Translations under genes and position numbers: made by a program | NCBI GenBank assembly: GCA_016191285.1 | Contig: JACPPA010000021.1 | Coordinates: forward strand, 14,473 to 78,472 | Reading direction: 5' to 3' | DNA: 64,000 nt | Source of the DNA: Gammaproteobacteria bacterium | GTDB lineage: Bacteria; Pseudomonadota; Gammaproteobacteria; Ga0077536 | Shown: positions 1 through 64,000 of the stretch, piece after piece | Position numbering within the stretch: the stretch's first letter is position 1 | How the letters are laid out: every line of letters begins with the position of its first letter | Notes under the pieces: model-generated | Database searches by the model: none | The model's input: the letters and a program-made list of their open reading frames with translations, nothing else | What the model was told of the DNA's origin: nothing

Positions 1-12
1 GGCTCCGGCGGC

Positions 13-1071
13 ATGTTCGTCAGCAGCGAGAAATTCATCGAGGCCCACAGCGGCAAGATCGGCGACATCTCCATCTACGGCCAGGAGTCCAACTACACCA
101 CCTGGCGCCTGGCCAAAATGAACCTCGCGATTCGCGGCATCGACGCCCAAATTGCCCACGGCGACACCTTCTACAACCACGGCCACCCGGATCTCAAGGC
201 CGACTACGTACTCGCCAACCCGCCCTTCAACGACAGCGATTGGCGCGACGAACTGTTGAAGGACGACAAACGCTGGGTCTACGGCGTGCCGCCCGCGGGC
301 AACGCCAACTACGCATGGGTGCAGCATTTCATTTGTCACCTCGCGCCCACCGGACTCGCCGGCTTCGTGCTCGCCAATGGATCGATGTCGTCAAATCAAT
401 CCGGCGAAGGCGAGATCCGCAAGGCCATCATCGAAGCCGACTTGGTGGATTGCATGGTCGCGCTGCCCGGTCAGCTCTTTTACTCAACGCAAATCCCGGT
501 CTGTCTGTGGTTTCTCACACGCAATAAAGCGGCTCGACATTTCACCGCTCCCTCCCGTCATTCCGGCGCGCTTTCCGATCTTTCCACCGCCCTTTCTCAT
601 CATTCCGGCGCCCCTTCTCGTCATTCCGGCGAAAGCCGGAATCCATCTTTCCGCGACCGTCGCGGCGAAACGCTTTTCATCGACGCCCGCAAAATGGGCT
701 CACTGGTGGACCGCACCCATCGCGAACTGACCGACGACGATCTCGCCAAAATCGCCGGCACCTCTCACCGATGGCGCGGTGACCCGATTACCCCCTCTCC
801 CCTCGCGGGAGAGGGCCGGGGTGAGGGGGAGACGCGTTATCAAGACATCCCCGGCTTCTCCAAATCCGCAACCCTCGAAGATATCCGCAAGCATGGCCAC
901 GTACTCACACCGGGCCGTTACGTCGGAGCAGCGGATGTCGAAGACGACGGCGAGCCGTTCGAGGAGAAGATGAAGCGGCTTGCCAAGACGCTGCGTGAGC
1001 AGCAGGTTGAAGCGGCGAAGCTCGACGCCGCCATTGCCGCCAACCTGACGGGGCTTGGGTATGGCGGGTGA
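13..1071 (+). CDS. hsdM: Type I restriction-modification DNA methyltransferase subunit HsdM (5' end cut by window edge)
   Basis: N6-adenine MTase motif IV LANPPFN; HsdM C-terminal blocks (LFIDARKMG ... [16 protein letters not shown] ... LTPGRYVG); stop overlaps the hsdS start. Confidence 0.9.
535..660. repeat. About 120 nt in-frame insertion of a VIPAKAGI-type palindromic repeat (three degenerate units of cgtcattccggcg...gccggaatcc) inside hsdM
   Basis: Same core as the intergenic repeats at 45100-45250 and 56280-56310. It adds about 40 aa ([33 protein letters not shown]) between the conserved HsdM blocks LWFLTRNK and [11 protein letters not shown], with no stop codon. Confidence 0.7.
789..832. 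repeat. Short GC-rich palindromic element (ccctctcccctcgcgggagagggccggggtgaggggg) inserted in-frame in the hsdM 3' region
   Basis: Encodes [13 protein letters not shown] between the conserved RWRGD and YQDIPGF blocks. A near-identical element type occurs in hsdR at 6104-6152. Confidence 0.6.
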
Positions 1072-2435
1072 GTGGCGTGTTTGCACCGTCGATCAGATTA
1101 AATCGGAAGACGAACGCGCCATTGCCATTGGTCCTTTTGGCTCGCGCATGAAAGCGGACAAGTTATGTCGCGAACGGTGTACCTGTTATCCGGGGAAACA
1201 ACATTTCGGACACTCGCGCACTCATCGGCGATCTCGTTCACGTTTCTGAAGAGACGGCAGACGAACTGCGTTCCTGTAACGTTTTCCCGCGCGACTTGGT
1301 TTTTCCACACCGAGGCGCCATCGGACAGGTTGGAATCGTTCCTGACGACCATAATGGTCGATACGTTCTGTCGACCAGTCTAATGAAGCTGACCTGCAAT
1401 AAAGCGTTGGTAGACCCGCTCTTCATTTTCTACTTTTTCCGATCTGATCTTGGACGTCACGCGCTGCTTCAGAACGCATCAACCGTCGGTACACCCGGCA
1501 TTGGACAGCCGCTAGCTTCGCTTCGCTCGATTTCTGTGCCCGTCCCACCCCTCCCCGAACAATGCGCCATCGCCCACATCCTCGGCACACTAGACGACAA
1601 GATCGAACTAAACCGACGAATGAACGAGACGCTAGAAGCAATGGCGCGAGCACTGTTCAAATCGTGGTTCGTGGATTTCGACCCCGTCCGCACCAAGGCC
1701 GAAGGCCGCGACCCCGGCCTGCCCAAGCCCCTCGCCGACCTGTTCCCGGATTCCTTCGAGGACTCGGAGCTGGGAGAGATTCCGAAGGGGTGGCACGTAC
1801 GGGCCCTTAATGACGTGCTGTCGGAGCTAGAAACGGGCGGCAGACCCAAGGGCGGCGTAGCCGGCTACGCGACAGGTACTCCGAGTGTCGGAGCGGAGAG
1901 CATCGTCGGTCTAGGTGTTTTCGATTATTCCAAGACTAAGTACATTCCTGACGAATTCTTCAAGAAAATGACCAAGGGCCGGACTAAGAGTCGAGACGTC
2001 TTGCTCTACAAGGACGGCGGCCGCCCCGGCGAATTCGAGCCACATGTAACGCTGTTCGGAGACGGATTCCCATTCGAGACATGTGCGATTAACGAGCACG
2101 TTTACCGCATGCGCTTGAATCCGGAAATCGGACAGAACTATCTATTATTCTGGCTTTCATCCGACGTGGTTATGGAAGAAATGCGAATCAAAGGAACTGG
2201 TGTCGCGATCCCGGGTTTAAACTCTACTCAGGTGAAGTCGCTCACCATGCAAGTGCCGCCGACTCAGGTGGCGAAGGCCTTCGATGCACTAACCGATCCG
2301 AGCATCACGAGAATTCTCAGTGCCTGCAAAGAATCACGCACGCTTTGTATCCTGCGCGACTCACTGTTGCCGAAACTGATTTCGGGCGAGGTGCGGGTGA
2401 AAGATGCGGAGACACAAATCGGGAGGGCAGTTTGA
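1061..2435 (+). pseudogene. hsdS: Type I R-M specificity subunit HsdS, disrupted by a frameshift near nt 1160-1166 (or a sequencing error)
   Basis: The N-terminus MAGEWRV...IAIGPFGSRMKADK reads in frame 2. The continuation YVANGVPVIRGNNISDTRALIGDL...LPEQCAIAHILGTLDDKIELNRRMNETLEAMARALFKSWFVDFDP... reads in frame 0, and that frame has a TGA at 1149-1151. Combined length of about 457 aa is typical for HsdS. Confidence 0.75.
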
Positions 2436-2884
2436 TGGCAGACCTAAATCTTACCCAAGCTGAAGCGGACGTCCTTATCGCAATGGTTAAGCATCGGCTG
2501 GACACAACCGAGTGGGACTATCCCGACTTTGGTGGTGTGATCTCAGTTCCGCTGGTATCCATTGATCGACGAGAGCAGTTTCTACTCGACGTTCGCCGAG
2601 GACGAATCGACCTGGCAAAGGGCACATATCAGAATCGCGGTCGCCAGGTCGTAGTACTTGTGCGACTCGACTTCGGTGGGGCGCCGCAACGGAACCCTGA
2701 CGGCGAGGAGATCGGCTCGCCTCATCTTCACGTTTATCGCGAAGGATTCGGCGACAAGTGGGCTCTGACCGTACCTCGCAACCGGTTTACTAATCTGGGG
2801 AACCTTTGGCAAACGCTCGAAGAATTCATGCGGTTTTGCAACATCGTTGACACACAGATCATTAGGAGAGGGCTGTTCACATGA
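2435..2884 (+). CDS. Hypothetical protein (149 aa) embedded in the Type I R-M operon
   Basis: ATG at 2435 overlaps the hsdS stop (TGATG) and is preceded by a GGGAGG RBS. Its stop overlaps the next gene's start (ATGA). No family recognised with confidence. Notable motif [25 protein letters not shown]. Confidence 0.6.
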
Positions 2885-3645
2885 TTGGCGAGATACAGGC
2901 TCTCCTTGATCAATATTGGGCATGGCTTCGTGACAAAACGACCCTCCGTCAGATCGACGACTGGATCGAGATTACGACGCCATACCTTGACCGCCACAAT
3001 GATCAACTCCAGATTTACGCAAGACGCCGTGATAGCGGATTTGTGCTGACTGATGACGGTTATATCCTCCAGGACCTGGCGCAGTCAGGTTGTGGCCTTG
3101 ATAGCGCAAAGCGACAGGCATTGCTCAAGATGACGCTCAACGGATTTGGAGTGCGGGTCAATAACCAGAACCTCGAAGTCCACGCTTCGCCCGATAATTT
3201 TGCGCTCCGTAAGCACAACCTTGTGCAGGCCATGCTGGCCGTAAACGATCTCTTTTATCTAGCGTCGCCCATGGTCGCGAGTTTGTTCTACGAAGACGTC
3301 GTTTCCTGGCTTGACCTGTCCGACATTCGGTATACGCCCAAGGTCAGTTTCCGCGGCAAGAGCGGATACGACCATCTCTTCGATTTCGTGATCCCAAAGT
3401 CCAAGGCCCAGCCCGAACGCATCCTACGGGCGATCAGTCGGCCTAACCGCGACACTGCTCAGTCGGTAGCGTTCTCATGGATCGACACGAAGGAGGTACG
3501 TGCACCGCAGTCTCGCGCCTACGCGATCCTAAACGACGATGGGCATCCTATCGCAGAGACCGTTTTGGATGCTATGCGGAATTACGACGTGCGGCCGGTG
3601 CTCTGGTCTGGGCGAGACGCAGTCAGACAGGAACTCGCGGCCTGA
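2881..3645 (+). CDS. Hypothetical protein (254 aa), translationally coupled to the upstream 149-aa ORF
   Basis: 4-nt ATGA overlap with the upstream ORF. Sits between hsdS and hsdR. No family recognised with confidence. Confidence 0.6.
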
Positions 3646-3675
3646 CCGTGCGCAGATAAAGAAACGTCGCGCAGA

Positions 3676-3850
3676 AACAAGGGACACCCATGTATTCGAT
3701 ACCGATAAGTTTTGATGGGGCCTCACCGCGCCTGAGCGCATTGTCGGATGTCCGCCGAAATACGGGACACCCGTGAATTCGATACCGATAATTATTGATC
3801 GGGCATTGCTCGGTCCGAGCACTATGCTGGGTGTCCCGGAATTCGTCGTC
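3676..3850. promoter_or_regulatory. Three copies of a GGGACACCC / GGGTGTCCC palindromic motif, two inside about 33-nt direct repeats (gggacaccc[a/g]tg[t/a]attcgataccgataa), upstream of rhuM-hsdR
   Basis: Direct repeats at 3676-3711 and 3758-3795, plus an inverted partial copy at 3826-3848. All lie in the 230-nt gap immediately upstream of the RhuM start. Confidence 0.45.
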
Positions 3851-3876
3851 ATGGCAACTATCGAGGATTTGTCGGC

Positions 3877-4875
3877 GTGATCAATCCGATCGATGCGCGC
3901 GGTGGCGAGATCCTGCTCTATGAAGCCCCTGACGGAGAAGTCCGTGTAGACGTACGACTCAATCACGAGACTGTCTGGTTGACGCAGGACCAAATGAGTC
4001 GGCTGTTTGGGCGGGAGCGATCGGTTATTACCAAGCACATCCGCAACCTTTTTCGGGAGGGAGAGCTTGAGCCAGAGGCAACCTGTTCAAAATTTGCACT
4101 GGTTCAAACCGAGGGCGAAAGAACCGTTACACGCGAAACCGATCACTACAACCTCGACGTGATCATCTCCGTCGGCTACCGAGTCAAATCCAGCCAGGGC
4201 ACGCGCTTTCGTCAATGGGCCACCCGTGTATTGCGCGAACATCTGGTGCAGGGCTACACGTTTAACCAGACCCGGCTGGCGGAGCGCAGTCTGCTGGAGG
4301 CGCGACAGACGCTAGACCTTCTTGCGCGCACGCTGCAAAACCAGGCATTAGTGGACGACACCGGTCGCGCGGTCTTGGACCTCATCGTCGGCTACGCCGA
4401 GACTTGGCGCCTACTGCTGGAGTACGACGAAGATCGACTGGCATTACCGTCCGGTGCCAAGCCCTCCTCTGGTGTGCTGGATATTGCGCGAGCCAACGCC
4501 GCGATTGGCAACTTCAAGCGCGAATTGATGGCGCGTAACGAGGCCACGCCACTGTTCGGTAATCCGCGCGGCGAGGCGTTGGAAGGCATTCTCGGCAGCA
4601 TCGAACAGACCATGTTCGGCGAAAGTTTGTACCGATCGCGCGAAGAGAAAGCCGCCAACTTGCTCTATCTGGTCATCAAGGATCACCCCTTCTCGGATGG
4701 CAACAAGCGCATCGGCTCCTTCCTCTTCATGCTCTACTTGCAACAGGAAAGCATGGCGCATCAACTCAATCCACAGGCACTGACAGCCCTTGCGTTGCTC
4801 ATCGCCGAAAGCGCCGCCGCCAACAAGGACTTGATGGTCCGGCTGATCATCAATCTGTTGACGGAACGCCGATGA
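3877..4875 (+). CDS. rhuM: RhuM-family virulence protein with a C-terminal Fic/DOC motif
   Basis: N-terminal RhuM blocks ([33 protein letters not shown] ... [26 protein letters not shown]). C-terminal Fic/Doc motif [11 protein letters not shown]. Typical occupant of the hsdS-hsdR gap. Its stop overlaps the hsdR start. Confidence 0.85.
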
Positions 4876-7800
4876 CGGCCTTCACCGAAACCATCGTCGA
4901 AGACGCCGCCCTCGCCTGGCTCGAAGCGCTCGGCTACTCCGTGCTGCACGGTCCGGACATCGCGCTCGGCGAGCCCGGCGCAGAACGCGTCGATCCGAAC
5001 TATCGCGACGTGCTGCTGGACGATCGCCTGGGTCAAGCGCTCATCCGGCTGAATCCAGACTTGCCACGTGAAGCGCTCGAAGACGCCCACCGCAAACTGT
5101 TGCGCAACGAGGCGCCGTCGCTGCTGGAGCGTAATCGAACCTTGCGCCGGCTGTTGGTGGATGGGATCACCGTCGAATACCGTCGCCCGGATGGCTCAAT
5201 TGCCGGCGGTCAGGCGTGGGTCATCGACTTCGATACCCCGGACAACAATGACTGGTTGGCGGTCAATCAATTCACAGTCGCTGAAGGCCAGCACACGCGC
5301 CGGCCGGATGTGGTGGTGTTCGTCAACGGCTTGCCGTTGGCGGTTATCGAATTGAAAAATCCCGCCGATGAGAACGCGACCGTTTGGAGTGCCCATCGCC
5401 AGTTGGAGACTTATCAGGCGCAGATCCCCGCGCTCTTCATCACTAACGCCGTGCTCGTGGCATCGGATGGCGTGCAGGCGCGTATCGGTGCGCTTGGCGC
5501 GGGCAAGGAATGGTTCAAGCCCTGGCGCACGATCAGCGGACGTGAGATCGCGCCGGCCAAGTTGACCGAATTACAGGTGGTGCTGGAGGGCGTGTTCGAT
5601 AAAAAACGCTTCCTCGATCTGCTGCGCTACTTCATGGTGTTTGAAGACGCCGCTATTTCTGGGGGCGGCGGCAAGCTTACGAAGAAGATGGCGGGCTACC
5701 ACCAGTTTCACGCGGTGAATGTGGCGGTTGAGGAAACGCTCCGCTCGGCGCGATTTGATCAAAGCGAATCACAAGGTCGCTATTCGGCGGGATTACACGC
5801 CGGGGGCGATCCCGGCGATCGGCGCGTCGGCGTGGTCTGGCACACGCAAGGCTCGGGCAAGAGTCTGACGATGGCCTTCTACGTCGGGCGGGTGATCTTG
5901 CATCCGGAAATGCAAAATCCAACCGTGGTCGTGATCACCGACCGCAACGATCTGGACGAGCAACTCTTTAGCACCTTCGCCCTGTGTCGAGATTTACTGC
6001 GACAGCCACCGGTGCAAGCGGCCGATCGCGCCGATCTGCGCGCGAAACTCACGGTCGCTGCGGGTGGCGCGGTGTTCTCCACCATTCAGAAGTTCTTCCC
6101 TGAAACCCCCTCACCCCAACCCTCTCCCGCTGAGGGGCGAGGGGGAAGAATGGAGATGCTCTCGGGTCGACGCAACATTGTGGTGATCGCGGACGAAGCG
6201 CACCGCAGCCAGTACGATTTTATCGACGGTTTTGCGCGCCACCTGCGCGATGCGCTGCCGAATGCGTCGTTCGTCGGTTTCACTGGCACGCCAATCGAAA
6301 CGACGGACGCAAACACGCGCGCCGTCTTCGGCGATTACATCAGTATTTATGACATCCAGCGCGCCGTTGTCGATGGCGCCACGGTGCCCATCTACTACGA
6401 GAGCCGCTTGGCTAAGCTTAATCTCAAAGATTCCGAGCGCCCGAAGATCGATCCCGAGTTCGACGAGGTGACGGAAGGCGAGGAAGTCGAGCGCAAGGAG
6501 AAACTCAAGAGCAAATGGGCGCAGCTCGAAGCGGTGGTCGGCGCCGAGAGTCGACTCAAACTCATTGCGCGTGATCTAGTGGAACATTTTGAGAATCGAC
6601 TGACGACGATGGACGGCAAGGCGATGGTGGTGGTGATGAGTCGCCGCATCGCGGTGGAACTCTACCGCGAGCTGGTGGCGCTCTGCCCGATCTGGCATGG
6701 CGAAGACGATGAACATGGCGCGCTCAAAGTCATCATGACGGGCTCCGCTTCGGATCCGCTCGATTGGCAGCCGCATATCCGCAACAAGCCGCGTCGCGAA
6801 ACATTGGCCGCGCGCTACCGGAACCCGAAGGATCCGTTTCGCATCGTCATCGTGCGCGATATGTGGCTCACCGGTTTCGACGCGCCGAGCATGCACACGA
6901 TGTATGTGGATAAGCCCATGCGTGGGCACGGGCTGATGCAGGCCATCGCGCGCGTGAACCGCGTATTCAAGGACAAACCCGGTGGCTTGGTCGTCGATTA
7001 TTTGGGGTTGGCCGACGAACTGAAACAGGCGATGGCCACATACACCGAAGCCGGTGGCACCGGCAAGACGGCCATCGATCAAGCCGAGGCTGCGGCGTTG
7101 ATGTTGGAAAAGCATGAGATCTGCTGCGCGCTGTTTCACGGCCTCGATTGGTCGCCGTGGACCTCGGGTACGGCGCAAGCTCGGCTCTCGCTGCTGCCGG
7201 CCGCGCAGGAGCACATCCTGGCCCAGGATGACGGTAAGAATCGGCTATTGCGCGCTGTCTCCGAGCTCTCTCAAGCGTTTGCGCTGGCCGTGCCGCACGC
7301 AGAGTCGATGCGGATCCGCGATGACGTGGGTTTCTTCCAGGCGGTGCGCGCCGTGCTCGCCAAGCGCCTAGCCGGCGATCGTAAAGCGGACGACGATCTC
7401 GACCATGCCATTCGGCAGATCATCTCGAAGGCGATGGTCTCGGACGAAGTCGTCGATATCTTCGCCGCCGCAGGCCTGAAGAAGCCCGATATCTCGATCC
7501 TCTCCGACGAGTTTCTCGCCGAGGTGCGCAATTTACCGCAACGTAACCTTGCAGTGGAACTGCTGCAAAAACTGCTGAAGGGCGAAATCAAAACGCGGGC
7601 CAGGCGCAATGTGGTGCAGGCGAAGTCGTTTGCGGAAATGCTGGAACAATCGCTGCGGCGCTACCAGAACCGGGCGATCGAAACGGCCAAGGTCATCGAG
7701 GAATTGATCCAGCTTGCAAAGGACATGCGGGCCGCGAGTCAACGCGGCGAACAACTCGGTCTCAACGATCACGAGGTCGCGTTCTACGACGCATTGGAGA

Positions 7801-8048
7801 CCAACGACAGCGCCGTGAAAGTGTTGGGCGACGAGGCGCTACGCACGATCGCGCGCGAACTGGTCAAGACGGTGCGCGCCAACGTCACCATCGATTGGAC
7901 GATACGCGACAATGTCCGCGCCCAGCTTCGTGTGCTGGTCAAGCGCATCTTGCGCAAATACGGCTATCCCCCGGACAAGCAAGAGAAGGCCACGCAAACG
8001 GTATTGGAGCAGGCCGAGGTGTTATCCGCGGAGTGGGCGGGGGTGTAG
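4872..8048 (+). CDS. hsdR: Type I restriction enzyme R subunit HsdR (1058 aa)
   Basis: Helicase motifs ([10 protein letters not shown] Walker A; [15 protein letters not shown] box), size and operon context. Carries an in-frame palindromic element at 6104-6152 that encodes [15 protein letters not shown]. Confidence 0.9.
6104..6152. repeat. GC-rich palindromic element inserted in-frame in hsdR
   Basis: cccctcaccccaaccctctcccgctgaggggcgaggggg lies between the conserved TIQKFF and [12 protein letters not shown] blocks. Same element type as hsdM 789-832. Confidence 0.55.
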
Positions 8049-8262
8049 AAGATGATGTCGACCCGGACGCCGGCTGAACCACACTGCCGATGAGGCCGGT
8101 CTCGAATTCGGCGATACCGCGGAAAGTTCTCGATACGGGGGTATCGCCAATGATCGTCCAGGCCACATCGGCGTGCAGTAGCTCGCGGACCCTCGGCATA
8201 TTTCCGCTGGACAAGGCGGCAAAGAAATCGCGAATAATTTGTTTGTCGGTATCGTTCGGCAT
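8049..8262 (-). pseudogene. SnoaL/NTF2-like protein, N-terminal fragment. The C-terminus is apparently replaced where the ORF runs antisense into the hsdR 3' end
   Basis: MPNDTDKQIIRDFFAALSSGNMPRVRELLHADVAWTIIGDTPVSRTFRGIAEFETGLIGSV, then low-complexity read-through antisense to hsdR. Confidence 0.4.
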
Positions 8263-8289
8263 AGTTCGATTCCTCTTCAAACGCGAGTG

Positions 8290-8480
8290 AAAGCGCATAA
8301 AGGGATTCTACCGCCGTCGTCCCGGCGCAGGCCGGGACCCAGTCCACGAAGATTCTTTGACTGGATCCCGGAGTTTCGCTGCGCGAATTCCGGGATGACG
8401 GCGTGAGAGTAGCGCCGCGCTCGGTACACCCAACACAACCTCGACAACTCCATCGAGTTTTCACACAGCCTGTTACGCCG
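8290..8480. repeat. MITE-like composite repeat element (family shared with 45290-45440)
   Basis: tcccggcgcaggccgggacc hairpin plus a conserved about 110-nt module (...ccgggatgacggcgtgaga..gcgccgcgctcg...gcctgttacgccggaatgacgat). Near-identical copy at 45300-45435. Confidence 0.7.
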
Positions 8481-8613
8481 GAATGACGATGCTCCAGACC
8501 ACAGCGCCTCGCGAGGTGGTCGATATTTCCGCTTCGCTAATTAGATTCTATAACCTAAGGATCGACGAAAGCGATCCTCGTACGGCAATACCGCTCCCTT
8601 TTGAGACCGTCGA

Positions 8614-9801
8614 CTACCGAACCTTGATCATCACCATGAAGCCATCGGCGAATTTCTGCGCGCCGATATGAAAATCACCATTGATGTCGGAGATCAGCAG
8701 CGAATCGCCGGCGAACGCCACGCCGACGGGGTTCGCCAATCCCGAGGCAACTAGCACGAGCTCGCCCTGTGGCGTCACGCGATAGACGCGGCCATCGCTG
8801 GGAACTCGTTCCGTCGCTTCGACCTCGTTGTTCCAATCGCCGGCATCGCTGATGAAGAGCTCGCCGGCGAACCTGCCGAAGCGCTGGGGTGCAAAGGCCA
8901 TCGCGCCTGGCTCGTGCAGCCCGTTGACGAACGGTTGCGGCGTGATGGTCCCAGCGGCGGATACCCGCAAAATCCTGCCGCCCCCTGGTATCGTCTTGGC
9001 GCGATTGCCCGGTGTCGGCGCGGCACTGCCGAGCAACATCGTTTCCCCATCGGGCGTGAAGCCAATGCCCCGCGGAGAGCCCCACTTGGCCAAATCCACG
9101 GTCAGGAATGGCGTACAAGCGCCGTCGGGTGTGACTTGATAAAGGGTGTGATTGCTCGCCGCCGTGACCCACAGCTTGCCGGCAAACGGGCCGTGTTCGG
9201 GACCGAATCGCGCAAAGAAGCCGCCGGCGCCCGGTTCGTGCGCGTCGTTTTCCGGGAGGAAGCAGACGACGGTGTCACGGCCCGTCGCCGGATCGATACG
9301 CGTAATAGCATCGGGCAATTCCCACCCGCCGGCCTTCTCCGGCTTCGCGAACGCGACGGTATAGATCTGTCCCGCAAACTTGCCGAAGCTCGGCGGCGCC
9401 ACGTCCAGCGAAATCGGCGCGTGCTGCTTGATGTCGGCAAGCACTGCAACGTGGCCGTCCGTCGTGACCTCGAAGATCGCGCCGCTCTTGGCATCGTCCG
9501 CGACCCACACCGTCGTGTCATCGACCACGTGGATATCGAACGGATCGTAAAGTTGCGTTCGCGGCGGGACCAGCACGGTAAACGTGAATTCGTCTGCCGT
9601 CTTGATCGGCGGAACGGCGAACACGCGCGCGAGTGTTGCCTTGGACACACTCAACGGTAGCTGCACCCAATCGGGCGCGTCCTTTTCCATCTCCGTGGGG
9701 GAAGACGCGCGCGCCGACGCTTCCGCTGCGATGGTCATTGGCGCACTCGCCAGACAGGTCCACAGGCAAATGACGGTTAGCAACAGTGGGCTGTGCCGCA
9801 T
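8614..9801 (-). CDS. Secreted beta-propeller protein (SMP-30/gluconolactonase/LRE-like or NHL-like repeats)
   Basis: Internal ATG at 9801 with an AGGAAG RBS. Signal peptide MRHSPLLLTVICLWTCLASAPMTIAAEA. Repeated ...TxDG... blade motifs (VWVADDAKSGAIFEVTTDG, LWVTAASNHTLYQVTPDG, RVYRVTPQGELVLV). Confidence 0.6.
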   Translation of the reverse strand: MRHSPLLLTVICLWTCLASAPMTIAAEASARASSPTEMEKDAPDWVQLPLSVSKATLARVFAVPPIKTADEFTFTVLVPPRTQLYDPFDIHVVDDTTVWVADDAKSGAIFEVTTDGHVAVLADIKQHAPISLDVAPPSFGKFAGQIYTVAFAKPEKAGGWELPDAITRIDPATGRDTVVCFLPENDAHEPGAGGFFARFGPEHGPFAGKLWVTAASNHTLYQVTPDGACTPFLTVDLAKWGSPRGIGFTPDGETMLLGSAAPTPGNRAKTIPGGGRILRVSAAGTITPQPFVNGLHEPGAMAFAPQRFGRFAGELFISDAGDWNNEVEATERVPSDGRVYRVTPQGELVLVASGLANPVGVAFAGDSLLISDINGDFHIGAQKFADGFMVMIKVR

Positions 9802-10230
9802 ATTCACTTCCTCATCAGTGCGTTTGTTCCGCGCGAAAAACGACGTTCGCGCCAATGCTACGATTGATAGGGACGACTTTGACAAGCCGTGGATCCCCGC
9901 CTCATCCGGGAGCCCACGCAGCGCGCCGGCGAGGTCATACGTCCAGCCATGAAAGCCGCAGGTGAAGGCGGCACACTTGCCGGACTCACGCGTTTCCACG
10001 ACGTGGCCGCGGTGGCGGCTCAGATAATCCATCGCCGGACGGGCCACTGCCAACATCGCATCGTAGAACGCTCGAATCTCGGCCATGGTCGACGCTTGTC
10101 GCTTGGCGGCTCGGGCATTCGAATCCGGCAGCACCCAGGCACTGACGAAGCCTTGCACGGCATCGAAGCCGGCGGGAAGTTGCGGATGCGCCGAATGGCT
10201 GGCAGTCGGATCGTCGGGCTGTGCGGTCAT
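9802..10230 (-). pseudogene. Degenerate Rieske [2Fe-2S] domain fragment (ring-hydroxylating dioxygenase alpha-subunit-like), fused in-frame with no stop to the downstream secreted-protein gene
   Basis: LSRHRGHVVETRESGKCAAFTCGFHGWTYDLAGALRGLP matches the Rieske CxH-x16-CxxH box, but the first Cys is Ser. Only about 140 aa, against about 430 aa for an intact alpha subunit. No stop before the signal-peptide Met at 9801. Confidence 0.35.
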
Positions 10231-10382
10231 TAGAAGGAATGATGATGCCTACCCCAATTCCGGCGCAACCCGTTGTGCAGTAGCCTTGTCGCCATCGACG
10301 AGCAATTGCTGTTGCGGCGCGATTCGTGGCATTGAATCAACTGACAAAATGCGCTGGCCATAACCGACGGAGGTTCGCTTTC

Positions 10383-11195
10383 ATGACATCGAGCAGTACG
10401 CTGCAATGGACCCGACGCGAAGTGAAAGCCGGCGATGTGCTGCTCGAAGTGCTGACCGCCGGCGAAGGACCGCCGCTACTGGTGCTGCACGAGGAACTCG
10501 GATCGCCCGGCCCGTTGCAGTGGCAGATAAACATGGCACGGCAGCGTACGCTCCTCATCCCGCAACATCCCGGCTTCTCGCGGACGCCGCGGCAGGAATG
10601 GATCGCCAGCCTGCGTGATCTCGCGTGCTTATACGGCATCTATCTGCGCGGCCAGCGCCTGCACCCCATCGATGTCATCGGATTTTCGTTCGGTGGCTGG
10701 CTTGCCGCCGAGATGATCGCGAACGATCCATCATTGTTTTCATCGATGACCTTGGTCGGGCCGGTCGGCATTAAGCCGCCGAGCGGCGAGATCCTCGACC
10801 TCTTCATGCTGACCACCGATGCGTACCTGCGCGCAAGCGTGCGCGATGTGGGCGCGACGGTGGAGTTCAATACGCTGTACGGCGCCGAGCAAACGCCCGA
10901 GCTTTTCGAAGCATTCGAGGACGCACGGGCGGAAACGGCGCGGCTCGCGTGGCGGCCTTATATGTACAACCCGAGCCTACCGCATCTGCTACAAGCGGCT
11001 GCGAAGGTCCCGACTTTGTTGCTGTGGGGCGCCGACGATGCGGTGGTGCCAGTCAGCGCAGCGACAGCCTACCAAGCAGCATTGCCGCACGCGACCTTGA
11101 AGATCTTTGCGAATTGCGGACATCGGCCTGAGATCGAACAACGCGCGGCGTTCGAGACCGCGCTCAATACGTTTCTGAAACGAGGAGAAGCGTGA
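10383..11195 (+). CDS. Alpha/beta hydrolase fold protein
   Basis: GxSxG nucleophile elbow GFSFGGW, HG box (LLVLHEELGS), GGAGG RBS. Stop overlaps the next gene's start. Confidence 0.8.
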   Translation: MTSSSTLQWTRREVKAGDVLLEVLTAGEGPPLLVLHEELGSPGPLQWQINMARQRTLLIPQHPGFSRTPRQEWIASLRDLACLYGIYLRGQRLHPIDVIGFSFGGWLAAEMIANDPSLFSSMTLVGPVGIKPPSGEILDLFMLTTDAYLRASVRDVGATVEFNTLYGAEQTPELFEAFEDARAETARLAWRPYMYNPSLPHLLQAAAKVPTLLLWGADDAVVPVSAATAYQAALPHATLKIFANCGHRPEIEQRAAFETALNTFLKRGEA

Positions 11196-12520
11196 TGCAA
11201 ATATTATGGTTCACCGAACGTGCCTACCACACCGAAGATCAACGCCTGAACGATCGGCTCGAAGATCTGGTGATCGCGAACCAGAGCTTCTTCGGTACGC
11301 CGAATACAATGTTCGATCGCAAGATCGGCGCCGATTTACTCAATATGTATCTCGACGAGAAAATCTATGCGGATGAACTCGGCGGCTTTGATGGCGTGAT
11401 GTTGAACGAACATCATGCGAACCCATGGTGTCTCGGCGCGGTGATGGATGTCGAGGCCGCGATTCTCGCCAAGGTCACGAAGAAGGGTCGCATCGTTCTG
11501 CTCGGTAATCCAATCCCGACCACCGCCAATCCACTGCGCCTTGCCGAAGAGTTGGCGATGATCGATCTCATCTCCGGCGGGCGACTGGTGTCGGGCTGGG
11601 TGCGCGGCGCGGGCTGCGAATCGCTCGCCACCGGTGCGAATCCGGCGTTCAACCGCGAGCTCTACGAGGAAGGTCACGATCTCATTCTCAAAGCGTGGAC
11701 CGACCCGGGTCCGTTCCGCTGGGAGGGGAAGCACTACCACTACCGATATGTGAACCCGTGGGTGAAACCGCTGCAGACGCCGCATCCGCCGATCTGGATT
11801 CCGGGGCTCGTGAGTCCGGACACCGTGCGCTGGGCTGCGCGCAAGCGTTATCCATACATCGCACTCGCGACGTACCTCGAACCGACTGCTGAACTTTGGA
11901 ATATCTACACGGAAACGGCGGCGGAAGAGGGCTATCAGGCGGGTCCGGAGAATTTCGGTTATTTGCAGCCGGTGTTCGTTGGTGACAGCCAGCAACGCGC
12001 CGAGGAACTTGGCAAGCGATTTTTATTCGGCGGCAATTTCGCGCATTTTGCGCGGCCCGAATGGATGTTTCCGTCAGGCTACAACACCAAGGAAGCGACG
12101 CGCCGTCTCGCGCGCCAGTTCACGAGCCCGAACACACCCGGCCGTACGATGGCCTCCGAGTGGACGGATACGCAGGACGTGCAGGAAATCAAGCGCCGTA
12201 TCTATGGACGATACGACAAGGCGCGCGAAGACTTGCAGATGATCGCAGGCACACCGGAGCATGTGATCCCACGCCTCAAGCACGTCATGAACGTGTTGCG
12301 ACCCGGCGTGCTGTCATTCTGGATTGACGGTCCGGTACCGCGCGAGGAGCGCTTGAAATGTCTGCGTCTGCTTGCGCACGAAGTTGTCCCGGCGCTGCGC
12401 GAGCACGCGAAGACGCTCGGTATTGTCGATCCGTTCGAACGCAAGCCGGGCTCGGTACCGTTGAATGCATCAGGCAAGCCCGAGTCGGTGTCGCGGCTGA
12501 ATGCGGTGGCGGCATATTGA
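11195..12520 (+). CDS. LLM-class (luciferase-like) flavin-dependent monooxygenase, 441 aa
   Basis: LNEHH motif and overall luciferase-like blocks. Paralog of 33520-34869 (shared GVMLNEHHAN / GVGVNEHHAN, LRLAEELAMIDLISGGR / LRVAEEIAMLDVISGGR, TPHPPIWIPG / TPHPPVWIPG). Confidence 0.8.
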   Translation: MQILWFTERAYHTEDQRLNDRLEDLVIANQSFFGTPNTMFDRKIGADLLNMYLDEKIYADELGGFDGVMLNEHHANPWCLGAVMDVEAAILAKVTKKGRIVLLGNPIPTTANPLRLAEELAMIDLISGGRLVSGWVRGAGCESLATGANPAFNRELYEEGHDLILKAWTDPGPFRWEGKHYHYRYVNPWVKPLQTPHPPIWIPGLVSPDTVRWAARKRYPYIALATYLEPTAELWNIYTETAAEEGYQAGPENFGYLQPVFVGDSQQRAEELGKRFLFGGNFAHFARPEWMFPSGYNTKEATRRLARQFTSPNTPGRTMASEWTDTQDVQEIKRRIYGRYDKAREDLQMIAGTPEHVIPRLKHVMNVLRPGVLSFWIDGPVPREERLKCLRLLAHEVVPALREHAKTLGIVDPFERKPGSVPLNASGKPESVSRLNAVAAY

Positions 12521-12757
12521 GGCGACGTTTAATTAGAGCGTGCCGGGTGTCAGACCAGCCTCGCGTCCGTGCGTAAGTCAGCGGTGGGTGGATCGGTCAT
12601 GGGGGTAGCGGTGCGCGTAACCCTACGCCGACGATACAAGCACTATCCTGGCGGACTGCCGAGCGGTTGGCGCGAAATTGGAAGTCCATCGCAAGCTAGG
12701 TTGCTTCCAATCCCTTCTCATCCGACAAGCCCGATTCATCATCCAAGCGAGGCAAAC

Positions 12758-13543
12758 ATGAAGCCAGAAACGTTTGTACACGCCGCCGCAGGCATCAATT
12801 GGTACTGCGAGCGCCGCGGCAAAGGTCCACACATTGTGCTCGTTCCCTCGGGCGAGGGCGATTGCGCGAGCTTCGAAGCCGTCGCCGCAGCACTGGCCGA
12901 CACGTTCACGGTGCTGACTTTCGACGCGCCCGGCTTTTCACGTTCCAGCGCGCCGGCCGATCCAGCCCAAATTTCCGTCGGAACCCTCGGCGATCAGGTT
13001 GCCGCGCTTATGCGCTCACTCGGCATCGGGCGCGCCGCATTCTACGGTTGCAGTTCGGGTGGAAGCGCGGTGCTTGATTTGGCCGTGCGGCACGCAGATT
13101 TAGTACGTAAAGCCATCGTGCATGAGGTGGCCACTGGCGTAAGAGGCGGTCCGCTGGGCGACTTAGTCGCGCTCGACGACGCACGCGTGGTGCAGGCCTG
13201 TCAGCACATCTTCGGGAACGTGATGAACGAGGATCCGGTCGCCTGGAATAACGTAGGCGCGGAGTATCACCAGCGCCTGGAGCGCAACTACGTCACCTGG
13301 GTGCGCCGGTACGTAGCCACAATCGATTCGGGTCTACAGATCGACGCCGCGGCGCTTGTGGGGCGTCCAATCGCATGGACGATTGGCGGGCTGAATCCAG
13401 TCGCTGCGTTCTTCACCAACATCAATATCGCCTTCGAGGCGCGCATTCCACTTGGGCTACTGATGTGCCGGCATTTTCCGCAGGTCAGTATTCCGACTGA
13501 GTTGGCAAATCACATTCGAGCTCAGTCTATTGAGAAATCCTAA
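12758..13543 (+). CDS. Alpha/beta hydrolase fold protein
   Basis: Nucleophile elbow GCSSGG, HG box (IVLVPSGEG), GAGG RBS upstream of ATG 12758. Confidence 0.75.
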   Translation: MKPETFVHAAAGINWYCERRGKGPHIVLVPSGEGDCASFEAVAAALADTFTVLTFDAPGFSRSSAPADPAQISVGTLGDQVAALMRSLGIGRAAFYGCSSGGSAVLDLAVRHADLVRKAIVHEVATGVRGGPLGDLVALDDARVVQACQHIFGNVMNEDPVAWNNVGAEYHQRLERNYVTWVRRYVATIDSGLQIDAAALVGRPIAWTIGGLNPVAAFFTNINIAFEARIPLGLLMCRHFPQVSIPTELANHIRAQSIEKS

Positions 13544-13644
13544 CGAGACTAGTGCGCCGCTTCGGAATAATCCTGCGGGATGCGAGCTTCTTGCGCGCTC
13601 ACCGAGCCGACCGCGCTTCAACCAAAAAGGGTACCGCGTGGATA

Positions 13645-13830
13645 TTTAATAACCACGCCGGCACTTTTTCGTCATCACTGCTGGATCTTCGATGCTCGCG
13701 CTCACTTTCACCGCGCCGCCGCAGTGCTCACAGGTCTCGATATCGATCTTGAACACCCGCTTCAACCGTGGCGCCCATAGTCTGCCCCGGACTTGATCCG
13801 GGGTTGACGCGTGGCGTCGGCACCAATGCG
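13645..13830 (-). mobile_element. Possible transposase C-terminal remnant (IS91-family-like zinc-ribbon tail)
   Basis: Minus-strand translation ...RLKRVFKIDIETCEHCGGAVKVSASIEDPAVMTKK... resembles the conserved Cys-x2-Cys tail of IS91-type transposases. No intact ORF. Sits in a 460-nt coding desert. Confidence 0.3.
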
Positions 13831-14005
13831 GCCAGGTCGACCAGGCTGACGGCCTGGTGGTGTTCGCACGGACCGGCGACGTCGATCACCTCGCCCGGCG
13901 TCGCGAGAACCCGGACGAATGCATTGCGGTGGGCACTATATCGCGAACTAATGTCGTCCGTATCCGCTCCACCAATGGCTAGTACTCCACAGCAGAGGTT
14001 CGCTT

Positions 14006-15166
14006 CTACGGCGCGGACAACACAGAAGCCAATTTAAGTAGAAGAACTTCCTTAACCAGCGGCTTCACGACAAAATCCACCGCGCCTGCCTTCAAGCTGT
14101 CGATCACAACCGTTTTCTCGCTAAGGCCAGTCATCATGATCACTGGAATGGAAGCGAATTGAATTGCCGTTTTCAAACGCCGCGTGACCTCAAGGCCATC
14201 GAGATCCGGCATCCACACATCCATCAGGATCACATCAGGCCGGCGTTTCTGCACACTCGCCAGCGCTTCGACGCCACCCGCGGCAAAAATCAATTCGTAG
14301 TTGCTTTTGCCCAGAGCGTTAGCGATCAACTTTCGCTGGAATTCGTCATCGTCGACGATCAGGACCACCGAGCGGACGACCTCCGCCATGTTCTGCAGAA
14401 TACGTGCCGCCTCTAGTTGGGGTGCGGCGGCTTGCTTCAATGCTGACGGCCAATCTCGTATCGGTTGGACCGCTTCTTCAACAGCGCGGAAATGTTGTTG
14501 AACGTGTTCAACTTGAAGGTGGCGAATTTCCTTCTGCAGCGTTGCTGTATTTTTGGGTCCGAGCGCGTCTGCCAGTTCGCCGCCTTTTAGCTTGCGTGAG
14601 AATCCGTCGATGGCCGCGCCGATCCCAATCTCTGCGTTGCGCACGACTCCACTGAGTACTTCCGTCTGTTCACTGCCATGCGCGAGGTTTCGGTCCAGCA
14701 GCCCCTTCAGCTCAGAGACACGGCGTGTTTGCATGGCGATTTCTGCAAATGGCTGGCGAAGATAGCCCTCTTTTAAGGCTCGCAAGGCCTGGTGCACAGC
14801 CATCGGCAGACGCTGAGCATCGTTGGTCATTGGCCAAAATAGCACGTAGTCGTCGAAGCACTCTTTCTTGCACAGCTGGTACGCTTGCTTTAGGTCGTCC
14901 TTGCCGCACAAAAGCAGCGTGCGGTGGGGACGGGCATGTATCGATGGACCATGCCGATACAGACCTAAATAATAACGTTCGGCCTTTTCAATGCTATTGA
15001 AGGCCAAGACCAGGACGTCGGGCATGTATTTTTCAAAATCGGTACAGAATAGGCCGGGATCTGTCGACACGGCGATGTCCGCAAATTCTTCGCGCAAGAG
15101 ATTATTAATGAGCACCGTATCGGGAACCGCCTCGCTGACGATCAGGATCCGAGCGCTTTTGCTCAT
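14006..15166 (-). CDS. Response regulator with a C-terminal REC domain and an N-terminal degenerate receiver-like domain
   Basis: C-terminal receiver VVLIVDDDEFQRKL...DVILMDVWMPDLDGLEV...PVIMMTGLSEK...AGAVDFVVKP. ATG overlaps the upstream gene's stop (ATGA). Confidence 0.75.
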   Translation of the reverse strand: MSKSARILIVSEAVPDTVLINNLLREEFADIAVSTDPGLFCTDFEKYMPDVLVLAFNSIEKAERYYLGLYRHGPSIHARPHRTLLLCGKDDLKQAYQLCKKECFDDYVLFWPMTNDAQRLPMAVHQALRALKEGYLRQPFAEIAMQTRRVSELKGLLDRNLAHGSEQTEVLSGVVRNAEIGIGAAIDGFSRKLKGGELADALGPKNTATLQKEIRHLQVEHVQQHFRAVEEAVQPIRDWPSALKQAAAPQLEAARILQNMAEVVRSVVLIVDDDEFQRKLIANALGKSNYELIFAAGGVEALASVQKRRPDVILMDVWMPDLDGLEVTRRLKTAIQFASIPVIMMTGLSEKTVVIDSLKAGAVDFVVKPLVKEVLLLKLASVLSAP

Positions 15167-16473
15167 ACGAGTTCCAGTTCCTCGCGGCGTGCCTCCCAAC
15201 TCGTGAGCCAGTCGGGAATTTGTTCGGATGGCATGGGCTTCGCGATGAAATACCCTTGCGCCACATCGCACCCGTGCCCACGTAAATATTCCCAGTCCGC
15301 CCGGTCTTCCACGCCTTCAGCGACCGTGACCATTCCCAATTGCTTTGCAATGCTTAGATTCGCAAGAACAAAGGCATCCAGAGTGGGGCTGTTGCAGGCC
15401 CCATGCACGAAAGTGCGATCGATTTTGAGTATATTGAACGGCATATCTCGTAGCTTAGCCAATGACGATTGGCCGGTGCCGAAGTCGTCAATGGCTAGAC
15501 TGATGTGTTTGATCCGCAGCCTGGTAAGGGTATCCAATGGGGCGAGGATGTTTTTCATCAGGCGCGACTCCGTAACCTCTATGATGAGGTCCTCGGTCGG
15601 CACAGCATGATGAGCGAGTAGCTTAAGGACGAAATCTGCGAATTCCAGCTGCACCAGATCGTCCATCGAGACGTTGACCGCGACGCGGAGTGGGATCCCG
15701 GTGTCGCGCCAGCGCTTGGCCTGAGCGATCGATTCGGAGAGGACGACCCGGGTCAATTCCTCGACAAAACCGTGCTCCTCGGCCACACCGACGAATTGGC
15801 CGGGTAACACCAGCCCGTCTTCCGGGTGATGCCAGCGCACCAGAGTTTCCACGCCCATCAACGCGCCATCGTCGAGGTTGACCTTCGGCTGATAATAATT
15901 TGCCAGCTCGTTGCACGCGATAGCGTTACGGATTTCGCCGGCCGCATAAATTTTTCTCGCTTGGGCCCCCGCACTGGGCGCGATTGGCTGCCAGCGGTTT
16001 AATAAATCGAAGAGTGCTTGAGGTTGTACGGGCTTGGCCAGATGGCCAAGAACACTGAGTCGATAACCGCGTGCGAGATTGCTCGAGGCCTCACGGACAC
16101 GATTATCCTCACCGCTCACGAACACCAAACTGCCTGAGTACCCGATTCCAACCAACTGACGTACGAACTCGATACCATCCAATTGCGGCATGTTGAGGTC
16201 GAGAAACACGAGCTCAATCGACGCTCCATGGTCCTGAAGTGCGGACAACGCCGCAATGCCTGATTCATAGGTCTCGATGCGGTCCAATCCGAGACTCGCC
16301 AGTGAACGCGCGAGCAGTTTGAGTTCGAATGGCTCGTCGTCAAGCAGTAAGATCCTGGACGCACTGCCTTGAAATGCTCGCCCGAGCGCTGTTCCAAGCT
16401 GACAATTTTGCAACTCCTCGGCACCGGCCATGCCGCGTGACGGGTATCGCGTCGCATACGCCGGTCCAAACAT
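15163..16473 (-). CDS. Response regulator with REC plus EAL (c-di-GMP phosphodiesterase) domains
   Basis: REC block: RILLLDDEPFELKLLARSL...LVFLDLNMPQLDGIEF. EAL block: YYQPKVNL..GVETLVRWHHPEDG...LAIDDFGTGQSSLAKL...LKIDRTFV. Confidence 0.8.
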   Translation of the reverse strand: MFGPAYATRYPSRGMAGAEELQNCQLGTALGRAFQGSASRILLLDDEPFELKLLARSLASLGLDRIETYESGIAALSALQDHGASIELVFLDLNMPQLDGIEFVRQLVGIGYSGSLVFVSGEDNRVREASSNLARGYRLSVLGHLAKPVQPQALFDLLNRWQPIAPSAGAQARKIYAAGEIRNAIACNELANYYQPKVNLDDGALMGVETLVRWHHPEDGLVLPGQFVGVAEEHGFVEELTRVVLSESIAQAKRWRDTGIPLRVAVNVSMDDLVQLEFADFVLKLLAHHAVPTEDLIIEVTESRLMKNILAPLDTLTRLRIKHISLAIDDFGTGQSSLAKLRDMPFNILKIDRTFVHGACNSPTLDAFVLANLSIAKQLGMVTVAEGVEDRADWEYLRGHGCDVAQGYFIAKPMPSEQIPDWLTSWEARREELELV

Positions 16474-16476
16474 GTG

Positions 16477-19400
16477 TTACCCCGATACCATCATGGATAT
16501 ATTCGGCACGCTTTCGACATCTATAGACAATTGCTTTAGTGAAGGATCGAGATGAATCGCCGAAATAGCGGCGGCCAAGGCTTTCTCGAATTCGTGGACA
16601 CGCGAAAGCATGCTCTTGTCATCCCCTTGTTTACCGGCCTGTTCGAGGCCGGCGCAAACTTCACCCAAGACGAGCGCCCCTACTGCACGTGAAGATGATT
16701 TTAGGCGATGCGCTACTGCGCTCGTCGTTTCCCAGTCCGCGATTGACACCGCGGCGCGAATTTCGGTGGCGGCTTTCTGCGCCGAATCCCGGTAATCGAT
16801 GAGAAACTCAGCAATGAGCGCCGGATCGGCGCCGATGAGTCCGATTAAAACAGTCGTGTCCAAAACTGCCGGGACAGCCTCCTCGTCAGCAGCGGCTTGC
16901 GTGGGTGGCGAAGGCGCGGGCTTCGTGGATGAAACCGCAGGCATCCATTTCTCCAGTACCGATCTGAGCGCTTCAATTGGCACCGGTTTGGAAACATAGT
17001 CGTCCATGCCAGCCTGTCGGCACCGCGTGGCTTCGCCTTTGAGGGCGTTGGCGGTGAAGGCAATGATCGGTAAATGTTGAGTCGCGCTTTCTTCTTGCCG
17101 GATAGCCGCGCAAAGTTCGTAGCCATCCATCTCCGGCATGTGCAGGTCGGTGAGCAGTAGGGCGTAACACCCTTCACGCCAGCGGGACAACGCGTCGCGG
17201 CCGTTTTCCGCGACATCGGCCGCGATCCCCAGCAAAGCCAATTGGCGCAAGAGCACCTTTTGATTGATCTCGTTATCTTCGGCCACCAAGATTAAGCGCT
17301 TATCAGCGATGGCTTCGTCCCTTGAAACCCGCGCCGGCCGCGCATTGATGACCGCGATCCCGTTATCGAGCTCGGTTTCCGTTTCGATGCGTCCCGCGGC
17401 TAGCGCGACGGCGTCCAGCAGGGCGCTACGGTGCACGGTATCGCCATCCACAATAACCGTGCGATCGTTTTGTCTACGGGGTTGCCGGCGGCGGCCTTTG
17501 CCGATGATTACGCATCCGAGCGAAGACGTTATGGATAGGTTTTCGAAAAGTTCCGCGAAGCCTGCACGGCCTTCGAGAATCAGGACCGTCGGCCCCGCCG
17601 GCAGGTGCTCCAATAAACGTTGCGCAGTATCGGGGTCGTCGCTGCATGCTTGGACGTGAGCGCCGACATATTCCAGATAAGAACGCCAATCTTGTACGCG
17701 GCCGGGTTCCCGCGCGAAGATCAGGCAGTTCAGCCCTCCAAGGTCCGGACCGATTGGCGACACCGACAAGCTTGCGTCCACTTCCACGGGCAACGTGACC
17801 GTAAATGTCGAACCTAGTCCCGGGGTGCTATCCACCGCAATACTGCCCGCGAACAATTCGACTAGTCGTTGGCAGATCGATAACCCCAAACCGGTGCCAC
17901 CGAAACGGCGCGTGGTCGAGACTTCCGCCTGAGTGAAGGGGTTGAAGAGTTTCGCTACTGACGCGGGTGTCATCCCAATGCCGTTGTCCGACACCGTGAT
18001 GCGCACGCTCGTTTCACCGGCAGGTTCTGCGCGCACCTGTACTTGGCCGGTACGGGTTTGGCCGGTCGAGAACTTGATCGCATTTCCGAGTAGATTGTTA
18101 ACGACCTGTCGCAGACGCACACGATCACTTAAAATCCAGGCCGGCAATCGCGGGTCGGCATAGAGGGACACCTCCACCCCGTTACGTGCCGCCAGCGGTT
18201 GCAGCACATCGCCTACGCTTTCGATGACCTGGACCAACGACACCGACTCCCGTTCCAAGTCCATTCGGCCCGCCTCGATTTTCGAGAAATCGAGTACGTC
18301 GTCCAGCACCCTTAGTAGACTAAATGCCGAGTCCCGGATGGTCTCGACCAACTCTGCCTGATAAGTGGACATGCTGGATTGTCGCAGCACGTCAACCGAA
18401 CCAATGACTCCGTTCATCGGCGTACGGATCTCGTGGCTCATGTTGGCTAGAAATTCTGATTTGGTCGCATTCGCATGTTCGGCGACTTCACGCGCGTGGC
18501 GATCCGCGTCCTGTCGTTGGCGTTCCGTGAGGTCTCTCACGATCGATATGAAATGCGGACGTTCACCGGGAATGGCCACGTACTGTATGTTCAACTCCGC
18601 GGGGAATTCGGTACCGTCTTTGCGCCGTTGGCTCGATTGGATTTGTAAATTCTGCGATTGACTATTCGTTAGCGCTGTCAACGTGGCGCGCACATCCTGT
18701 TCCCGTCGATTCTTTTGTATATCTACCGTCGTCATAGCCGCTAGTTCCTCTTTCGAGTAACCGAGCTGGCGAATAGCAGCTTGATTCGCATAGGTGAAGT
18801 GAAGCGTCTCCGCATCGACGACAAACGCGGCGTCCGCCATGGCATCGAGTGTGGTGAGCGCCTGCCGCATCTGCCGCTCGGCATGCACACGCTCCCTGAT
18901 GTCCCGAATCGCTGCAACCACCATCCGACCATCGTCGGTATCCATCGGATTCAGACTAATTTCCACGGGTACCTTCGTGCCATCCCTATGACAAGCAACA
19001 ATATCGGAAAAATGTGAAACGGTTCGACAGGGGATCGCTGCGTCCAGGAACGCGTTGTGTAGCGCTATCTGCCGTTCCACCGTCCTGCGCGGGATGAGCA
19101 CCTCAATACGCTGGCCTAGCAGATCCTCCCGAGACCAACCGAACAATTGTTCGGTCTGCTCGTTCGCCATTGTGATGTTGCCCTTTTGATCGGTCATCAA
19201 CATCGCTTTCGGCGCGAACTCAAAAAGATCACGGAACCGGTGCTGCGATCGCGCGGCCGCCGCCATGGCCGAATGCATGGCGGAGACGTTTTCGCATACC
19301 ACAACGATTCGCACGGGGCCGCTGCCGGGAAAACGGATCACGCGACAGTAATACCATTGCGGTTCGGACGACAAGCGCAAGTCATATTCAAACTGTTGAC

Positions 19401-21300
19401 GCACCTGCTCGCCAACAACGACCGTGCGGATTGCGTCGGCAACCCGTGTCGCATTAGCGTCGCCCTTGTCGACGGCGCGGTCGCATACGGCAAGAAGGTT
19501 CATGCCCTCGCGTGCCATTTTCCAGGCATCGTTGGTTTCGGTGAACGTCCGCCAACCTCGATTGGTGCTCAGGATGTTCCCATCCCCATCAAGCACGGCA
19601 ATGTGGGCGTCGAGCGCGTCAAGCGTAGAGCGGATAAATCGTTCGCTTTCTGCGAGATTCAGCAGCATCTTTTCTCGCGCGCTGATTGTCTCACGGTGTT
19701 CAAGCTCGACTGAAATTCGCTTACTTATGATCTGCATCAACTGCTGATCTTCCTGCGAGAAATCGCGCGGGCTATCGTGCAAAAGGCACGCAACGGCGAT
19801 GACCTCGCCGTCACTGCCGCGCACGGGAAACCCACAATACGCGTTGAAGGTATCCCGTGCCCGGAGAAAAGGCGCGTCCGGGAAACGCTCCTGGACCCGA
19901 TCGAAAATATGAAGTTGATTGTCTATATACACAGTCCCACAGGGCGTGAGATCGATTGCGCAGCTGCCCTGATCAAGCAATATCTCGCCGTTCCAGCAGA
20001 CGAACTTAAAGAGCAAGGCTTCGCCTTCGATCTCAGAGAGACAGACGGTTCGCACCCCGAACAATTCGCCTGTCATACGAATCAACTGCGCGAGCGCCGC
20101 CTGCGGATCACCCGAGAGCAGCAGGCTCATTTCGCTCAGTTGTGCCATTTGCCTAGCATGCGCGGCATGCCGAATTTCCAGCGCCTTGCGTTCGGTGATA
20201 TCGAAAATATTCCCCACCAAGTTGCGAGACATCTCGCCGCAATCAGTCAAGCTGCGCCCGATCTCAAGTACCCAGCGCACCTGGCCTGCTTTGTCGAGGA
20301 TTCTATATTCGATGCTATAGGGGACGCGCGTGGCCACTGCTTGGCGCACGGCTGCCTTGGCCTTCGGCAAATCCTCTTTTAAAATGATATCGCTCCATTT
20401 GATCAAACCGGAGAGAAAGTCTTCGGCCAGGTAGCCAGATACATCTTTGACCGCGTTGCTCAACATGACCACTCGCCACGGCGACTGGGGCGACTTAAGT
20501 TCGCACATATATACCGCGCCAGGTACGTTCTCGATGAAGATGCGGAACTGTCGCTCTCGCTCGACGAATTCCGCGGCACTTTGCGCCACTTGCCGTTGTA
20601 GGGCGACCCTTTCGGTAATGTCGAAAATGAGGCCGTTGAATAGGAGGATGCCATCCGCGCGCCCCGGCTCCGGCGCCGATTTGGCGCCCAGCCACTTGAA
20701 GTCGCCTGCTTCGGTGCGTACACGGAACTCGTGTGACCAGGGAGCCCGCTGTGCCACGGCCGCCGCAATACTGCGATCGAGATCTGGTAAATCCTCGGGC
20801 ACGATGAACGTAAGAAACTTGTCGAAGCTGGTCGGCGCGAGTTCCCGGCTGGTTTCAACTAGCGCCGCTACGCCCCGGCTCATATAGGTGAAAGTAGCCG
20901 CGCCATCGGCGGCGCTCGCGAACTGGAAGACGGCGCCCGGAATCGCGTCGGTGATCGACTGCAGGCTGGCTACGCGCCGGCGCAGCTCGGTCGCGGTGCG
21001 CGCGTGGTCCAGGAGGCACCAGGTGGCCAGAGCGATAGTCGCGCAGGTCGTCATGACGCCCAGTGTTGAGATCGATTCCGGCACGAGAATCATCGCGATC
21101 GCACTCAATAGTGCCACGCTTGCACTCACGAGAAGTGTCGGACGCGTACTGCTCGCGAGTGCGGCAAGACAAATCGGTATCAAATAAAGGGGGGTTACGA
21201 CGGCGGGCTGGCGGGTTGCCAGAACGAGCGCAAATACGGCGACGCCAGCGGGCATCGCCCATCGTGCCGCATTGGCATAACTCGAAGCGACTACCTTCAT
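16477..21300 (-). CDS. Multi-PAS/GAF hybrid sensor histidine kinase (HisKA, HATPase, two REC domains, C-terminal Hpt), 1607 aa, membrane-anchored
   Basis: N-terminal TM segments. H-box [13 protein letters not shown]-boxes [12 protein letters not shown]. Receiver blocks ([15 protein letters not shown]...[12 protein letters not shown]). Hpt-like C-terminus ([13 protein letters not shown]). Confidence 0.85.
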
Positions 21301-21498
21301 ATATAACCGGCCCTGATACGGTGGTAAATCGAGGGGCCTTATAAGCGCCCCCCCTCACCGTAACTGGACAGCGGCAGGATCCCGGCAAGCTTGAGCAGGT
21401 GGATCGCGCACAAGCATCCGCAACGCAAGGGAATTCAATGCGCGCCTGGGTTACATTATCCGTTAACTAATACAGCGCCCCAGGCGGGAAGGAAGATA

Positions 21499-22578
21499 AT
21501 GGAAATTGGCCTGCAATTTATTTTTCAGAACACCCACGCCGGCCTGTCGGATGGCGACATGCTGCGCAAAGAGACCGAAATCGCGCTCTTTGCCGAGGAA
21601 GTGGGGATGGACTTCCTGTTGCTGCCCGAGCATCACTTCGATCCGAACTACTCGATCATGCCGGACAACCTGCAGTGGCTGGCGTATCTCGCGGGGAAAA
21701 CCAGCCGCATCAAGATTGGGACTGGCGCGATTATTTTGCCGTGGCATGAAAATCCAACACGGGTCGCGGAAAAAATCGCGCTGTTGCAGGTCATGCTCGG
21801 CGATCGTTTCCTCCTCGGCTTCGGCCGTGGCCTCGCCCGCGAGGAGTACCGCGCCTTCGGGGTCGACATGAACACCTCGCGCGAGCGCTTCGACCAAGCG
21901 GCAGAGATCGTCCTCGACATTCTCGATACCGGCATCGCCGAATACGACACCAAGTATTTCAAACAATCCCGCACCACCATCACGCCCAAGCCCGAGCATG
22001 GTTACCGCGACCGCGGGTTTTTCTCGGTGGCGATGACGCCGGATTCCGGGATCGCCGCCGCGAATCTGGGCGGCACGATGATGTCGTTCGTACAGCTCCC
22101 GTGGGAACAGCACAGCGCGGCGGTCGATGCCTGGCGTGCGCGTTTCAAGGAAGTTCACCCCACCAAGGCCCCGGGCGCCCCGGTCTTCTCCGACTTCACT
22201 TTTTGCCACGAGGACGCCGCGGTCGCCGAGCAGGTCGCGCGCGAGTATCTCTCCAAGTATTACCTGAGTGTCATCCGGCACTATGACTTCGATGGCTCGC
22301 ACTGGGGCGAAACGCAGGGCTACCAGGCGTATCAGGCTGGCGCCAGCGCGCTAAAAGCAATCGGTCTCGACGCCGCTTGCGAGGGCTTTGTGCAGAGTCA
22401 GGCCTGGGGCACCCCACAGCAGATAATCGAGAAGTGGACCCGGCGCGTCGCGATGACCGGCGCGTTACGGCCCGCGATGGCGGTGTCTTATGCGGGTATG
22501 CCGTTCGACCTGGTGCGGAGCAGCTTGAAGCTCATTGGCGAAAAAGTCGCGCCGCGCTTGCGAAAACTTAGCGCTTAG
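21499..22578 (+). CDS. LLM-class (luciferase-like) flavin-dependent oxidoreductase, 359 aa
   Basis: LLPEHHF motif. GGAAGGAAG RBS upstream of ATG 21499. Bacterial luciferase-family blocks. Confidence 0.75.
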   Translation: MEIGLQFIFQNTHAGLSDGDMLRKETEIALFAEEVGMDFLLLPEHHFDPNYSIMPDNLQWLAYLAGKTSRIKIGTGAIILPWHENPTRVAEKIALLQVMLGDRFLLGFGRGLAREEYRAFGVDMNTSRERFDQAAEIVLDILDTGIAEYDTKYFKQSRTTITPKPEHGYRDRGFFSVAMTPDSGIAAANLGGTMMSFVQLPWEQHSAAVDAWRARFKEVHPTKAPGAPVFSDFTFCHEDAAVAEQVAREYLSKYYLSVIRHYDFDGSHWGETQGYQAYQAGASALKAIGLDAACEGFVQSQAWGTPQQIIEKWTRRVAMTGALRPAMAVSYAGMPFDLVRSSLKLIGEKVAPRLRKLSA

Positions 22579-22652
22579 CGATGATCGCCACACCATTGTG
22601 ACGTAATTTCGCCGCGCGTCTCGCGGGGAGCGCCTGCGTTTTATAATCGGCA

Positions 22653-23975
22653 ATGAAGCCCTTCGAATCTGAGCGATCGGCGCGCCCTACGCCAATGAAT
22701 CGCCCTTCCAAGCCCTGGTATCGCGAACTCTATGTCCAAGTATTAATCGCCGTGTTAATCGGCATCGGGGTCGGGTATCTATTTCCGGACTCCGGCCGTG
22801 CGATGAAGCCACTCGGCGATGGCTTTATCAAACTGGTGAAGATGATGATCGCGCCGGTTATTTTCTGCACGGTGGTCCAAGGCATTGCCACGTTAGGCGA
22901 TAACAGGCAGCTCGGCCGTGTCGGCACCAAAGCGCTGATCTACTTTGAACTGGTGTCGACCGTGGCGCTCGCGATCGGATTGCTGGTTGTGAATGTACTT
23001 AAACCCGGCGCCGGTTTCACTCCAGCGGGCGAGACCTTCAACGCCGCCCACGTGGCATTAGCCACGACCCAGGGTTACATCGAACAAGCGCATGCACTGA
23101 AGCCCGTCGATCAGATCTTGAATCTCATTCCGACGACGTTTTTCAGCGCCTTCGTGAGCGGCGATCTCTTGCAAGTCTTATTGGTCGCGATCCTCGCCGG
23201 ATTTGCTATTCGCTTGCTGGGTGAGCGCCGCACCCCGGTGCTCGTTGCGGTTAACGCGGCCTCCGAAGTGTTCTTTAAAGCGATGCAGCTTGTCGTGCAA
23301 GCGGCGCCGGTCGGCGCGTTCGGTGCGATGGCCTTCACGGTTGGCAATTTCGGCCTCGGCGCGCTCAATAAACTGGCGCTGCTGATGGGCGGGTTCTATC
23401 TCACCGCCGCGCTCTTCGTGGTGGTCGTTCTCGGCGGCATCGCACGCGTGGCCGGATTTTCGATCTTTCGTTATCTGCGCTACATCAGGGATGAACTGCT
23501 GTTGGTGCTCGGCACCAGTTCGTCGGAAACGGCACTGCCTGGCATGCTCGACAAGTTACAACGTCTCGGCTGTAAAAAGTCGACTGTCGGTCTCGTGCTG
23601 CCCTTGGGTTATAGCTTTAATCTGGACGGCACGAATATCTACATGACGATGGCGGCGGTGTTTCTCGCGCAGGCGACGAACACGCCGCTCGATTTGAGCC
23701 AACAACTGAGCTTGTTGCTGGTAGCCATGCTGACATCGAAAGGCGCGAGCGGGGTTACCGGTGCGGGCTTCGTTACCTTGGCCGCCACGTTGCAGGCTGT
23801 GCCTGGGATCCCGCTCGAAGCACTCGCGCTGTTGATCGGCATCGATCGCTTTATGAGTGAATGCCGGGCGCTGACTAATTTAATTGGCAACGGTGTCGCC
23901 ACGCTGGTGCTCAGCCGTTGGGAGCGTGAGGTGAGTGCGGAAGAATTAAACGCCAACCTGCGCGTTTTTTTATAG
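22653..23975 (+). CDS. dctA: C4-dicarboxylate transporter DctA (dicarboxylate/amino-acid:cation symporter family)
   Basis: Long colinear match to enterobacterial DctA ([25 protein letters not shown] ... [22 protein letters not shown] ... [28 protein letters not shown] ... [23 protein letters not shown]). Alternative start at 22695. Confidence 0.9.
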
Positions 23976-23990
23976 CTGAATTGTATGGCT

Positions 23991-24060
23991 ATTGTGGGAG
24001 CGGCTTTAGCCGCGAATCTTTACTGAGGTCAATTCGCCGCTAAAGCGGCTCCCACAGGTG
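23991..24060. repeat. REP-like hairpin (gtgggagcggctttagccgcgaa ... ttcgccgctaaagcggctcccac) between convergent dctA and the glucan synthase; possible bidirectional terminator
   Basis: Perfect inverted repeat of about 23 nt with a 22-nt loop. Same family at 35500-35625, 37322-37392, 50042-50128 and 59441-59470. Confidence 0.7.
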
Positions 24061-24073
24061 CGGTGATGATCAG

Positions 24074-27000
24074 CTAAATCGCGATTTGCAGATGATGCGT
24101 ACCGCCGTCGAGCTTCACGCGAACGACACCGGTACACTGTATGGGTATTCCATCGAGCACGGCGTCCGATACACCGCGACCGCGCTGCGATGGGTTTGAC
24201 ACGGCGATCTCGTAACGCGTCGCCTTGACATTGACCGTGGCTGAAAATCCCGGCCACGCGGCAGGAAGGCAGGGCTCGACGATGAGCCACGCGCCCTCGC
24301 GGCGAATCCCGAGAATGCCTTCAACACCGGCACGATACATCCATCCCGCCGCGCCCGTGTACCACGTCCAGCCGCCGCGGCCGACATGCGGCGCCACCGA
24401 ATAAACATCCGCCGCGACGACGTAGGGCTCGACCTTGTAGCGCTCAACTTCGTCGAGCGTCCGCGCATGATTGATGGGGTTCAACAGGGCAAAAAGCGCG
24501 GCGGCTCGGTCGCCCGCGCCCAACTTCGTATACGCCAGGATGGCCCACATCGCGGCGTGGCTGTATTGTCCCCCATTTTCGCGCAGGCCCGGCGGATAGC
24601 CCTTGATATAGCCGGGATCGCACGCGGTGTTATCGAAGGGCGGCGTGAACAACAGCGCCAGACCGTCGTTGCGGCGGATCAAATGCTTGTCCACCGACGC
24701 CATCGCGGTCACGGCGCGTGCGGGATCGGCGGCGCCGGACAACACGGCCCACGACTGCGCAATGGAATCGATCTGGCATTCCTCGCTGTCTTTCGATCCC
24801 AGCCAACTGCCGTCATCGAAGGTCGCGCGGCGATACCATTCCCCGTCCCATGCCTCGTGCTCGAGCGCAGCGCAGACGGCAACCGCATGGGCGCGCCAGC
24901 GTTGGGCGCGCGTCGGGTCGCGATCGGCCGCGAGCGGTACAAACAGCCGCAGCGTTCGCACGAGTAACCACGCGAGCCACACGGACTCGCCGTGTCCGCC
25001 GGCGCCGACGCGGTTCATCCCATCGTTCCAGTCACCAGTCCCGATGAGCGGCAAACCATGTTCGCCGGTGAGCGCCAGGCATTGATCTAAGGCGCGGGCG
25101 CAGTGTTCAAAGAGCGTGGCCGACTGATCCGCGACCAGCGGTTGAAAGAACGCGTCGGGTTCGCCCGGACGCAGTAGAGGACCGTCGAGAAACGGAATTA
25201 TCTCGTCGAGAATCGCCACGTCATCCGCCGCCGCGATGTAGGTCGCGGTCGCGAAGGCGAGCCACACCCGATCGTCCGCGATGCGCGTGCGTACACCCTG
25301 CCCGGAATGCGCCAGCCACCAATGCTGCACATCGCCTTCAACGAATTGCCGGGCGGCGGCCCGCAGCAGGTGATCGCGCGTGGCTTCCGGTTGTGAAAAA
25401 GTTAACGCCATGCCGTCTTGCAACTGATCGCGAAAGCCGTAGGCGCCGCTCGCCTGATAAAAAGCCGCGCGCGCCCACAGCCGGCAGGCGAGGGTTTGAT
25501 ACAGCAGCCACCCGTTCAACAGAATGTCCAGCGCACGATCGGGCGTTTTGACTTGAACCGTGCCTAGCACAGCGGCCCAATGATCAGTCACGCCCTTCAG
25601 CACGGCATCGAGATCGAATTCGCGATAACGCCCGACGAGCGCTGCCACATCGGCCGCAGAGCCGCATTGCCCGAGAAAGAACACCACCTCGACGGATTCG
25701 CCGGCGTCGAGTTCGATCACGCGGGTTAAAGCAGCGCACGGATCAAGCCCGGCGCCAGTAGTCTTGGACAGTAACGCCTTACTGGCGAGCGCCGCAGGGC
25801 TTGCCGGTCCACCATGGCGGCCCAGAAATTCGGTGCGGTCCGCTGTCCACGCAGTATGCCGCCCGGCGAGATCGGCAAAGGCAACCCGGCCGGCGAACGC
25901 CGGATTCCAGGGGTTACGCGCGATCAGCGCACCGCAGGCATCGACCTCGGTAATAATGAACGGGCCGGTCGCGCCGTGCGCGGTGCCGAGCACCCATTCC
26001 ACATACGCCGTGACGGAGAGCCGCCGCGGCACTCCCGACAAATTGCTGAGGGTCAGGCGTGAGATCTTGATGGGATCCGCAAGCGGTACGTATTGCAACA
26101 GGTCGAGCGCGATGCCGTGCGCCCGATGTTCGAAGCGACAATAGCCGTGACCGTGGCGTGCGATGTACCTTCCACCGTCGCGGATCGGTTGCGCCGTTGC
26201 GCTCCATAAATCCAAAGTGTCTTCGTCGCGAACGTAAATCGCCTCCCCTGCCGGATCGCCAATCGGATCGTTCGACCACGGCGTCAGCTGGTTCTCGCGA
26301 CTGCTCTCCGCCCACGTATACCCACTGCCGTCGGCCGAGGCTTGAAATCCGAAATGCGGATTGGCCACCACATTGATCCAGGGCGCTGGCGTCGTCTGCG
26401 CGCCGTCGAGGACGGTGACATATTCGCGGCCGTCGCGGTCGAAGCCCCCCAGGCCGTTAAAGAATTCGAGATCCGGTGGCGTCGGCAGGGATTGCGGCGC
26501 CGGCTTTGGGCGACGCACGCTCGCCGGCCGGATCGCCGGCGGCCGCCGCGCGAGTTCGTCGGCTAACTGCTCGGCAAGTGACCCACGGCGCGCGACCAGC
26601 GCGACGCGGGCAACCGCTTGCAGCAGCGCCCGGGTGTCGAGATGCATCAAGTCGGCGCGCAACGTAAAGACCGCGCCGTGCGCGAGCTCGGCGCCGAAGC
26701 GGGGTCGCGCCTGGCTGCTGCGCACGGCGGTATCGATGGCGTTCTGTAAATCCTGCAAGTACGACGACGCGTGTTCGTTGACGATCACGAGATCCACGCT
26801 CAGGCGTTTCATGCGCCAGTATTCGTGCGCGCGCAGGAGTTGGCGCACTTGGTCGATGTCTTCGCTATCGTCGATGCGCAACAGTACGATCGGAAGATCG
26901 CCGGAAATCGCGTGCGGCCACAGCCCGGACTGCGGCCCAGCACCGCGCATGATCGTCGCCGACGGCGCCCTGAAACGAGGGTCGGCGTAGACGATCGGGG

Positions 27001-30000
27001 CGGCGAGCCGTTGGAAATCCGCGGCCTCATCGGCGTCGATATCGAGATGGCGAAGCTGCACTTGCGCCTGGGTCCACGCGAGAGTCTTCGCGCGATCGTA
27101 CGCGCTGCGATCATGGTGCTTGTCGATGAGATCGAGCAGCGCCTCGCGCGACGAACTGACCACGGTCCAGAACGCAACGCGCGCGACTTTACCCGACGGG
27201 ACTCGCACCCGAACCCTGAGTGAAAAGATCGGATCGAGCACCGTGCCAACGCTGTTCGACAGCGGGTGATCGTCAAGCATCGCCGCCGCGGTGCCGATGG
27301 TGCGATTCCGACCGATGAACCGCGCGCGATCGGATTCGTATTGGGGATCTGCCGTGATCTCGCCCTCAACCACCGCGAAATGCGCGGCCCAGATTGGCGG
27401 CTCGTCCGGCGCGCGCGGACGGCGAGTCGCAATCAAGGCGCCGTATTCAGCCAGATATTCGGTTTGTACAAAGAGTTTGGCGAACGCGGGGTGCGCCTGA
27501 TCGGCGGTCGGCGTGGCCAACACCACTTCAGCGTAGGTGGTCAGTTCGATCTCACGCCATCGGCGCCCACTGTTGACGAGCGACACGCGCCGCACCTCGC
27601 CATCGGCCTCACCGGAGACCAGCACGTCCAACGTGGTCGTCAACGCGCCGTCGCGGCGGATGAATTCAGCGCGATCCTCGGCGAAGATCACTTCGGTATC
27701 GAGAGCGCCACCGATCGGTAGCGTGCTTGCCGACCACACCGCCCCCTGGTGGACGTCCCGACAGAAGATGAACGAGCCCCAGTCGTCACGCGTACTGTCC
27801 TCGCGCCAGCGAGTCACCGCCACCTCACGCCACCGGCTGTAACCCGAACCGGCCGCGGTCAACATCACGGCGTAGCGGCCGTTCGACAATAAATGCGTGA
27901 GCGGCGCATCGCCGGCCGCGACGCGGCGCACGGTGGGCGTCACGGTGCGCGCCTCGCCGGCGGACGCTTTGACTTCTTCGGCGCGCGGGTGGGTCACTGC
28001 CACGTCGCGTGGCAAGCGCTCCTGCAGCAACAACTCACAGGCTTGAATGATCGGTTCACGATGAAACCGAGTACGCATCTGACCGTCATGCAAGGCGTTC
28101 GCGATGGCAACGATCGTCATGCCTTGATGATGGGCCATGAAGTTACGCACGATCGCGACTTCCGAGTCGGCGGGCAGGCGCGTACGCGTGAAATCGAGCG
28201 CCTCATAGAAGCCGTAGCGGCCGCGCGCGCCCATCGCGGCCAGTCGCGTGTAGTTCAAACGTGCGCCGTGCGGATCGATCATTGTCGCCAAACCCGTCGC
28301 GTAGGGCGCGATGACTAAATCCTCCGCGAGGCCGCGCTTCAAGCCCAGACCGGGCACGCCGAAATTGGAATACTGATAGGTGAATTCGAGATCGCGCGCG
28401 TTGAACGCCGACTCAGAGATACCCCACGGAAGATCCAACGCGCTGGCATAAGCCTGTTGGCGTTCCACCACCAGACGATTGGTTTGCTCCAAGAGACTGC
28501 CAAGCGGCGCACGCATGACCAGTGACGGCATCAGATATTCGAACATCGATCCCGACCACGAGATCAGCGCCGAGCCCTGGCCAACGGGTGTCGCGGCGCG
28601 GCCGAGACGAAACCAGTGACGAGTCTCGACATCGCCTTTGGCGATCGCAAAAAGACTGGCCAGGCGCGCCTCGGAGGCGAGCAGATCGTAGCAATTGGGA
28701 TCGAGGCTGTTATCCATCAGCGAATAACCGATCGACAACAATTTGCGTTTAGGATCGAGCAGAAACGCGAAATCCATGGCGAGTGAAAAGGTGCGCGCGG
28801 TATCCGCCAGCGCTTGCAAGCGGTGCTTCAGAGAAGCTAGCGTCGCTGTCGGCTGCAGTCGATCGCGCGCGTGCTCGGCCACCGTTTTTTTCAGCGCGGT
28901 GAGCCAGAACACGAGATCCGATGCGCTGTCGTCGACGGGTATTAGTGTGTCGGTTGCCTTGATGGCCTTATCGGCCAGGCGCGTCAAGCTCGGCGCCAAC
29001 GTCGCGATCGCCTGTGCACCCGCCAACTGGGCTTCGATCTCGTCAAGGATGGACGCGAGTTGCTGCCCGCGTGCGGCGTTCGCGGCAGGCAGCGCGGTGA
29101 GTGTCGCGCGCGCCAACGCGAGTGTGTCGCTGAGCGCTTGGCGCGGGTCCAGTGCCAGCGTGGTCTCCCGCCACATTTCGCAGGCCGCGGCGATCGCGAG
29201 CAGATGGCCGGCGAGATTGCCGCTGTCGACCGACGAAACATAGGCCGGCGGAAGCGCCTGCAGATCTTTGGTCCCATACCAATTGAAGAAATGGCCCTTG
29301 AATCGCTGGAGTTTATGCATTGCATCGAACGTCGCTTCCAAGCGTTCGATGGTGTCGATGGCGCCAGTCCAGCCGAAATCGCGGGCGGCAACGACGGATA
29401 GCAAATAGATCCCGATGTTGGTCGGCGATGTGCGATGGGCAATGACGGGCTGGGGATCTTCTTGGAAATTGTCCGGCGGTAAGCAGTTGTCCGCAGCGGT
29501 CACGAAGGTCTCGAAAAACCGCCATGTGCGGCGCGCGATAAGGCGGAGTTCGCGCCGGTCAAGTTCGGACATTGCGCGCTCGGGTGTGACGGCTGGCGCG
29601 CGACTAATCCATAGGGCCAATGTTGGCGCGGCGAGCCATAGCGCGGCCAAGGGCAGGACCAGCGGCCACGCGGCCGGCGCCAGCGCGAGCCCGCCCGCGG
29701 TCATGAGCAACGCCAGTGAAGTGCCGCCCACCATCTGCTGATAAAACCCGTGCCTATTGAGCCGCGGACTCCCAGAAGCCTGAGCAGCGGTGGTCCATTC
29801 GAGCAAATGACGGCGCGTTGCGAAGCAGCGCCTTAGTGTGCGCAGAATCGCGTCCCCCATCCGCCACGTTTGATCGGTGAGGAAGACCACTGCGAGCAGG
29901 GTCCGGGTGGCAGCAAGCTTAAGGTCGGCTGCCAGCGCCCGCAGATGATTACCCAGACGAATGCCGGAGCGACGCGGCAGCACGGCGAACAGTGGCGGTA

Positions 30001-32566
30001 GAAAGGCCGGGATCGCGAGCGTGGCGAGCACCAACAGTGTGCCGGCCAGCGCCGACGGCAGCGGCAGCAACCAGCTCGCGCCGAGCGCGAGCAACGTGCA
30101 CGGCATGAGCAGCGAGCGGCGCAAATTGTCGAGCATCTTCCAGCGGCCAAGGTTTGGCACGGCCTGGTTGCCGATACGCCGCGCGCACACCCACGGCAGC
30201 AGCTGCCAATCGCCGCGCGTCCAGCGATGCTGGCGTTTAGCCGCGACGTCGTAACGCGCCGGAAATTCCTCGACCACTTCGATATCCGACGCCAACCCGG
30301 CGCGCGCAAACACCCCTTCGAAGAGATCGTGGCTCAGCAACGCATTGTCGGGAACCCGGCCCGCAAGGGCGGCTTCGAAGGCGTCGACGTCATAAATGCC
30401 TTTGCCGGTATACGAGCCTTCGCCGAACAGATCTTGGTAAACGTCGGACGCCGCCGCCGCATAGGGATCCATGCCACCAGGCCCCGAGAAGACGCGCTGA
30501 TAAAGCGATCCCTCGCGACCGATCGGTAATGACGGAGTGACGCGCGGTTGTAGAATCGCATAGCCGCCGACCACGCGCTGAAGCGCGGCGCTGAATTGCG
30601 GTCGATTCAGCGGGTGCGCCATTTTGCCGATGAGCCGCTGCGCGGCGTCGCGCGGTAAGCGCGTATCCGCATCCAGCGTGATCACGTAACGCACGTCGGC
30701 CGGCGCCTGCGGTGCGTAACCGTCGAGCGCGATAAACGTGGTGTCGGTCGCGCCGCGCAGCAGTCGGTTCAGTTCGTGGAGCTTGCCCCGTTTGCGTTCC
30801 CAACCCATCCATTTTTGTTCGCTCGCATTGAATAGGCGACGTCGATGGAGCAACAGAAAACGCGCGCCGCTAGGGGCGGGACCGTGACGTTGGTTAAGCG
30901 CCGCGATCGCCGCCACGCCGATCGTGAGCAATGCCGCATCGCCGGCCAGTGTTTCGGTGTCGGCATCCTGTCCATCCGACAGCAGCACGTACGCGAGATC
31001 GCCGCCGCTGCCGGCCAGATGGTGAACTTCCAAGCGTTCGATTTGCTCGAGGAGTTCAGCTTCGTTGGTCAGTAAGGTCGGCACGGCGATCAGCGTTCGC
31101 AGGCGTTCAGGAACGCCGGTTTTAAGTTCGAGGCCAGGCAGCGTGAGTGCGCCAAAACTCCAGGTCACCGCGCGATTGACAAGCGCCGTCGCAACCTCGA
31201 ACGCAGGCATGAAACCGAGCAGTGCGACGAACGCGAGCGTCATACGCGCGGTGCCGGGGATCCCAATAATCGACTGTGCGATGCCCAGCAAAACGGCGGC
31301 CACCACGACGAGCGCGCCGAGATAACCACCAAGGCCAAGCCGCAGATTGAAGCGACTGATCCGCAAGCGCGGTGGCGCTCGAAACTCGATCGCTCGCTCC
31401 AGCGCACAGCGGCCTTCGGCGATCAGGTGATAGCCCGGATCGCCCACCCGCTCAGCGTCCGCGGGAGTGCGCGCCGAACTGGCTCCGCGCTGTGCCGCCG
31501 CGAGCGCGTGATCGGCAATCTCAAGTTCGGAGTGGGCGGAGCCGCGCGCCAGTTGTTCAATGGCGCTGCGGTATAGATTACGCGTCGCAAAATCCATGGC
31601 CGCGAAAGCGCTCGCCGCGCGCAGCCGTGCATCGACCAAACTCACACTCTCGAACCACTCGGCCCAATCGATATCGGAGATGAGCCGCATGCTGGTGATG
31701 ACGATGCGCACGGTGACATTCGAGGCGCCTTGGCGTTGTTGGGCGTGCTGCACCACTTCATCGATGGAAACGCCCTGCAGCAGCAATTGTTCCTCTAACC
31801 AACCAAGCGCGGGCGTGGTCCTTGGATCTTGATCGCGCAGACGTTTCGCGAGCTGCGCGGCAAAACGTTCGGATAACGGTCCGGGGACGCGGGTGGCGAT
31901 GTCGAGATCGAGCGCGGAGCGCTCGCAGCCGGTAACGAGCAGGCGATTGGCCAGTGCATCGGCACCGGCGCGCGCTGCGCGGCCGAGGGTGATTTGATCG
32001 GCCAGTCGGCGCAGATTTTCGACCAACACAATGCGTAGCGTAATCGCCACCGCCCACAACTCGCCGATGGTGAGCGGTTGCACGCGCTGGTAAGCCGCAA
32101 TGAAGCGCCGCAGAGTGTCGGGATCGAAATAGCTGTCGGTGTGCGCTACGAACTCCCACGCCAGGCCGAATACCCGAGGATATCCAGCGAAGGGTCCCAC
32201 CGCCAGTTTCGGGAGCTGGCGATAATAGCCGGGCGGCAGATCATCGCGGATCTCGCGGATCTGCTCTTCGACCAGATGATAATTGTCGAGCAGCCATTCG
32301 GCGGCGGGCTCCACGCTACGACCGCTCTCGAGCTCGGCGGCACTCGCGCGATAAGCGGAGAGCAGCACGGTGGCATTATCATTGAGTCGCGTTTGCAGCG
32401 AGAGTACGGCGGGTGGTTTGCGGGTTACCGGCTGAGCGGTAGCGAGGCTTTTCGCGTGCTGCTCTAGGCGCTCGACGCCAAACAGTTCGTCGCGCACCGG
32501 CGCCGAATCATTCCACGGTGGCGAGCGCGAGCGTGGTCGTAGGGCGTGGCTTAAGATCGAGTGCAT
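24074..32566 (-). CDS. ndvB: Cyclic beta-1,2-glucan synthase (NdvB/ChvB/Cgs family; GT84 glycosyltransferase plus GH94 phosphorylase domains), 2830 aa
   Basis: Size matches ChvB/Cgs (about 2830-2870 aa). Central GT domain with VITLDADTRLP DxD-type motif. Multiple TM segments. C-terminal GH94 (cellobiose-phosphorylase-like) region. Confidence 0.85.
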   Translation of the reverse strand: MHSILSHALRPRSRSPPWNDSAPVRDELFGVERLEQHAKSLATAQPVTRKPPAVLSLQTRLNDNATVLLSAYRASAAELESGRSVEPAAEWLLDNYHLVEEQIREIRDDLPPGYYRQLPKLAVGPFAGYPRVFGLAWEFVAHTDSYFDPDTLRRFIAAYQRVQPLTIGELWAVAITLRIVLVENLRRLADQITLGRAARAGADALANRLLVTGCERSALDLDIATRVPGPLSERFAAQLAKRLRDQDPRTTPALGWLEEQLLLQGVSIDEVVQHAQQRQGASNVTVRIVITSMRLISDIDWAEWFESVSLVDARLRAASAFAAMDFATRNLYRSAIEQLARGSAHSELEIADHALAAAQRGASSARTPADAERVGDPGYHLIAEGRCALERAIEFRAPPRLRISRFNLRLGLGGYLGALVVVAAVLLGIAQSIIGIPGTARMTLAFVALLGFMPAFEVATALVNRAVTWSFGALTLPGLELKTGVPERLRTLIAVPTLLTNEAELLEQIERLEVHHLAGSGGDLAYVLLSDGQDADTETLAGDAALLTIGVAAIAALNQRHGPAPSGARFLLLHRRRLFNASEQKWMGWERKRGKLHELNRLLRGATDTTFIALDGYAPQAPADVRYVITLDADTRLPRDAAQRLIGKMAHPLNRPQFSAALQRVVGGYAILQPRVTPSLPIGREGSLYQRVFSGPGGMDPYAAAASDVYQDLFGEGSYTGKGIYDVDAFEAALAGRVPDNALLSHDLFEGVFARAGLASDIEVVEEFPARYDVAAKRQHRWTRGDWQLLPWVCARRIGNQAVPNLGRWKMLDNLRRSLLMPCTLLALGASWLLPLPSALAGTLLVLATLAIPAFLPPLFAVLPRRSGIRLGNHLRALAADLKLAATRTLLAVVFLTDQTWRMGDAILRTLRRCFATRRHLLEWTTAAQASGSPRLNRHGFYQQMVGGTSLALLMTAGGLALAPAAWPLVLPLAALWLAAPTLALWISRAPAVTPERAMSELDRRELRLIARRTWRFFETFVTAADNCLPPDNFQEDPQPVIAHRTSPTNIGIYLLSVVAARDFGWTGAIDTIERLEATFDAMHKLQRFKGHFFNWYGTKDLQALPPAYVSSVDSGNLAGHLLAIAAACEMWRETTLALDPRQALSDTLALARATLTALPAANAARGQQLASILDEIEAQLAGAQAIATLAPSLTRLADKAIKATDTLIPVDDSASDLVFWLTALKKTVAEHARDRLQPTATLASLKHRLQALADTARTFSLAMDFAFLLDPKRKLLSIGYSLMDNSLDPNCYDLLASEARLASLFAIAKGDVETRHWFRLGRAATPVGQGSALISWSGSMFEYLMPSLVMRAPLGSLLEQTNRLVVERQQAYASALDLPWGISESAFNARDLEFTYQYSNFGVPGLGLKRGLAEDLVIAPYATGLATMIDPHGARLNYTRLAAMGARGRYGFYEALDFTRTRLPADSEVAIVRNFMAHHQGMTIVAIANALHDGQMRTRFHREPIIQACELLLQERLPRDVAVTHPRAEEVKASAGEARTVTPTVRRVAAGDAPLTHLLSNGRYAVMLTAAGSGYSRWREVAVTRWREDSTRDDWGSFIFCRDVHQGAVWSASTLPIGGALDTEVIFAEDRAEFIRRDGALTTTLDVLVSGEADGEVRRVSLVNSGRRWREIELTTYAEVVLATPTADQAHPAFAKLFVQTEYLAEYGALIATRRPRAPDEPPIWAAHFAVVEGEITADPQYESDRARFIGRNRTIGTAAAMLDDHPLSNSVGTVLDPIFSLRVRVRVPSGKVARVAFWTVVSSSREALLDLIDKHHDRSAYDRAKTLAWTQAQVQLRHLDIDADEAADFQRLAAPIVYADPRFRAPSATIMRGAGPQSGLWPHAISGDLPIVLLRIDDSEDIDQVRQLLRAHEYWRMKRLSVDLVIVNEHASSYLQDLQNAIDTAVRSSQARPRFGAELAHGAVFTLRADLMHLDTRALLQAVARVALVARRGSLAEQLADELARRPPAIRPASVRRPKPAPQSLPTPPDLEFFNGLGGFDRDGREYVTVLDGAQTTPAPWINVVANPHFGFQASADGSGYTWAESSRENQLTPWSNDPIGDPAGEAIYVRDEDTLDLWSATAQPIRDGGRYIARHGHGYCRFEHRAHGIALDLLQYVPLADPIKISRLTLSNLSGVPRRLSVTAYVEWVLGTAHGATGPFIITEVDACGALIARNPWNPAFAGRVAFADLAGRHTAWTADRTEFLGRHGGPASPAALASKALLSKTTGAGLDPCAALTRVIELDAGESVEVVFFLGQCGSAADVAALVGRYREFDLDAVLKGVTDHWAAVLGTVQVKTPDRALDILLNGWLLYQTLACRLWARAAFYQASGAYGFRDQLQDGMALTFSQPEATRDHLLRAAARQFVEGDVQHWWLAHSGQGVRTRIADDRVWLAFATATYIAAADDVAILDEIIPFLDGPLLRPGEPDAFFQPLVADQSATLFEHCARALDQCLALTGEHGLPLIGTGDWNDGMNRVGAGGHGESVWLAWLLVRTLRLFVPLAADRDPTRAQRWRAHAVAVCAALEHEAWDGEWYRRATFDDGSWLGSKDSEECQIDSIAQSWAVLSGAADPARAVTAMASVDKHLIRRNDGLALLFTPPFDNTACDPGYIKGYPPGLRENGGQYSHAAMWAILAYTKLGAGDRAAALFALLNPINHARTLDEVERYKVEPYVVAADVYSVAPHVGRGGWTWYTGAAGWMYRAGVEGILGIRREGAWLIVEPCLPAAWPGFSATVNVKATRYEIAVSNPSQRGRGVSDAVLDGIPIQCTGVVRVKLDGGTHHLQIAI

Positions 32567-32692
32567 GAACGCCTTTCCGGCTAGTGGTGGCGCGCTTGCG
32601 CAGTCCGATTATGCCGCATCAGAGCCAGGATTTACCGGGTTAATCAGTTTATTCTTCGTCCCCTCGATCAAAACGCCAGGAGGCAGCCGCTC

Positions 32693-33523
32693 ATGAGCTA
32701 TGTCGACGCCATCGATAAAGTCGCCGTGCCTAAACCCGCCCGGTTCTACACGTCGCCGCAATTCGCGCACGTATTCGGTGTACCCATGGCCTATCGGCGT
32801 CAGGGCAACGGCGAAGCCGTGGTGCTATTCCACGGCGCCGGCTTCACGCGGAGGTGGATCCCGTTGTATGAAATGCTTGCGAAAAGCGTCGATTTCATCG
32901 CCCCCGAAGCCCCCGGTTTCGGCGAAACGCCGCTGCCGAAATGGTTTAAGAATTTCGACGATCTAACCATTCTCTACGATCAATTTTTTGAAACGCTCGG
33001 CGTCGATAAAATCCACTTAATTGGCTTTTCGATGGGTGGCTGGGCGGCGTCCGAGTTCGCCGCTTTCTATCCCCGACGCTTAAAGAGTTTGAGTTTGATA
33101 ACACCGGTGGGATTGCGGCTGGAGGACAACCCGGGGGTTGATATCTTCCAGCTCTCACCCGTTGAACTGTTGGACCGGTTGTTCAAGGACAAGCGCGTGA
33201 TGCAGGAATTCCTGATCGATCCCGAAGACTTCGAAGAGGGGATCCATCTTTATTCGGAATTCAGCGCGGCCGCGCGTTTGATGTGGGCCCCGCGCTATAA
33301 CCTGGCGCTCGAACGCCGCTTGCAACGTCTGACTTGTCCGACCTTGGTGGTAGGTGCTGAAGACGACCAATTGGTTCCGAATGCGATGTCGGATCGCTTC
33401 GCTGCGGTGCTTCCGAATAGCCGCCTGGTCAGGATCCCGGGGACTGGGCACGAACCGTGTTTGGAACGGCCACGAGCACTCGCGGACGTGTTATTGAGCT
33501 TTATCGCGGAGGCCGCCCGATGA
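32693..33523 (+). CDS. Alpha/beta hydrolase fold protein
   Basis: GFSMGGW nucleophile elbow, HG box (VVLFHGAGF). Stop overlaps the start of the downstream LLM gene (ATGA). Confidence 0.8.
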   Translation: MSYVDAIDKVAVPKPARFYTSPQFAHVFGVPMAYRRQGNGEAVVLFHGAGFTRRWIPLYEMLAKSVDFIAPEAPGFGETPLPKWFKNFDDLTILYDQFFETLGVDKIHLIGFSMGGWAASEFAAFYPRRLKSLSLITPVGLRLEDNPGVDIFQLSPVELLDRLFKDKRVMQEFLIDPEDFEEGIHLYSEFSAAARLMWAPRYNLALERRLQRLTCPTLVVGAEDDQLVPNAMSDRFAAVLPNSRLVRIPGTGHEPCLERPRALADVLLSFIAEAAR

Positions 33524-34869
33524 ACCAACTTCGATTTTATTTTTTCCACCTTATGCCGTATCCGTATATTCCGCCGACGGCGGAATTTGCCTCGACGTGG
33601 GTTTCGCTGTCGAACAAATACTACGAACCGCAGCGCGGCCGGATTCTCTACAACGAATATATCGAGCAACTGGTCGCGGCCGAGAAATATGGCTTCGACG
33701 GCGTCGGCGTCAATGAGCATCACGCCAATTTCTACGGCACGATGCCGTCACCCAACATCATCGCGGCGATGCTGGTGCAACGGACCACGCATATTCCGAT
33801 TGGCGTCATCGGCAATGCGATTCCACTCCACGGCAACCCGCTGCGCGTGGCCGAGGAAATCGCGATGTTGGACGTGATCTCGGGCGGCCGGATGATCTCG
33901 GGTTTTGTCCGGGGGATCGGCTGCGAATACTTCAATAACGGTGTGGCCCCAGGCGATTCGGTGGAGCGTTTTGATGAAGCGCACGATCTGATCATCAAGG
34001 CGTGGACCGTTGATGGTCCGTTCACCTGGCAGGGTGAACATTTCTACATTCCGAATGTGAATCCCATCCCCCGTCCGATTCAAACGCCGCATCCACCGGT
34101 TTGGATCCCGGGGCAGGGATCATTGGAGACCCTGCAATTCATCGCCAAACACCACTACACCTACATGATGGTGTTCGCACCGCAGTGGTTCACGAAGATG
34201 GCCTTTGACGGCTTGCGCGAAGAGTGCCTGCGGCTCGGTTACGAAGCGCCCAAAACCATGTTCAACGCGGTCGTCCCAACTTATGTCGCCGAGACCGATG
34301 CCCAGGCGCATCGCGAGGCGAAGGCGCACTTAAGCTGGGTTTTCAACACCGGGCTCAAGATCCCCGATCAACTTTTTTTCCCACCGGGCTACATGAGCAC
34401 GAAGTCGTTCCGGAATTTTATCGGTGCGCTGAAGAAGGGACGGGTCAAGGCGCAGGCGCAACTCACCTACGATGAAATGCTGAAAGATCGCTACCTCATT
34501 GTCGGCTCACCGGAGACCGTGAAAAATCAGTTGGGCGAATACTGTGAAGATGTCGGGGCGGGCGGAATACTTGCAGCTGGCGCCTCCTACGGGCCGATGC
34601 CGCATTGGATGGTGACCAAAAACATGCAGATCTTCTCGGAAGAAATCATGCCGGCCTTCCGCGATGCCGACGGCAAGCCTGACCATTTGCGCCACGAACC
34701 CCTGGCGCCGCGGACGCGCGCCGAGTTCGCCGCCCAACACGGCCGCCCGCCGGAGCCGGCGCGTTCATTGGTGACGGGATCGACGCAGCTGATCGATCAT
34801 CGCGTGGCGCATGTACCGGAGATCATCGATGCGAGTCTGCGCGGACATCCAGGGATCAAACTCGGATAA
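33520..34869 (+). CDS. LLM-class (luciferase-like) flavin-dependent monooxygenase, 449 aa
   Basis: VNEHH motif. Paralog of 11195-12520. Translationally coupled to the upstream hydrolase. Confidence 0.8.
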   Translation: MNQLRFYFFHLMPYPYIPPTAEFASTWVSLSNKYYEPQRGRILYNEYIEQLVAAEKYGFDGVGVNEHHANFYGTMPSPNIIAAMLVQRTTHIPIGVIGNAIPLHGNPLRVAEEIAMLDVISGGRMISGFVRGIGCEYFNNGVAPGDSVERFDEAHDLIIKAWTVDGPFTWQGEHFYIPNVNPIPRPIQTPHPPVWIPGQGSLETLQFIAKHHYTYMMVFAPQWFTKMAFDGLREECLRLGYEAPKTMFNAVVPTYVAETDAQAHREAKAHLSWVFNTGLKIPDQLFFPPGYMSTKSFRNFIGALKKGRVKAQAQLTYDEMLKDRYLIVGSPETVKNQLGEYCEDVGAGGILAAGASYGPMPHWMVTKNMQIFSEEIMPAFRDADGKPDHLRHEPLAPRTRAEFAAQHGRPPEPARSLVTGSTQLIDHRVAHVPEIIDASLRGHPGIKLG

Positions 34870-34888
34870 AAATTACGAGGGAAACTCG

Positions 34889-35440
34889 ATGAAACAGAGA
34901 ACCTCCCACGCGCCTAAGGCCGCAGCCGAAACTCCCGTGGTCGATCACCTACGGTTTCATCGTCGTCATGCGCATCTTGGCAGCGCCTTTGGCACCGATC
35001 GATTCGCGCTCAAGGCCGAAGCGTTCGCGCGCTTTTTCGGGACACCCATTTTTCTGGGCGCGCAAACCGTCATCGTCGCCATTTGGATCGGAGTGAACGT
35101 CCTTGGGATCACCAAATTCGATGTCTACCCGTTTATTCTTCTTAATCTGGCGTTCAGTCTGCAGGCGGCTTATGCCGCGCCGCTCATCTTGCTCGCGCAA
35201 ACCCGGCAGGCCGCGCGGGACAAGGCGCACGCTGAAGCCGATGCGGAACATCGCGAGGCGTTGGCAGTTGCGAACGAACAACGCCTGGTAACTGCCGCGC
35301 AAAACACTGCGCAATTGCTCGAGTTATTGCAGCAAAACACCCAGTTGACCGAGCTAACCAAACAGCTAACGGAGCGCATCGAGACGTTGACCGTTGAGAT
35401 GCATCGACGCTTTGTGCGCGGCGAAGCCAAGGCTTCATAG
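34889..35440 (+). CDS. DUF1003-family membrane protein
   Basis: FGTPIFLGAQTVIVAIWIGVNVL...YPFILLNLAFSLQAAYAAPLILLAQTRQAARD, then a coiled-coil tail. GAGGG RBS. Confidence 0.6.
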   Translation: MKQRTSHAPKAAAETPVVDHLRFHRRHAHLGSAFGTDRFALKAEAFARFFGTPIFLGAQTVIVAIWIGVNVLGITKFDVYPFILLNLAFSLQAAYAAPLILLAQTRQAARDKAHAEADAEHREALAVANEQRLVTAAQNTAQLLELLQQNTQLTELTKQLTERIETLTVEMHRRFVRGEAKAS

Positions 35441-35499
35441 GTTATGAGTGCTGTCCCCGTTGAACTTGCACAGGACACGCGCTGCTGGCGGCGCTTGGT

Positions 35500-35625
35500 G
35501 GAAGCCGCCTTGTGGGAGCTGCCTTGTGGGAGCTGCCTTGTGGGAGCCGCTTTAGCGGCGAATCTTTTTTGACGACTGATGTGATCCGCCATTTCGCCGC
35601 TAAAGCGGCTCCCACCATAGCAATG
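35500..35625. repeat. REP-like cluster: three tandem half-sites (gtgggagctgccttgtgggagctgccttgtgggagccgctttagcggcgaa) plus the inverted partner
   Basis: Direct reading of the sequence. Same family as 23991-24060. Confidence 0.7.
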
Positions 35626-35685
35626 CGCCGCTATATGAAAGTTCATGGCGGCAGAGCACACCAGAAGCATTTTGCGATGACTCCT

Positions 35686-36816
35686 TTAGTCGAGTAACTC
35701 CGCCAAGACCGCGAGCCCTTTGTCGGCTTCCGCCGCAGTCGCATGACTGAAATTTAGGCGGACGGTGCCGAGTCCGTCTTCGGGTCGTACAAAGAAGGCT
35801 TCGCCGGGCATGAAGGCGACCCCACGCGCGATCGCTTGCGGTAACCGGGTGCGCGTATCGAGTGCAGCGTTAAGGGTTAGCCAAAAGAAGAGCCCGCCGG
35901 GCGGCGTCGACCAGCGTGCCACACCATCGAAATGACGCGCTAAACTTTGCGCGAACGCATCGCGCTTGGCGCGATAGGTCGCGGCCAATCGCGCCAGCCG
36001 TTGGTGCCGTGCCGGCTCCTCGAGGAATTGCAGACAGAGCCACTGACTCACGCGATTGCTATGCAGATCGGCAGCTTGTTTGAGGCGCGTTAGCAGCGGC
36101 ACCAGTGCAGGCGATGCCGCGAGATAGCCAAGGCGGAGTCCCGGCGCGAAGCTTTTCGAAAAGGAGCCTTGATAAATCCAGGGTGCGCGTTCGAGTTGGC
36201 TGCAGATCGGTTGACGGTCGCAGGCTTCGTAAACCAGGTCGCGATAGGGATCGTCTTCGAACAACGGCACTTCGAGCGTATCGCACTGGGCGGCGAGCGC
36301 ACCGCGCGCCGCGGCCGAATAGCAGTGGCCGGTTGGATTTTGAAAGGTTGGGATGGCATACGCCAGGGCTGGGCGCTGGTCCTGATCGAGCCAGTGATGC
36401 GCGTCCATGCCGACCAACCGCGCGCCGAAATATCGAAACACTTGGAGTGCCGCGAGATAAGTTGGCGACTCCACGGCGACGCGCGTGCCTTCATCGATAA
36501 ATAACTTAGCGACTAGATCGATCCCTTGCTGCGACCCCGACAAGATCAACACCTGTTCCGCCGTGCAGCGCAATCCGAGCGCGGTTAGATCGGTTGCGAC
36601 CCGGTCGCGCAATGCCGGTTCGCCTTCCGTCGGCCCGTACTGCAAGAGTCCGCTAGGGACATTACCGGAGCTAAGTGGCGGAAAGGCTTCCGCGGCCGGC
36701 AAGCCACCGGCAAACGAAATCATGCCCGGCCGATCGATCACCGCCAGGATCTCGCGAATGGGGGAAGCGTGAAGATCGCGGGTTCGTCGCGACAGTTGTA
36801 GAGCGGTCATAGCCAC
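35686..36816 (-). CDS. PLP-dependent aminotransferase (class I/II fold)
   Basis: Aminotransferase blocks (LAVIDRPGMISFAGGLP, YGPTEGEPALR, QNPTGHCYS). About 376 aa. Confidence 0.7.
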   Translation of the reverse strand: MAMTALQLSRRTRDLHASPIREILAVIDRPGMISFAGGLPAAEAFPPLSSGNVPSGLLQYGPTEGEPALRDRVATDLTALGLRCTAEQVLILSGSQQGIDLVAKLFIDEGTRVAVESPTYLAALQVFRYFGARLVGMDAHHWLDQDQRPALAYAIPTFQNPTGHCYSAAARGALAAQCDTLEVPLFEDDPYRDLVYEACDRQPICSQLERAPWIYQGSFSKSFAPGLRLGYLAASPALVPLLTRLKQAADLHSNRVSQWLCLQFLEEPARHQRLARLAATYRAKRDAFAQSLARHFDGVARWSTPPGGLFFWLTLNAALDTRTRLPQAIARGVAFMPGEAFFVRPEDGLGTVRLNFSHATAAEADKGLAVLAELLD

Positions 36817-36878
36817 CTGCCAAAAGGCAATATACTTGTCCTATAGGCAAGATAATGGGTTCCTTTTAATACGTCAAT

Positions 36879-37313
36879 ATGCCTGACCTTAATCGACAAG
36901 CCGAATTGCGCACGGCGATTGAACTGCTGTATTTCGGGTATCGCGCCTTTACCACCCACCCGGATCGCATTCTGGAGCAGCGCGGCTTAAGCCGCGTCCA
37001 CCACCGCATTCTTTATTTTGTGGCGCGTAACCCGGAAATTGCGATCAACGCGTTGCTAAAAATCTTAGGCGTGACCAAGCAATCGCTGAACGCTCCGCTG
37101 CGCCAGTTGCAGCAAATGAAATTGGTGACGGTGCGTGCGCCCGAGCACGATGGACGGATCAAGCAGCTCGGTCTGACTGCGGATGGTGAGAAGCTGGAAC
37201 AGCAGTTAACCGGCACCCAAGTGAAACAACTTGACGCGATATTGCGCGCGGCGGGGCCGCGGGCCGAGGCGGGATGGCGGACCGTGATGGACGCGCTGGC
37301 CGGTCGTGAGTGA
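36879..37313 (+). CDS. MarR-family transcriptional regulator
   Basis: Winged-helix block HHRILYFVARNPEIAINALLKILGVTKQSLNAPLRQL. Divergent from the aminotransferase. Confidence 0.75.
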   Translation: MPDLNRQAELRTAIELLYFGYRAFTTHPDRILEQRGLSRVHHRILYFVARNPEIAINALLKILGVTKQSLNAPLRQLQQMKLVTVRAPEHDGRIKQLGLTADGEKLEQQLTGTQVKQLDAILRAAGPRAEAGWRTVMDALAGRE

Positions 37314-37321
37314 GACTCTTG

Positions 37322-37392
37322 GCATTTTGTGGGAGCCGCTTTAGCGGCGAATGGGGCATTTCCAGAGAATTCGCCGCTAAAGCGGCTCCCAC
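37322..37392. repeat. REP-like hairpin
   Basis: gtgggagccgctttagcggcgaa ... ttcgccgctaaagcggctcccac. Confidence 0.7.
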
Positions 37393-37404
37393 ACCAAGCG
37401 ATCC

Positions 37405-37851
37405 CTACTCGGCGAGAGCAGCCCACTCCGTCATTCGCGTTTGCGACCGCTGCACGGCTTCGGCCGAAAACACGTCGGGATGGCGCAAGATCACTGCCTC
37501 AAGCGCAAATTCCTGAAGCCCGATGGCGAGCAGCGCCGGATATTCAACCTCGGTGGCGCTGTTCATGGCGCGCTCCGCCGCCGGCACGATCCCTAAGCGT
37601 CGAATGGCCTGCCAGCTTCGCGAGCGTTTTCTCTTTAGGCGGTTATTGAGTGTTAGCACCTCTTCTTGGGCAAATACCGCTTGAATGCATTCCTTTTCGG
37701 CTTGTGACGTACTGCCATACGCTTCCGCCCGCAACTCAACGGCGCGGATCCGCGCTTTGAGCGCGAGGTCCAGACGATTGAGGCGAACTGCGTTCTTGAC
37801 GAATCTCTCGCAACCTTCCGGCGTTGCTAATCGGGCAATACGTTCATCCAT
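37405..37851 (-). CDS. Hypothetical protein (148 aa)
   Basis: Clean ORF between the REP hairpin and the Crp-family regulator. No recognisable family. Confidence 0.4.
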   Translation of the reverse strand: MDERIARLATPEGCERFVKNAVRLNRLDLALKARIRAVELRAEAYGSTSQAEKECIQAVFAQEEVLTLNNRLKRKRSRSWQAIRRLGIVPAAERAMNSATEVEYPALLAIGLQEFALEAVILRHPDVFSAEAVQRSQTRMTEWAALAE

Positions 37852-38079
37852 GGCGTTCCTGACAATTCTTAGGGTTAGTTAGCAGAAGGAAGGCTGTCCA
37901 AGCGCATGCGCGAGACATTGCGCGTAGCATAAGCGCCATCTTTAGACGTGTCTGTGCGCTAGCGTACGCAAGAGGTCACTCAGCCGCGATGGGGTGTTGG
38001 ACCCAGCACCGGCCCCGCAATCTTCGCGCTAAGGTCCCGAGAGATCGAGCGCTTTGCAAAAATTATTTAGGAGATAGGC

Positions 38080-38802
38080 ATGGCCTTAGGTAACTCGCGA
38101 CAAAATCGCTTGCTTGCGGCGTTGCCCGACGCCGATTGGGCGCGCTGGCGCCCTGAGTTCGAACTGGTCGAGATGCCGCTCGGCGCGGTGCTCTACGAAT
38201 CCGGCAGCAAGTTGACCCACGTATATTTTCCGACGACCTCCATCGTCTCCTTATTGTACGTGCTGGAAAACGGCGCTTCGGCCGAGATCGCGGTCGTCGG
38301 CTGTGAAGGCATCGTCGGGGTGTCCTTATTCATGGGCGGCGAATCGACGCCGAGCCGTGCGATCGTCCAAAGTGCGGGTATGGGTTATCGCTTGAATGCG
38401 AGGCTACTGCTCCTGGAATTCAACCGCGCCGGTCCGGTGCTGCACCTCTTGCTACGGTATACCCAAGCGCTGATCACGCAGATGGCGCAGACCGCGGTCT
38501 GTAATCGGCATCATTCGCTCGATCAACAACTCTGCCGTTGGCTGTTGCTAAGCCTCGATCGGCTAAATTCCAATAAACTCGTCGTGACGCAAGAACTCAT
38601 CGCGACTCAGCTCGGCGTACGTCGCGGCGGGGTCACCGAAGCCGCCGGCCGCTTGCAAGCGGCCGGATTGATCCGCTACCGCCGTGGCCACATCACGGTG
38701 CTCGACCGGCCCCAACTCGAAACGCGCACGTGTGAGTGTTATGCGGTGGTTAAGAAGGAATACGACCGCCTACTTCCAGCACCCAGCAGTGACGCCGTAT
38801 AG
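38080..38802 (+). CDS. Crp/Fnr-family transcriptional regulator (cNMP-binding domain plus HTH)
   Basis: Beta-roll cNMP domain and C-terminal HTH (VVTQELIATQLGVRRGGVTEAAGRLQAAGLIRY). Confidence 0.8.
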   Translation: MALGNSRQNRLLAALPDADWARWRPEFELVEMPLGAVLYESGSKLTHVYFPTTSIVSLLYVLENGASAEIAVVGCEGIVGVSLFMGGESTPSRAIVQSAGMGYRLNARLLLLEFNRAGPVLHLLLRYTQALITQMAQTAVCNRHHSLDQQLCRWLLLSLDRLNSNKLVVTQELIATQLGVRRGGVTEAAGRLQAAGLIRYRRGHITVLDRPQLETRTCECYAVVKKEYDRLLPAPSSDAV

Positions 38803-38843
38803 TCCAACCTCGGAATATCCCACGAACCATAGAAAGGAATGCC

Positions 38844-39752
38844 ATGGCCAGTCCACAAGCCGCCGCCATTGATCGCTTATTCGATAGTTTTGTCGCCGCA
38901 CTTGCGGCCAATCCCCAGATGGCGATCGAGGAATTGCGCGATCTGCTCGAGCAATGCGGGGATCTCGCGCGCGATCCGGGCGGGGTCGATTACCTCGAAA
39001 CCGACGCCAACGGCACGCCGTGTCTGTGGGCGGTGCCCAAAGGCTGTCGCGAAGATCGCGTACTACTCGCCCTGCACGGCGGCGGTTGCGTCACGGGTTC
39101 GCGCTTCTCGCATCGAAAAGTATTCGCGCATATCGCCAAGGCCGTCGGTTGCCGCACGCTGATTGTCGACTACGATCGCGCACCCGAGAAACAGCATCCG
39201 TCGCAGGTCAACGAAGGTGTCAAGGTGTATGAATGGTTACTGGGCCAGGGCATCAAGCCCGCGCACATCGCGACCGTCGGCGATTCGGCGGGCGGCAATT
39301 TGTGTACGACGGTGGTACTCGGCATCCGCGATAAAAATTTGCCACTGCCTGCCGCCGTGATGCCGCTCTCGCCGTGGTACGACATGGAAGCCACGGCCGG
39401 TACCTTCGTGACGAATGCCAAAGTCGATCGACTGATTTCACGCGAGATGTCGCTCAACATGTCGCAGCTATTTTTGGGCGCCGCCTCGCCCCAGGATCCG
39501 CTGGCGAATCCGCTCTACGCCGATCTCAAAGGGTATCCACCGACCTATATTCAAGTTGGCGGCTTCGAAGCCATTCTCGACGATTCGTTGCGGTTCGCGG
39601 AGCGCGCCAAAGCTGCGGGAGTCGACTGCCGCTGCGAGGTGTTCCCGGAAATGCAGCACGTATTTCAATTCATGGCCGGTAGAGCGCCGGAAGCGGATGA
39701 CGCCATTCAAAAACTAGCGGCGTGGGTGAAACCGAAACTCGGGATTGCGTGA
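38844..39752 (+). CDS. Alpha/beta hydrolase-3 esterase/lipase (hormone-sensitive lipase family)
   Basis: HGGG oxyanion motif (ALHGGGCV) and GDSAGGNL catalytic serine pentapeptide. Confidence 0.85.
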   Translation: MASPQAAAIDRLFDSFVAALAANPQMAIEELRDLLEQCGDLARDPGGVDYLETDANGTPCLWAVPKGCREDRVLLALHGGGCVTGSRFSHRKVFAHIAKAVGCRTLIVDYDRAPEKQHPSQVNEGVKVYEWLLGQGIKPAHIATVGDSAGGNLCTTVVLGIRDKNLPLPAAVMPLSPWYDMEATAGTFVTNAKVDRLISREMSLNMSQLFLGAASPQDPLANPLYADLKGYPPTYIQVGGFEAILDDSLRFAERAKAAGVDCRCEVFPEMQHVFQFMAGRAPEADDAIQKLAAWVKPKLGIA

Positions 39753-39758
39753 TACTTT

Positions 39759-41444
39759 TTAAACCCGCTCCTTCAAGCCACTGGTTAAGCGGGCCAGCGC
39801 GGGGCTGATGTCCGCTTGATCGAGGTGGACATTGAGGATGCTGAAGGAATCCGTATTGGCGAGCGCCGCGGTCAGGGCATTTTCAAGGTCGCCTTCGGTC
39901 ACGACATCGAAGCCCAAGCCGGTCCCAAGCAATGCCGGTAAGCGATGATAATGCCATTCATGAATATCGTTGAAGGCGCCTTCCAACAGGAAGCGCTCGG
40001 TGGTGTAGCCGCGGTTGTTAAGGACGATGACAATCGGATTAAACCCCAACTTGGCCGCGGTGCTGAGTTCCTGCCCCGTCATTTGAAACGCCCCGTCGCC
40101 GACCAGCACTATCGGTCGCAACTCGCGCTTCGCGACTTGCACCGCCACCGCGGCCGGCACGGCAAACCCCATCGAAGTGTAATAGGCCGGCCCCAGGAAT
40201 TGAGTCTCGTGGTAGGTCACGAGATCCGACGCGCCGAACAACGCGTCGCCGACGTCGCACACCACGACCATGTTCGGATCGAGCAGTTCGTTTATCCGCT
40301 GGAACAGACGCCGGCTGGTCATGCGGGCGCCTGGGTCAGGCTGATAACGTTGCGGGCTCGGCGCGGACATCGGTGGAATGGTGCGCGTGGTGGTGTCGAA
40401 CGTGGCTGCCGCCAGACCCGCCATGAAGTCCGCGAACAGCACGTCATGAAAGTGATGATGATGGATGCGGAGCGCATCCAGGCTCGCGAAAATCCAGCGT
40501 TCCGGATTGAGCTTCGCGGTATAGATGCCAAGCTCCATGTCGGTCATGAAGGCGCCGAGCAAAATCAGGCAGTCGCTATTCTCGACATACTCACGCACGT
40601 TATCGCGGCCCATCGCCCCTTCGTAGACGCCGAGATAGAGCGGATGCTTTTCGCTGATCACCGATTTACTCAGGATGGTCGAGCAGATCGGGATCTGGTG
40701 CTTTTCGGCGAACGCCGTCATCACATCGCGCATGCCGCAGCGATGCACTTCGAGCCCGGCGAGGATGACGGGCTGGCGTGCCGTGGCGACCAACTTGATC
40801 GCTTCCTGCAAGGCTTCATCGAGCGCGCGCGGATCGCTCACCGGATGATGGACGCTGCGAATATGCGGATGGGTCCCTCGCGCGTCGAGCCGGTCGCGGG
40901 GAATTTCGATATACACCGGACGCTTGTGGGTGATCGCTAAATCAAGGCAGCGATCGATCTCGCGAAACGCCGTCAGGGGATCGTCGAGGACCACGGCAGC
41001 CACGGTGACTTTCTCGAACACATCGCGTTGCGTGGAGAACGCGCCCACGCGATGGTGGAGCAGAGGATTGCCAAGACGCTCCGCCATGCCGGGCGCCCCG
41101 CTGATGACAATGAGCGGACTCTTCTCGGCATACGCTCCGGCGACCGCGTTGACCAGACTCAAGCCACCGACGTTATACGTGACGCACACCGCACCCACGC
41201 CGTTCATTCGCGCATAGGCGTCCGCCGCATAGCCGGCATTGAGCTCGTTGCAGGTGCCGATGATACGAATGCGACTGGCTTCCAGGAGTCCATAAAAGCC
41301 GAGGATGAAATCGCCCGGAATGCCGAAGATATCGTTCACGCCGAGTGCGAGAAGCCGCTCAATAAGATAGGCGCCAATGCTATGGCGAGGGCTCCCCTGG
41401 GTGCCTACCGTGCTGTTAGCGGGTTGGTGCTTCGATGCCGTCAT
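39759..41444 (-). CDS. Thiamine-pyrophosphate-dependent alpha-keto acid decarboxylase (indolepyruvate/pyruvate decarboxylase family)
   Basis: N-terminal pyrimidine-binding domain ([15 protein letters not shown]...[17 protein letters not shown]) and a C-terminal TPP-binding region. About 561 aa. Confidence 0.75.
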
Positions 41445-41445
41445 T

Positions 41446-41874
41446 TTATTCAGCCTCAAGACGCCGGCGCAGTACCTTGGCGATCGCCTCGGCCGAGAAG
41501 CCGAGTTGCAGCAGCGCCGTACCCACATCGAAGACCTCCCGATACCGCGCGATTTTTCCGCCTTCGAGTTCGAAAAAGCTCATGCCACGGAAGCTCACAT
41601 GGCGTCCCGCGCTGCGCGGCACGGCGTCGGTCACCGTATAGCCGAAGGTCCATTCGGCCGCCGCGCGCTCGGGTGTTGCCACCACGGCGTCCATAACCCA
41701 CGTGTAGTCGCGCCCTTCGTGGAACATGCGTTCGAACATTGGGCGGAGTTGGGGGTGACCGATATGCTCGCCGAAAAAAGTGTCGGTATAGCTCGCGTCC
41801 GCGGTGAAGAGCGTCACGAGTCCGGGCACATCGCAGTGATTGAAGGCGGCTGCAAAGCGTTCAATGATGGTCAT
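41446..41874 (-). CDS. NTF2-like / SnoaL-like small protein
   Basis: [33 protein letters not shown]... Stop abuts the start of the TPP decarboxylase gene (operon). Confidence 0.6.
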
Positions 41875-42116
41875 ATCGAAACCTCAAGGAGAACACTAGG
41901 TTCAGGTGTGGAGTCGGCCCTTATCTAGCACATTAGTTAGGGCTTCGTACAGCTAGGTCAATTGTTCGCCCTTGCCTCGAATTTGGGTTGAAGTCTGTCG
42001 CGATTTGTCCGTACATTGCACTGTCCCGATCGTAAGGACACGAATCGCGATGCGCGCTTTGTGGTTGGCGCCGAGCAGCAACAATTAATGCCCTGTACTG
42101 ACGGAGTGATAAAGCA

Positions 42117-44453
42117 ATGATGACTGCGGAGCCCGCGCGCGACACCGAAGCCCAGGCCTTTCTCGACATGTTGCGCGAGAGTGCGACCGACTATTGTGCC
42201 CGGGCATTGCCCGTTAGCCGCTTGCGGCCGTTACGCGCCGCCGGCCTTGGCTACGACCGCGCGCGATGGCGCGAAATGGCCGACCTCGGCTGGTCATCGA
42301 TCCTCGCACCGGCCGGCGCGGGTGGCTTGGGGTTGGGCGCGGCGGCAATCGGGGCGTTGTGCGAAAACCTGGGTAGCGTAGTCGCACCGGAACCCATTCT
42401 GGAATGCGCGGGAGCTGCAGTATCGATTCTAGCCAGTCTCGACGTCGCGCCGGAGCTCTTGACCGCCATAGCGGCGGGGGAATCGATCGTCATTGTGCCG
42501 GTTAGATCGTGTTCCGAGCAGTCATTTAGTCGTATCACGGCGACGCGGGATGCGCGCGGATTTGCGCTGCAGGGCCGCGTCGCGCACGTTCCCTTGGCGC
42601 AGGAGTCGGATATTGTTCTAGTGCCCGCGCTGCTCGACGGCGAACCCGCCTTGTTCCGGGTGACGACTGCCGCCGTCGGGATGACGTGCGATCTACAAAC
42701 GCTTGCCGACGGCAGTTGCCACGGCAGGTTGAGTTTCGATCGATGCCGCGTCGAAGTATCTGCCCTGCTGGGAGTTGGCCGCGTCGTCGAAGCGGCAATG
42801 ACGCGCGCTACGGAATTGAGTCGGCTCGCAGCGGCCGCGTATCTCAACGGATTGGCCGACGCCTTACTCAAGATCACCATCGCTTACGTCAGCACGCGTC
42901 AGCAGTTCGGGCAAACCATCGCGAGCTTTCAAGTGGTGCAGCATCGGCTGGTTGATCTTTATCTTAAGACACGACTAACGACTGCCGCGGTGCGCGACTG
43001 CCTAGATGCTTTCGACGCGACCAGTGACAGCGAACAAGCACGGTGCGCCAGTCGAGCCTGTTATCGTGCGTGCGAGACGGCGCTCGCGGTGGTGCGCGAA
43101 GCCGTGCAACTTCACGGCGGTATCGGCTACACCGAGCAATGCGATGTGGTGTTGTATCTCAATCGTGCGTTGGTGCTTAGCGCGCGTTATGGCAATGCCG
43201 CACAGCATGCGGCGCGCATCGCCGGACTCGATCGAAATTCCGCGGTGAGCACGCCGCTCGCGGCAAGGCGAACGCCCATCGATCCCAATCTGATTCCCGC
43301 AGAGGGCGATTGGAATGGTCTCGCCAACGAGGATTTTCGCGCCGTAATTCGTGCGTGGTTCGAAGCGAATTACCCCGCCGCTCTGCGCCATCCGTCGCGG
43401 CGTTTGCATTGGAGCGAAGTCAAACCTTGGCATCGGCAACTGTGCGTGCGAGGGTGGGCCGCACCGGCGTGGCCGCGCGAACACGGCGGCATGGGGTTGT
43501 CGCCCGAGAAATTGCTGATTTACATCGAAGAGCGTGAGCGCTGGGGCGTGGCCCGGACCCCGGATCAAGGGATTTTGATGGTCGGCCCATTGCTGATGGA
43601 ACACGGCACCGCGGCACAACGGGCGATGTATTTATCGAAGGCGCTGAGCGGAGAGCACATCTGGTGCCAAGGCTATTCGGAGCCGAACGCCGGATCGGAT
43701 CTCGCGAGCCTGCGGACGACCGCCGATCGCGACGGTGATCATTTTGTCGTCAATGGACAAAAAACCTGGACCACCTTGGCGCAGGACGCGACCCATATGT
43801 ACTGCCTGGTACGCACTGATCGCAGCGCCAAGCCGCAAGCAGGGATCAGTTTTTTATTGATCGATCTCACGGCGCCCGGGATTACGATTCGTCCGATTCG
43901 CAATCTTGCCGGGCATGAAGAATTCTGCGAGGTGTTTTTCGATAATGTGCGCGTGCCGGCGCAAAATCTCGTCGGTATCTTGAATCAGGGTTGGACCATC
44001 GCGAAGGCTTTGCTGGGCTTCGAGCGAATTTTCATCGGCAGCCCCAAAACTTGCCAATACGCGCTGCATCGCTTGGAAGAACTCGGCGCCGCGTTGGATC
44101 TCGCCGCGGATCCGGTGTTCGTGGATAAATTCACCCGGCTCAAGCTCGATGTCCAGGATTTGGAATCCCTCTACAAAGAATTCGCCGACGTCGTGCGCCG
44201 CGGTGAACGGCTCGGCGCCGACGTATCGCTGTTAAAAATCTGGGCCAGCGAGACCTATCAACGGCTCAGCGAATGCTTGCTCGAAACCGCGGGCGAAGCG
44301 GGCGCGACCTTAGGCACGCTCGACTTCAACGGCACACGGATGGAGGTCTTAAGTCATTACTACGGCGCGCGTCCCACCACGATTTACGGCGGCGCGAACG
44401 AAGTTCAACGCAACATCCTCGCCAAGCAAATCTTGAATCTGCCGGCGCGCTAG
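42117..44453 (+). CDS. Fused double acyl-CoA dehydrogenase (two ACAD modules, 778 aa)
   Basis: Two consecutive ACAD-like halves. The second carries the canonical GYSEPNAGSDLASLRT motif and a C-terminal YGGANEVQRNILAKQIL tail. Confidence 0.75.
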   Translation: MMTAEPARDTEAQAFLDMLRESATDYCARALPVSRLRPLRAAGLGYDRARWREMADLGWSSILAPAGAGGLGLGAAAIGALCENLGSVVAPEPILECAGAAVSILASLDVAPELLTAIAAGESIVIVPVRSCSEQSFSRITATRDARGFALQGRVAHVPLAQESDIVLVPALLDGEPALFRVTTAAVGMTCDLQTLADGSCHGRLSFDRCRVEVSALLGVGRVVEAAMTRATELSRLAAAAYLNGLADALLKITIAYVSTRQQFGQTIASFQVVQHRLVDLYLKTRLTTAAVRDCLDAFDATSDSEQARCASRACYRACETALAVVREAVQLHGGIGYTEQCDVVLYLNRALVLSARYGNAAQHAARIAGLDRNSAVSTPLAARRTPIDPNLIPAEGDWNGLANEDFRAVIRAWFEANYPAALRHPSRRLHWSEVKPWHRQLCVRGWAAPAWPREHGGMGLSPEKLLIYIEERERWGVARTPDQGILMVGPLLMEHGTAAQRAMYLSKALSGEHIWCQGYSEPNAGSDLASLRTTADRDGDHFVVNGQKTWTTLAQDATHMYCLVRTDRSAKPQAGISFLLIDLTAPGITIRPIRNLAGHEEFCEVFFDNVRVPAQNLVGILNQGWTIAKALLGFERIFIGSPKTCQYALHRLEELGAALDLAADPVFVDKFTRLKLDVQDLESLYKEFADVVRRGERLGADVSLLKIWASETYQRLSECLLETAGEAGATLGTLDFNGTRMEVLSHYYGARPTTIYGGANEVQRNILAKQILNLPAR

Positions 44454-44529
44454 AACGCACAACCGCGAGCCCGTGAACAATTTGTAACGCAGAGGCTAGG
44501 CGCAGGCCAGCCGCTCTGCGATTCCAAAT

Positions 44530-44919
44530 TCAGCTTGTCATCGATGCTCGCGGATCGAAGTTATGCGGAACACGCATGAAAAGGAGTTTGGCGGGCCCAT
44601 CAAGCACACGGGTGCGATGGCCTTGGCCGCCAGTATCGTCCGCCATGAACATTTCACCGGGTCCCCATTGTCGAATCTCGCCGTCGTTCATCTCAACTTC
44701 GAGGCGACCGGTGAGTACTACGACGAATTGCCGATTCGGCGCCACATGCCAATCTTGATTCAGCCCAACCGGTAGCTCAGCGAGTATCGCGCCGGCCTCG
44801 AACGGGCGCGACAAATGATAGGTGTAACCTGCATCGGTCTTCGACTCCGGGAACGGAATATCGATCTCTTCGAAGCGCGAGACGTGATTGTCCGTTTCGT
44901 AAAATCGAATGATCTTCAT
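44530..44919 (-). CDS. Cupin-domain protein (129 aa)
   Basis: MKIIRFYETDNHVSRFEEIDIPF...WHVAPNRQFVVVLTGRLEVEMNDGEIRQWGPGEMFMADD. GAGGA RBS. Confidence 0.6.
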   Translation of the reverse strand: MKIIRFYETDNHVSRFEEIDIPFPESKTDAGYTYHLSRPFEAGAILAELPVGLNQDWHVAPNRQFVVVLTGRLEVEMNDGEIRQWGPGEMFMADDTGGQGHRTRVLDGPAKLLFMRVPHNFDPRASMTS

Positions 44920-45089
44920 AGCGGTTTTCCTCTTTGAACGAATAGCAGCGATTGCTTTGTAATCTAAATGGACGAGCATCGATACCGGCCAGGTTAATAT
45001 GATGCGATAGGCGATGTAGATTGCGCTATCGCCGTCCCGGCGAAATAAAGACCACTTCATGGATTCCGGCTTACGAGGCCGTATAAAAA

Positions 45090-45450
45090 CTCGATAGGCG
45101 TTGTCGTCGTGGCGTCCGACCCTGCACCCGTCATGCCGGCGCACGCCGGAATCCAAAGAGCCTCAGAGCACCTACCACCGTCATGCCGGCGAACGCCGGA
45201 ATCCAAAGGGCCTCAGAGCACTCCCACCGTCATTCCGGCGAATGCCGGAATCCAGTGAAGAAATACTGTCCGCGCAATGCGCGGACACCTAATCCGACTG
45301 GATCCCGGATAACCGCTCCGCGAATGCCGGGATGACGGCGTGAGAACCGCGCCGCGCTCGCTACCCCCAACACCAGCGCGACAACGCCATCGAGTGTTTA
45401 CCCGGCCTGTTACGCCGGAATGACGATAAGTAAACTCTGGCGCACTTCGG
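45090..45450. repeat. MITE-like composite repeat cluster: three tandem 48-nt VIPAKAGI-type units plus a 110-nt module shared with 8290-8480
   Basis: ccaccgtcat[g/t]ccggcgaa[c/t]gccggaatccaaag.gcctcagagcac repeated three times (45117-45250), then an about 140-nt segment near-identical to 8340-8470. Confidence 0.75.
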
Positions 45451-45494
45451 GCGGTCGGTATTTCCAGTTCGTTATCTAGTCAACATCCTGATAA

Positions 45495-46114
45495 CTATGC
45501 ATAGCCTGTAGGCGGGTCAAGATACCTTTCAATTCCATCCCAGGCCTTATCTTTGATCATCACAAAACGGCAGCGTCCATTGGATACTCCAGCCCACAGC
45601 CCGCCTATCAGGCGATCGTCTTCAGCATCGGTCCAGTGCTGCGCGCCCTTGTTTTCGACCGCAAGGATGCTGCCGCCCGGCAACTGGCAAAGGAAGTCGG
45701 GATAGAAACGTCCATCCGCTTCGGGAATGCCATGCCCGCCCTGCCGGACGCGCTGCGCCACGCGGGCAAGGCTTCTTCAGGGCTGGCGAGTTGGAGAAAG
45801 ATCAGTTTGACCCAGTATCCCGCGGCCTGCCATTGCTCGATCAAGCGCGAATAGTCGCGACCAGACAAGGTGCTTTCAAACGCGAAACTGACGCGCGCCG
45901 CGAAGTGCCGCGCCATTTCTTCCAACATGATTCGCCCGGCTTGCCTGGCAACGGTTTCTGGCGCAAACGGCGCCAGACCCGCGGCGATCAAGTCGGTATT
46001 GACGAACACTGGGCAATTGGCGTCGGTGGGTAGGAACTCGCGGGCAAAGGTCGTTTTGCCCGCGCCGTTGGGACCGGCAATGAGGATAACGCGCGGTGTG
46101 GCCGCCATTGTCAC
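45495..46114 (-). pseudogene. Zeta-toxin-like P-loop ATPase/kinase, frameshifted near nt 45768-45775
   Basis: Walker A GPNGAGKTT, then ...FAFESTLSG...LASPEEAL in one frame. The conserved continuation ARVAQRVRQGGHGIPEAD is in the -1 frame. The called frame ends in a low-complexity tail. Confidence 0.65.
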
Positions 46115-47462
46115 AGCTCCAGCGCGTAAGGGGTTTGCTTGAACACGATACCTTCACGCGAGAGGCGCACGCCCATGCGGCAGGCCGCCGCATAGATCAC
46201 CTTCGGACCGGCGAATTTCGGTAGCACGTCATACACCAGTCCGGTCAGCACGTTGCCGCCCGCCACCGATTTATCCTTGAGGATACCGTTATAGAGCAGA
46301 TAGATCGTCCGACCTTCGTGGGTGCCTAGCAGCGGCGAATCGCTTGTGCCGGTGTAGCCGCTGCCGGTTTCCGCGAACCACACAAATTCGGCGAGCTGGG
46401 CGAAGGTGACATTGGCGCGGATCTGGCCTTCGGCGGTGAAGAGTGGCTCAGCCGAGAGGCGGCAGAACTGGAAGCCGCCGCCGAGGCCGGCTACGACTTG
46501 TTCTTTCGTGTTGATGTAGCCCATGGTGACGCGCTTCACGCGTTCGGTAGTCACGTTGCGAGCAATATAGAACCACATTGTTTGCGGAACGATGCCGTCC
46601 TTCACGTCGGAGAGATAGCGCTTCAATCTCGGCATGTTATTGCCGTCCTCACCCCACCAGATGCGTCCATCCTTGTCGAGCTCTTAAAACTTCGCTTTTG
46701 ATACTCGCCAATACATGCCTTTCCCTGGGCCTGAGATCACTCGGCCCGAAGGACACGAAACCGAATACATTCCTTCCGAGTAGTAATTGCGAGCTTGTAG
46801 GTCCCCGGATGCTCAAGGCCCGCGTGGATCGCCACTTACATTCTTGTAGCGTGCGGTGGCTTCGTCCCCGCGAGGTAAAAGGCTGGGTTTCCATGTCTGG
46901 GCGTCGGTAGCATAAATCACGATGTAATCGTGATCTTCTGACAGATGCCGAGCTGAGTTTTTTGGCGAAAAAATCTTTTGCCACAATACCGTGGCTATAA
47001 ATTTCTCGTGCCAAAAATTTCATCCATTAACAGCCGCAGAGTCGCCACCTCGTTATCGTCAATCGAAATAAAAATCGTCCCGTCGTCGCGCAAGAACTGC
47101 TTTAGCAATAGGAGGCGTGGATACATCATGCACAGCCAGCGATCATGCCGGTCCAACGTCTCGCCTTCCTTGCCCACCACCTCGCCCAGCCATTTGCGAA
47201 TCTCCGGGCTGTTGACGTTATCGTTGTAAGCCCAACCTTCGTTGCCGGTGTTATAGGGCGGGTCGATGTAGATGCACTTCACCTGCCCGGCATAGCGCGG
47301 CAGGAGGGCTTTGAGGGCGTGCAGGTTGTCACCTTGTACGATCAGATTGCCGCTATCGGCATCGCCGCAGGACAATTCAGGCACCGGCTCCAGCAAGCGG
47401 AACGGGACCTCCTTGTGATGTTTGACGACGGCTTCTCTTCCGATCCAATTGAGTGTGGGCAT
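46111..47462 (-). pseudogene. N6/N4 DNA methyltransferase (Type III Mod-like, PF01555-type), disrupted by multiple frameshifts/stops
   Basis: N-terminal fragment with IYIDPPYNTGN (motif IV) and FISIDDNE. Middle segment readable only across frames (HDYIVIYATDAQTWKP ... YKNVSGDPRGPWASGDL ... DKDGRIWWGEDG). C-terminal fragment (PRLKRYL...TIYLLYNGIL...GNVLTG...IVFKQTPY). Confidence 0.7.
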
Positions 47463-47799
47463 GAGCTATAACAAGTTTGTTCAGAAATTCCGCTGCTGAT
47501 GAGTAGATGGCGTCGCGGGCGATAAATGCCGCGACCCAGACCGATGCATCAATAACCATCAGCCACGCCGTTGTTCACGCACGGCATTGACCGCATCCAG
47601 CTTGGTTTTCCAGCTTTTACTGACTTCTCCAGGGCGGCAACCGCCTTGACCTTGCGGAACAGATCGTCCGGCATTTCGATGGTGGTTTTCACGCGCACTC
47701 CCATAAATATGGAAACCCATGAACCCTACCAGTCGTCGCGTGGTCAGTTCAAGGTCTGGTCCGATGCCCGGTGCTTGCGATCGAAATTCAAGGCTAACG

Positions 47800-47960
47800 C
47801 GGTTCAACTAAATAACGGAGCGTAAATACCGTCCACCCTACGCAGGTTGGGCTTTAACCGCGTCATGCCGGCGTGATCCCGGCTTTCGCCGGAAGGAATC
47901 CAGGACAATTAGCTATTCGACTGGGTCCCGGCATTCGCCGGGACGACAGTAGTGCATTCC
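47800..47960. repeat. MITE-like repeat element (family shared with 56100-56230)
   Basis: ataccgtccaccctacgcaggttgggctttaaccgcgtcatgccggcgtgatcccggc...aggaatccaggaca...ttcgactgggtcccggc. Near-identical to 56105-56225. Confidence 0.7.
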
Positions 47961-48011
47961 GATGATCCGACGCACACCGTCGCGACCTGGTCGCTATTTA
48001 TGCTCTTCTAT

Positions 48012-49715
48012 TTAGGGCTCGTAAGCCGCCGTGCGTAACACCCGCCCCGGCAACTTGCCCGTGCATTGATCGTATTCAAAGGTCGGTACGCCGTTGACGA
48101 TGATCGCGCGATAGCCCTTGGCTTTTTGGATTAACCGTTTGCCGCCCGCGATGATGTCTTCGTACACCGGCTCCTTGGGCGTGACTTCGAGTTTCTCCAA
48201 ATCGTAGACCACGATATCCGCCGGCATGCCGACTTGCAGCGTGCCGATCCCGTCGAGCCCGATGGCCGCCGCCGACATATAGGACAGGCGCCAATGCGCT
48301 TCTTCGAGCGTGAGCACCCCTTCGTCGCGTACCCACTTGGTGAGCATCACGGTCGGATATTTACCAAGACACAGGAATTGCGTGTGGGCGCCGCCATCCG
48401 ACAAGCCGGGGATGACGAAGGGATGGCTCATGATCTCGCCCACCGCGGCGTCTTCCGAGTTATTCAGGTCTTCAATCAGGAACAGCGTTCGCAGTTCCTC
48501 GCCGAGTGCGATCTCGCAGAACGCATCGAGCGGCGGAATGCCTATCGCGCGCGCGATTTCACCCACGTACCGACCTTTAAACTTCGCTTGCTCGGAATCG
48601 AACACCTTCATCCGCTCCCAATTACCGGCCCACAAACGGTTCTTGTAATGGTCTAAATCATGTTGCAAGCGAGCCCGTACTTCGGCGTTGCGAAGATTCG
48701 CGAGCCGCTCTTCCATCGGGCAGGCCAGCGCCTTGTTCCACTGCGGCATGTCATCGAACAGGTTGTATTCCACCAAATTGAATAGCGATTCGATTTGATG
48801 CGCGTTGCCGAGCGCAAAAATTCGATGCCGCGTGTTCATGTCTTCCAGACGGCCCAACGCTTCTTTCCATTGGCCGGGTAAGTGATGGACCTGCAGGATG
48901 GCGTTGTAATACACGGGCCGGCCACTCAGTTCCGCCCAGCGTTCCAGCATGGTCGCTTCTTCCGGCCCGAGGTGCAGAGATTGTGGCGTGACTTCGATGG
49001 AGCCGACATTGAACTCGCGGGCGACGCCGATGAGCGCTTCGGTCTCTTCGATATTCGCGATCAAGCTGGGCAGCAGCGAGCCGTCATAATCGCGATCGAT
49101 CAGATTGAAATCCGTGGACAGCCCCAAGGCGCCGGCACGATACCCCTCGCGCACGAGTTCTTTCATCTGCTCCAATTCGTCTAAGGTAATTTTCTCGCGC
49201 CGCGAATCGTCTTCGCCGAGCACCCACGCGCGGATCGGCGATTGCGGGATATAGGTCGCGACGTTGACGCCAATGCCAGCGCGTTCGAGCGACGCCAGAT
49301 AATCGCGCTGACTCACCCAATCCCAGCGCATGCCTTCTTTCATCGACGCGTACGGAATGGCCTCGACGCGGGTCATGCGGCGCATCGCGCGTTCCCGGTC
49401 TTCTGGCCGGCAGGGCGCGAACCCGAAGCCGCAGGCGCTGACCACGATACTGGTGATGCCATGCCAGCACGACTGCGAGGCGTACGGATCCCAGTTCAAT
49501 TGCGCATCGTAATGCGTGTGCACATCGATAAAACCAGGCGCCACCACCAGGCCGCGGGCATCGATCTCCTGACGTCCCTTGCCGCGCACAGTGCCGATTT
49601 CGGCGATGCGTCCGTCCTTGACGGCGACATCGCCGTTAAACGCTGGCATCCGCGTGCCATCGACCACCCGGCCACCTCGGATGACTAGATCGTATTCCAC
49701 AGTTGAATTGGGCAT
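48012..49715 (-). CDS. N-acyl-D-amino-acid deacylase (D-aminoacylase) family amidohydrolase
   Basis: N-terminal block DLVIRGGRVVDGTRMPAFNGDVAVKDGRIAEIG...GLVVAPGFIDVHTHYD. About 567 aa. Confidence 0.75.
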   Translation of the reverse strand: MPNSTVEYDLVIRGGRVVDGTRMPAFNGDVAVKDGRIAEIGTVRGKGRQEIDARGLVVAPGFIDVHTHYDAQLNWDPYASQSCWHGITSIVVSACGFGFAPCRPEDRERAMRRMTRVEAIPYASMKEGMRWDWVSQRDYLASLERAGIGVNVATYIPQSPIRAWVLGEDDSRREKITLDELEQMKELVREGYRAGALGLSTDFNLIDRDYDGSLLPSLIANIEETEALIGVAREFNVGSIEVTPQSLHLGPEEATMLERWAELSGRPVYYNAILQVHHLPGQWKEALGRLEDMNTRHRIFALGNAHQIESLFNLVEYNLFDDMPQWNKALACPMEERLANLRNAEVRARLQHDLDHYKNRLWAGNWERMKVFDSEQAKFKGRYVGEIARAIGIPPLDAFCEIALGEELRTLFLIEDLNNSEDAAVGEIMSHPFVIPGLSDGGAHTQFLCLGKYPTVMLTKWVRDEGVLTLEEAHWRLSYMSAAAIGLDGIGTLQVGMPADIVVYDLEKLEVTPKEPVYEDIIAGGKRLIQKAKGYRAIIVNGVPTFEYDQCTGKLPGRVLRTAAYEP

Positions 49716-50041
49716 CGTTGGTTCTCCATTGACGTGCTGGGCGGCGTTAGGCGCCGAATCGCGGTACCGCTTAAGGCCGGCGCCCGACGCATTTTCTTAG
49801 CCTCTAAATCTGCGTGAAGACCACGATTCGGTCAAGGAATCGAAACGGCTGCACTAACCGTAGAGGTCAATGGGCTTGCTGTCGGGACCGTGGGCGTTAT
49901 CTACCCTGTCGGAAATCCGGTAGTCATTGACGATCTCGGGCGGACGTCGCGATACCGCTTGGCCCCGGCTGCGCGGGCAGTGCCCGATTACCATCGCGTG
50001 ATCGCCGTTAATGTGCTGTCCCACGATCAACTTTCATCAAT

Positions 50042-50128
50042 TGATGCGTTGTTATTGTGGGAGCGGCTTTAGCCGCGAATTTGTCTCGATAAAGATTGGC
50101 CGCTGAGGCGGCTCCCGCAAGACCGCCC
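50042..50128. repeat. REP-like hairpin
   Basis: tgtgggagcggctttagccgcgaa ... cgctgaggcggctcccgca. Confidence 0.65.
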
Positions 50129-50208
50129 GTCTCAGGCGCGGTGTAATGTTGCCGGGAGAAGACGAATTTGAAGATCCAATTGAGAAAAATACGGTAGAAG
50201 CTCATGAA

Positions 50209-51081
50209 TTATAAAAACGATTCGTCGTCGCTTGCATTCAGCCGCGCAAACACCCGCTCAAAAGCATGCACACGCGCGAGATATGCCCGTGGATCGTGAT
50301 CGCCGCAGCGCTGATCGGGGCGGAATTGAAATCCGCGCCCCGCATAGGAAGCGCCTGCGCCTGCGCCGCAGAGATGGATTACGATCGCCAAGTCCTGCTT
50401 TTGCTGCACGGTTGCCGTGCCGATGTCGCGTCGCGTTAATAGTTTCGTAACCTGGCGGTCGAGATTGGCTGCCGTCATCTCGACCGCGTGCGACGGCACG
50501 ACCCGCATATAAAGGTCGTTGAACCAGCATGTGCGCAGCTCATACCAGCGCCCCATTTCCGCCACCCTATGATCATGAATGCAATAACGCCGCGCTTCGG
50601 CGAAGGTGCCATCGGTAATCTGGTACATCCCGACCGCACTGGACGCTGGCCGATAAACCTTGAAGGGTTCCAAACTAAACGACCATCGCCAATAGGTGCG
50701 CGCGACCGGATTACCGGATGCTTCCACCTGCGCCAAGGCGGCGAGGAGCTCTGGCGTCATCACCGCCGTGGCATGCGCGCGAAAAATCGGGGCGTATTCG
50801 CGCCACGTCTCAGGCGGCGTCTTGAACAGCACACCGCTCACTGGGAAGAACAGTTCCGATGGTTTACGTACCACTTGGTAAAGCCAATTTGTAGCGATTG
50901 CCAGTGTCACGACGATAACCAAACCAAGTACTACTTGAATGGCGCCAGGCGCACTGCGCAAGCGCGTATATCCGTTTTTGACGAAGTGCGCGCTGCGTTG
51001 AAATCGTGAGATTCGTGCGCGGCGCTTACGCGGCTTGCGGGGTTTAGCGTTGGGTGGCGTGACAGGGTGGCGGCGAGCCAT
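50209..51081 (-). CDS. Membrane-anchored lytic transglycosylase (SLT domain) protein
   Basis: N-terminal basic tail plus a TM segment. SLT motifs ALAQVEASGNPVA and SAVGMYQITDGTF. Confidence 0.7.
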   Translation of the reverse strand: MARRHPVTPPNAKPRKPRKRRARISRFQRSAHFVKNGYTRLRSAPGAIQVVLGLVIVVTLAIATNWLYQVVRKPSELFFPVSGVLFKTPPETWREYAPIFRAHATAVMTPELLAALAQVEASGNPVARTYWRWSFSLEPFKVYRPASSAVGMYQITDGTFAEARRYCIHDHRVAEMGRWYELRTCWFNDLYMRVVPSHAVEMTAANLDRQVTKLLTRRDIGTATVQQKQDLAIVIHLCGAGAGASYAGRGFQFRPDQRCGDHDPRAYLARVHAFERVFARLNASDDESFL

Positions 51082-51161
51082 AGATGATCTTTGCGATAGA
51101 CAAACCGCTAACTTTGGAAAGTCACGGGATTGACCGGTCGCAGCGCCTAAACCCGCGCTCC

Positions 51162-51632
51162 TTAGACCAGCGTGCCGTTGGGAAAGCCGAGCGGCGGAAA
51201 CTTCTCGATGGCTTTAGTTGGCGTGGTCATGTACTCCACTTCGATCTGGCGCATCGCGAATAGCCAGCGATCATCTACCTGGCGAAATTCGTCGTGATAG
51301 GTTCCGGTGGCGAAGAAACCATCGCCGGTGGCGATAGTGACCGCGCTTGCGATGAGATACGTTACGCCACTTGCTCGTGATCCCGTCACTTCGATCAGCG
51401 GCGACATGACCATATGTTTTAAATGCCGCACACCAGATTTAAAATGCTTCTCGTAATATGCGTACCAACCTTCGATTCCACTGCGTCCGCGAACCTCGTA
51501 GCGACCGTCGTAAAACGGACGTAACACCGCATCGGCGGCGAACAGTGTTGCAACCTCCGCCGGTGTCCCTCGGTCAACACGATGACAGTAAGCGGCTAAT
51601 AGTTGTTTTATCGCGGTGATGTCGTTGGCCAT
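51162..51632 (-). CDS. NTF2-like / SnoaL-like protein
   Basis: MANDITAIKQLLAAYCHRVDRGTPAEVATLFAADAVL... Confidence 0.6.
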   Translation of the reverse strand: MANDITAIKQLLAAYCHRVDRGTPAEVATLFAADAVLRPFYDGRYEVRGRSGIEGWYAYYEKHFKSGVRHLKHMVMSPLIEVTGSRASGVTYLIASAVTIATGDGFFATGTYHDEFRQVDDRWLFAMRQIEVEYMTTPTKAIEKFPPLGFPNGTLV

Positions 51633-51849
51633 GGGACGGTCCTCCATTGCAGGCGGTTATGACACGGAAGATTATGAGTCAGGGCATTAAGTATAGGCCG
51701 CAATTTGCACGCGCCCGATACCATTGGCGTCCGCGCTGATTTTTCCCGCAGCGTATGCTGCCGCAACAACGCGCTTTCCATCCCCTTGTTTACTAACTCA
51801 ACGGCAGCGCGCGATACTGCCGACGCATGCACTGAAGTAGGAGTTCCCC

Positions 51850-52347
51850 ATGGCGAACAAGAAATCACCGAAGATCGTAAAAATCGATATTGGGCTGACC
51901 GAAACCGACCGCGCGAAGATCGCGGACGGATTGTCCAATCTGTTGGCGGATAGCTATACGCTGTACTTGATGACCCATAATTTCCACTGGAACGTTACGG
52001 GCCCGATGTTCAATACGCTGCATCTGATGTTCATGGGGCAATACACCGAGCAGTGGACTGCGCTTGATCTGATTGCCGAGCGGATCCGCGCGTTGGGGTA
52101 TCCGGCCCCGGGCACTTACCAGGAATTCGTCAAACGTGCCTCGATCCAAGAAATCGCGGGCGCGCCGAAGGCGATGGAAATGGTGCGGCAGTTGGTGATC
52201 GCGCAAGAAGCGACGGCCCGAACGGCGCGGCGTCTGTTTCCAGTGGTGAACGCGGCCGACGATCAACCGACGGCCGATCTGCTGACGCAACGCCTTGAGG
52301 TGCACGAGAAAACCGCTTGGATGCTGCGCAGCTTGCTCGAGGAATAA
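51850..52347 (+). CDS. dps: Dps-family DNA-binding ferritin-like protein
   Basis: LLADSYTLYLMTHNFHWNVTGPMFNTLHLMFMGQYTEQW... ferroxidase-centre residues. About 165 aa. Confidence 0.85.
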   Translation: MANKKSPKIVKIDIGLTETDRAKIADGLSNLLADSYTLYLMTHNFHWNVTGPMFNTLHLMFMGQYTEQWTALDLIAERIRALGYPAPGTYQEFVKRASIQEIAGAPKAMEMVRQLVIAQEATARTARRLFPVVNAADDQPTADLLTQRLEVHEKTAWMLRSLLEE

Positions 52348-52404
52348 ATCTAAACGCGCTTCAACCCCGCACGCAAAGCGACAAGATCTCGCGAAGGAGG
52401 CCGT

Positions 52405-53496
52405 ATGCAAGGTCAAATCGCCGTGATGATGGCGCCTGGTCAGCTCGCGTTCCAGGACTATCCGGTCCCTGATCCAGCACCTGGCGCGCTGGTCGTGCGC
52501 GTGCTGCGCAGCAATGTGTGCGGCAGCGAAATTCACATCTGGTGCGGACACCATCCCACCAAACGCTCTGGCGGTCTTGGTCATGAAGCCGTTGGGATTA
52601 TTGAAAAGCTCGGCGCAGGGGTGACGACTGACCACGCGGGTACGCCGGTTCACGAAGGCGATCGCGTCGTCGCGACGTATTTCATCCATTGCCGACGATG
52701 TCCGCCGTGTCAGCGCGGGCAGGTTCACCTCTGCGACAACGCCTACACCTATTGGGGCCGACAACCCGCGGACGATCCGCATTTCCACGCGACCTTCGCC
52801 ACCCATTGGTACATCCATTCCGCGCAGATGTTCTATAAAGTCCCGGATGCCGTGTCGGATCGCGCGGCGGCGAGCGCGAACTGCGCGCAGAGTCAGGTTT
52901 ATTTCGGTCTCGAACTCGGGCAGGCGCGGCTGGGCGATCGAATCGTGATCCAAGGCGCGGGCGGGCTCGGGCTGAACGCCGCGGCGATCGCCCGCGAAAT
53001 GGGCGCGGAAGTGATCGTGATCGACGCAGTGGCCGCGCGTCTGGCGGAAGCGAAGTGCTTTGGCGCGCACCACGTGATCGATATGAACGCCTATCCAACC
53101 GTTGAGGATCGGGTGGCGGTCGTCGCGCAACTCACCGGCGGCGGGGCCGACCTCTGCCTAGAAGTCGCGGGCGTGGTTGATGCGTATCCCGAGGCGATTA
53201 GGTTATTGCGACCTGGCGGCATGCTGGTCGCGATGGGGATCGTGAATCCGGGTAAAACCGTGCCATTCGATCCGGGCTATGCGGTACGGCGGGGGATCAG
53301 CACGATCGCGACCGTCCGCTACCCTGGCGCGTACCTTAAGAAGTCGCTCGATTTTTTGGTGCGGTACGCGGCGCGCTATCCGTTCGATTCGCTACTCGAT
53401 CGCGATTACCCTCTGGACCAGATCCTACAAGCACTCGATGATTCCGCCGCGCGCCGGGTCACGCGTGCTTCAATCGTGATGCCAGGCGCCCGATGA
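52405..53496 (+). CDS. Zn-dependent alcohol dehydrogenase (MDR family)
   Basis: VCGSEIHIW...GHEAVGIIEKLG zinc/catalytic motifs. Rossmann GAGGLGL. Confidence 0.8.
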   Translation: MQGQIAVMMAPGQLAFQDYPVPDPAPGALVVRVLRSNVCGSEIHIWCGHHPTKRSGGLGHEAVGIIEKLGAGVTTDHAGTPVHEGDRVVATYFIHCRRCPPCQRGQVHLCDNAYTYWGRQPADDPHFHATFATHWYIHSAQMFYKVPDAVSDRAAASANCAQSQVYFGLELGQARLGDRIVIQGAGGLGLNAAAIAREMGAEVIVIDAVAARLAEAKCFGAHHVIDMNAYPTVEDRVAVVAQLTGGGADLCLEVAGVVDAYPEAIRLLRPGGMLVAMGIVNPGKTVPFDPGYAVRRGISTIATVRYPGAYLKKSLDFLVRYAARYPFDSLLDRDYPLDQILQALDDSAARRVTRASIVMPGAR

Positions 53497-55133
53497 TGAC
53501 CGAGATCCCCATCCTGATTGCCGGCGGCGGTCCCGTCGGTACGACGCTTGCCCTCGATCTCGCGCAGCGCGGCGTCGCTTCCATCGTCCTCGAAGAACGA
53601 TTGGCGATGCCGCCTAACCCGAAATGCAACACGACCAACGCCCGCTCGATGGAACATTTCCGGCGTCTCGGCTGTGCGGATGCCATCCGGCGGGTCGGGC
53701 TGCCGTTGGATCGCGCGACCGATGTGGTGTACGCCACCCGCTGGGTCGGTCAGGAACTGACGCGGTATCGCCTGCGGTCCTCACGCGCGGTGCTTGAGCG
53801 GCGCGGTGATTACGGCGCCATCGACGATTACTGGCCCACCCCAGAGCCGCAACATCGCGTCTCGCAGCTCGCGATGGAGCCGGTGCTCCGCGCCCACGTC
53901 CAAAAGTTTTCACAGTGTCAGTATCGCGAAGGTTGGCGCTTTCTGTCGTACACCCAGTCGAGCGAGTTCGTCGATTGCGTCGTACAAGAGATTGCGAGCG
54001 GCGCGGAGCAGCATATCCGCTGCCGTTATCTGGTTTCCTGCGAAGGCGCGCAGAGTCGCATTCGGCGGACGATGCAAGCGACGCTCGAAGGTCGCGAATG
54101 CATTTCCAAGTTCTGCACCACCTACCTCCGCGCGCCCGCGCTCGATACACGCTGGCCGCATGCGCCGGCGTGGATGCATCGCATTTATAACGCGGATGGC
54201 GAGAGTCACATCATCGCCATCGATGGCCGGGAGTTGTGGCTTCATCATTCAATCCTGGGGCCAGACGGCGATCTGGACGCGCACGATCACCGGCCGGCGA
54301 TCGCGCATGCGCTGGGCGCCAATGTCGAGTACGACGTGCTCGGTCAGGAACGGTGGATCGCGCGTGCGATGGTCGCCGACCGCTATCGCAGCGGCCGGGT
54401 GTTTCTATGCGGCGACTCCGCGCATATTTGGATCCCCATGGGCGGTTTCGGCATGAATGCAGGGATCGAAGACGCGGTTAATTTGGCGTGGAAGCTGTGG
54501 GCGACGTTGGCCGGCTGGGCGCCATCGGCTTTACTTGATAGCTACGAGGCTGAGCGGCGATCGATCGGTCAACTCGTCGCGGGTTCGGCGGCGAAAATCT
54601 TCGAAGATCTCTACCGGATCCCAGTGCAGGACCCGCTGTTCGAGGCCATTGGGCCCGCGGGCGACGCCCGTCGCGCCGAGATCGGGCACCTGATCACACA
54701 GCGCAACCTGGCCGAGTTCGACAGTATTGGTATGCAGCTCGGCGTGGCTTATACGGAATCGCCGGTTATCTGTCATGACGGCGCGACGCTACCCGCGTTT
54801 GCCATTAATCGCTACACGGAGTCGTCATGTCCGGGTGTACGCGCGCCGCATTTCTGGCGTGATTCAGGCCGCGCCCTGTTCGATGATCTGGGGCCTGGCT
54901 TTAGCTTGCTCTGCATCGGTCCGCAGGCGCCGGCCGCGGCGAAGCTCATCAGCGCCTTCGAAGCGCGCGGCGTGCCGCTTACCGTGGTGCCGATTGCCGA
55001 ACCCATCGCGGCTGAAAAATATCAGGGCTATCCCTTGATCTTGATTCGGCCTGACCAACACATCGCGTGGCGTTCGATGCAGGAACCGGCCAATCCGCTT
55101 GCCGTGGTCGACACGGTCACCGCACAAATCTGA
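53493..55133 (+). CDS. FAD-dependent aromatic-ring monooxygenase (class A flavoprotein hydroxylase, PheA/TfdB-like)
   Basis: FAD fingerprint IAGGGPVGTTLALDL. GD/DG motifs RVFLCGDSAHIWIPMGGFGMNAGIEDAVNLAWKL. Start overlaps the ADH stop (ATGA). Confidence 0.8.
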   Translation: MMTEIPILIAGGGPVGTTLALDLAQRGVASIVLEERLAMPPNPKCNTTNARSMEHFRRLGCADAIRRVGLPLDRATDVVYATRWVGQELTRYRLRSSRAVLERRGDYGAIDDYWPTPEPQHRVSQLAMEPVLRAHVQKFSQCQYREGWRFLSYTQSSEFVDCVVQEIASGAEQHIRCRYLVSCEGAQSRIRRTMQATLEGRECISKFCTTYLRAPALDTRWPHAPAWMHRIYNADGESHIIAIDGRELWLHHSILGPDGDLDAHDHRPAIAHALGANVEYDVLGQERWIARAMVADRYRSGRVFLCGDSAHIWIPMGGFGMNAGIEDAVNLAWKLWATLAGWAPSALLDSYEAERRSIGQLVAGSAAKIFEDLYRIPVQDPLFEAIGPAGDARRAEIGHLITQRNLAEFDSIGMQLGVAYTESPVICHDGATLPAFAINRYTESSCPGVRAPHFWRDSGRALFDDLGPGFSLLCIGPQAPAAAKLISAFEARGVPLTVVPIAEPIAAEKYQGYPLILIRPDQHIAWRSMQEPANPLAVVDTVTAQI

Positions 55134-55147
55134 AGGAAGGACCGATC

Positions 55148-56023
55148 ATGCAAGAAATCATCGCGCGCAAACTCGCGACCGGCTTATTGTTTGGCGAAGG
55201 GATCCGCTGGAGCGGACACGCCATCGTGTTGTCGGACATGCTAGGCCGCCGCGTCGTCCAGGTAGATCCGATCGTGGGGACCGTGACAACGCTGGTTGAA
55301 ATCGAGAATCAACCGAACGGCCTGATTGCGCTTCCAAATGGCGATCTGATTATTAATTCAATGTTTGATCGCAAATTGCTGCTGCTATCGGAGGGGAAGA
55401 TTAGCGAATACTGCGATCTATCGACGCTCGCGACCGGTTATCTCGGCGATATCGTCGACGACGGACACGGCGGTTATTACGTGGATGACGTGGGCGCGCG
55501 CGTCCTGCATGGCGAGAAGCCCGCGCCGGGCCGCCTCATCTACGTCAGCGCGGACCGCCGCGCCAAAGTCGTTAAAGATCAGCTCGCCTTCGCCAACGGC
55601 GTCGTGATTTCACCGGACGGACGTCGCTTGTACCTTGCAGAAACGATGATCTCGGCCATCAAGGTTTATGCCATTGGATCTCAAGGCGCCCTTGGTGAGG
55701 GCAAAATATTCGCGGATTTCACCGGCACGAGCCGGATCGATGGGTTGACCATGGATGGTGACGAAGGCGTTTGGGCGTGCCTGCTCGACTCCGATCGCGT
55801 GGTGCGCGTGGCGCAGGACGGCAGGCGCACGCACGCGGTGGTGATCCCCGGCGGCGAGCCCGTGACGTGCACCATCGGCGGCGCGGACGGGCGGCAACTG
55901 TTCGTTGCCGCGATCGAAGCGCTCGCCGGCAAAAACATTTTCGAAGAGATGATGGCGAAGCGCGTACGCGCGAATGTGTGGACCGCCGAAATCCCTTTTG
56001 CCAAAGGAAACGCACGTCCGTAA
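55148..56023 (+). CDS. SMP-30/gluconolactonase/LRE-family beta-propeller protein
   Basis: GEGIRWSGHAIVLSDMLGRRVVQVDP..., GVVISPDGRRLYLAETMISAIKVY, DGLTMDGDEGVWAC blade motifs. GAAGGAAGG RBS. Confidence 0.75.
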   Translation: MQEIIARKLATGLLFGEGIRWSGHAIVLSDMLGRRVVQVDPIVGTVTTLVEIENQPNGLIALPNGDLIINSMFDRKLLLLSEGKISEYCDLSTLATGYLGDIVDDGHGGYYVDDVGARVLHGEKPAPGRLIYVSADRRAKVVKDQLAFANGVVISPDGRRLYLAETMISAIKVYAIGSQGALGEGKIFADFTGTSRIDGLTMDGDEGVWACLLDSDRVVRVAQDGRRTHAVVIPGGEPVTCTIGGADGRQLFVAAIEALAGKNIFEEMMAKRVRANVWTAEIPFAKGNARP

Positions 56024-56094
56024 GGTTGCGGCGACGAATTACGCCAACGACAAAGCGCCGCATGGCAAGCCGCGACAAGATCGCCACTGAATCC

Positions 56095-56470
56095 CGTGCG
56101 AACTAAATAGCGAAGCGGAAATACCGTCCACCCTGCGGAGGTTGGGCTTTAACTGCGTCATTCCGGCGTGGTCCCGGCCTGCGCCGGGAGGAATCCAGGA
56201 CATTGAGTTATTCGACTGGGTCCCGGCGTTCCAGGCCGTGTAAAAACTCCAAGTGAATTGGAGCAGCAGGGAACAAGAACCCAGTACACGTCATTCCGGC
56301 GAACGCCGGAATCCAGAAAAAAAGCAGATCCGCGCGCTGCGCAGAGGCCTACTCTGACTGGAAAGCCGGAGTTTCGCTTTGCGAATTCCGGGGTGACGGA
56401 CGGCGGTTCGAGTTTTTACACGCCCTCGTTCGCCGGCACGGACACCGCGCGTAAACCACGACGAAGGTCT
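56095..56470. repeat. MITE-like composite repeat cluster
   Basis: Copy of the 47800-47960 module (56105-56225), plus a VIPAKAGI-type unit (cgtcattccggcgaacgccggaatccag, 56290-56318) and a degenerate third module. Confidence 0.7.
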
Positions 56471-56493
56471 CGAGGTGATCGCCCTTTAAAACT

Positions 56494-56703
56494 TCAATCC
56501 TGGAGGCGGAATCCCAGTTTGATCGTGACTTGCCAGAAGGCGACTTTGCCACTTTTGATCTCCCCGCGGCTCTCGACTACTTCGAACCAGTCCATGTTCT
56601 TGATCGTCGTCGAGGCTTTAGCAATGGCGTTACGCACCGCTTGATCCGAGCTTTCAGTCGAACTACCGGTGATTTCAATTTTTTTGTAGACGTGGTCGCT
56701 CAT
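56494..56703 (-). CDS. Dodecin-family flavin-binding protein (69 aa)
   Basis: MSDHVYKKIEITGSSTESSDQAVRNAIAKASTTIKNMDWFEVVESRGEIKSGKVAFWQVTIKLGFRLQD matches the dodecin consensus (...VIEIVG.S...DWFEV...GHI..G.V.H.QVT.K.GFR). Confidence 0.85.
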   Translation of the reverse strand: MSDHVYKKIEITGSSTESSDQAVRNAIAKASTTIKNMDWFEVVESRGEIKSGKVAFWQVTIKLGFRLQD

Positions 56704-56822
56704 GGAATACCCCCCATTTGTAGGTGTGATTGACGAGTTAAGTATAGGCACGGACCGACCAAGTTGCTCTGAATTCGAGAACAGAGATAATACCTGTCAC
56801 ATCGCCCGGGGAGGCGTATCGG

Positions 56823-59402
56823 ATGCTAGAGGGCGATCTGCTCGAACGCGCCAAGGCGGGCCGTCAGACGCTAATGGTCGGGGCCCAAAGTCGGCTGGAG
56901 GCGCATCACGGCGGGCGCGACATCGTCAAGTTTGTCAGCCGCGAAGTCGACGAGATGCTGATCGATCTATGGCGCACCATTGCCGGCGCCGAGGCATCCA
57001 CGGTCGATCTCGTGGCGGTCGGTGGTTATGGTCGCGCCGAATTATGCCCGTGCTCCGATTGGGACTTGCTGTTTCTGATTCCAGATTTACGCGGCAGGCG
57101 CGTCACCGCCGCGGTTCAAACCTTCGTGAAATTTGTGTGGGACAGCGGCGCCCACCTCGGTCATGCCATTCGCACGCCGGCGGAAACCCGGAAATTCGCG
57201 CGTGCCAATCATCATGCCCGCACCGCTTTACTGGAATCACGTCTGGTCTGCGGCGGCGGCGCGTTATACGCACAGGTACTGCAAAGCTGCGGACAACAGC
57301 ACTGGAGTAAACGCGAGCGCGTTGAGTTCTGCGTGCAGAAAATCGACGAATGCACGGCGCGGCGCAAGGCGCAAGGCGACACTGCATTCGTGATGGAACC
57401 GGAGGTCAAAAATGGCAAAGGCGCGCTGCGCGATGTGAGTACGATTTTTTGGTTGTCGATGGCGTGGTATGGCGTGCCGAGTGCACGCCAGCTGATCGGT
57501 CAGGGCCTGGTCGACGAGGCTGAATTTAACGACTTTGTGCGCGGCCGCGATTTTCTGTGGCGGGTGCGCGCCCAGCTTCACCTCCTCACCGCGCGCGAAA
57601 CCGATCGCCTGCGTTTCGACTTTCAACCCGAGCTCGCGGCCCGTTTCAATTATCGGGACAGCGAAAAATCGAGCGCGGTTGAACGTTTTCTCAAGAATTA
57701 TTTCCTGCACGTGCGAACGATTGCCGATCTCGCCGATATTTTTCTACTGCATTTCAGCGAGCAGATCCGCAAGCCGATGCGGCTGCGGCGACGGCGCAAT
57801 CTGGGTGGCGGCATGGAAGCCCACGGCGATGAAGTCAGCGTGCGCGAGCCACGCGCGTTCGCCGCGGATCCGATTAATCTGCTGCGCATTTTCGTCGAAG
57901 CGCAGAAAGCGCATCGCTTTCTCGACAGTCGCGCGCTACGCATTGTGCGCAAGCATGCGCGCCTGATCGATGCGGGGGTGCGCGTTTCGCCAACGGCGAA
58001 CGAACTCGTACTTACCCTGTTGCGCTCGCCGCGCAATGTCGCCACCGCGCTCAAACAGATGCACGAGACCGGCGTGCTCGGCCGCTTGATCCCCGATTTT
58101 GGCCGCATCACGGGCCATGGCCAATTCGACCGCTATCACCAATACACCGTCGACGCACACACCATCCGCGCCATCGACATCCTGCGCGACTTCCGTCTGG
58201 GCGAAGGCCAGTTCATCACCATGCCGCTGGCGTCGAAGCTGATGCCGACCTTGCAACGCCCGGAGCTGCTCTATATCGCCTTGCTCTATCACGACATCGC
58301 CAAGGGCCGCGGTGGCGATCATTCCGAGATTGGTGAAAGTCTCGCGCGGCGTTTCTGCCATCGGCTGGGGTTATCGGATGACGACAGCGAGCTCGTCGCG
58401 TGGCTGGTCTTGCATCATCTGCGGCTGTCGAAGACCGCGCAGCATTACGATCTCTTCGATGCAGGCGTGATCGCCGACTTCAGTCGTTTCGTCGGTGACT
58501 ACGAGCGCCTGGTCTATTTATTCTTGCTCACCGTGGCCGATGTCACCGCGGTGGGGCCGGGCACCTGGACGGATTGGAAAGGCGCGTTGTTCGCGCAGCT
58601 GTTCCACGCCGCCGAGGCCTATCTGCAGACCGGCCAGATTCACCCGAGCGAGCACGCGGAGCGTCTGGAGTCGCGGCGCAATAGTGTGCTCGCGTTATGC
58701 GCGCCAGCCGAGCGCGCGAGCGTCGGCGCGACCTTGGCAACGGTGTCGAATTCCCTGGCACTGCATTTCCCGCCAGCGCCGTTACTCGAGTTGTGTCGAT
58801 TATTGGAACGTCCGTCGGGAGTACATCTGGCGGTGAATGTGGCACAGGGATTTACGCAGGTGTTGGTATGGGGCAGCGATCGGCGCAAGCTCTTTGCGGA
58901 CCTCACCGCAACGCTAGCGGGCGCTAACACCAAAGTATTGGCGGCACACGCGTATGCGTTGCGCGATGACCGGATTGTGGATGAATTTCATATAACCGAC
59001 GCGAACGACAATCCGGTCAGCGACGCGGACCAAACGATGCGCTTACGAAAACGGCTGGAGCGCGTGCTCGCCGGCGAGGAGCCACCGCCAAACGAGCTGC
59101 CGGTCAAGCCCGATATCTTGATGCGCGCGCAGGCGGTCGAAGTGCGACGGCTGGCCGCGGCAACCAATAGTGTCACCGCGATTGAAGTCGTCGCCGCCGA
59201 TCGCAAAGGCTTGCTGGCTAGTCTCGCCGCCGCCATCGCCGACGCCGGTGTCGATCTCCGCGGCGCCAACATCAGCACCTTCGGCGAGAAGGCCGTCGAC
59301 GTATTCTTTGTCACGGATGACCTTGGTCACGAACTCGACCCAGTACGCATCAACGGTTTGATCGAGCGCCTGCGCGGCGCCGCGGAACTCTCGGGAATCT
59401 AG
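56823..59402 (+). CDS. glnD: Bifunctional [protein-PII] uridylyltransferase / uridylyl-removing enzyme GlnD
   Basis: NTase motif GGYGRAELCPCSDWDLLFL, HD domain (FDRYHQYTVDAHT...LLYHDIAKG), two C-terminal ACT domains, 859 aa, GGGAGG RBS. Confidence 0.85.
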   Translation: MLEGDLLERAKAGRQTLMVGAQSRLEAHHGGRDIVKFVSREVDEMLIDLWRTIAGAEASTVDLVAVGGYGRAELCPCSDWDLLFLIPDLRGRRVTAAVQTFVKFVWDSGAHLGHAIRTPAETRKFARANHHARTALLESRLVCGGGALYAQVLQSCGQQHWSKRERVEFCVQKIDECTARRKAQGDTAFVMEPEVKNGKGALRDVSTIFWLSMAWYGVPSARQLIGQGLVDEAEFNDFVRGRDFLWRVRAQLHLLTARETDRLRFDFQPELAARFNYRDSEKSSAVERFLKNYFLHVRTIADLADIFLLHFSEQIRKPMRLRRRRNLGGGMEAHGDEVSVREPRAFAADPINLLRIFVEAQKAHRFLDSRALRIVRKHARLIDAGVRVSPTANELVLTLLRSPRNVATALKQMHETGVLGRLIPDFGRITGHGQFDRYHQYTVDAHTIRAIDILRDFRLGEGQFITMPLASKLMPTLQRPELLYIALLYHDIAKGRGGDHSEIGESLARRFCHRLGLSDDDSELVAWLVLHHLRLSKTAQHYDLFDAGVIADFSRFVGDYERLVYLFLLTVADVTAVGPGTWTDWKGALFAQLFHAAEAYLQTGQIHPSEHAERLESRRNSVLALCAPAERASVGATLATVSNSLALHFPPAPLLELCRLLERPSGVHLAVNVAQGFTQVLVWGSDRRKLFADLTATLAGANTKVLAAHAYALRDDRIVDEFHITDANDNPVSDADQTMRLRKRLERVLAGEEPPPNELPVKPDILMRAQAVEVRRLAAATNSVTAIEVVAADRKGLLASLAAAIADAGVDLRGANISTFGEKAVDVFFVTDDLGHELDPVRINGLIERLRGAAELSGI

Positions 59403-59440
59403 TGTGGAGTCCCGTAATGAACCCTCATCTATCGACGCGT

Positions 59441-59470
59441 TGCTGGTGTGGGAGCGGCTTTAGCCGCGAA
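59441..59470. repeat. REP-like half-site
   Basis: gtgtgggagcggctttagccgcgaa. Confidence 0.5.
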
Positions 59471-59475
59471 GGCAT

Positions 59476-60414
59476 CTACGTAAACACCACGCGTGGAAAA
59501 TAGAACGACACAATCCAGTTCGGCCTATCGACGATCTCGCTGATGCGAAGATCGCCGCACACCGAGCACAACAGATACGCGTCGACCGCGCGCAGGTGAT
59601 AACGCTTGGCAAGCAGATCGATCATGCCGGCGACAGCGGCTCTGGCGGCTGCCATCAGATCGGGATCGATGCCAGTCGTCACTTCATAACCCGCGATGTC
59701 GAGATGACGACTTACCGGTCCCGGTGTCGTAAAGCGTGGAAAGTCGAGATTCGCGCCTTTCACCAGTTCGAACTTCGCCGCCACCGCACAGGGACTTTCG
59801 ATCGCGGTACCGCAGACTTCGCCATCGCCTTGCGCGGCATGCGTGTCACCCACACTGAATAACCCGCCGTTTACTTCCACTGGCAGATAGAGCTCGGTGC
59901 CCGCCGCGAGATCGCGGATATCCATGTTGCCGCCGACGCGCCGTGGCGGCACCACGGAATGCAGCCCGGCCGCCGCCGGGGCGAGGCCGATGGTGCCGCA
60001 GAAGGGTTTCAGCGGGACGCGGCCGCCGGGACCGTAAAGCGCCGGCGTCATCGACGCGGCGTCATATTTCCAGAGATGCAGATGCGGCTCGGTGAACTGA
60101 TCCGCGAGCAGGCCAAACCCCGGGATATTCGCCGTCCAGCCCCAACCGGATGGGGTGAATCCGAGCAAGGTCACCTTGAGCGCGTCGCCCGGTTTCGCTC
60201 CGTCGATATACACCGGGCCGACCACCGGATTCACTTTCGCGAAATCGAGCCGGGCGATATCAGCGACGGTGGACGCTGGCGTGATCAGCCCGTTCGAGGC
60301 ATCCAGCGGATGGCACTCGACGGTCTCCCCAGGCGCGATGTGCAGCACCGGTGGATTGGCATTATCCCAGCCGTAATGGCCTTGCGCGTGATGGATGGTG
60401 TGTTGACATTTCAT
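59476..60414 (-). CDS. Acetamidase/formamidase (FmdA/AmdA family)
   Basis: Family blocks throughout (GPVYIDGAKPGDALKV, RVGGNMDIRDLAAGTELYLPV, GDTHAAQGDGEV). 312 aa. Confidence 0.85.
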   Translation of the reverse strand: MKCQHTIHHAQGHYGWDNANPPVLHIAPGETVECHPLDASNGLITPASTVADIARLDFAKVNPVVGPVYIDGAKPGDALKVTLLGFTPSGWGWTANIPGFGLLADQFTEPHLHLWKYDAASMTPALYGPGGRVPLKPFCGTIGLAPAAAGLHSVVPPRRVGGNMDIRDLAAGTELYLPVEVNGGLFSVGDTHAAQGDGEVCGTAIESPCAVAAKFELVKGANLDFPRFTTPGPVSRHLDIAGYEVTTGIDPDLMAAARAAVAGMIDLLAKRYHLRAVDAYLLCSVCGDLRISEIVDRPNWIVSFYFPRVVFT

Positions 60415-60570
60415 GCCGCGAACATGAACCGGCGAAGTAGATCTGTCAATTCATTGGATTTCCGTTATCGCTCGGTCATGGCGAAGCAGCGGCACGTACT
60501 CACGCCGTGGACGCCAGCTTCGTTCGAACGTACAGGGAACCGAAGTTCAAGCGGCGCATGCATGCAGGGG

Positions 60571-60765
60571 TCATCGTTGGTCATGCGCATGGTCCGGAAT
60601 CATCCCGTCACGTAAGATTCGCGCCAGCGCCGCGGGCGGACGCTCTTTAACTGGGGCGCTTTTACGGCCAAATTCTGCCGAAGCTACGTGATGAGTCCGT
60701 TCTGGATTAAGTACCCGGTAGTGAACGTCACGCCCTCGCTCTAACGTTATGCAGTCCTTTTTCAT
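60571..60765 (-). CDS. Small hypothetical protein (64 aa), paralog of 61420-61632
   Basis: MKKDCITLERGRD...ASAEFGRKSAPV... The first about 30 nt are identical to the paralog at DNA level (ATGAAAAAG.A..CATAACGTTAGAGCG). Confidence 0.45.
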   Translation of the reverse strand: MKKDCITLERGRDVHYRVLNPERTHHVASAEFGRKSAPVKERPPAALARILRDGMIPDHAHDQR

Positions 60766-61419
60766 CCGGCGCCCAGCATCGCGATGCGCAAGGGTTGCTC
60801 GCGGATCTGATCGTTCAAAGGAGGCGATGCGGTGACCGCTTCTATACAACCGACGCGCAGCAAAGTTCCGGCGGTTACGCTTAGGGAACCTCTGAATAAG
60901 TCCATCCTGGACTTATTCAGAGTACGGGAAGCAAAAAGTATGATTTTTGCTTCCCTTCATTTTCAATGGTTTGCAACCATCGAAAATGGCGGCACCTCCC
61001 TGTGCCGCGGGAAGCTCTGCCATGAATTCAGGGTATCTCGTTGGCACCGGAATTTTTGCGGCAATCTTCGTCGTTATGGTCATCGCGCAGATCTCCGCGA
61101 AGCATTTTCAACCGGTGCTTTACTGGATAACGATTATCGCAACGACGACAGTGGGTACCACATTAGCCGATTTCGCCGACCGCTCTCTCGGGATCGGTTA
61201 TGCCGGCGGCACATCGCTGCTGCTGGCGTTGCTATTGGGGTCTCTCTTTATTTGGCGTCATTTGGCATCGCTCCCTCGGTTCAATAGCGATTGACACCGT
61301 TAACTCACCCGATTGCGTCCGTCATATTGTTCGGCGATGGCGGTGTCGTGAACGCCGAGACCGCAGAACGGCACTCGAAGTTTCGTCGACGCTCCCAAGC
61401 GCCGAGCTATTTTCGTTCG

Positions 61420-61632
61420 CTATTTGTCTCGATTCTTTTTTTGGTGACGCCGATAGTCCGCCACCATCTCGTCAAGCAAAGATTGCGCGAGCCCCTCCGG
61501 GGAACGCCCGGCTACCTGGACGCTTTTGCGGCCGAATTCTTTCGAGGTGACGGTTATTAGCCCGTCGACGACCAGGTACACGGCAGCGTAGGTCGTGCCG
61601 TCGCGCTCTAACGTTATGTTTTGCTTTTTCAT
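61420..61632 (-). CDS. Small hypothetical protein (70 aa), paralog of 60571-60765
   Basis: MKKQNITLERDGTTYAAVYLVVDGLITVTSKEFGRKSVQVAGRSPEGLAQSLLDEMVADY. GGGGG RBS. Confidence 0.5.
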   Translation of the reverse strand: MKKQNITLERDGTTYAAVYLVVDGLITVTSKEFGRKSVQVAGRSPEGLAQSLLDEMVADYRRHQKKNRDK

Positions 61633-61921
61633 ATCGCCCCCTTGCCTTGAGTGTAGACCAAGGATTCGACTTTGGAGAGAGTCATACCCCATTGGACAAG
61701 GCTCAGAGTTGACGGTCCCTTGGCGTGGGGCGCAGTGTTTGCCGTACATCCGTTGGAAGGGGCGAGGAGCGCGAGCACTGGGTACGGGAATGACGCGAGA
61801 TATGGACGTGGACTCGGAATCTTGCCGGTCGCTCAAGGCGCCATCCGCATTGCGCACGATGCCGTAAGTTGGCAAGATTCTCTCGCCTCGCTGTCGAGCC
61901 TGTATCCACTGGAGTTTTCCC

Positions 61922-62422
61922 ATGAAGCAAACATTCAAAGGGCGTCTGTTGGCCATTGCGTTTTTGATCGGCATGACAGGCGGGCAAGTCCGTGCCGCCG
62001 ATGATCCCGCTACCCTCGTCGTTAAAGACTTTATCGCGTCTTGGCAAACTTTCGACATCGACAAAATCATGTCTTACATTGCCGATGACTGTTACTACGC
62101 GAACGAGCCGTCGTTGACCGGCGCAAATCCGGTACTGATAGGCCGGGTAAAAATGCGCGAATTCTTGGCGCCATTTTTCGTACGCGACCCCCTCATCGTG
62201 CCGTTTAAATTCCATACTGAAGTTAAAGACACGATCGCCGGCGGTGGTGGCGTCGTCATTCAGCGCGTGGACAATTTTCAAATCGCCAATGGAAAATTCG
62301 CCGTCAAGGTAGCAGGGCTTTTCAAAGTAAAGGCTGGAAAGATCGTTTACTGGATGGATTACTTTGACGGTGGGGCATTCGGGCCGATATCGACCTTGAT
62401 GTCCAATCTTGCAAAGAAATAG
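61922..62422 (+). CDS. Secreted NTF2-like protein (SnoaL / limonene-epoxide-hydrolase-like fold)
   Basis: Signal peptide MKQTFKGRLLAIAFLIGMTGGQVRA, then ATLVVKDFIASWQTFDIDKIMSYIADDCYYANEP... Confidence 0.55.
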   Translation: MKQTFKGRLLAIAFLIGMTGGQVRAADDPATLVVKDFIASWQTFDIDKIMSYIADDCYYANEPSLTGANPVLIGRVKMREFLAPFFVRDPLIVPFKFHTEVKDTIAGGGGVVIQRVDNFQIANGKFAVKVAGLFKVKAGKIVYWMDYFDGGAFGPISTLMSNLAKK

Positions 62423-62544
62423 CGGAACGCCCGACGCCAAGATTTAGGGTAAACGCAACTATCGAATAGGAAAAAGAAAGGCTAAGGAAACGCCGGCTTC
62501 GCCGCGAAGTTCCGGCATCTACTGGCGGCCGTCCTAAATCTCGC

Positions 62545-62973
62545 TCAGATCTTTTCCCAGTCACGCACCGCGCCGGGAACGATCAGAAATAAGGGATGCG
62601 CTTCCGGCAGCGCGAGATCACGAAATTGCCGGCTCATCTGCGGCGCTCTCACGTCCAGTTTGGCTTTAAGGTGGCGCCACTCGTAAAGCAATTGGCCCGA
62701 CGTCTCCGGAATGTGGTCGACAAGTTCCGGTCGCGAAATTTTAGTCGCATCGAAGCGATAGCCGCGGCGCTGCGCTTCTTCGGCGAGACCGACTAAAAAC
62801 GACCCAATGGTCGCAAGCGGATCGGACTGGGCCTGAAAGCGCAGGAGCTGCGGATGATGGCGGTAGCCTTGGGTGGCGCCCGCCAAGACTTTCTGGGCGA
62901 GGAGCGCCTCGCGCCACGCGGCAACCAAGCCCTTTTGATCGAGGTAGCGCGGATGCACGGTCCACAGTCGCAT
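62545..62973 (-). CDS. Pyrimidine-dimer DNA glycosylase (T4 endonuclease V / DenV-like, Pyr_excise family)
   Basis: MRLWTVHPRYLDQKGLVAAWREALLAQKVLAGATQGYRHHPQLLRF matches the conserved family N-terminus. 142 aa. Confidence 0.75.
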   Translation of the reverse strand: MRLWTVHPRYLDQKGLVAAWREALLAQKVLAGATQGYRHHPQLLRFQAQSDPLATIGSFLVGLAEEAQRRGYRFDATKISRPELVDHIPETSGQLLYEWRHLKAKLDVRAPQMSRQFRDLALPEAHPLFLIVPGAVRDWEKI

Positions 62974-63120
62974 TGTGTGTAGCCTAAGAATTTATACTCT
63001 CGGATTCTATAACGATGCTTTTTTGACACTCGGTTTACGCATCCGCGAACGGAGCGTATTGGGGTTGATGTTCATCAAAATAAAAACAGGCATTTTTATT
63101 TTAAAAATGAGGTTGCGAAA

Positions 63121-64000
63121 TTGACGGACGCGTTTTTCGAAAAGCCAATTCTTAATTCCCCTTACGAGTACCCGTCTCGTCATTGGGAACTGGATGAAGC
63201 GGGTCAGCCGACGCACAGCATTATCGAACGCCGGCGCGGTGCCGAATTCATCACCCCGATCCCCAAGCCTAAAAAACGCAAGGGTGTGGCCGAGCAGGCA
63301 TCGTTAGTCTTCGATGAAGGCAGGGGCCTCTCGACTGGCGAGCAGCAGTATGACCACACCGCGATTATTAATTCCGTTCGGCAGCAGGTCGACCAGTGGC
63401 GGCGGCTACCCAGTCCTAATGATTGGCGAGTTACGCCGGAAACGACCCGTCTGCTTCAGCACTGGCGGCATCACAAGTTCAATAGTGTCCGCCCGTTTTT
63501 CTGTCAGATCGAAGCGATCGAGACCGCCATCTGGCTGACTGAAGTCGCGCCCCAGATCGGCAAGGTGGGCGAAGGTTTTCTCCAGCACCTGATCAACGTC
63601 AACCACGACGCGAACCCGGAACTGATGCGTCTCGCGCTCAAGCTCGCCACCGGCGCCGGCAAGACCACGGTGATGGCGATGATCATCGCCTGGCAGACGA
63701 TTAACGCGGTACGCCACCCGCAGAGCAAGCGCTTCACGCGCGGCTTTCTCGTGGTCGCGCCGGGCCTCACGATTAAAGATCGACTGCGCGTTCTGCAGCC
63801 GAACGATCCGGACAGCTACTACCAGGACCGTGAACTCGTCCCAGGTGATCTGCTGAGTGAAGTGAACCGCGCCAAGATTGTCATTACCAACTACCACGCC
63901 TTCAAGCTCCGCGAACGGATTGAACTTTCCAAAGGAGGCCGCGCGCTATTGCAGGGCCGCGGCGAAGCATTGAACACCCTCGAAACCGAAGGCCAGATGC
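63121..64000 (+). CDS. ResIII-type (Type III restriction Res-like / DEAD-DEAH) helicase, N-terminal part; probable TTG start; gene continues past the window end
   Basis: Open frame from 63121 to the window edge. (M/L)TDAFFEKPILNSPYEYPSRHWELDEAGQPT... N-terminus. Walker A LATGAGKTTVMAMIIAW. Preceded by an unusually AT-rich 120 nt. Confidence 0.6.
   Translation, partial: MTDAFFEKPILNSPYEYPSRHWELDEAGQPTHSIIERRRGAEFITPIPKPKKRKGVAEQASLVFDEGRGLSTGEQQYDHTAIINSVRQQVDQWRRLPSPNDWRVTPETTRLLQHWRHHKFNSVRPFFCQIEAIETAIWLTEVAPQIGKVGEGFLQHLINVNHDANPELMRLALKLATGAGKTTVMAMIIAWQTINAVRHPQSKRFTRGFLVVAPGLTIKDRLRVLQPNDPDSYYQDRELVPGDLLSEVNRAKIVITNYHAFKLRERIELSKGGRALLQGRGEALNTLETEGQM

Follow-up and report, generated by a model that had tools for sequence, protein, structure and literature searches.

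Introduction

The Type III systems for restriction and modification (R-M) known as EcoPI and EcoP15I (phage P1 res/mod; PDB 4ZCF) are composed of two subunits, a Res protein that combines an SF2 ATPase with a C-terminal PD-(D/E)xK nuclease and a Mod protein, an amino-methyltransferase of the beta class whose variable TRD is central. The EcoPI genes of P1 are arranged with mod before res, and the Mod of EcoP15I is 644 aa in length. A further group was approached through the name of a curated family of restriction endonucleases, BPTD_3080; this label resembles a locus tag, which we take to be one of Bordetella pertussis, and it served only as a lead to the m4C-type Type III systems. These systems are reported to be diverged, with DPPY/F Mods and in some cases an extra helicase-like gene (PMC8259958), and they include the predicted system Bpe564I of B. 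pertussis (Murray et al. 2021, PMC8259958).

The window analyzed here, a stretch of 64,000 nucleotides from a gammaproteobacterial MAG, ends within a gene that begins with TTG at position 63121. This gene very probably encodes the Res subunit of a two-subunit Type III-like R-M system of the BPTD_3080 family, located in a strain-specific segment of the MAG. The oddness of the gene is made by the window edge and not by biology: res encodes a known, catalogued kind of restriction enzyme, and the locus is an ordinary restriction-modification system in strain-specific DNA.

Results

The res gene at the window edge

Codons 1-293 of the 1022 codons of res lie within the window (63121..64000, + strand), where the + strand from 63121 reads MTDAFFEKPILNSPYEYPSRHWELDEAGQPT...LATGAGKTTVMAM and the frame is open to base 64000. 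The original prediction had described a gene with a ResIII-like N-terminus, no ATG, a probable TTG start and a helicase product running off the window, and our analysis agrees on each of these points. As read from the sequence, the first in-frame ATG, GTG or TTG after the stop codon TAA (63010-63012) is the TTG at 63121 itself, and a Shine-Dalgarno-like GAGG, also read directly, is located at 63109..63112 (+), 8 nt upstream of the TTG. Of 79 homologous loci, 73 have a start codon at the same position (ATG in 63, GTG in 7 and TTG in 3); judged by this comparison, the putative start at TTG 63121 is at the conserved start position of the BPTD_3080 family.

For the 293-aa fragment, Pfam ResIII scores 27.9 bits, and the NCBIfam model NF046055, named "BPTD_3080 family restriction endonuclease" by NCBI curators, scores 387.5 bits; the curated cut-off of 800 bits applies to the whole protein, and the fragment's score reflects its coverage of profile positions 1-278 of 970. 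The full-length 1022-aa Res from the public contig that extends the window (L081, see below) scores 1374.5 bits over profile positions 1-969, above the cut-off, and a Res homologue from locus L004 scores 1401.9 bits. A search for homologues of the partial protein, as had been proposed, returned 5799; those among the matches listed are 74-86% identical, the closest at no more than 86%, and they come from many phyla, indicating wide horizontal spread of the family. Relatives of Res were not found in the PDB by sequence or profile search, nor were relatives of res found in 5,426 E. coli genomes by distant blastn. A literature text search found no paper in which "BPTD_3080" is named, and so the restriction activity, recognition site and methylated base of the family rest on curation and analogy.

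The motif content of Res is that of an SF2 helicase-like ATPase with a C-terminal PD-(D/E)xK nuclease. The motifs GAGKT, NDEAHH, QVIGRALRR and PDF...EIK are present in the L081 Res and are invariant in 34 homologues, and the Pfam RE_endonuc match at the C-terminus is weak (24.1 bits in L004, 18.5 bits in L081). Within the window, Walker A or helicase motif I, LATGAGKTT (residues 175-183, 63643..63669, +), falls inside the Pfam ResIII match (residues 128-265), and its residues A176, T177, G178, G180, K181, T182 and T183 are invariant in the homologue alignment. Ahead of it lies a conserved RPFFCQIEAIET segment (residues 124-135, 63490..63525, +); its R124, P125, F126, F127, C128, Q129, E131, A132 and E134 are shared by all of 34 full-length homologues. 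The segment stands where a Q-motif-like element would lie and may represent a Q-motif. A model of the 293-aa fragment, predicted by AlphaFold from 49 sequences, was of poor quality (mean pLDDT 57.8).

Gene order downstream of the window and the Mod partner

The 3' flank of the window was taken from the public contig L081, which matches window positions 61018-64000 with 99.97% identity over 2984 bp and represents the same genome region. The genes on this contig are arranged in the order Pyr_excise (-), Res with an intact reading frame of 1022 aa, the antitoxin MNT (96 aa), the toxin HepT (121 aa), Unstab_antitox (100 aa) and the N-terminus of Mod. The large N6_N4 methyltransferase partner expected downstream of res is represented by this Mod N-terminus of 141 aa, which begins 1.0 kb downstream of res and has no stop codon before the contig ends. 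It is 92% identical to the Mod N-terminus of locus L005 and resembles the Mod N-terminus in ~65 of 80 Res loci (55-92% identity). The Mod of the source genome is visible for these 141 residues only. The suggestion that the window edge might hold the start of another restriction system continuing outside it is borne out by this flank, where the complete Res is followed by a Mod methyltransferase N-terminus; the housekeeping helicase that had been named as the contrary outcome is not found there.

The MNT and HepT ORFs overlap and match Pfam NTP_transf_2 (E 2e-15) and HepT-like (E 9.1e-26), respectively. The pair shares its NTP_transf_2/Polbeta and HepT-like Pfam matches with MNT/HepT (type VII) modules, and differs from them in sitting inside an R-M operon and in NCBIfam MntA and HepT scores (44.5 and 35.8) that are below the curated cut-off of 60. 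The Unstab_antitox gene between HepT and Mod is an orphan. All three small genes are foreign-looking in codon usage (z -1.4 to -2.7), and their position between res and mod means that expression of res and mod could be decoupled.

Gene order is conserved across 80 related loci, with Res (~1020 aa) followed by Mod (~935 aa, PF01555) and frequently by a UvrD-like helicase (~690 aa). The res gene precedes mod in all 80 loci, in L081 and in RefSeq plasmids, which are annotated in the order "BPTD_3080 family restriction endonuclease", "site-specific DNA-methyltransferase", "3'-5' exonuclease". A UvrD-like gene follows Mod in ~21 of the 80 Res loci and in the RefSeq plasmids, and is absent from most loci. 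The locus of the window is like other members of the family in its N-terminus, start position, helicase and nuclease motifs, Mod partner and res-then-mod order, and is set apart from them by the three toxin-antitoxin genes between res and mod. Insertions of defence or toxin-antitoxin genes at this junction, with res and mod intact, recur in the family, where they are common and include DinD, Schlafen-like and MNT/HepT genes (L015, L069, L075). In L020, L037, L039, L042, L050, L056 and L059 the res ORF is split or truncated.

The best solved relatives of the family Mod in the PDB are the Type III Mods 6k0w, 4zcf_A (EcoP15I) and 7dsu, and the L004 Mod matches the PADLOC model MTase_III PDLC03632 at 1398.9 bits. 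In the alignment of family Mods (reference L053), DPPY at position 166 precedes DPTCGSGTT at ~455, and residues ~265-430 are hypervariable, with a consensus frequency of 0.30-0.47 compared to ~0.9 elsewhere; Res, unlike the TRD-variable Mod, is uniformly conserved. The Mods of family members are of the beta class, with motif IV before motif I and a central variable TRD, and these sequence features place Mod, as a predicted N6/N4 methyltransferase, in the Type III Mod class; its target-recognition region is hypervariable.

Comparison with described Type III systems

The two-subunit composition, the SF2 ATPase and C-terminal PD-(D/E)xK nuclease of Res, and the beta-class Mod with its central variable TRD are shared with EcoPI and EcoP15I, and the family Mod is similar in sequence to the EcoP15I Mod (E 1e-11). 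The gene order, res then mod, is the reverse of that in P1, and the family Mod, at ~930 aa, is longer than its EcoP15I counterpart, with a conserved C-terminal extension of ~440 aa beyond the methylase core. Full-length homology to canonical Type III Res proteins was not found: comparison of the family Res profile with EcoPI Res in hhalign returned 48 columns (motifs V-VI) at a probability of 33%, a comparison limited in sensitivity by a profile Neff of 1.6 and a target consisting of a single sequence, and the canonical models NF012027 and PADLOC REase_III scored 17.3 and 19.5 bits. The PADLOC Type III REase models thus miss the BPTD_3080 Res though its Mod is recognized, and such systems would be under-called by PADLOC.

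The m4C-type systems differ from the BPTD_3080 family in the placement and type of the additional ATPase, which is SF2-like and 5' of mod in the former (PMC8259958) and UvrD-like and 3' of mod in the latter. Their Walker A sequences also differ, being GSGKT in the m4C-type systems (PMC8259958) and GAGKT in the BPTD_3080 Res, as compared by description.

The accessory segment and the intergenic spacer

In blastn, the sister contigs (L163-L168) match the window at 91-93% identity between 51787 and 62445 and give no match beyond, and the pairwise alignment of window and sister diverges at ~62446-62455. Synteny is lost ~25-35 bp past the stop codon of a LEH/SnoaL-like gene (TAG 62420-62422), after which the sisters carry an amine oxidase gene (-), TetR and other genes. 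The block from ~62446 is accessory, a status that follows from the loss of synteny in the sisters and not from AT-richness; it occupies 62446..64000 and continues beyond the window. For the window the locus is of little consequence, adding to the inventory of the MAG and marking where strain-specific DNA begins.

The divergently transcribed res and Pyr_excise genes are separated by a spacer of 147 bp (62974..63120) with a GC content of 0.374. The AT-rich stretch reported in the original prediction is real, with a GC content of 0.366 at 62990-63120 inside the most AT-rich region of the window (62974-63120). Among all 131-bp stretches of the 64-kb window, the one beginning at 62978 is lowest in GC (0.359, against a window mean of 0.593 and sd of 0.054), and only 0.02% of such stretches are as low. 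The same spacer had been called a promoter region, a reading that follows from its position: most simply, it is the shared upstream region of res and the Pyr_excise gene, and presumably holds their promoters. No sigma-70 consensus site was found in 62400-63300, and a relaxed scan gave only 8-of-12 matches.

No Rfam match was found in the spacer, and it bears no similarity to any related locus; some of those loci have an AT-rich region upstream of res and others lack one. A 10-bp perfect A/T inverted repeat, AAAATAAAAA-N6-TTTTTATTTT (63077..63102), lies immediately before the ribosome-binding site of res. Inverted repeats of at least 10 bp arose in only 2 of 2000 dinucleotide-preserving shuffles, and related loci show no conserved counterpart of this palindrome upstream of res. 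A 49-aa ORF at 62975-63124 (+) is probably a chance ORF, as it starts at the first AT-rich bases of the spacer and spans the whole of it.

The divergent Pyr_excise gene

T4 endonuclease V (DenV) is a pyrimidine-dimer DNA glycosylase/AP lyase. The gene across the spacer from res (62545..62973, -, ATG start) encodes a 142-aa protein annotated by NCBI as "DNA lyase" (MBI2800728.1), and its placement in the T4 endonuclease V family, as originally predicted, is upheld by a match of residues 1-79 to Pfam PF03013 Pyr_excise (76.3 bits, cut-off 23; E 2.4e-21) and by a predicted fold of the endonuclease V type. It is a remote relative, with a structural identity to DenV of ~15% only. No direct PDB sequence match to DenV was obtained and hhalign was not significant, so that the protein is linked to DenV solely through Pfam and the predicted fold. 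In a manual gapless alignment, which automated profile alignment failed to recover, M1 and E22 fall on T4 T2 and E23 and are invariant in 39 homologues. Unlike DenV, where the N-terminal residue is Thr2, the 142-aa protein would begin at Met1, and T4 R26 corresponds to Leu. The product is a predicted endonuclease V-family UV-damage glycosylase/lyase.

Co-occurrence in both sets of loci ruled out the Pyr_excise gene as part of the Res system. No Pyr_excise homologue was found near Res in 80 Res loci, and no BPTD_3080-family Res in 80 Pyr_excise loci, where one weak 62-aa match was to another helicase (L092). Pyr_excise has no conserved neighbour at all, and housekeeping genes surround its closest relative (85% identity). 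The gene is a mere neighbour of res, outside the restriction system, and no functional link between the two divergent genes was detected.

Discussion

By analogy to EcoPI and EcoP15I, Mod would recognize a short asymmetric site and methylate one strand, while Res, on unmethylated foreign DNA, would draw on ATP to move off the site and then slide along the molecule; the PD-(D/E)xK domain would then cut when two complexes meet.

Two other accounts of the res locus have to be weighed against this reading. The locus could be a decaying or inactive remnant, in which Mod is truncated or has been uncoupled by the toxin-antitoxin insertion and res persists as a solitary helicase-nuclease with no role in restriction. 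The visibility of Mod for its first 141 residues only, up to the end of the contig, would be consistent with this, as would the three foreign-looking genes that part res from mod and the split or truncated res ORFs of several related loci. That the 1022-aa Res is intact, however, speaks for a functioning Mod, since active Res would endanger a host left unmethylated; the family often has insertions between res and mod genes that are both intact, and the visible part of Mod is closely similar to the L005 Mod and is not interrupted by a stop codon. We consider decay improbable. It is also unlikely, in our estimation, that the system is not Type III in mechanism and instead represents a distinct helicase-nuclease/methylase defence, often with a UvrD-like protein as its third component, that has only a Type III-class methylase in common with such systems. 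The lack of full-length Res similarity to EcoPI Res or a solved structure, the failure of the PADLOC REase_III models to detect Res, the reversed gene order, the extension of Mod and the UvrD-like gene of some loci and plasmids all point in that direction. The domain logic of Res, however, is exactly that of a Type III Res (SF2 ATPase, ResIII match, C-terminal PD-(D/E)xK), a conserved Res is paired with a TRD-variable Mod, the curators' name is restriction endonuclease, and most loci do without the UvrD-like gene.

The original prediction took the AT-rich spacer as typical of horizontally acquired, H-NS-type-silenced DNA. The DNA is accessory by virtue of the synteny break at ~62446, but the reasoning from AT-richness to horizontal acquisition and silencing is not supported, as the AT-rich part is confined to the 147-bp spacer and the flanking genes are host-like in GC3 and codon usage. 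The coding sequences of Res, the Mod N-terminus and the glycosylase have a GC content of 0.58-0.61, GC3 of 0.69-0.73 and codon-usage z of +0.5 to +0.85, contrary to the foreign composition that had been implied. That the spacer marks H-NS/MvaT-type silenced DNA is quite improbable on this evidence, even though it is the lowest-GC stretch in the window and the segment from ~62446 is absent from the sisters; AT-rich regions also precede res in only some related loci. There is next to no likelihood that the glycosylase and Res form a functional divergent pair, for example one coupling repair to restriction. The 147 bp upstream of the two genes are common to them, and the non-syntenic segment holds both, but neither occurs in the neighbourhood of the other across the two sets of 80 loci, and Pyr_excise shows no conserved neighbour and has its closest relative in a housekeeping setting.

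With the Type III-like Res-Mod system as the preferred reading, a broader proposal may be advanced that we hold to be unlikely. The BPTD_3080-type systems may constitute a branch of Type III-like restriction that differs in mechanism and has yet to be described by experiment, characterized by res-then-mod order, a Res in which full-length similarity to EcoPI Res is not detected, a ~930-aa Mod with a large conserved C-terminal extension and a frequent UvrD-like gene. The res-mod junction may in addition be a recurrent docking site for toxin-antitoxin or defence cassettes, here MNT-HepT and an orphan antitoxin, and through such insertions an abortive-infection toxin could become tied to the expression of the restriction operon. 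In the MAG itself, the locus is a second restriction system, in addition to that of the Type I HsdR at 4872-8048.

The interrupted restriction gene and its continuation

The gene that leaves the right edge of the window (res, + strand, from a TTG at 63121, with no stop by base 64000) encodes a protein that begins (M)TDAFFEKPILNSPYEYPSRHWELDEAGQPT and runs to LATGAGKTTVMAM. We conclude that the locus encodes an ordinary restriction-modification system, accessory and from an already catalogued family, which the window edge interrupts. The ResIII or Type-III-restriction-like N-terminus of the original prediction is borne out by a modest Pfam match to ResIII (27.9 bits) and by a match to NCBIfam NF046055, "BPTD_3080 family restriction endonuclease" (387.5 bits, profile positions 1-278 of 970). 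A protein search with the 293-aa partial Res gave 5799 relatives, with 74-86% identity among the matches listed, and several of those listed carry the JGI label 'type III restriction enzyme'. The suggested TTG start in place of a missing ATG also holds: reading of the sequence found no ATG, GTG or TTG upstream of 63121 back to the in-frame TAA at 63010-63012, and a GAGG stands 8 nt 5' of the TTG. A start codon occupies the homologous position in 73 of 79 related loci (ATG 63, GTG 7, TTG 3), most have no upstream in-frame alternative, and the Res N-terminus M-x-[DN]-x-F-F-E-x-P-I-L-N is kept across them, the related locus L006 reading MTDAFFEKPILN from ATG. On these comparisons the TTG at 63121 is the true start of res, and an unremarkable one.

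Look-up of the exact protein of the neighboring glycosylase gene recovered a 6.7-kb Logan contig, L081, which matches window 61018-64000 at 99.97% identity and reaches 3.6 kb beyond the window end. Its last 88 bases (6612-6699) do not match window 60929-61017, owing either to strain variation or to an artefact at the end of the assembly. On L081, Res is an intact ORF of 1022 aa with the same TTG start, scoring 1374.5 bits against NF046055 (cut-off 800), and its motifs GAGKT, NDEAHH and QVIGRALRR and the nuclease motif PDF...EIK are invariant among 34 homologues. Between res and mod lie genes for an MNT-type nucleotidyltransferase (96 aa), a HepT-like RNase (121 aa) and an Unstab_antitox protein (100 aa), a toxin-antitoxin pair and an orphan antitoxin at L081 1-1438 (about window 66190-67627 if extended). 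In PADLOC, the MNT matches PDC-S09, a defence candidate; no partner toxin for the Unstab_antitox ORF is present, just 67 bp separating that ORF from mod. The contig ends inside the next gene, of which 141 N-terminal residues are encoded; at 55-92% identity they match the start of the methyltransferase found after Res in about 65 of 80 related loci. The gene, which runs past the window, had been suggested as possibly the first of another restriction or defence system, with a downstream housekeeping helicase as the contrary outcome; L081 instead carries a Res of a catalogued family and, after the three small genes, the N-terminus of its Mod partner.

Distribution and gene order of the BPTD_3080 family

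A genome scan for relatives of res returned 80 loci (74-84% identity) from many phyla and groups, including Chlorobiaceae, Nitrospirota, Bacillota, Actinomycetes, Acidobacteriota, Planctomycetota and Paceibacterota, with full-length Res of about 1020 aa. Across these loci and the listed Res relatives (L001-L080, P0001-P0120), res GC ranges from 0.46 to 0.69 in step with the host. Identities of 74-86% across very distant phyla thus point to wide horizontal spread under strong constraint. Clustering of the genes around Res in the 80 loci gave a conserved order of Res followed by a ~935-aa N6_N4 methylase (PF01555) and, in about 21 of them, a ~690-aa UvrD-like helicase. In RefSeq, plasmids from Pseudomonas avellanae and Gemmobacter fulvus have this trio too, where the genes are named 'BPTD_3080 family restriction endonuclease', 'site-specific DNA-methyltransferase' and '3'-5' exonuclease'. 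What is mildly unusual lies at the family level only, namely the divergent Res, the repeated res-mod inserts and the fact that our literature search found no published characterization of the BPTD_3080 family.

Toxin-antitoxin and other defence genes have been inserted repeatedly between res and mod in the 80 related loci. These comprise MNT/HepT (L015, L069 with two MNT copies, L075), Unstab_antitox (L013, L080), DinD/Bro-N genes (L003, L038, L054, L056), a ~484-aa Schlafen AlbA_2 + HATPase_c_4 + HTH protein (L014, L018, L026, L058, L062, L063, L072, L075) and small ORFs, while UvrD-like helicases, AAA_15/AAA_21 ATPases and IteA-like AAA ATPases often lie 3' of mod. Locus L022 has two copies of the Mod N-terminal segment 3.2 kb apart (17064-17453 and 20262-20651) after a single res, with ~393-aa and ~200-aa ORFs in a repeated pattern; mod may be duplicated here, or present as alternative modules.

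Relationship to Type III systems

The family methylase is of the Type III Mod class: it scores 1398.9 bits against PADLOC MTase_III PDLC03632, its closest relatives of known structure are Type III Mods (6k0w, 4zcf_A of EcoP15I and 7dsu), and motif I (DPTCGSGTT) comes after motif IV (DPPY). Residues ~265-430, between these motifs, are hypervariable (consensus frequency 0.30-0.47), in contrast to conservation of about 0.8-0.97 in the remaining Mod and the whole Res, the pattern expected if Mod alone sets sequence specificity. Res itself combines an SF2 ATPase with a PD-(D/E)xK nuclease, adjoins a TRD-variable beta-class Mod and bears the curated name restriction endonuclease. By analogy with EcoPI and EcoP15I (PMC8259958, PMC4005696), Mod2Res complexes would bind at an asymmetric site, methylating one of the two strands; where the DNA is unmodified, Res would hydrolyse ATP to switch the complex to sliding, and an encounter with a second complex would lead to cleavage.

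A comparison with EcoPI Res aligns the family profile over helicase motifs V-VI only (48 columns, probability 33%), the best PADLOC REase_III score on the L081 Res is 19.5 bits, and sequence and profile searches detected no related solved structure. The gene order is also reversed relative to that of P1 (EcoPI), and the family Mod exceeds that of EcoP15I by about 290 aa. We therefore label the system Type III-like, a member of the BPTD_3080 family, rather than canonical Type III. PADLOC-DB v2 sees the Mod as MTase_III, but its REase models do not include this Res family, so that such systems would be reported as orphan methylases or missed.

Composition, synteny and the AT-rich spacer

The 147-bp spacer upstream of res (62974-63120) has a GC content of 0.374. 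Against a window mean of 0.593 (sd 0.054), no 131-bp stretch in the 64 kb is poorer in GC than the one beginning at 62978 (0.359), and values of 0.42 or below occur elsewhere at just two places, 44879-45030 and 46888-47088. The striking AT-richness attributed to 62990-63120 is therefore real and exceptional for the window. Its interpretation as horizontally acquired, H-NS-type-silenced DNA fared less well, as composition gives no support for acquisition: res has a GC3 of 0.71 and a codon-usage z of +0.8 against 25 window genes, with +0.6 for the Mod N-terminus and +0.5 for the glycosylase gene, and only the three small res-mod inserts, which are short, are less host-like (z -1.4 to -2.7). Synteny supports accessory status for the res/glycosylase segment: in contigs from sister genomes, which share 91-93% nucleotide identity, collinearity spans window 51787-62445 and is then lost, an LEH/SnoaL-like gene being followed by amine oxidase, TetR and other genes, among which neither the glycosylase nor Res is found. 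The window also holds extra DNA relative to the sisters at 60454-61408 (~950 bp vs ~215 bp, between a formamidase gene and a LysR-fragment region) and, close to the dodecin/GlnD junction, at 56054-56488 (~430 bp). A ~70% diverged copy of the LysR-fragment region lies at 60574-60765 and also matches 61408-61679.

Within the spacer, no sigma-70 promoter emerged from a consensus scan, and a relaxed scan gave only 8-of-12 matches; Rfam gave no match, and the spacer resembles none of the related loci. A perfect 10-bp A/T inverted repeat at 63077-63102 (AAAATAAAAA-caggca-TTTTTATTTT), 7 nt 5' of the res Shine-Dalgarno, was reached in just 2 of 2000 dinucleotide-preserving shuffles and is non-random; no conserved counterpart stands ahead of res in related loci.

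The neighboring glycosylase and other window features

The divergent gene at 62545-62973 (-) encodes a 142-aa protein with N-terminus MRLWTVHPRYLD. Its assignment to the T4 endonuclease V family stands: the Pfam match (PF03013, E 2.4e-21), the NCBI name 'DNA lyase', an AF2 model (pLDDT 87.6) and Foldseek, whose top pair is T4 endonuclease V (2end and 1enk, TM about 0.53, E 0.22 and 0.95), agree on a putative UV-repair glycosylase. Direct sequence comparison with T4 DenV was not significant; a gapless manual N-terminal alignment places the invariant M1, R2, W20, R21 and E22 on T4 T2, R3, Y21, R22 and E23. T4 endonuclease V uses its N-terminal amine and Glu23 in catalysis, to which the aligned N-terminus and E22 would correspond. 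No glycosylase homologue lies beside Res in any of the 80 Res loci, and no BPTD_3080-family Res was detected in 80 glycosylase loci, the sole match being a weak one of 62 aa to another helicase (L092). The gene has no conserved neighbors, its closest relative (85% identity) lying among RecJ, threonine-pathway and TldD genes, and it is a bystander unrelated to the restriction system.

The other restriction system implied by the original prediction is present as a Type I R subunit of 1058 aa at 4872-8048 (+), with HSDR_N, SWI2_SNF2 and T1RH-like_C domains. Further features include a 2830-aa GH94 protein at 24074-32566 (-), in which Pfam recognizes GH94 supersandwich, GH94 catalytic and glucoamylase domains. 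A PAS/GAF hybrid histidine kinase of 1607 aa at 16477-21300 (-) and an EAL-domain response regulator at 15163-16473 (-) come next.
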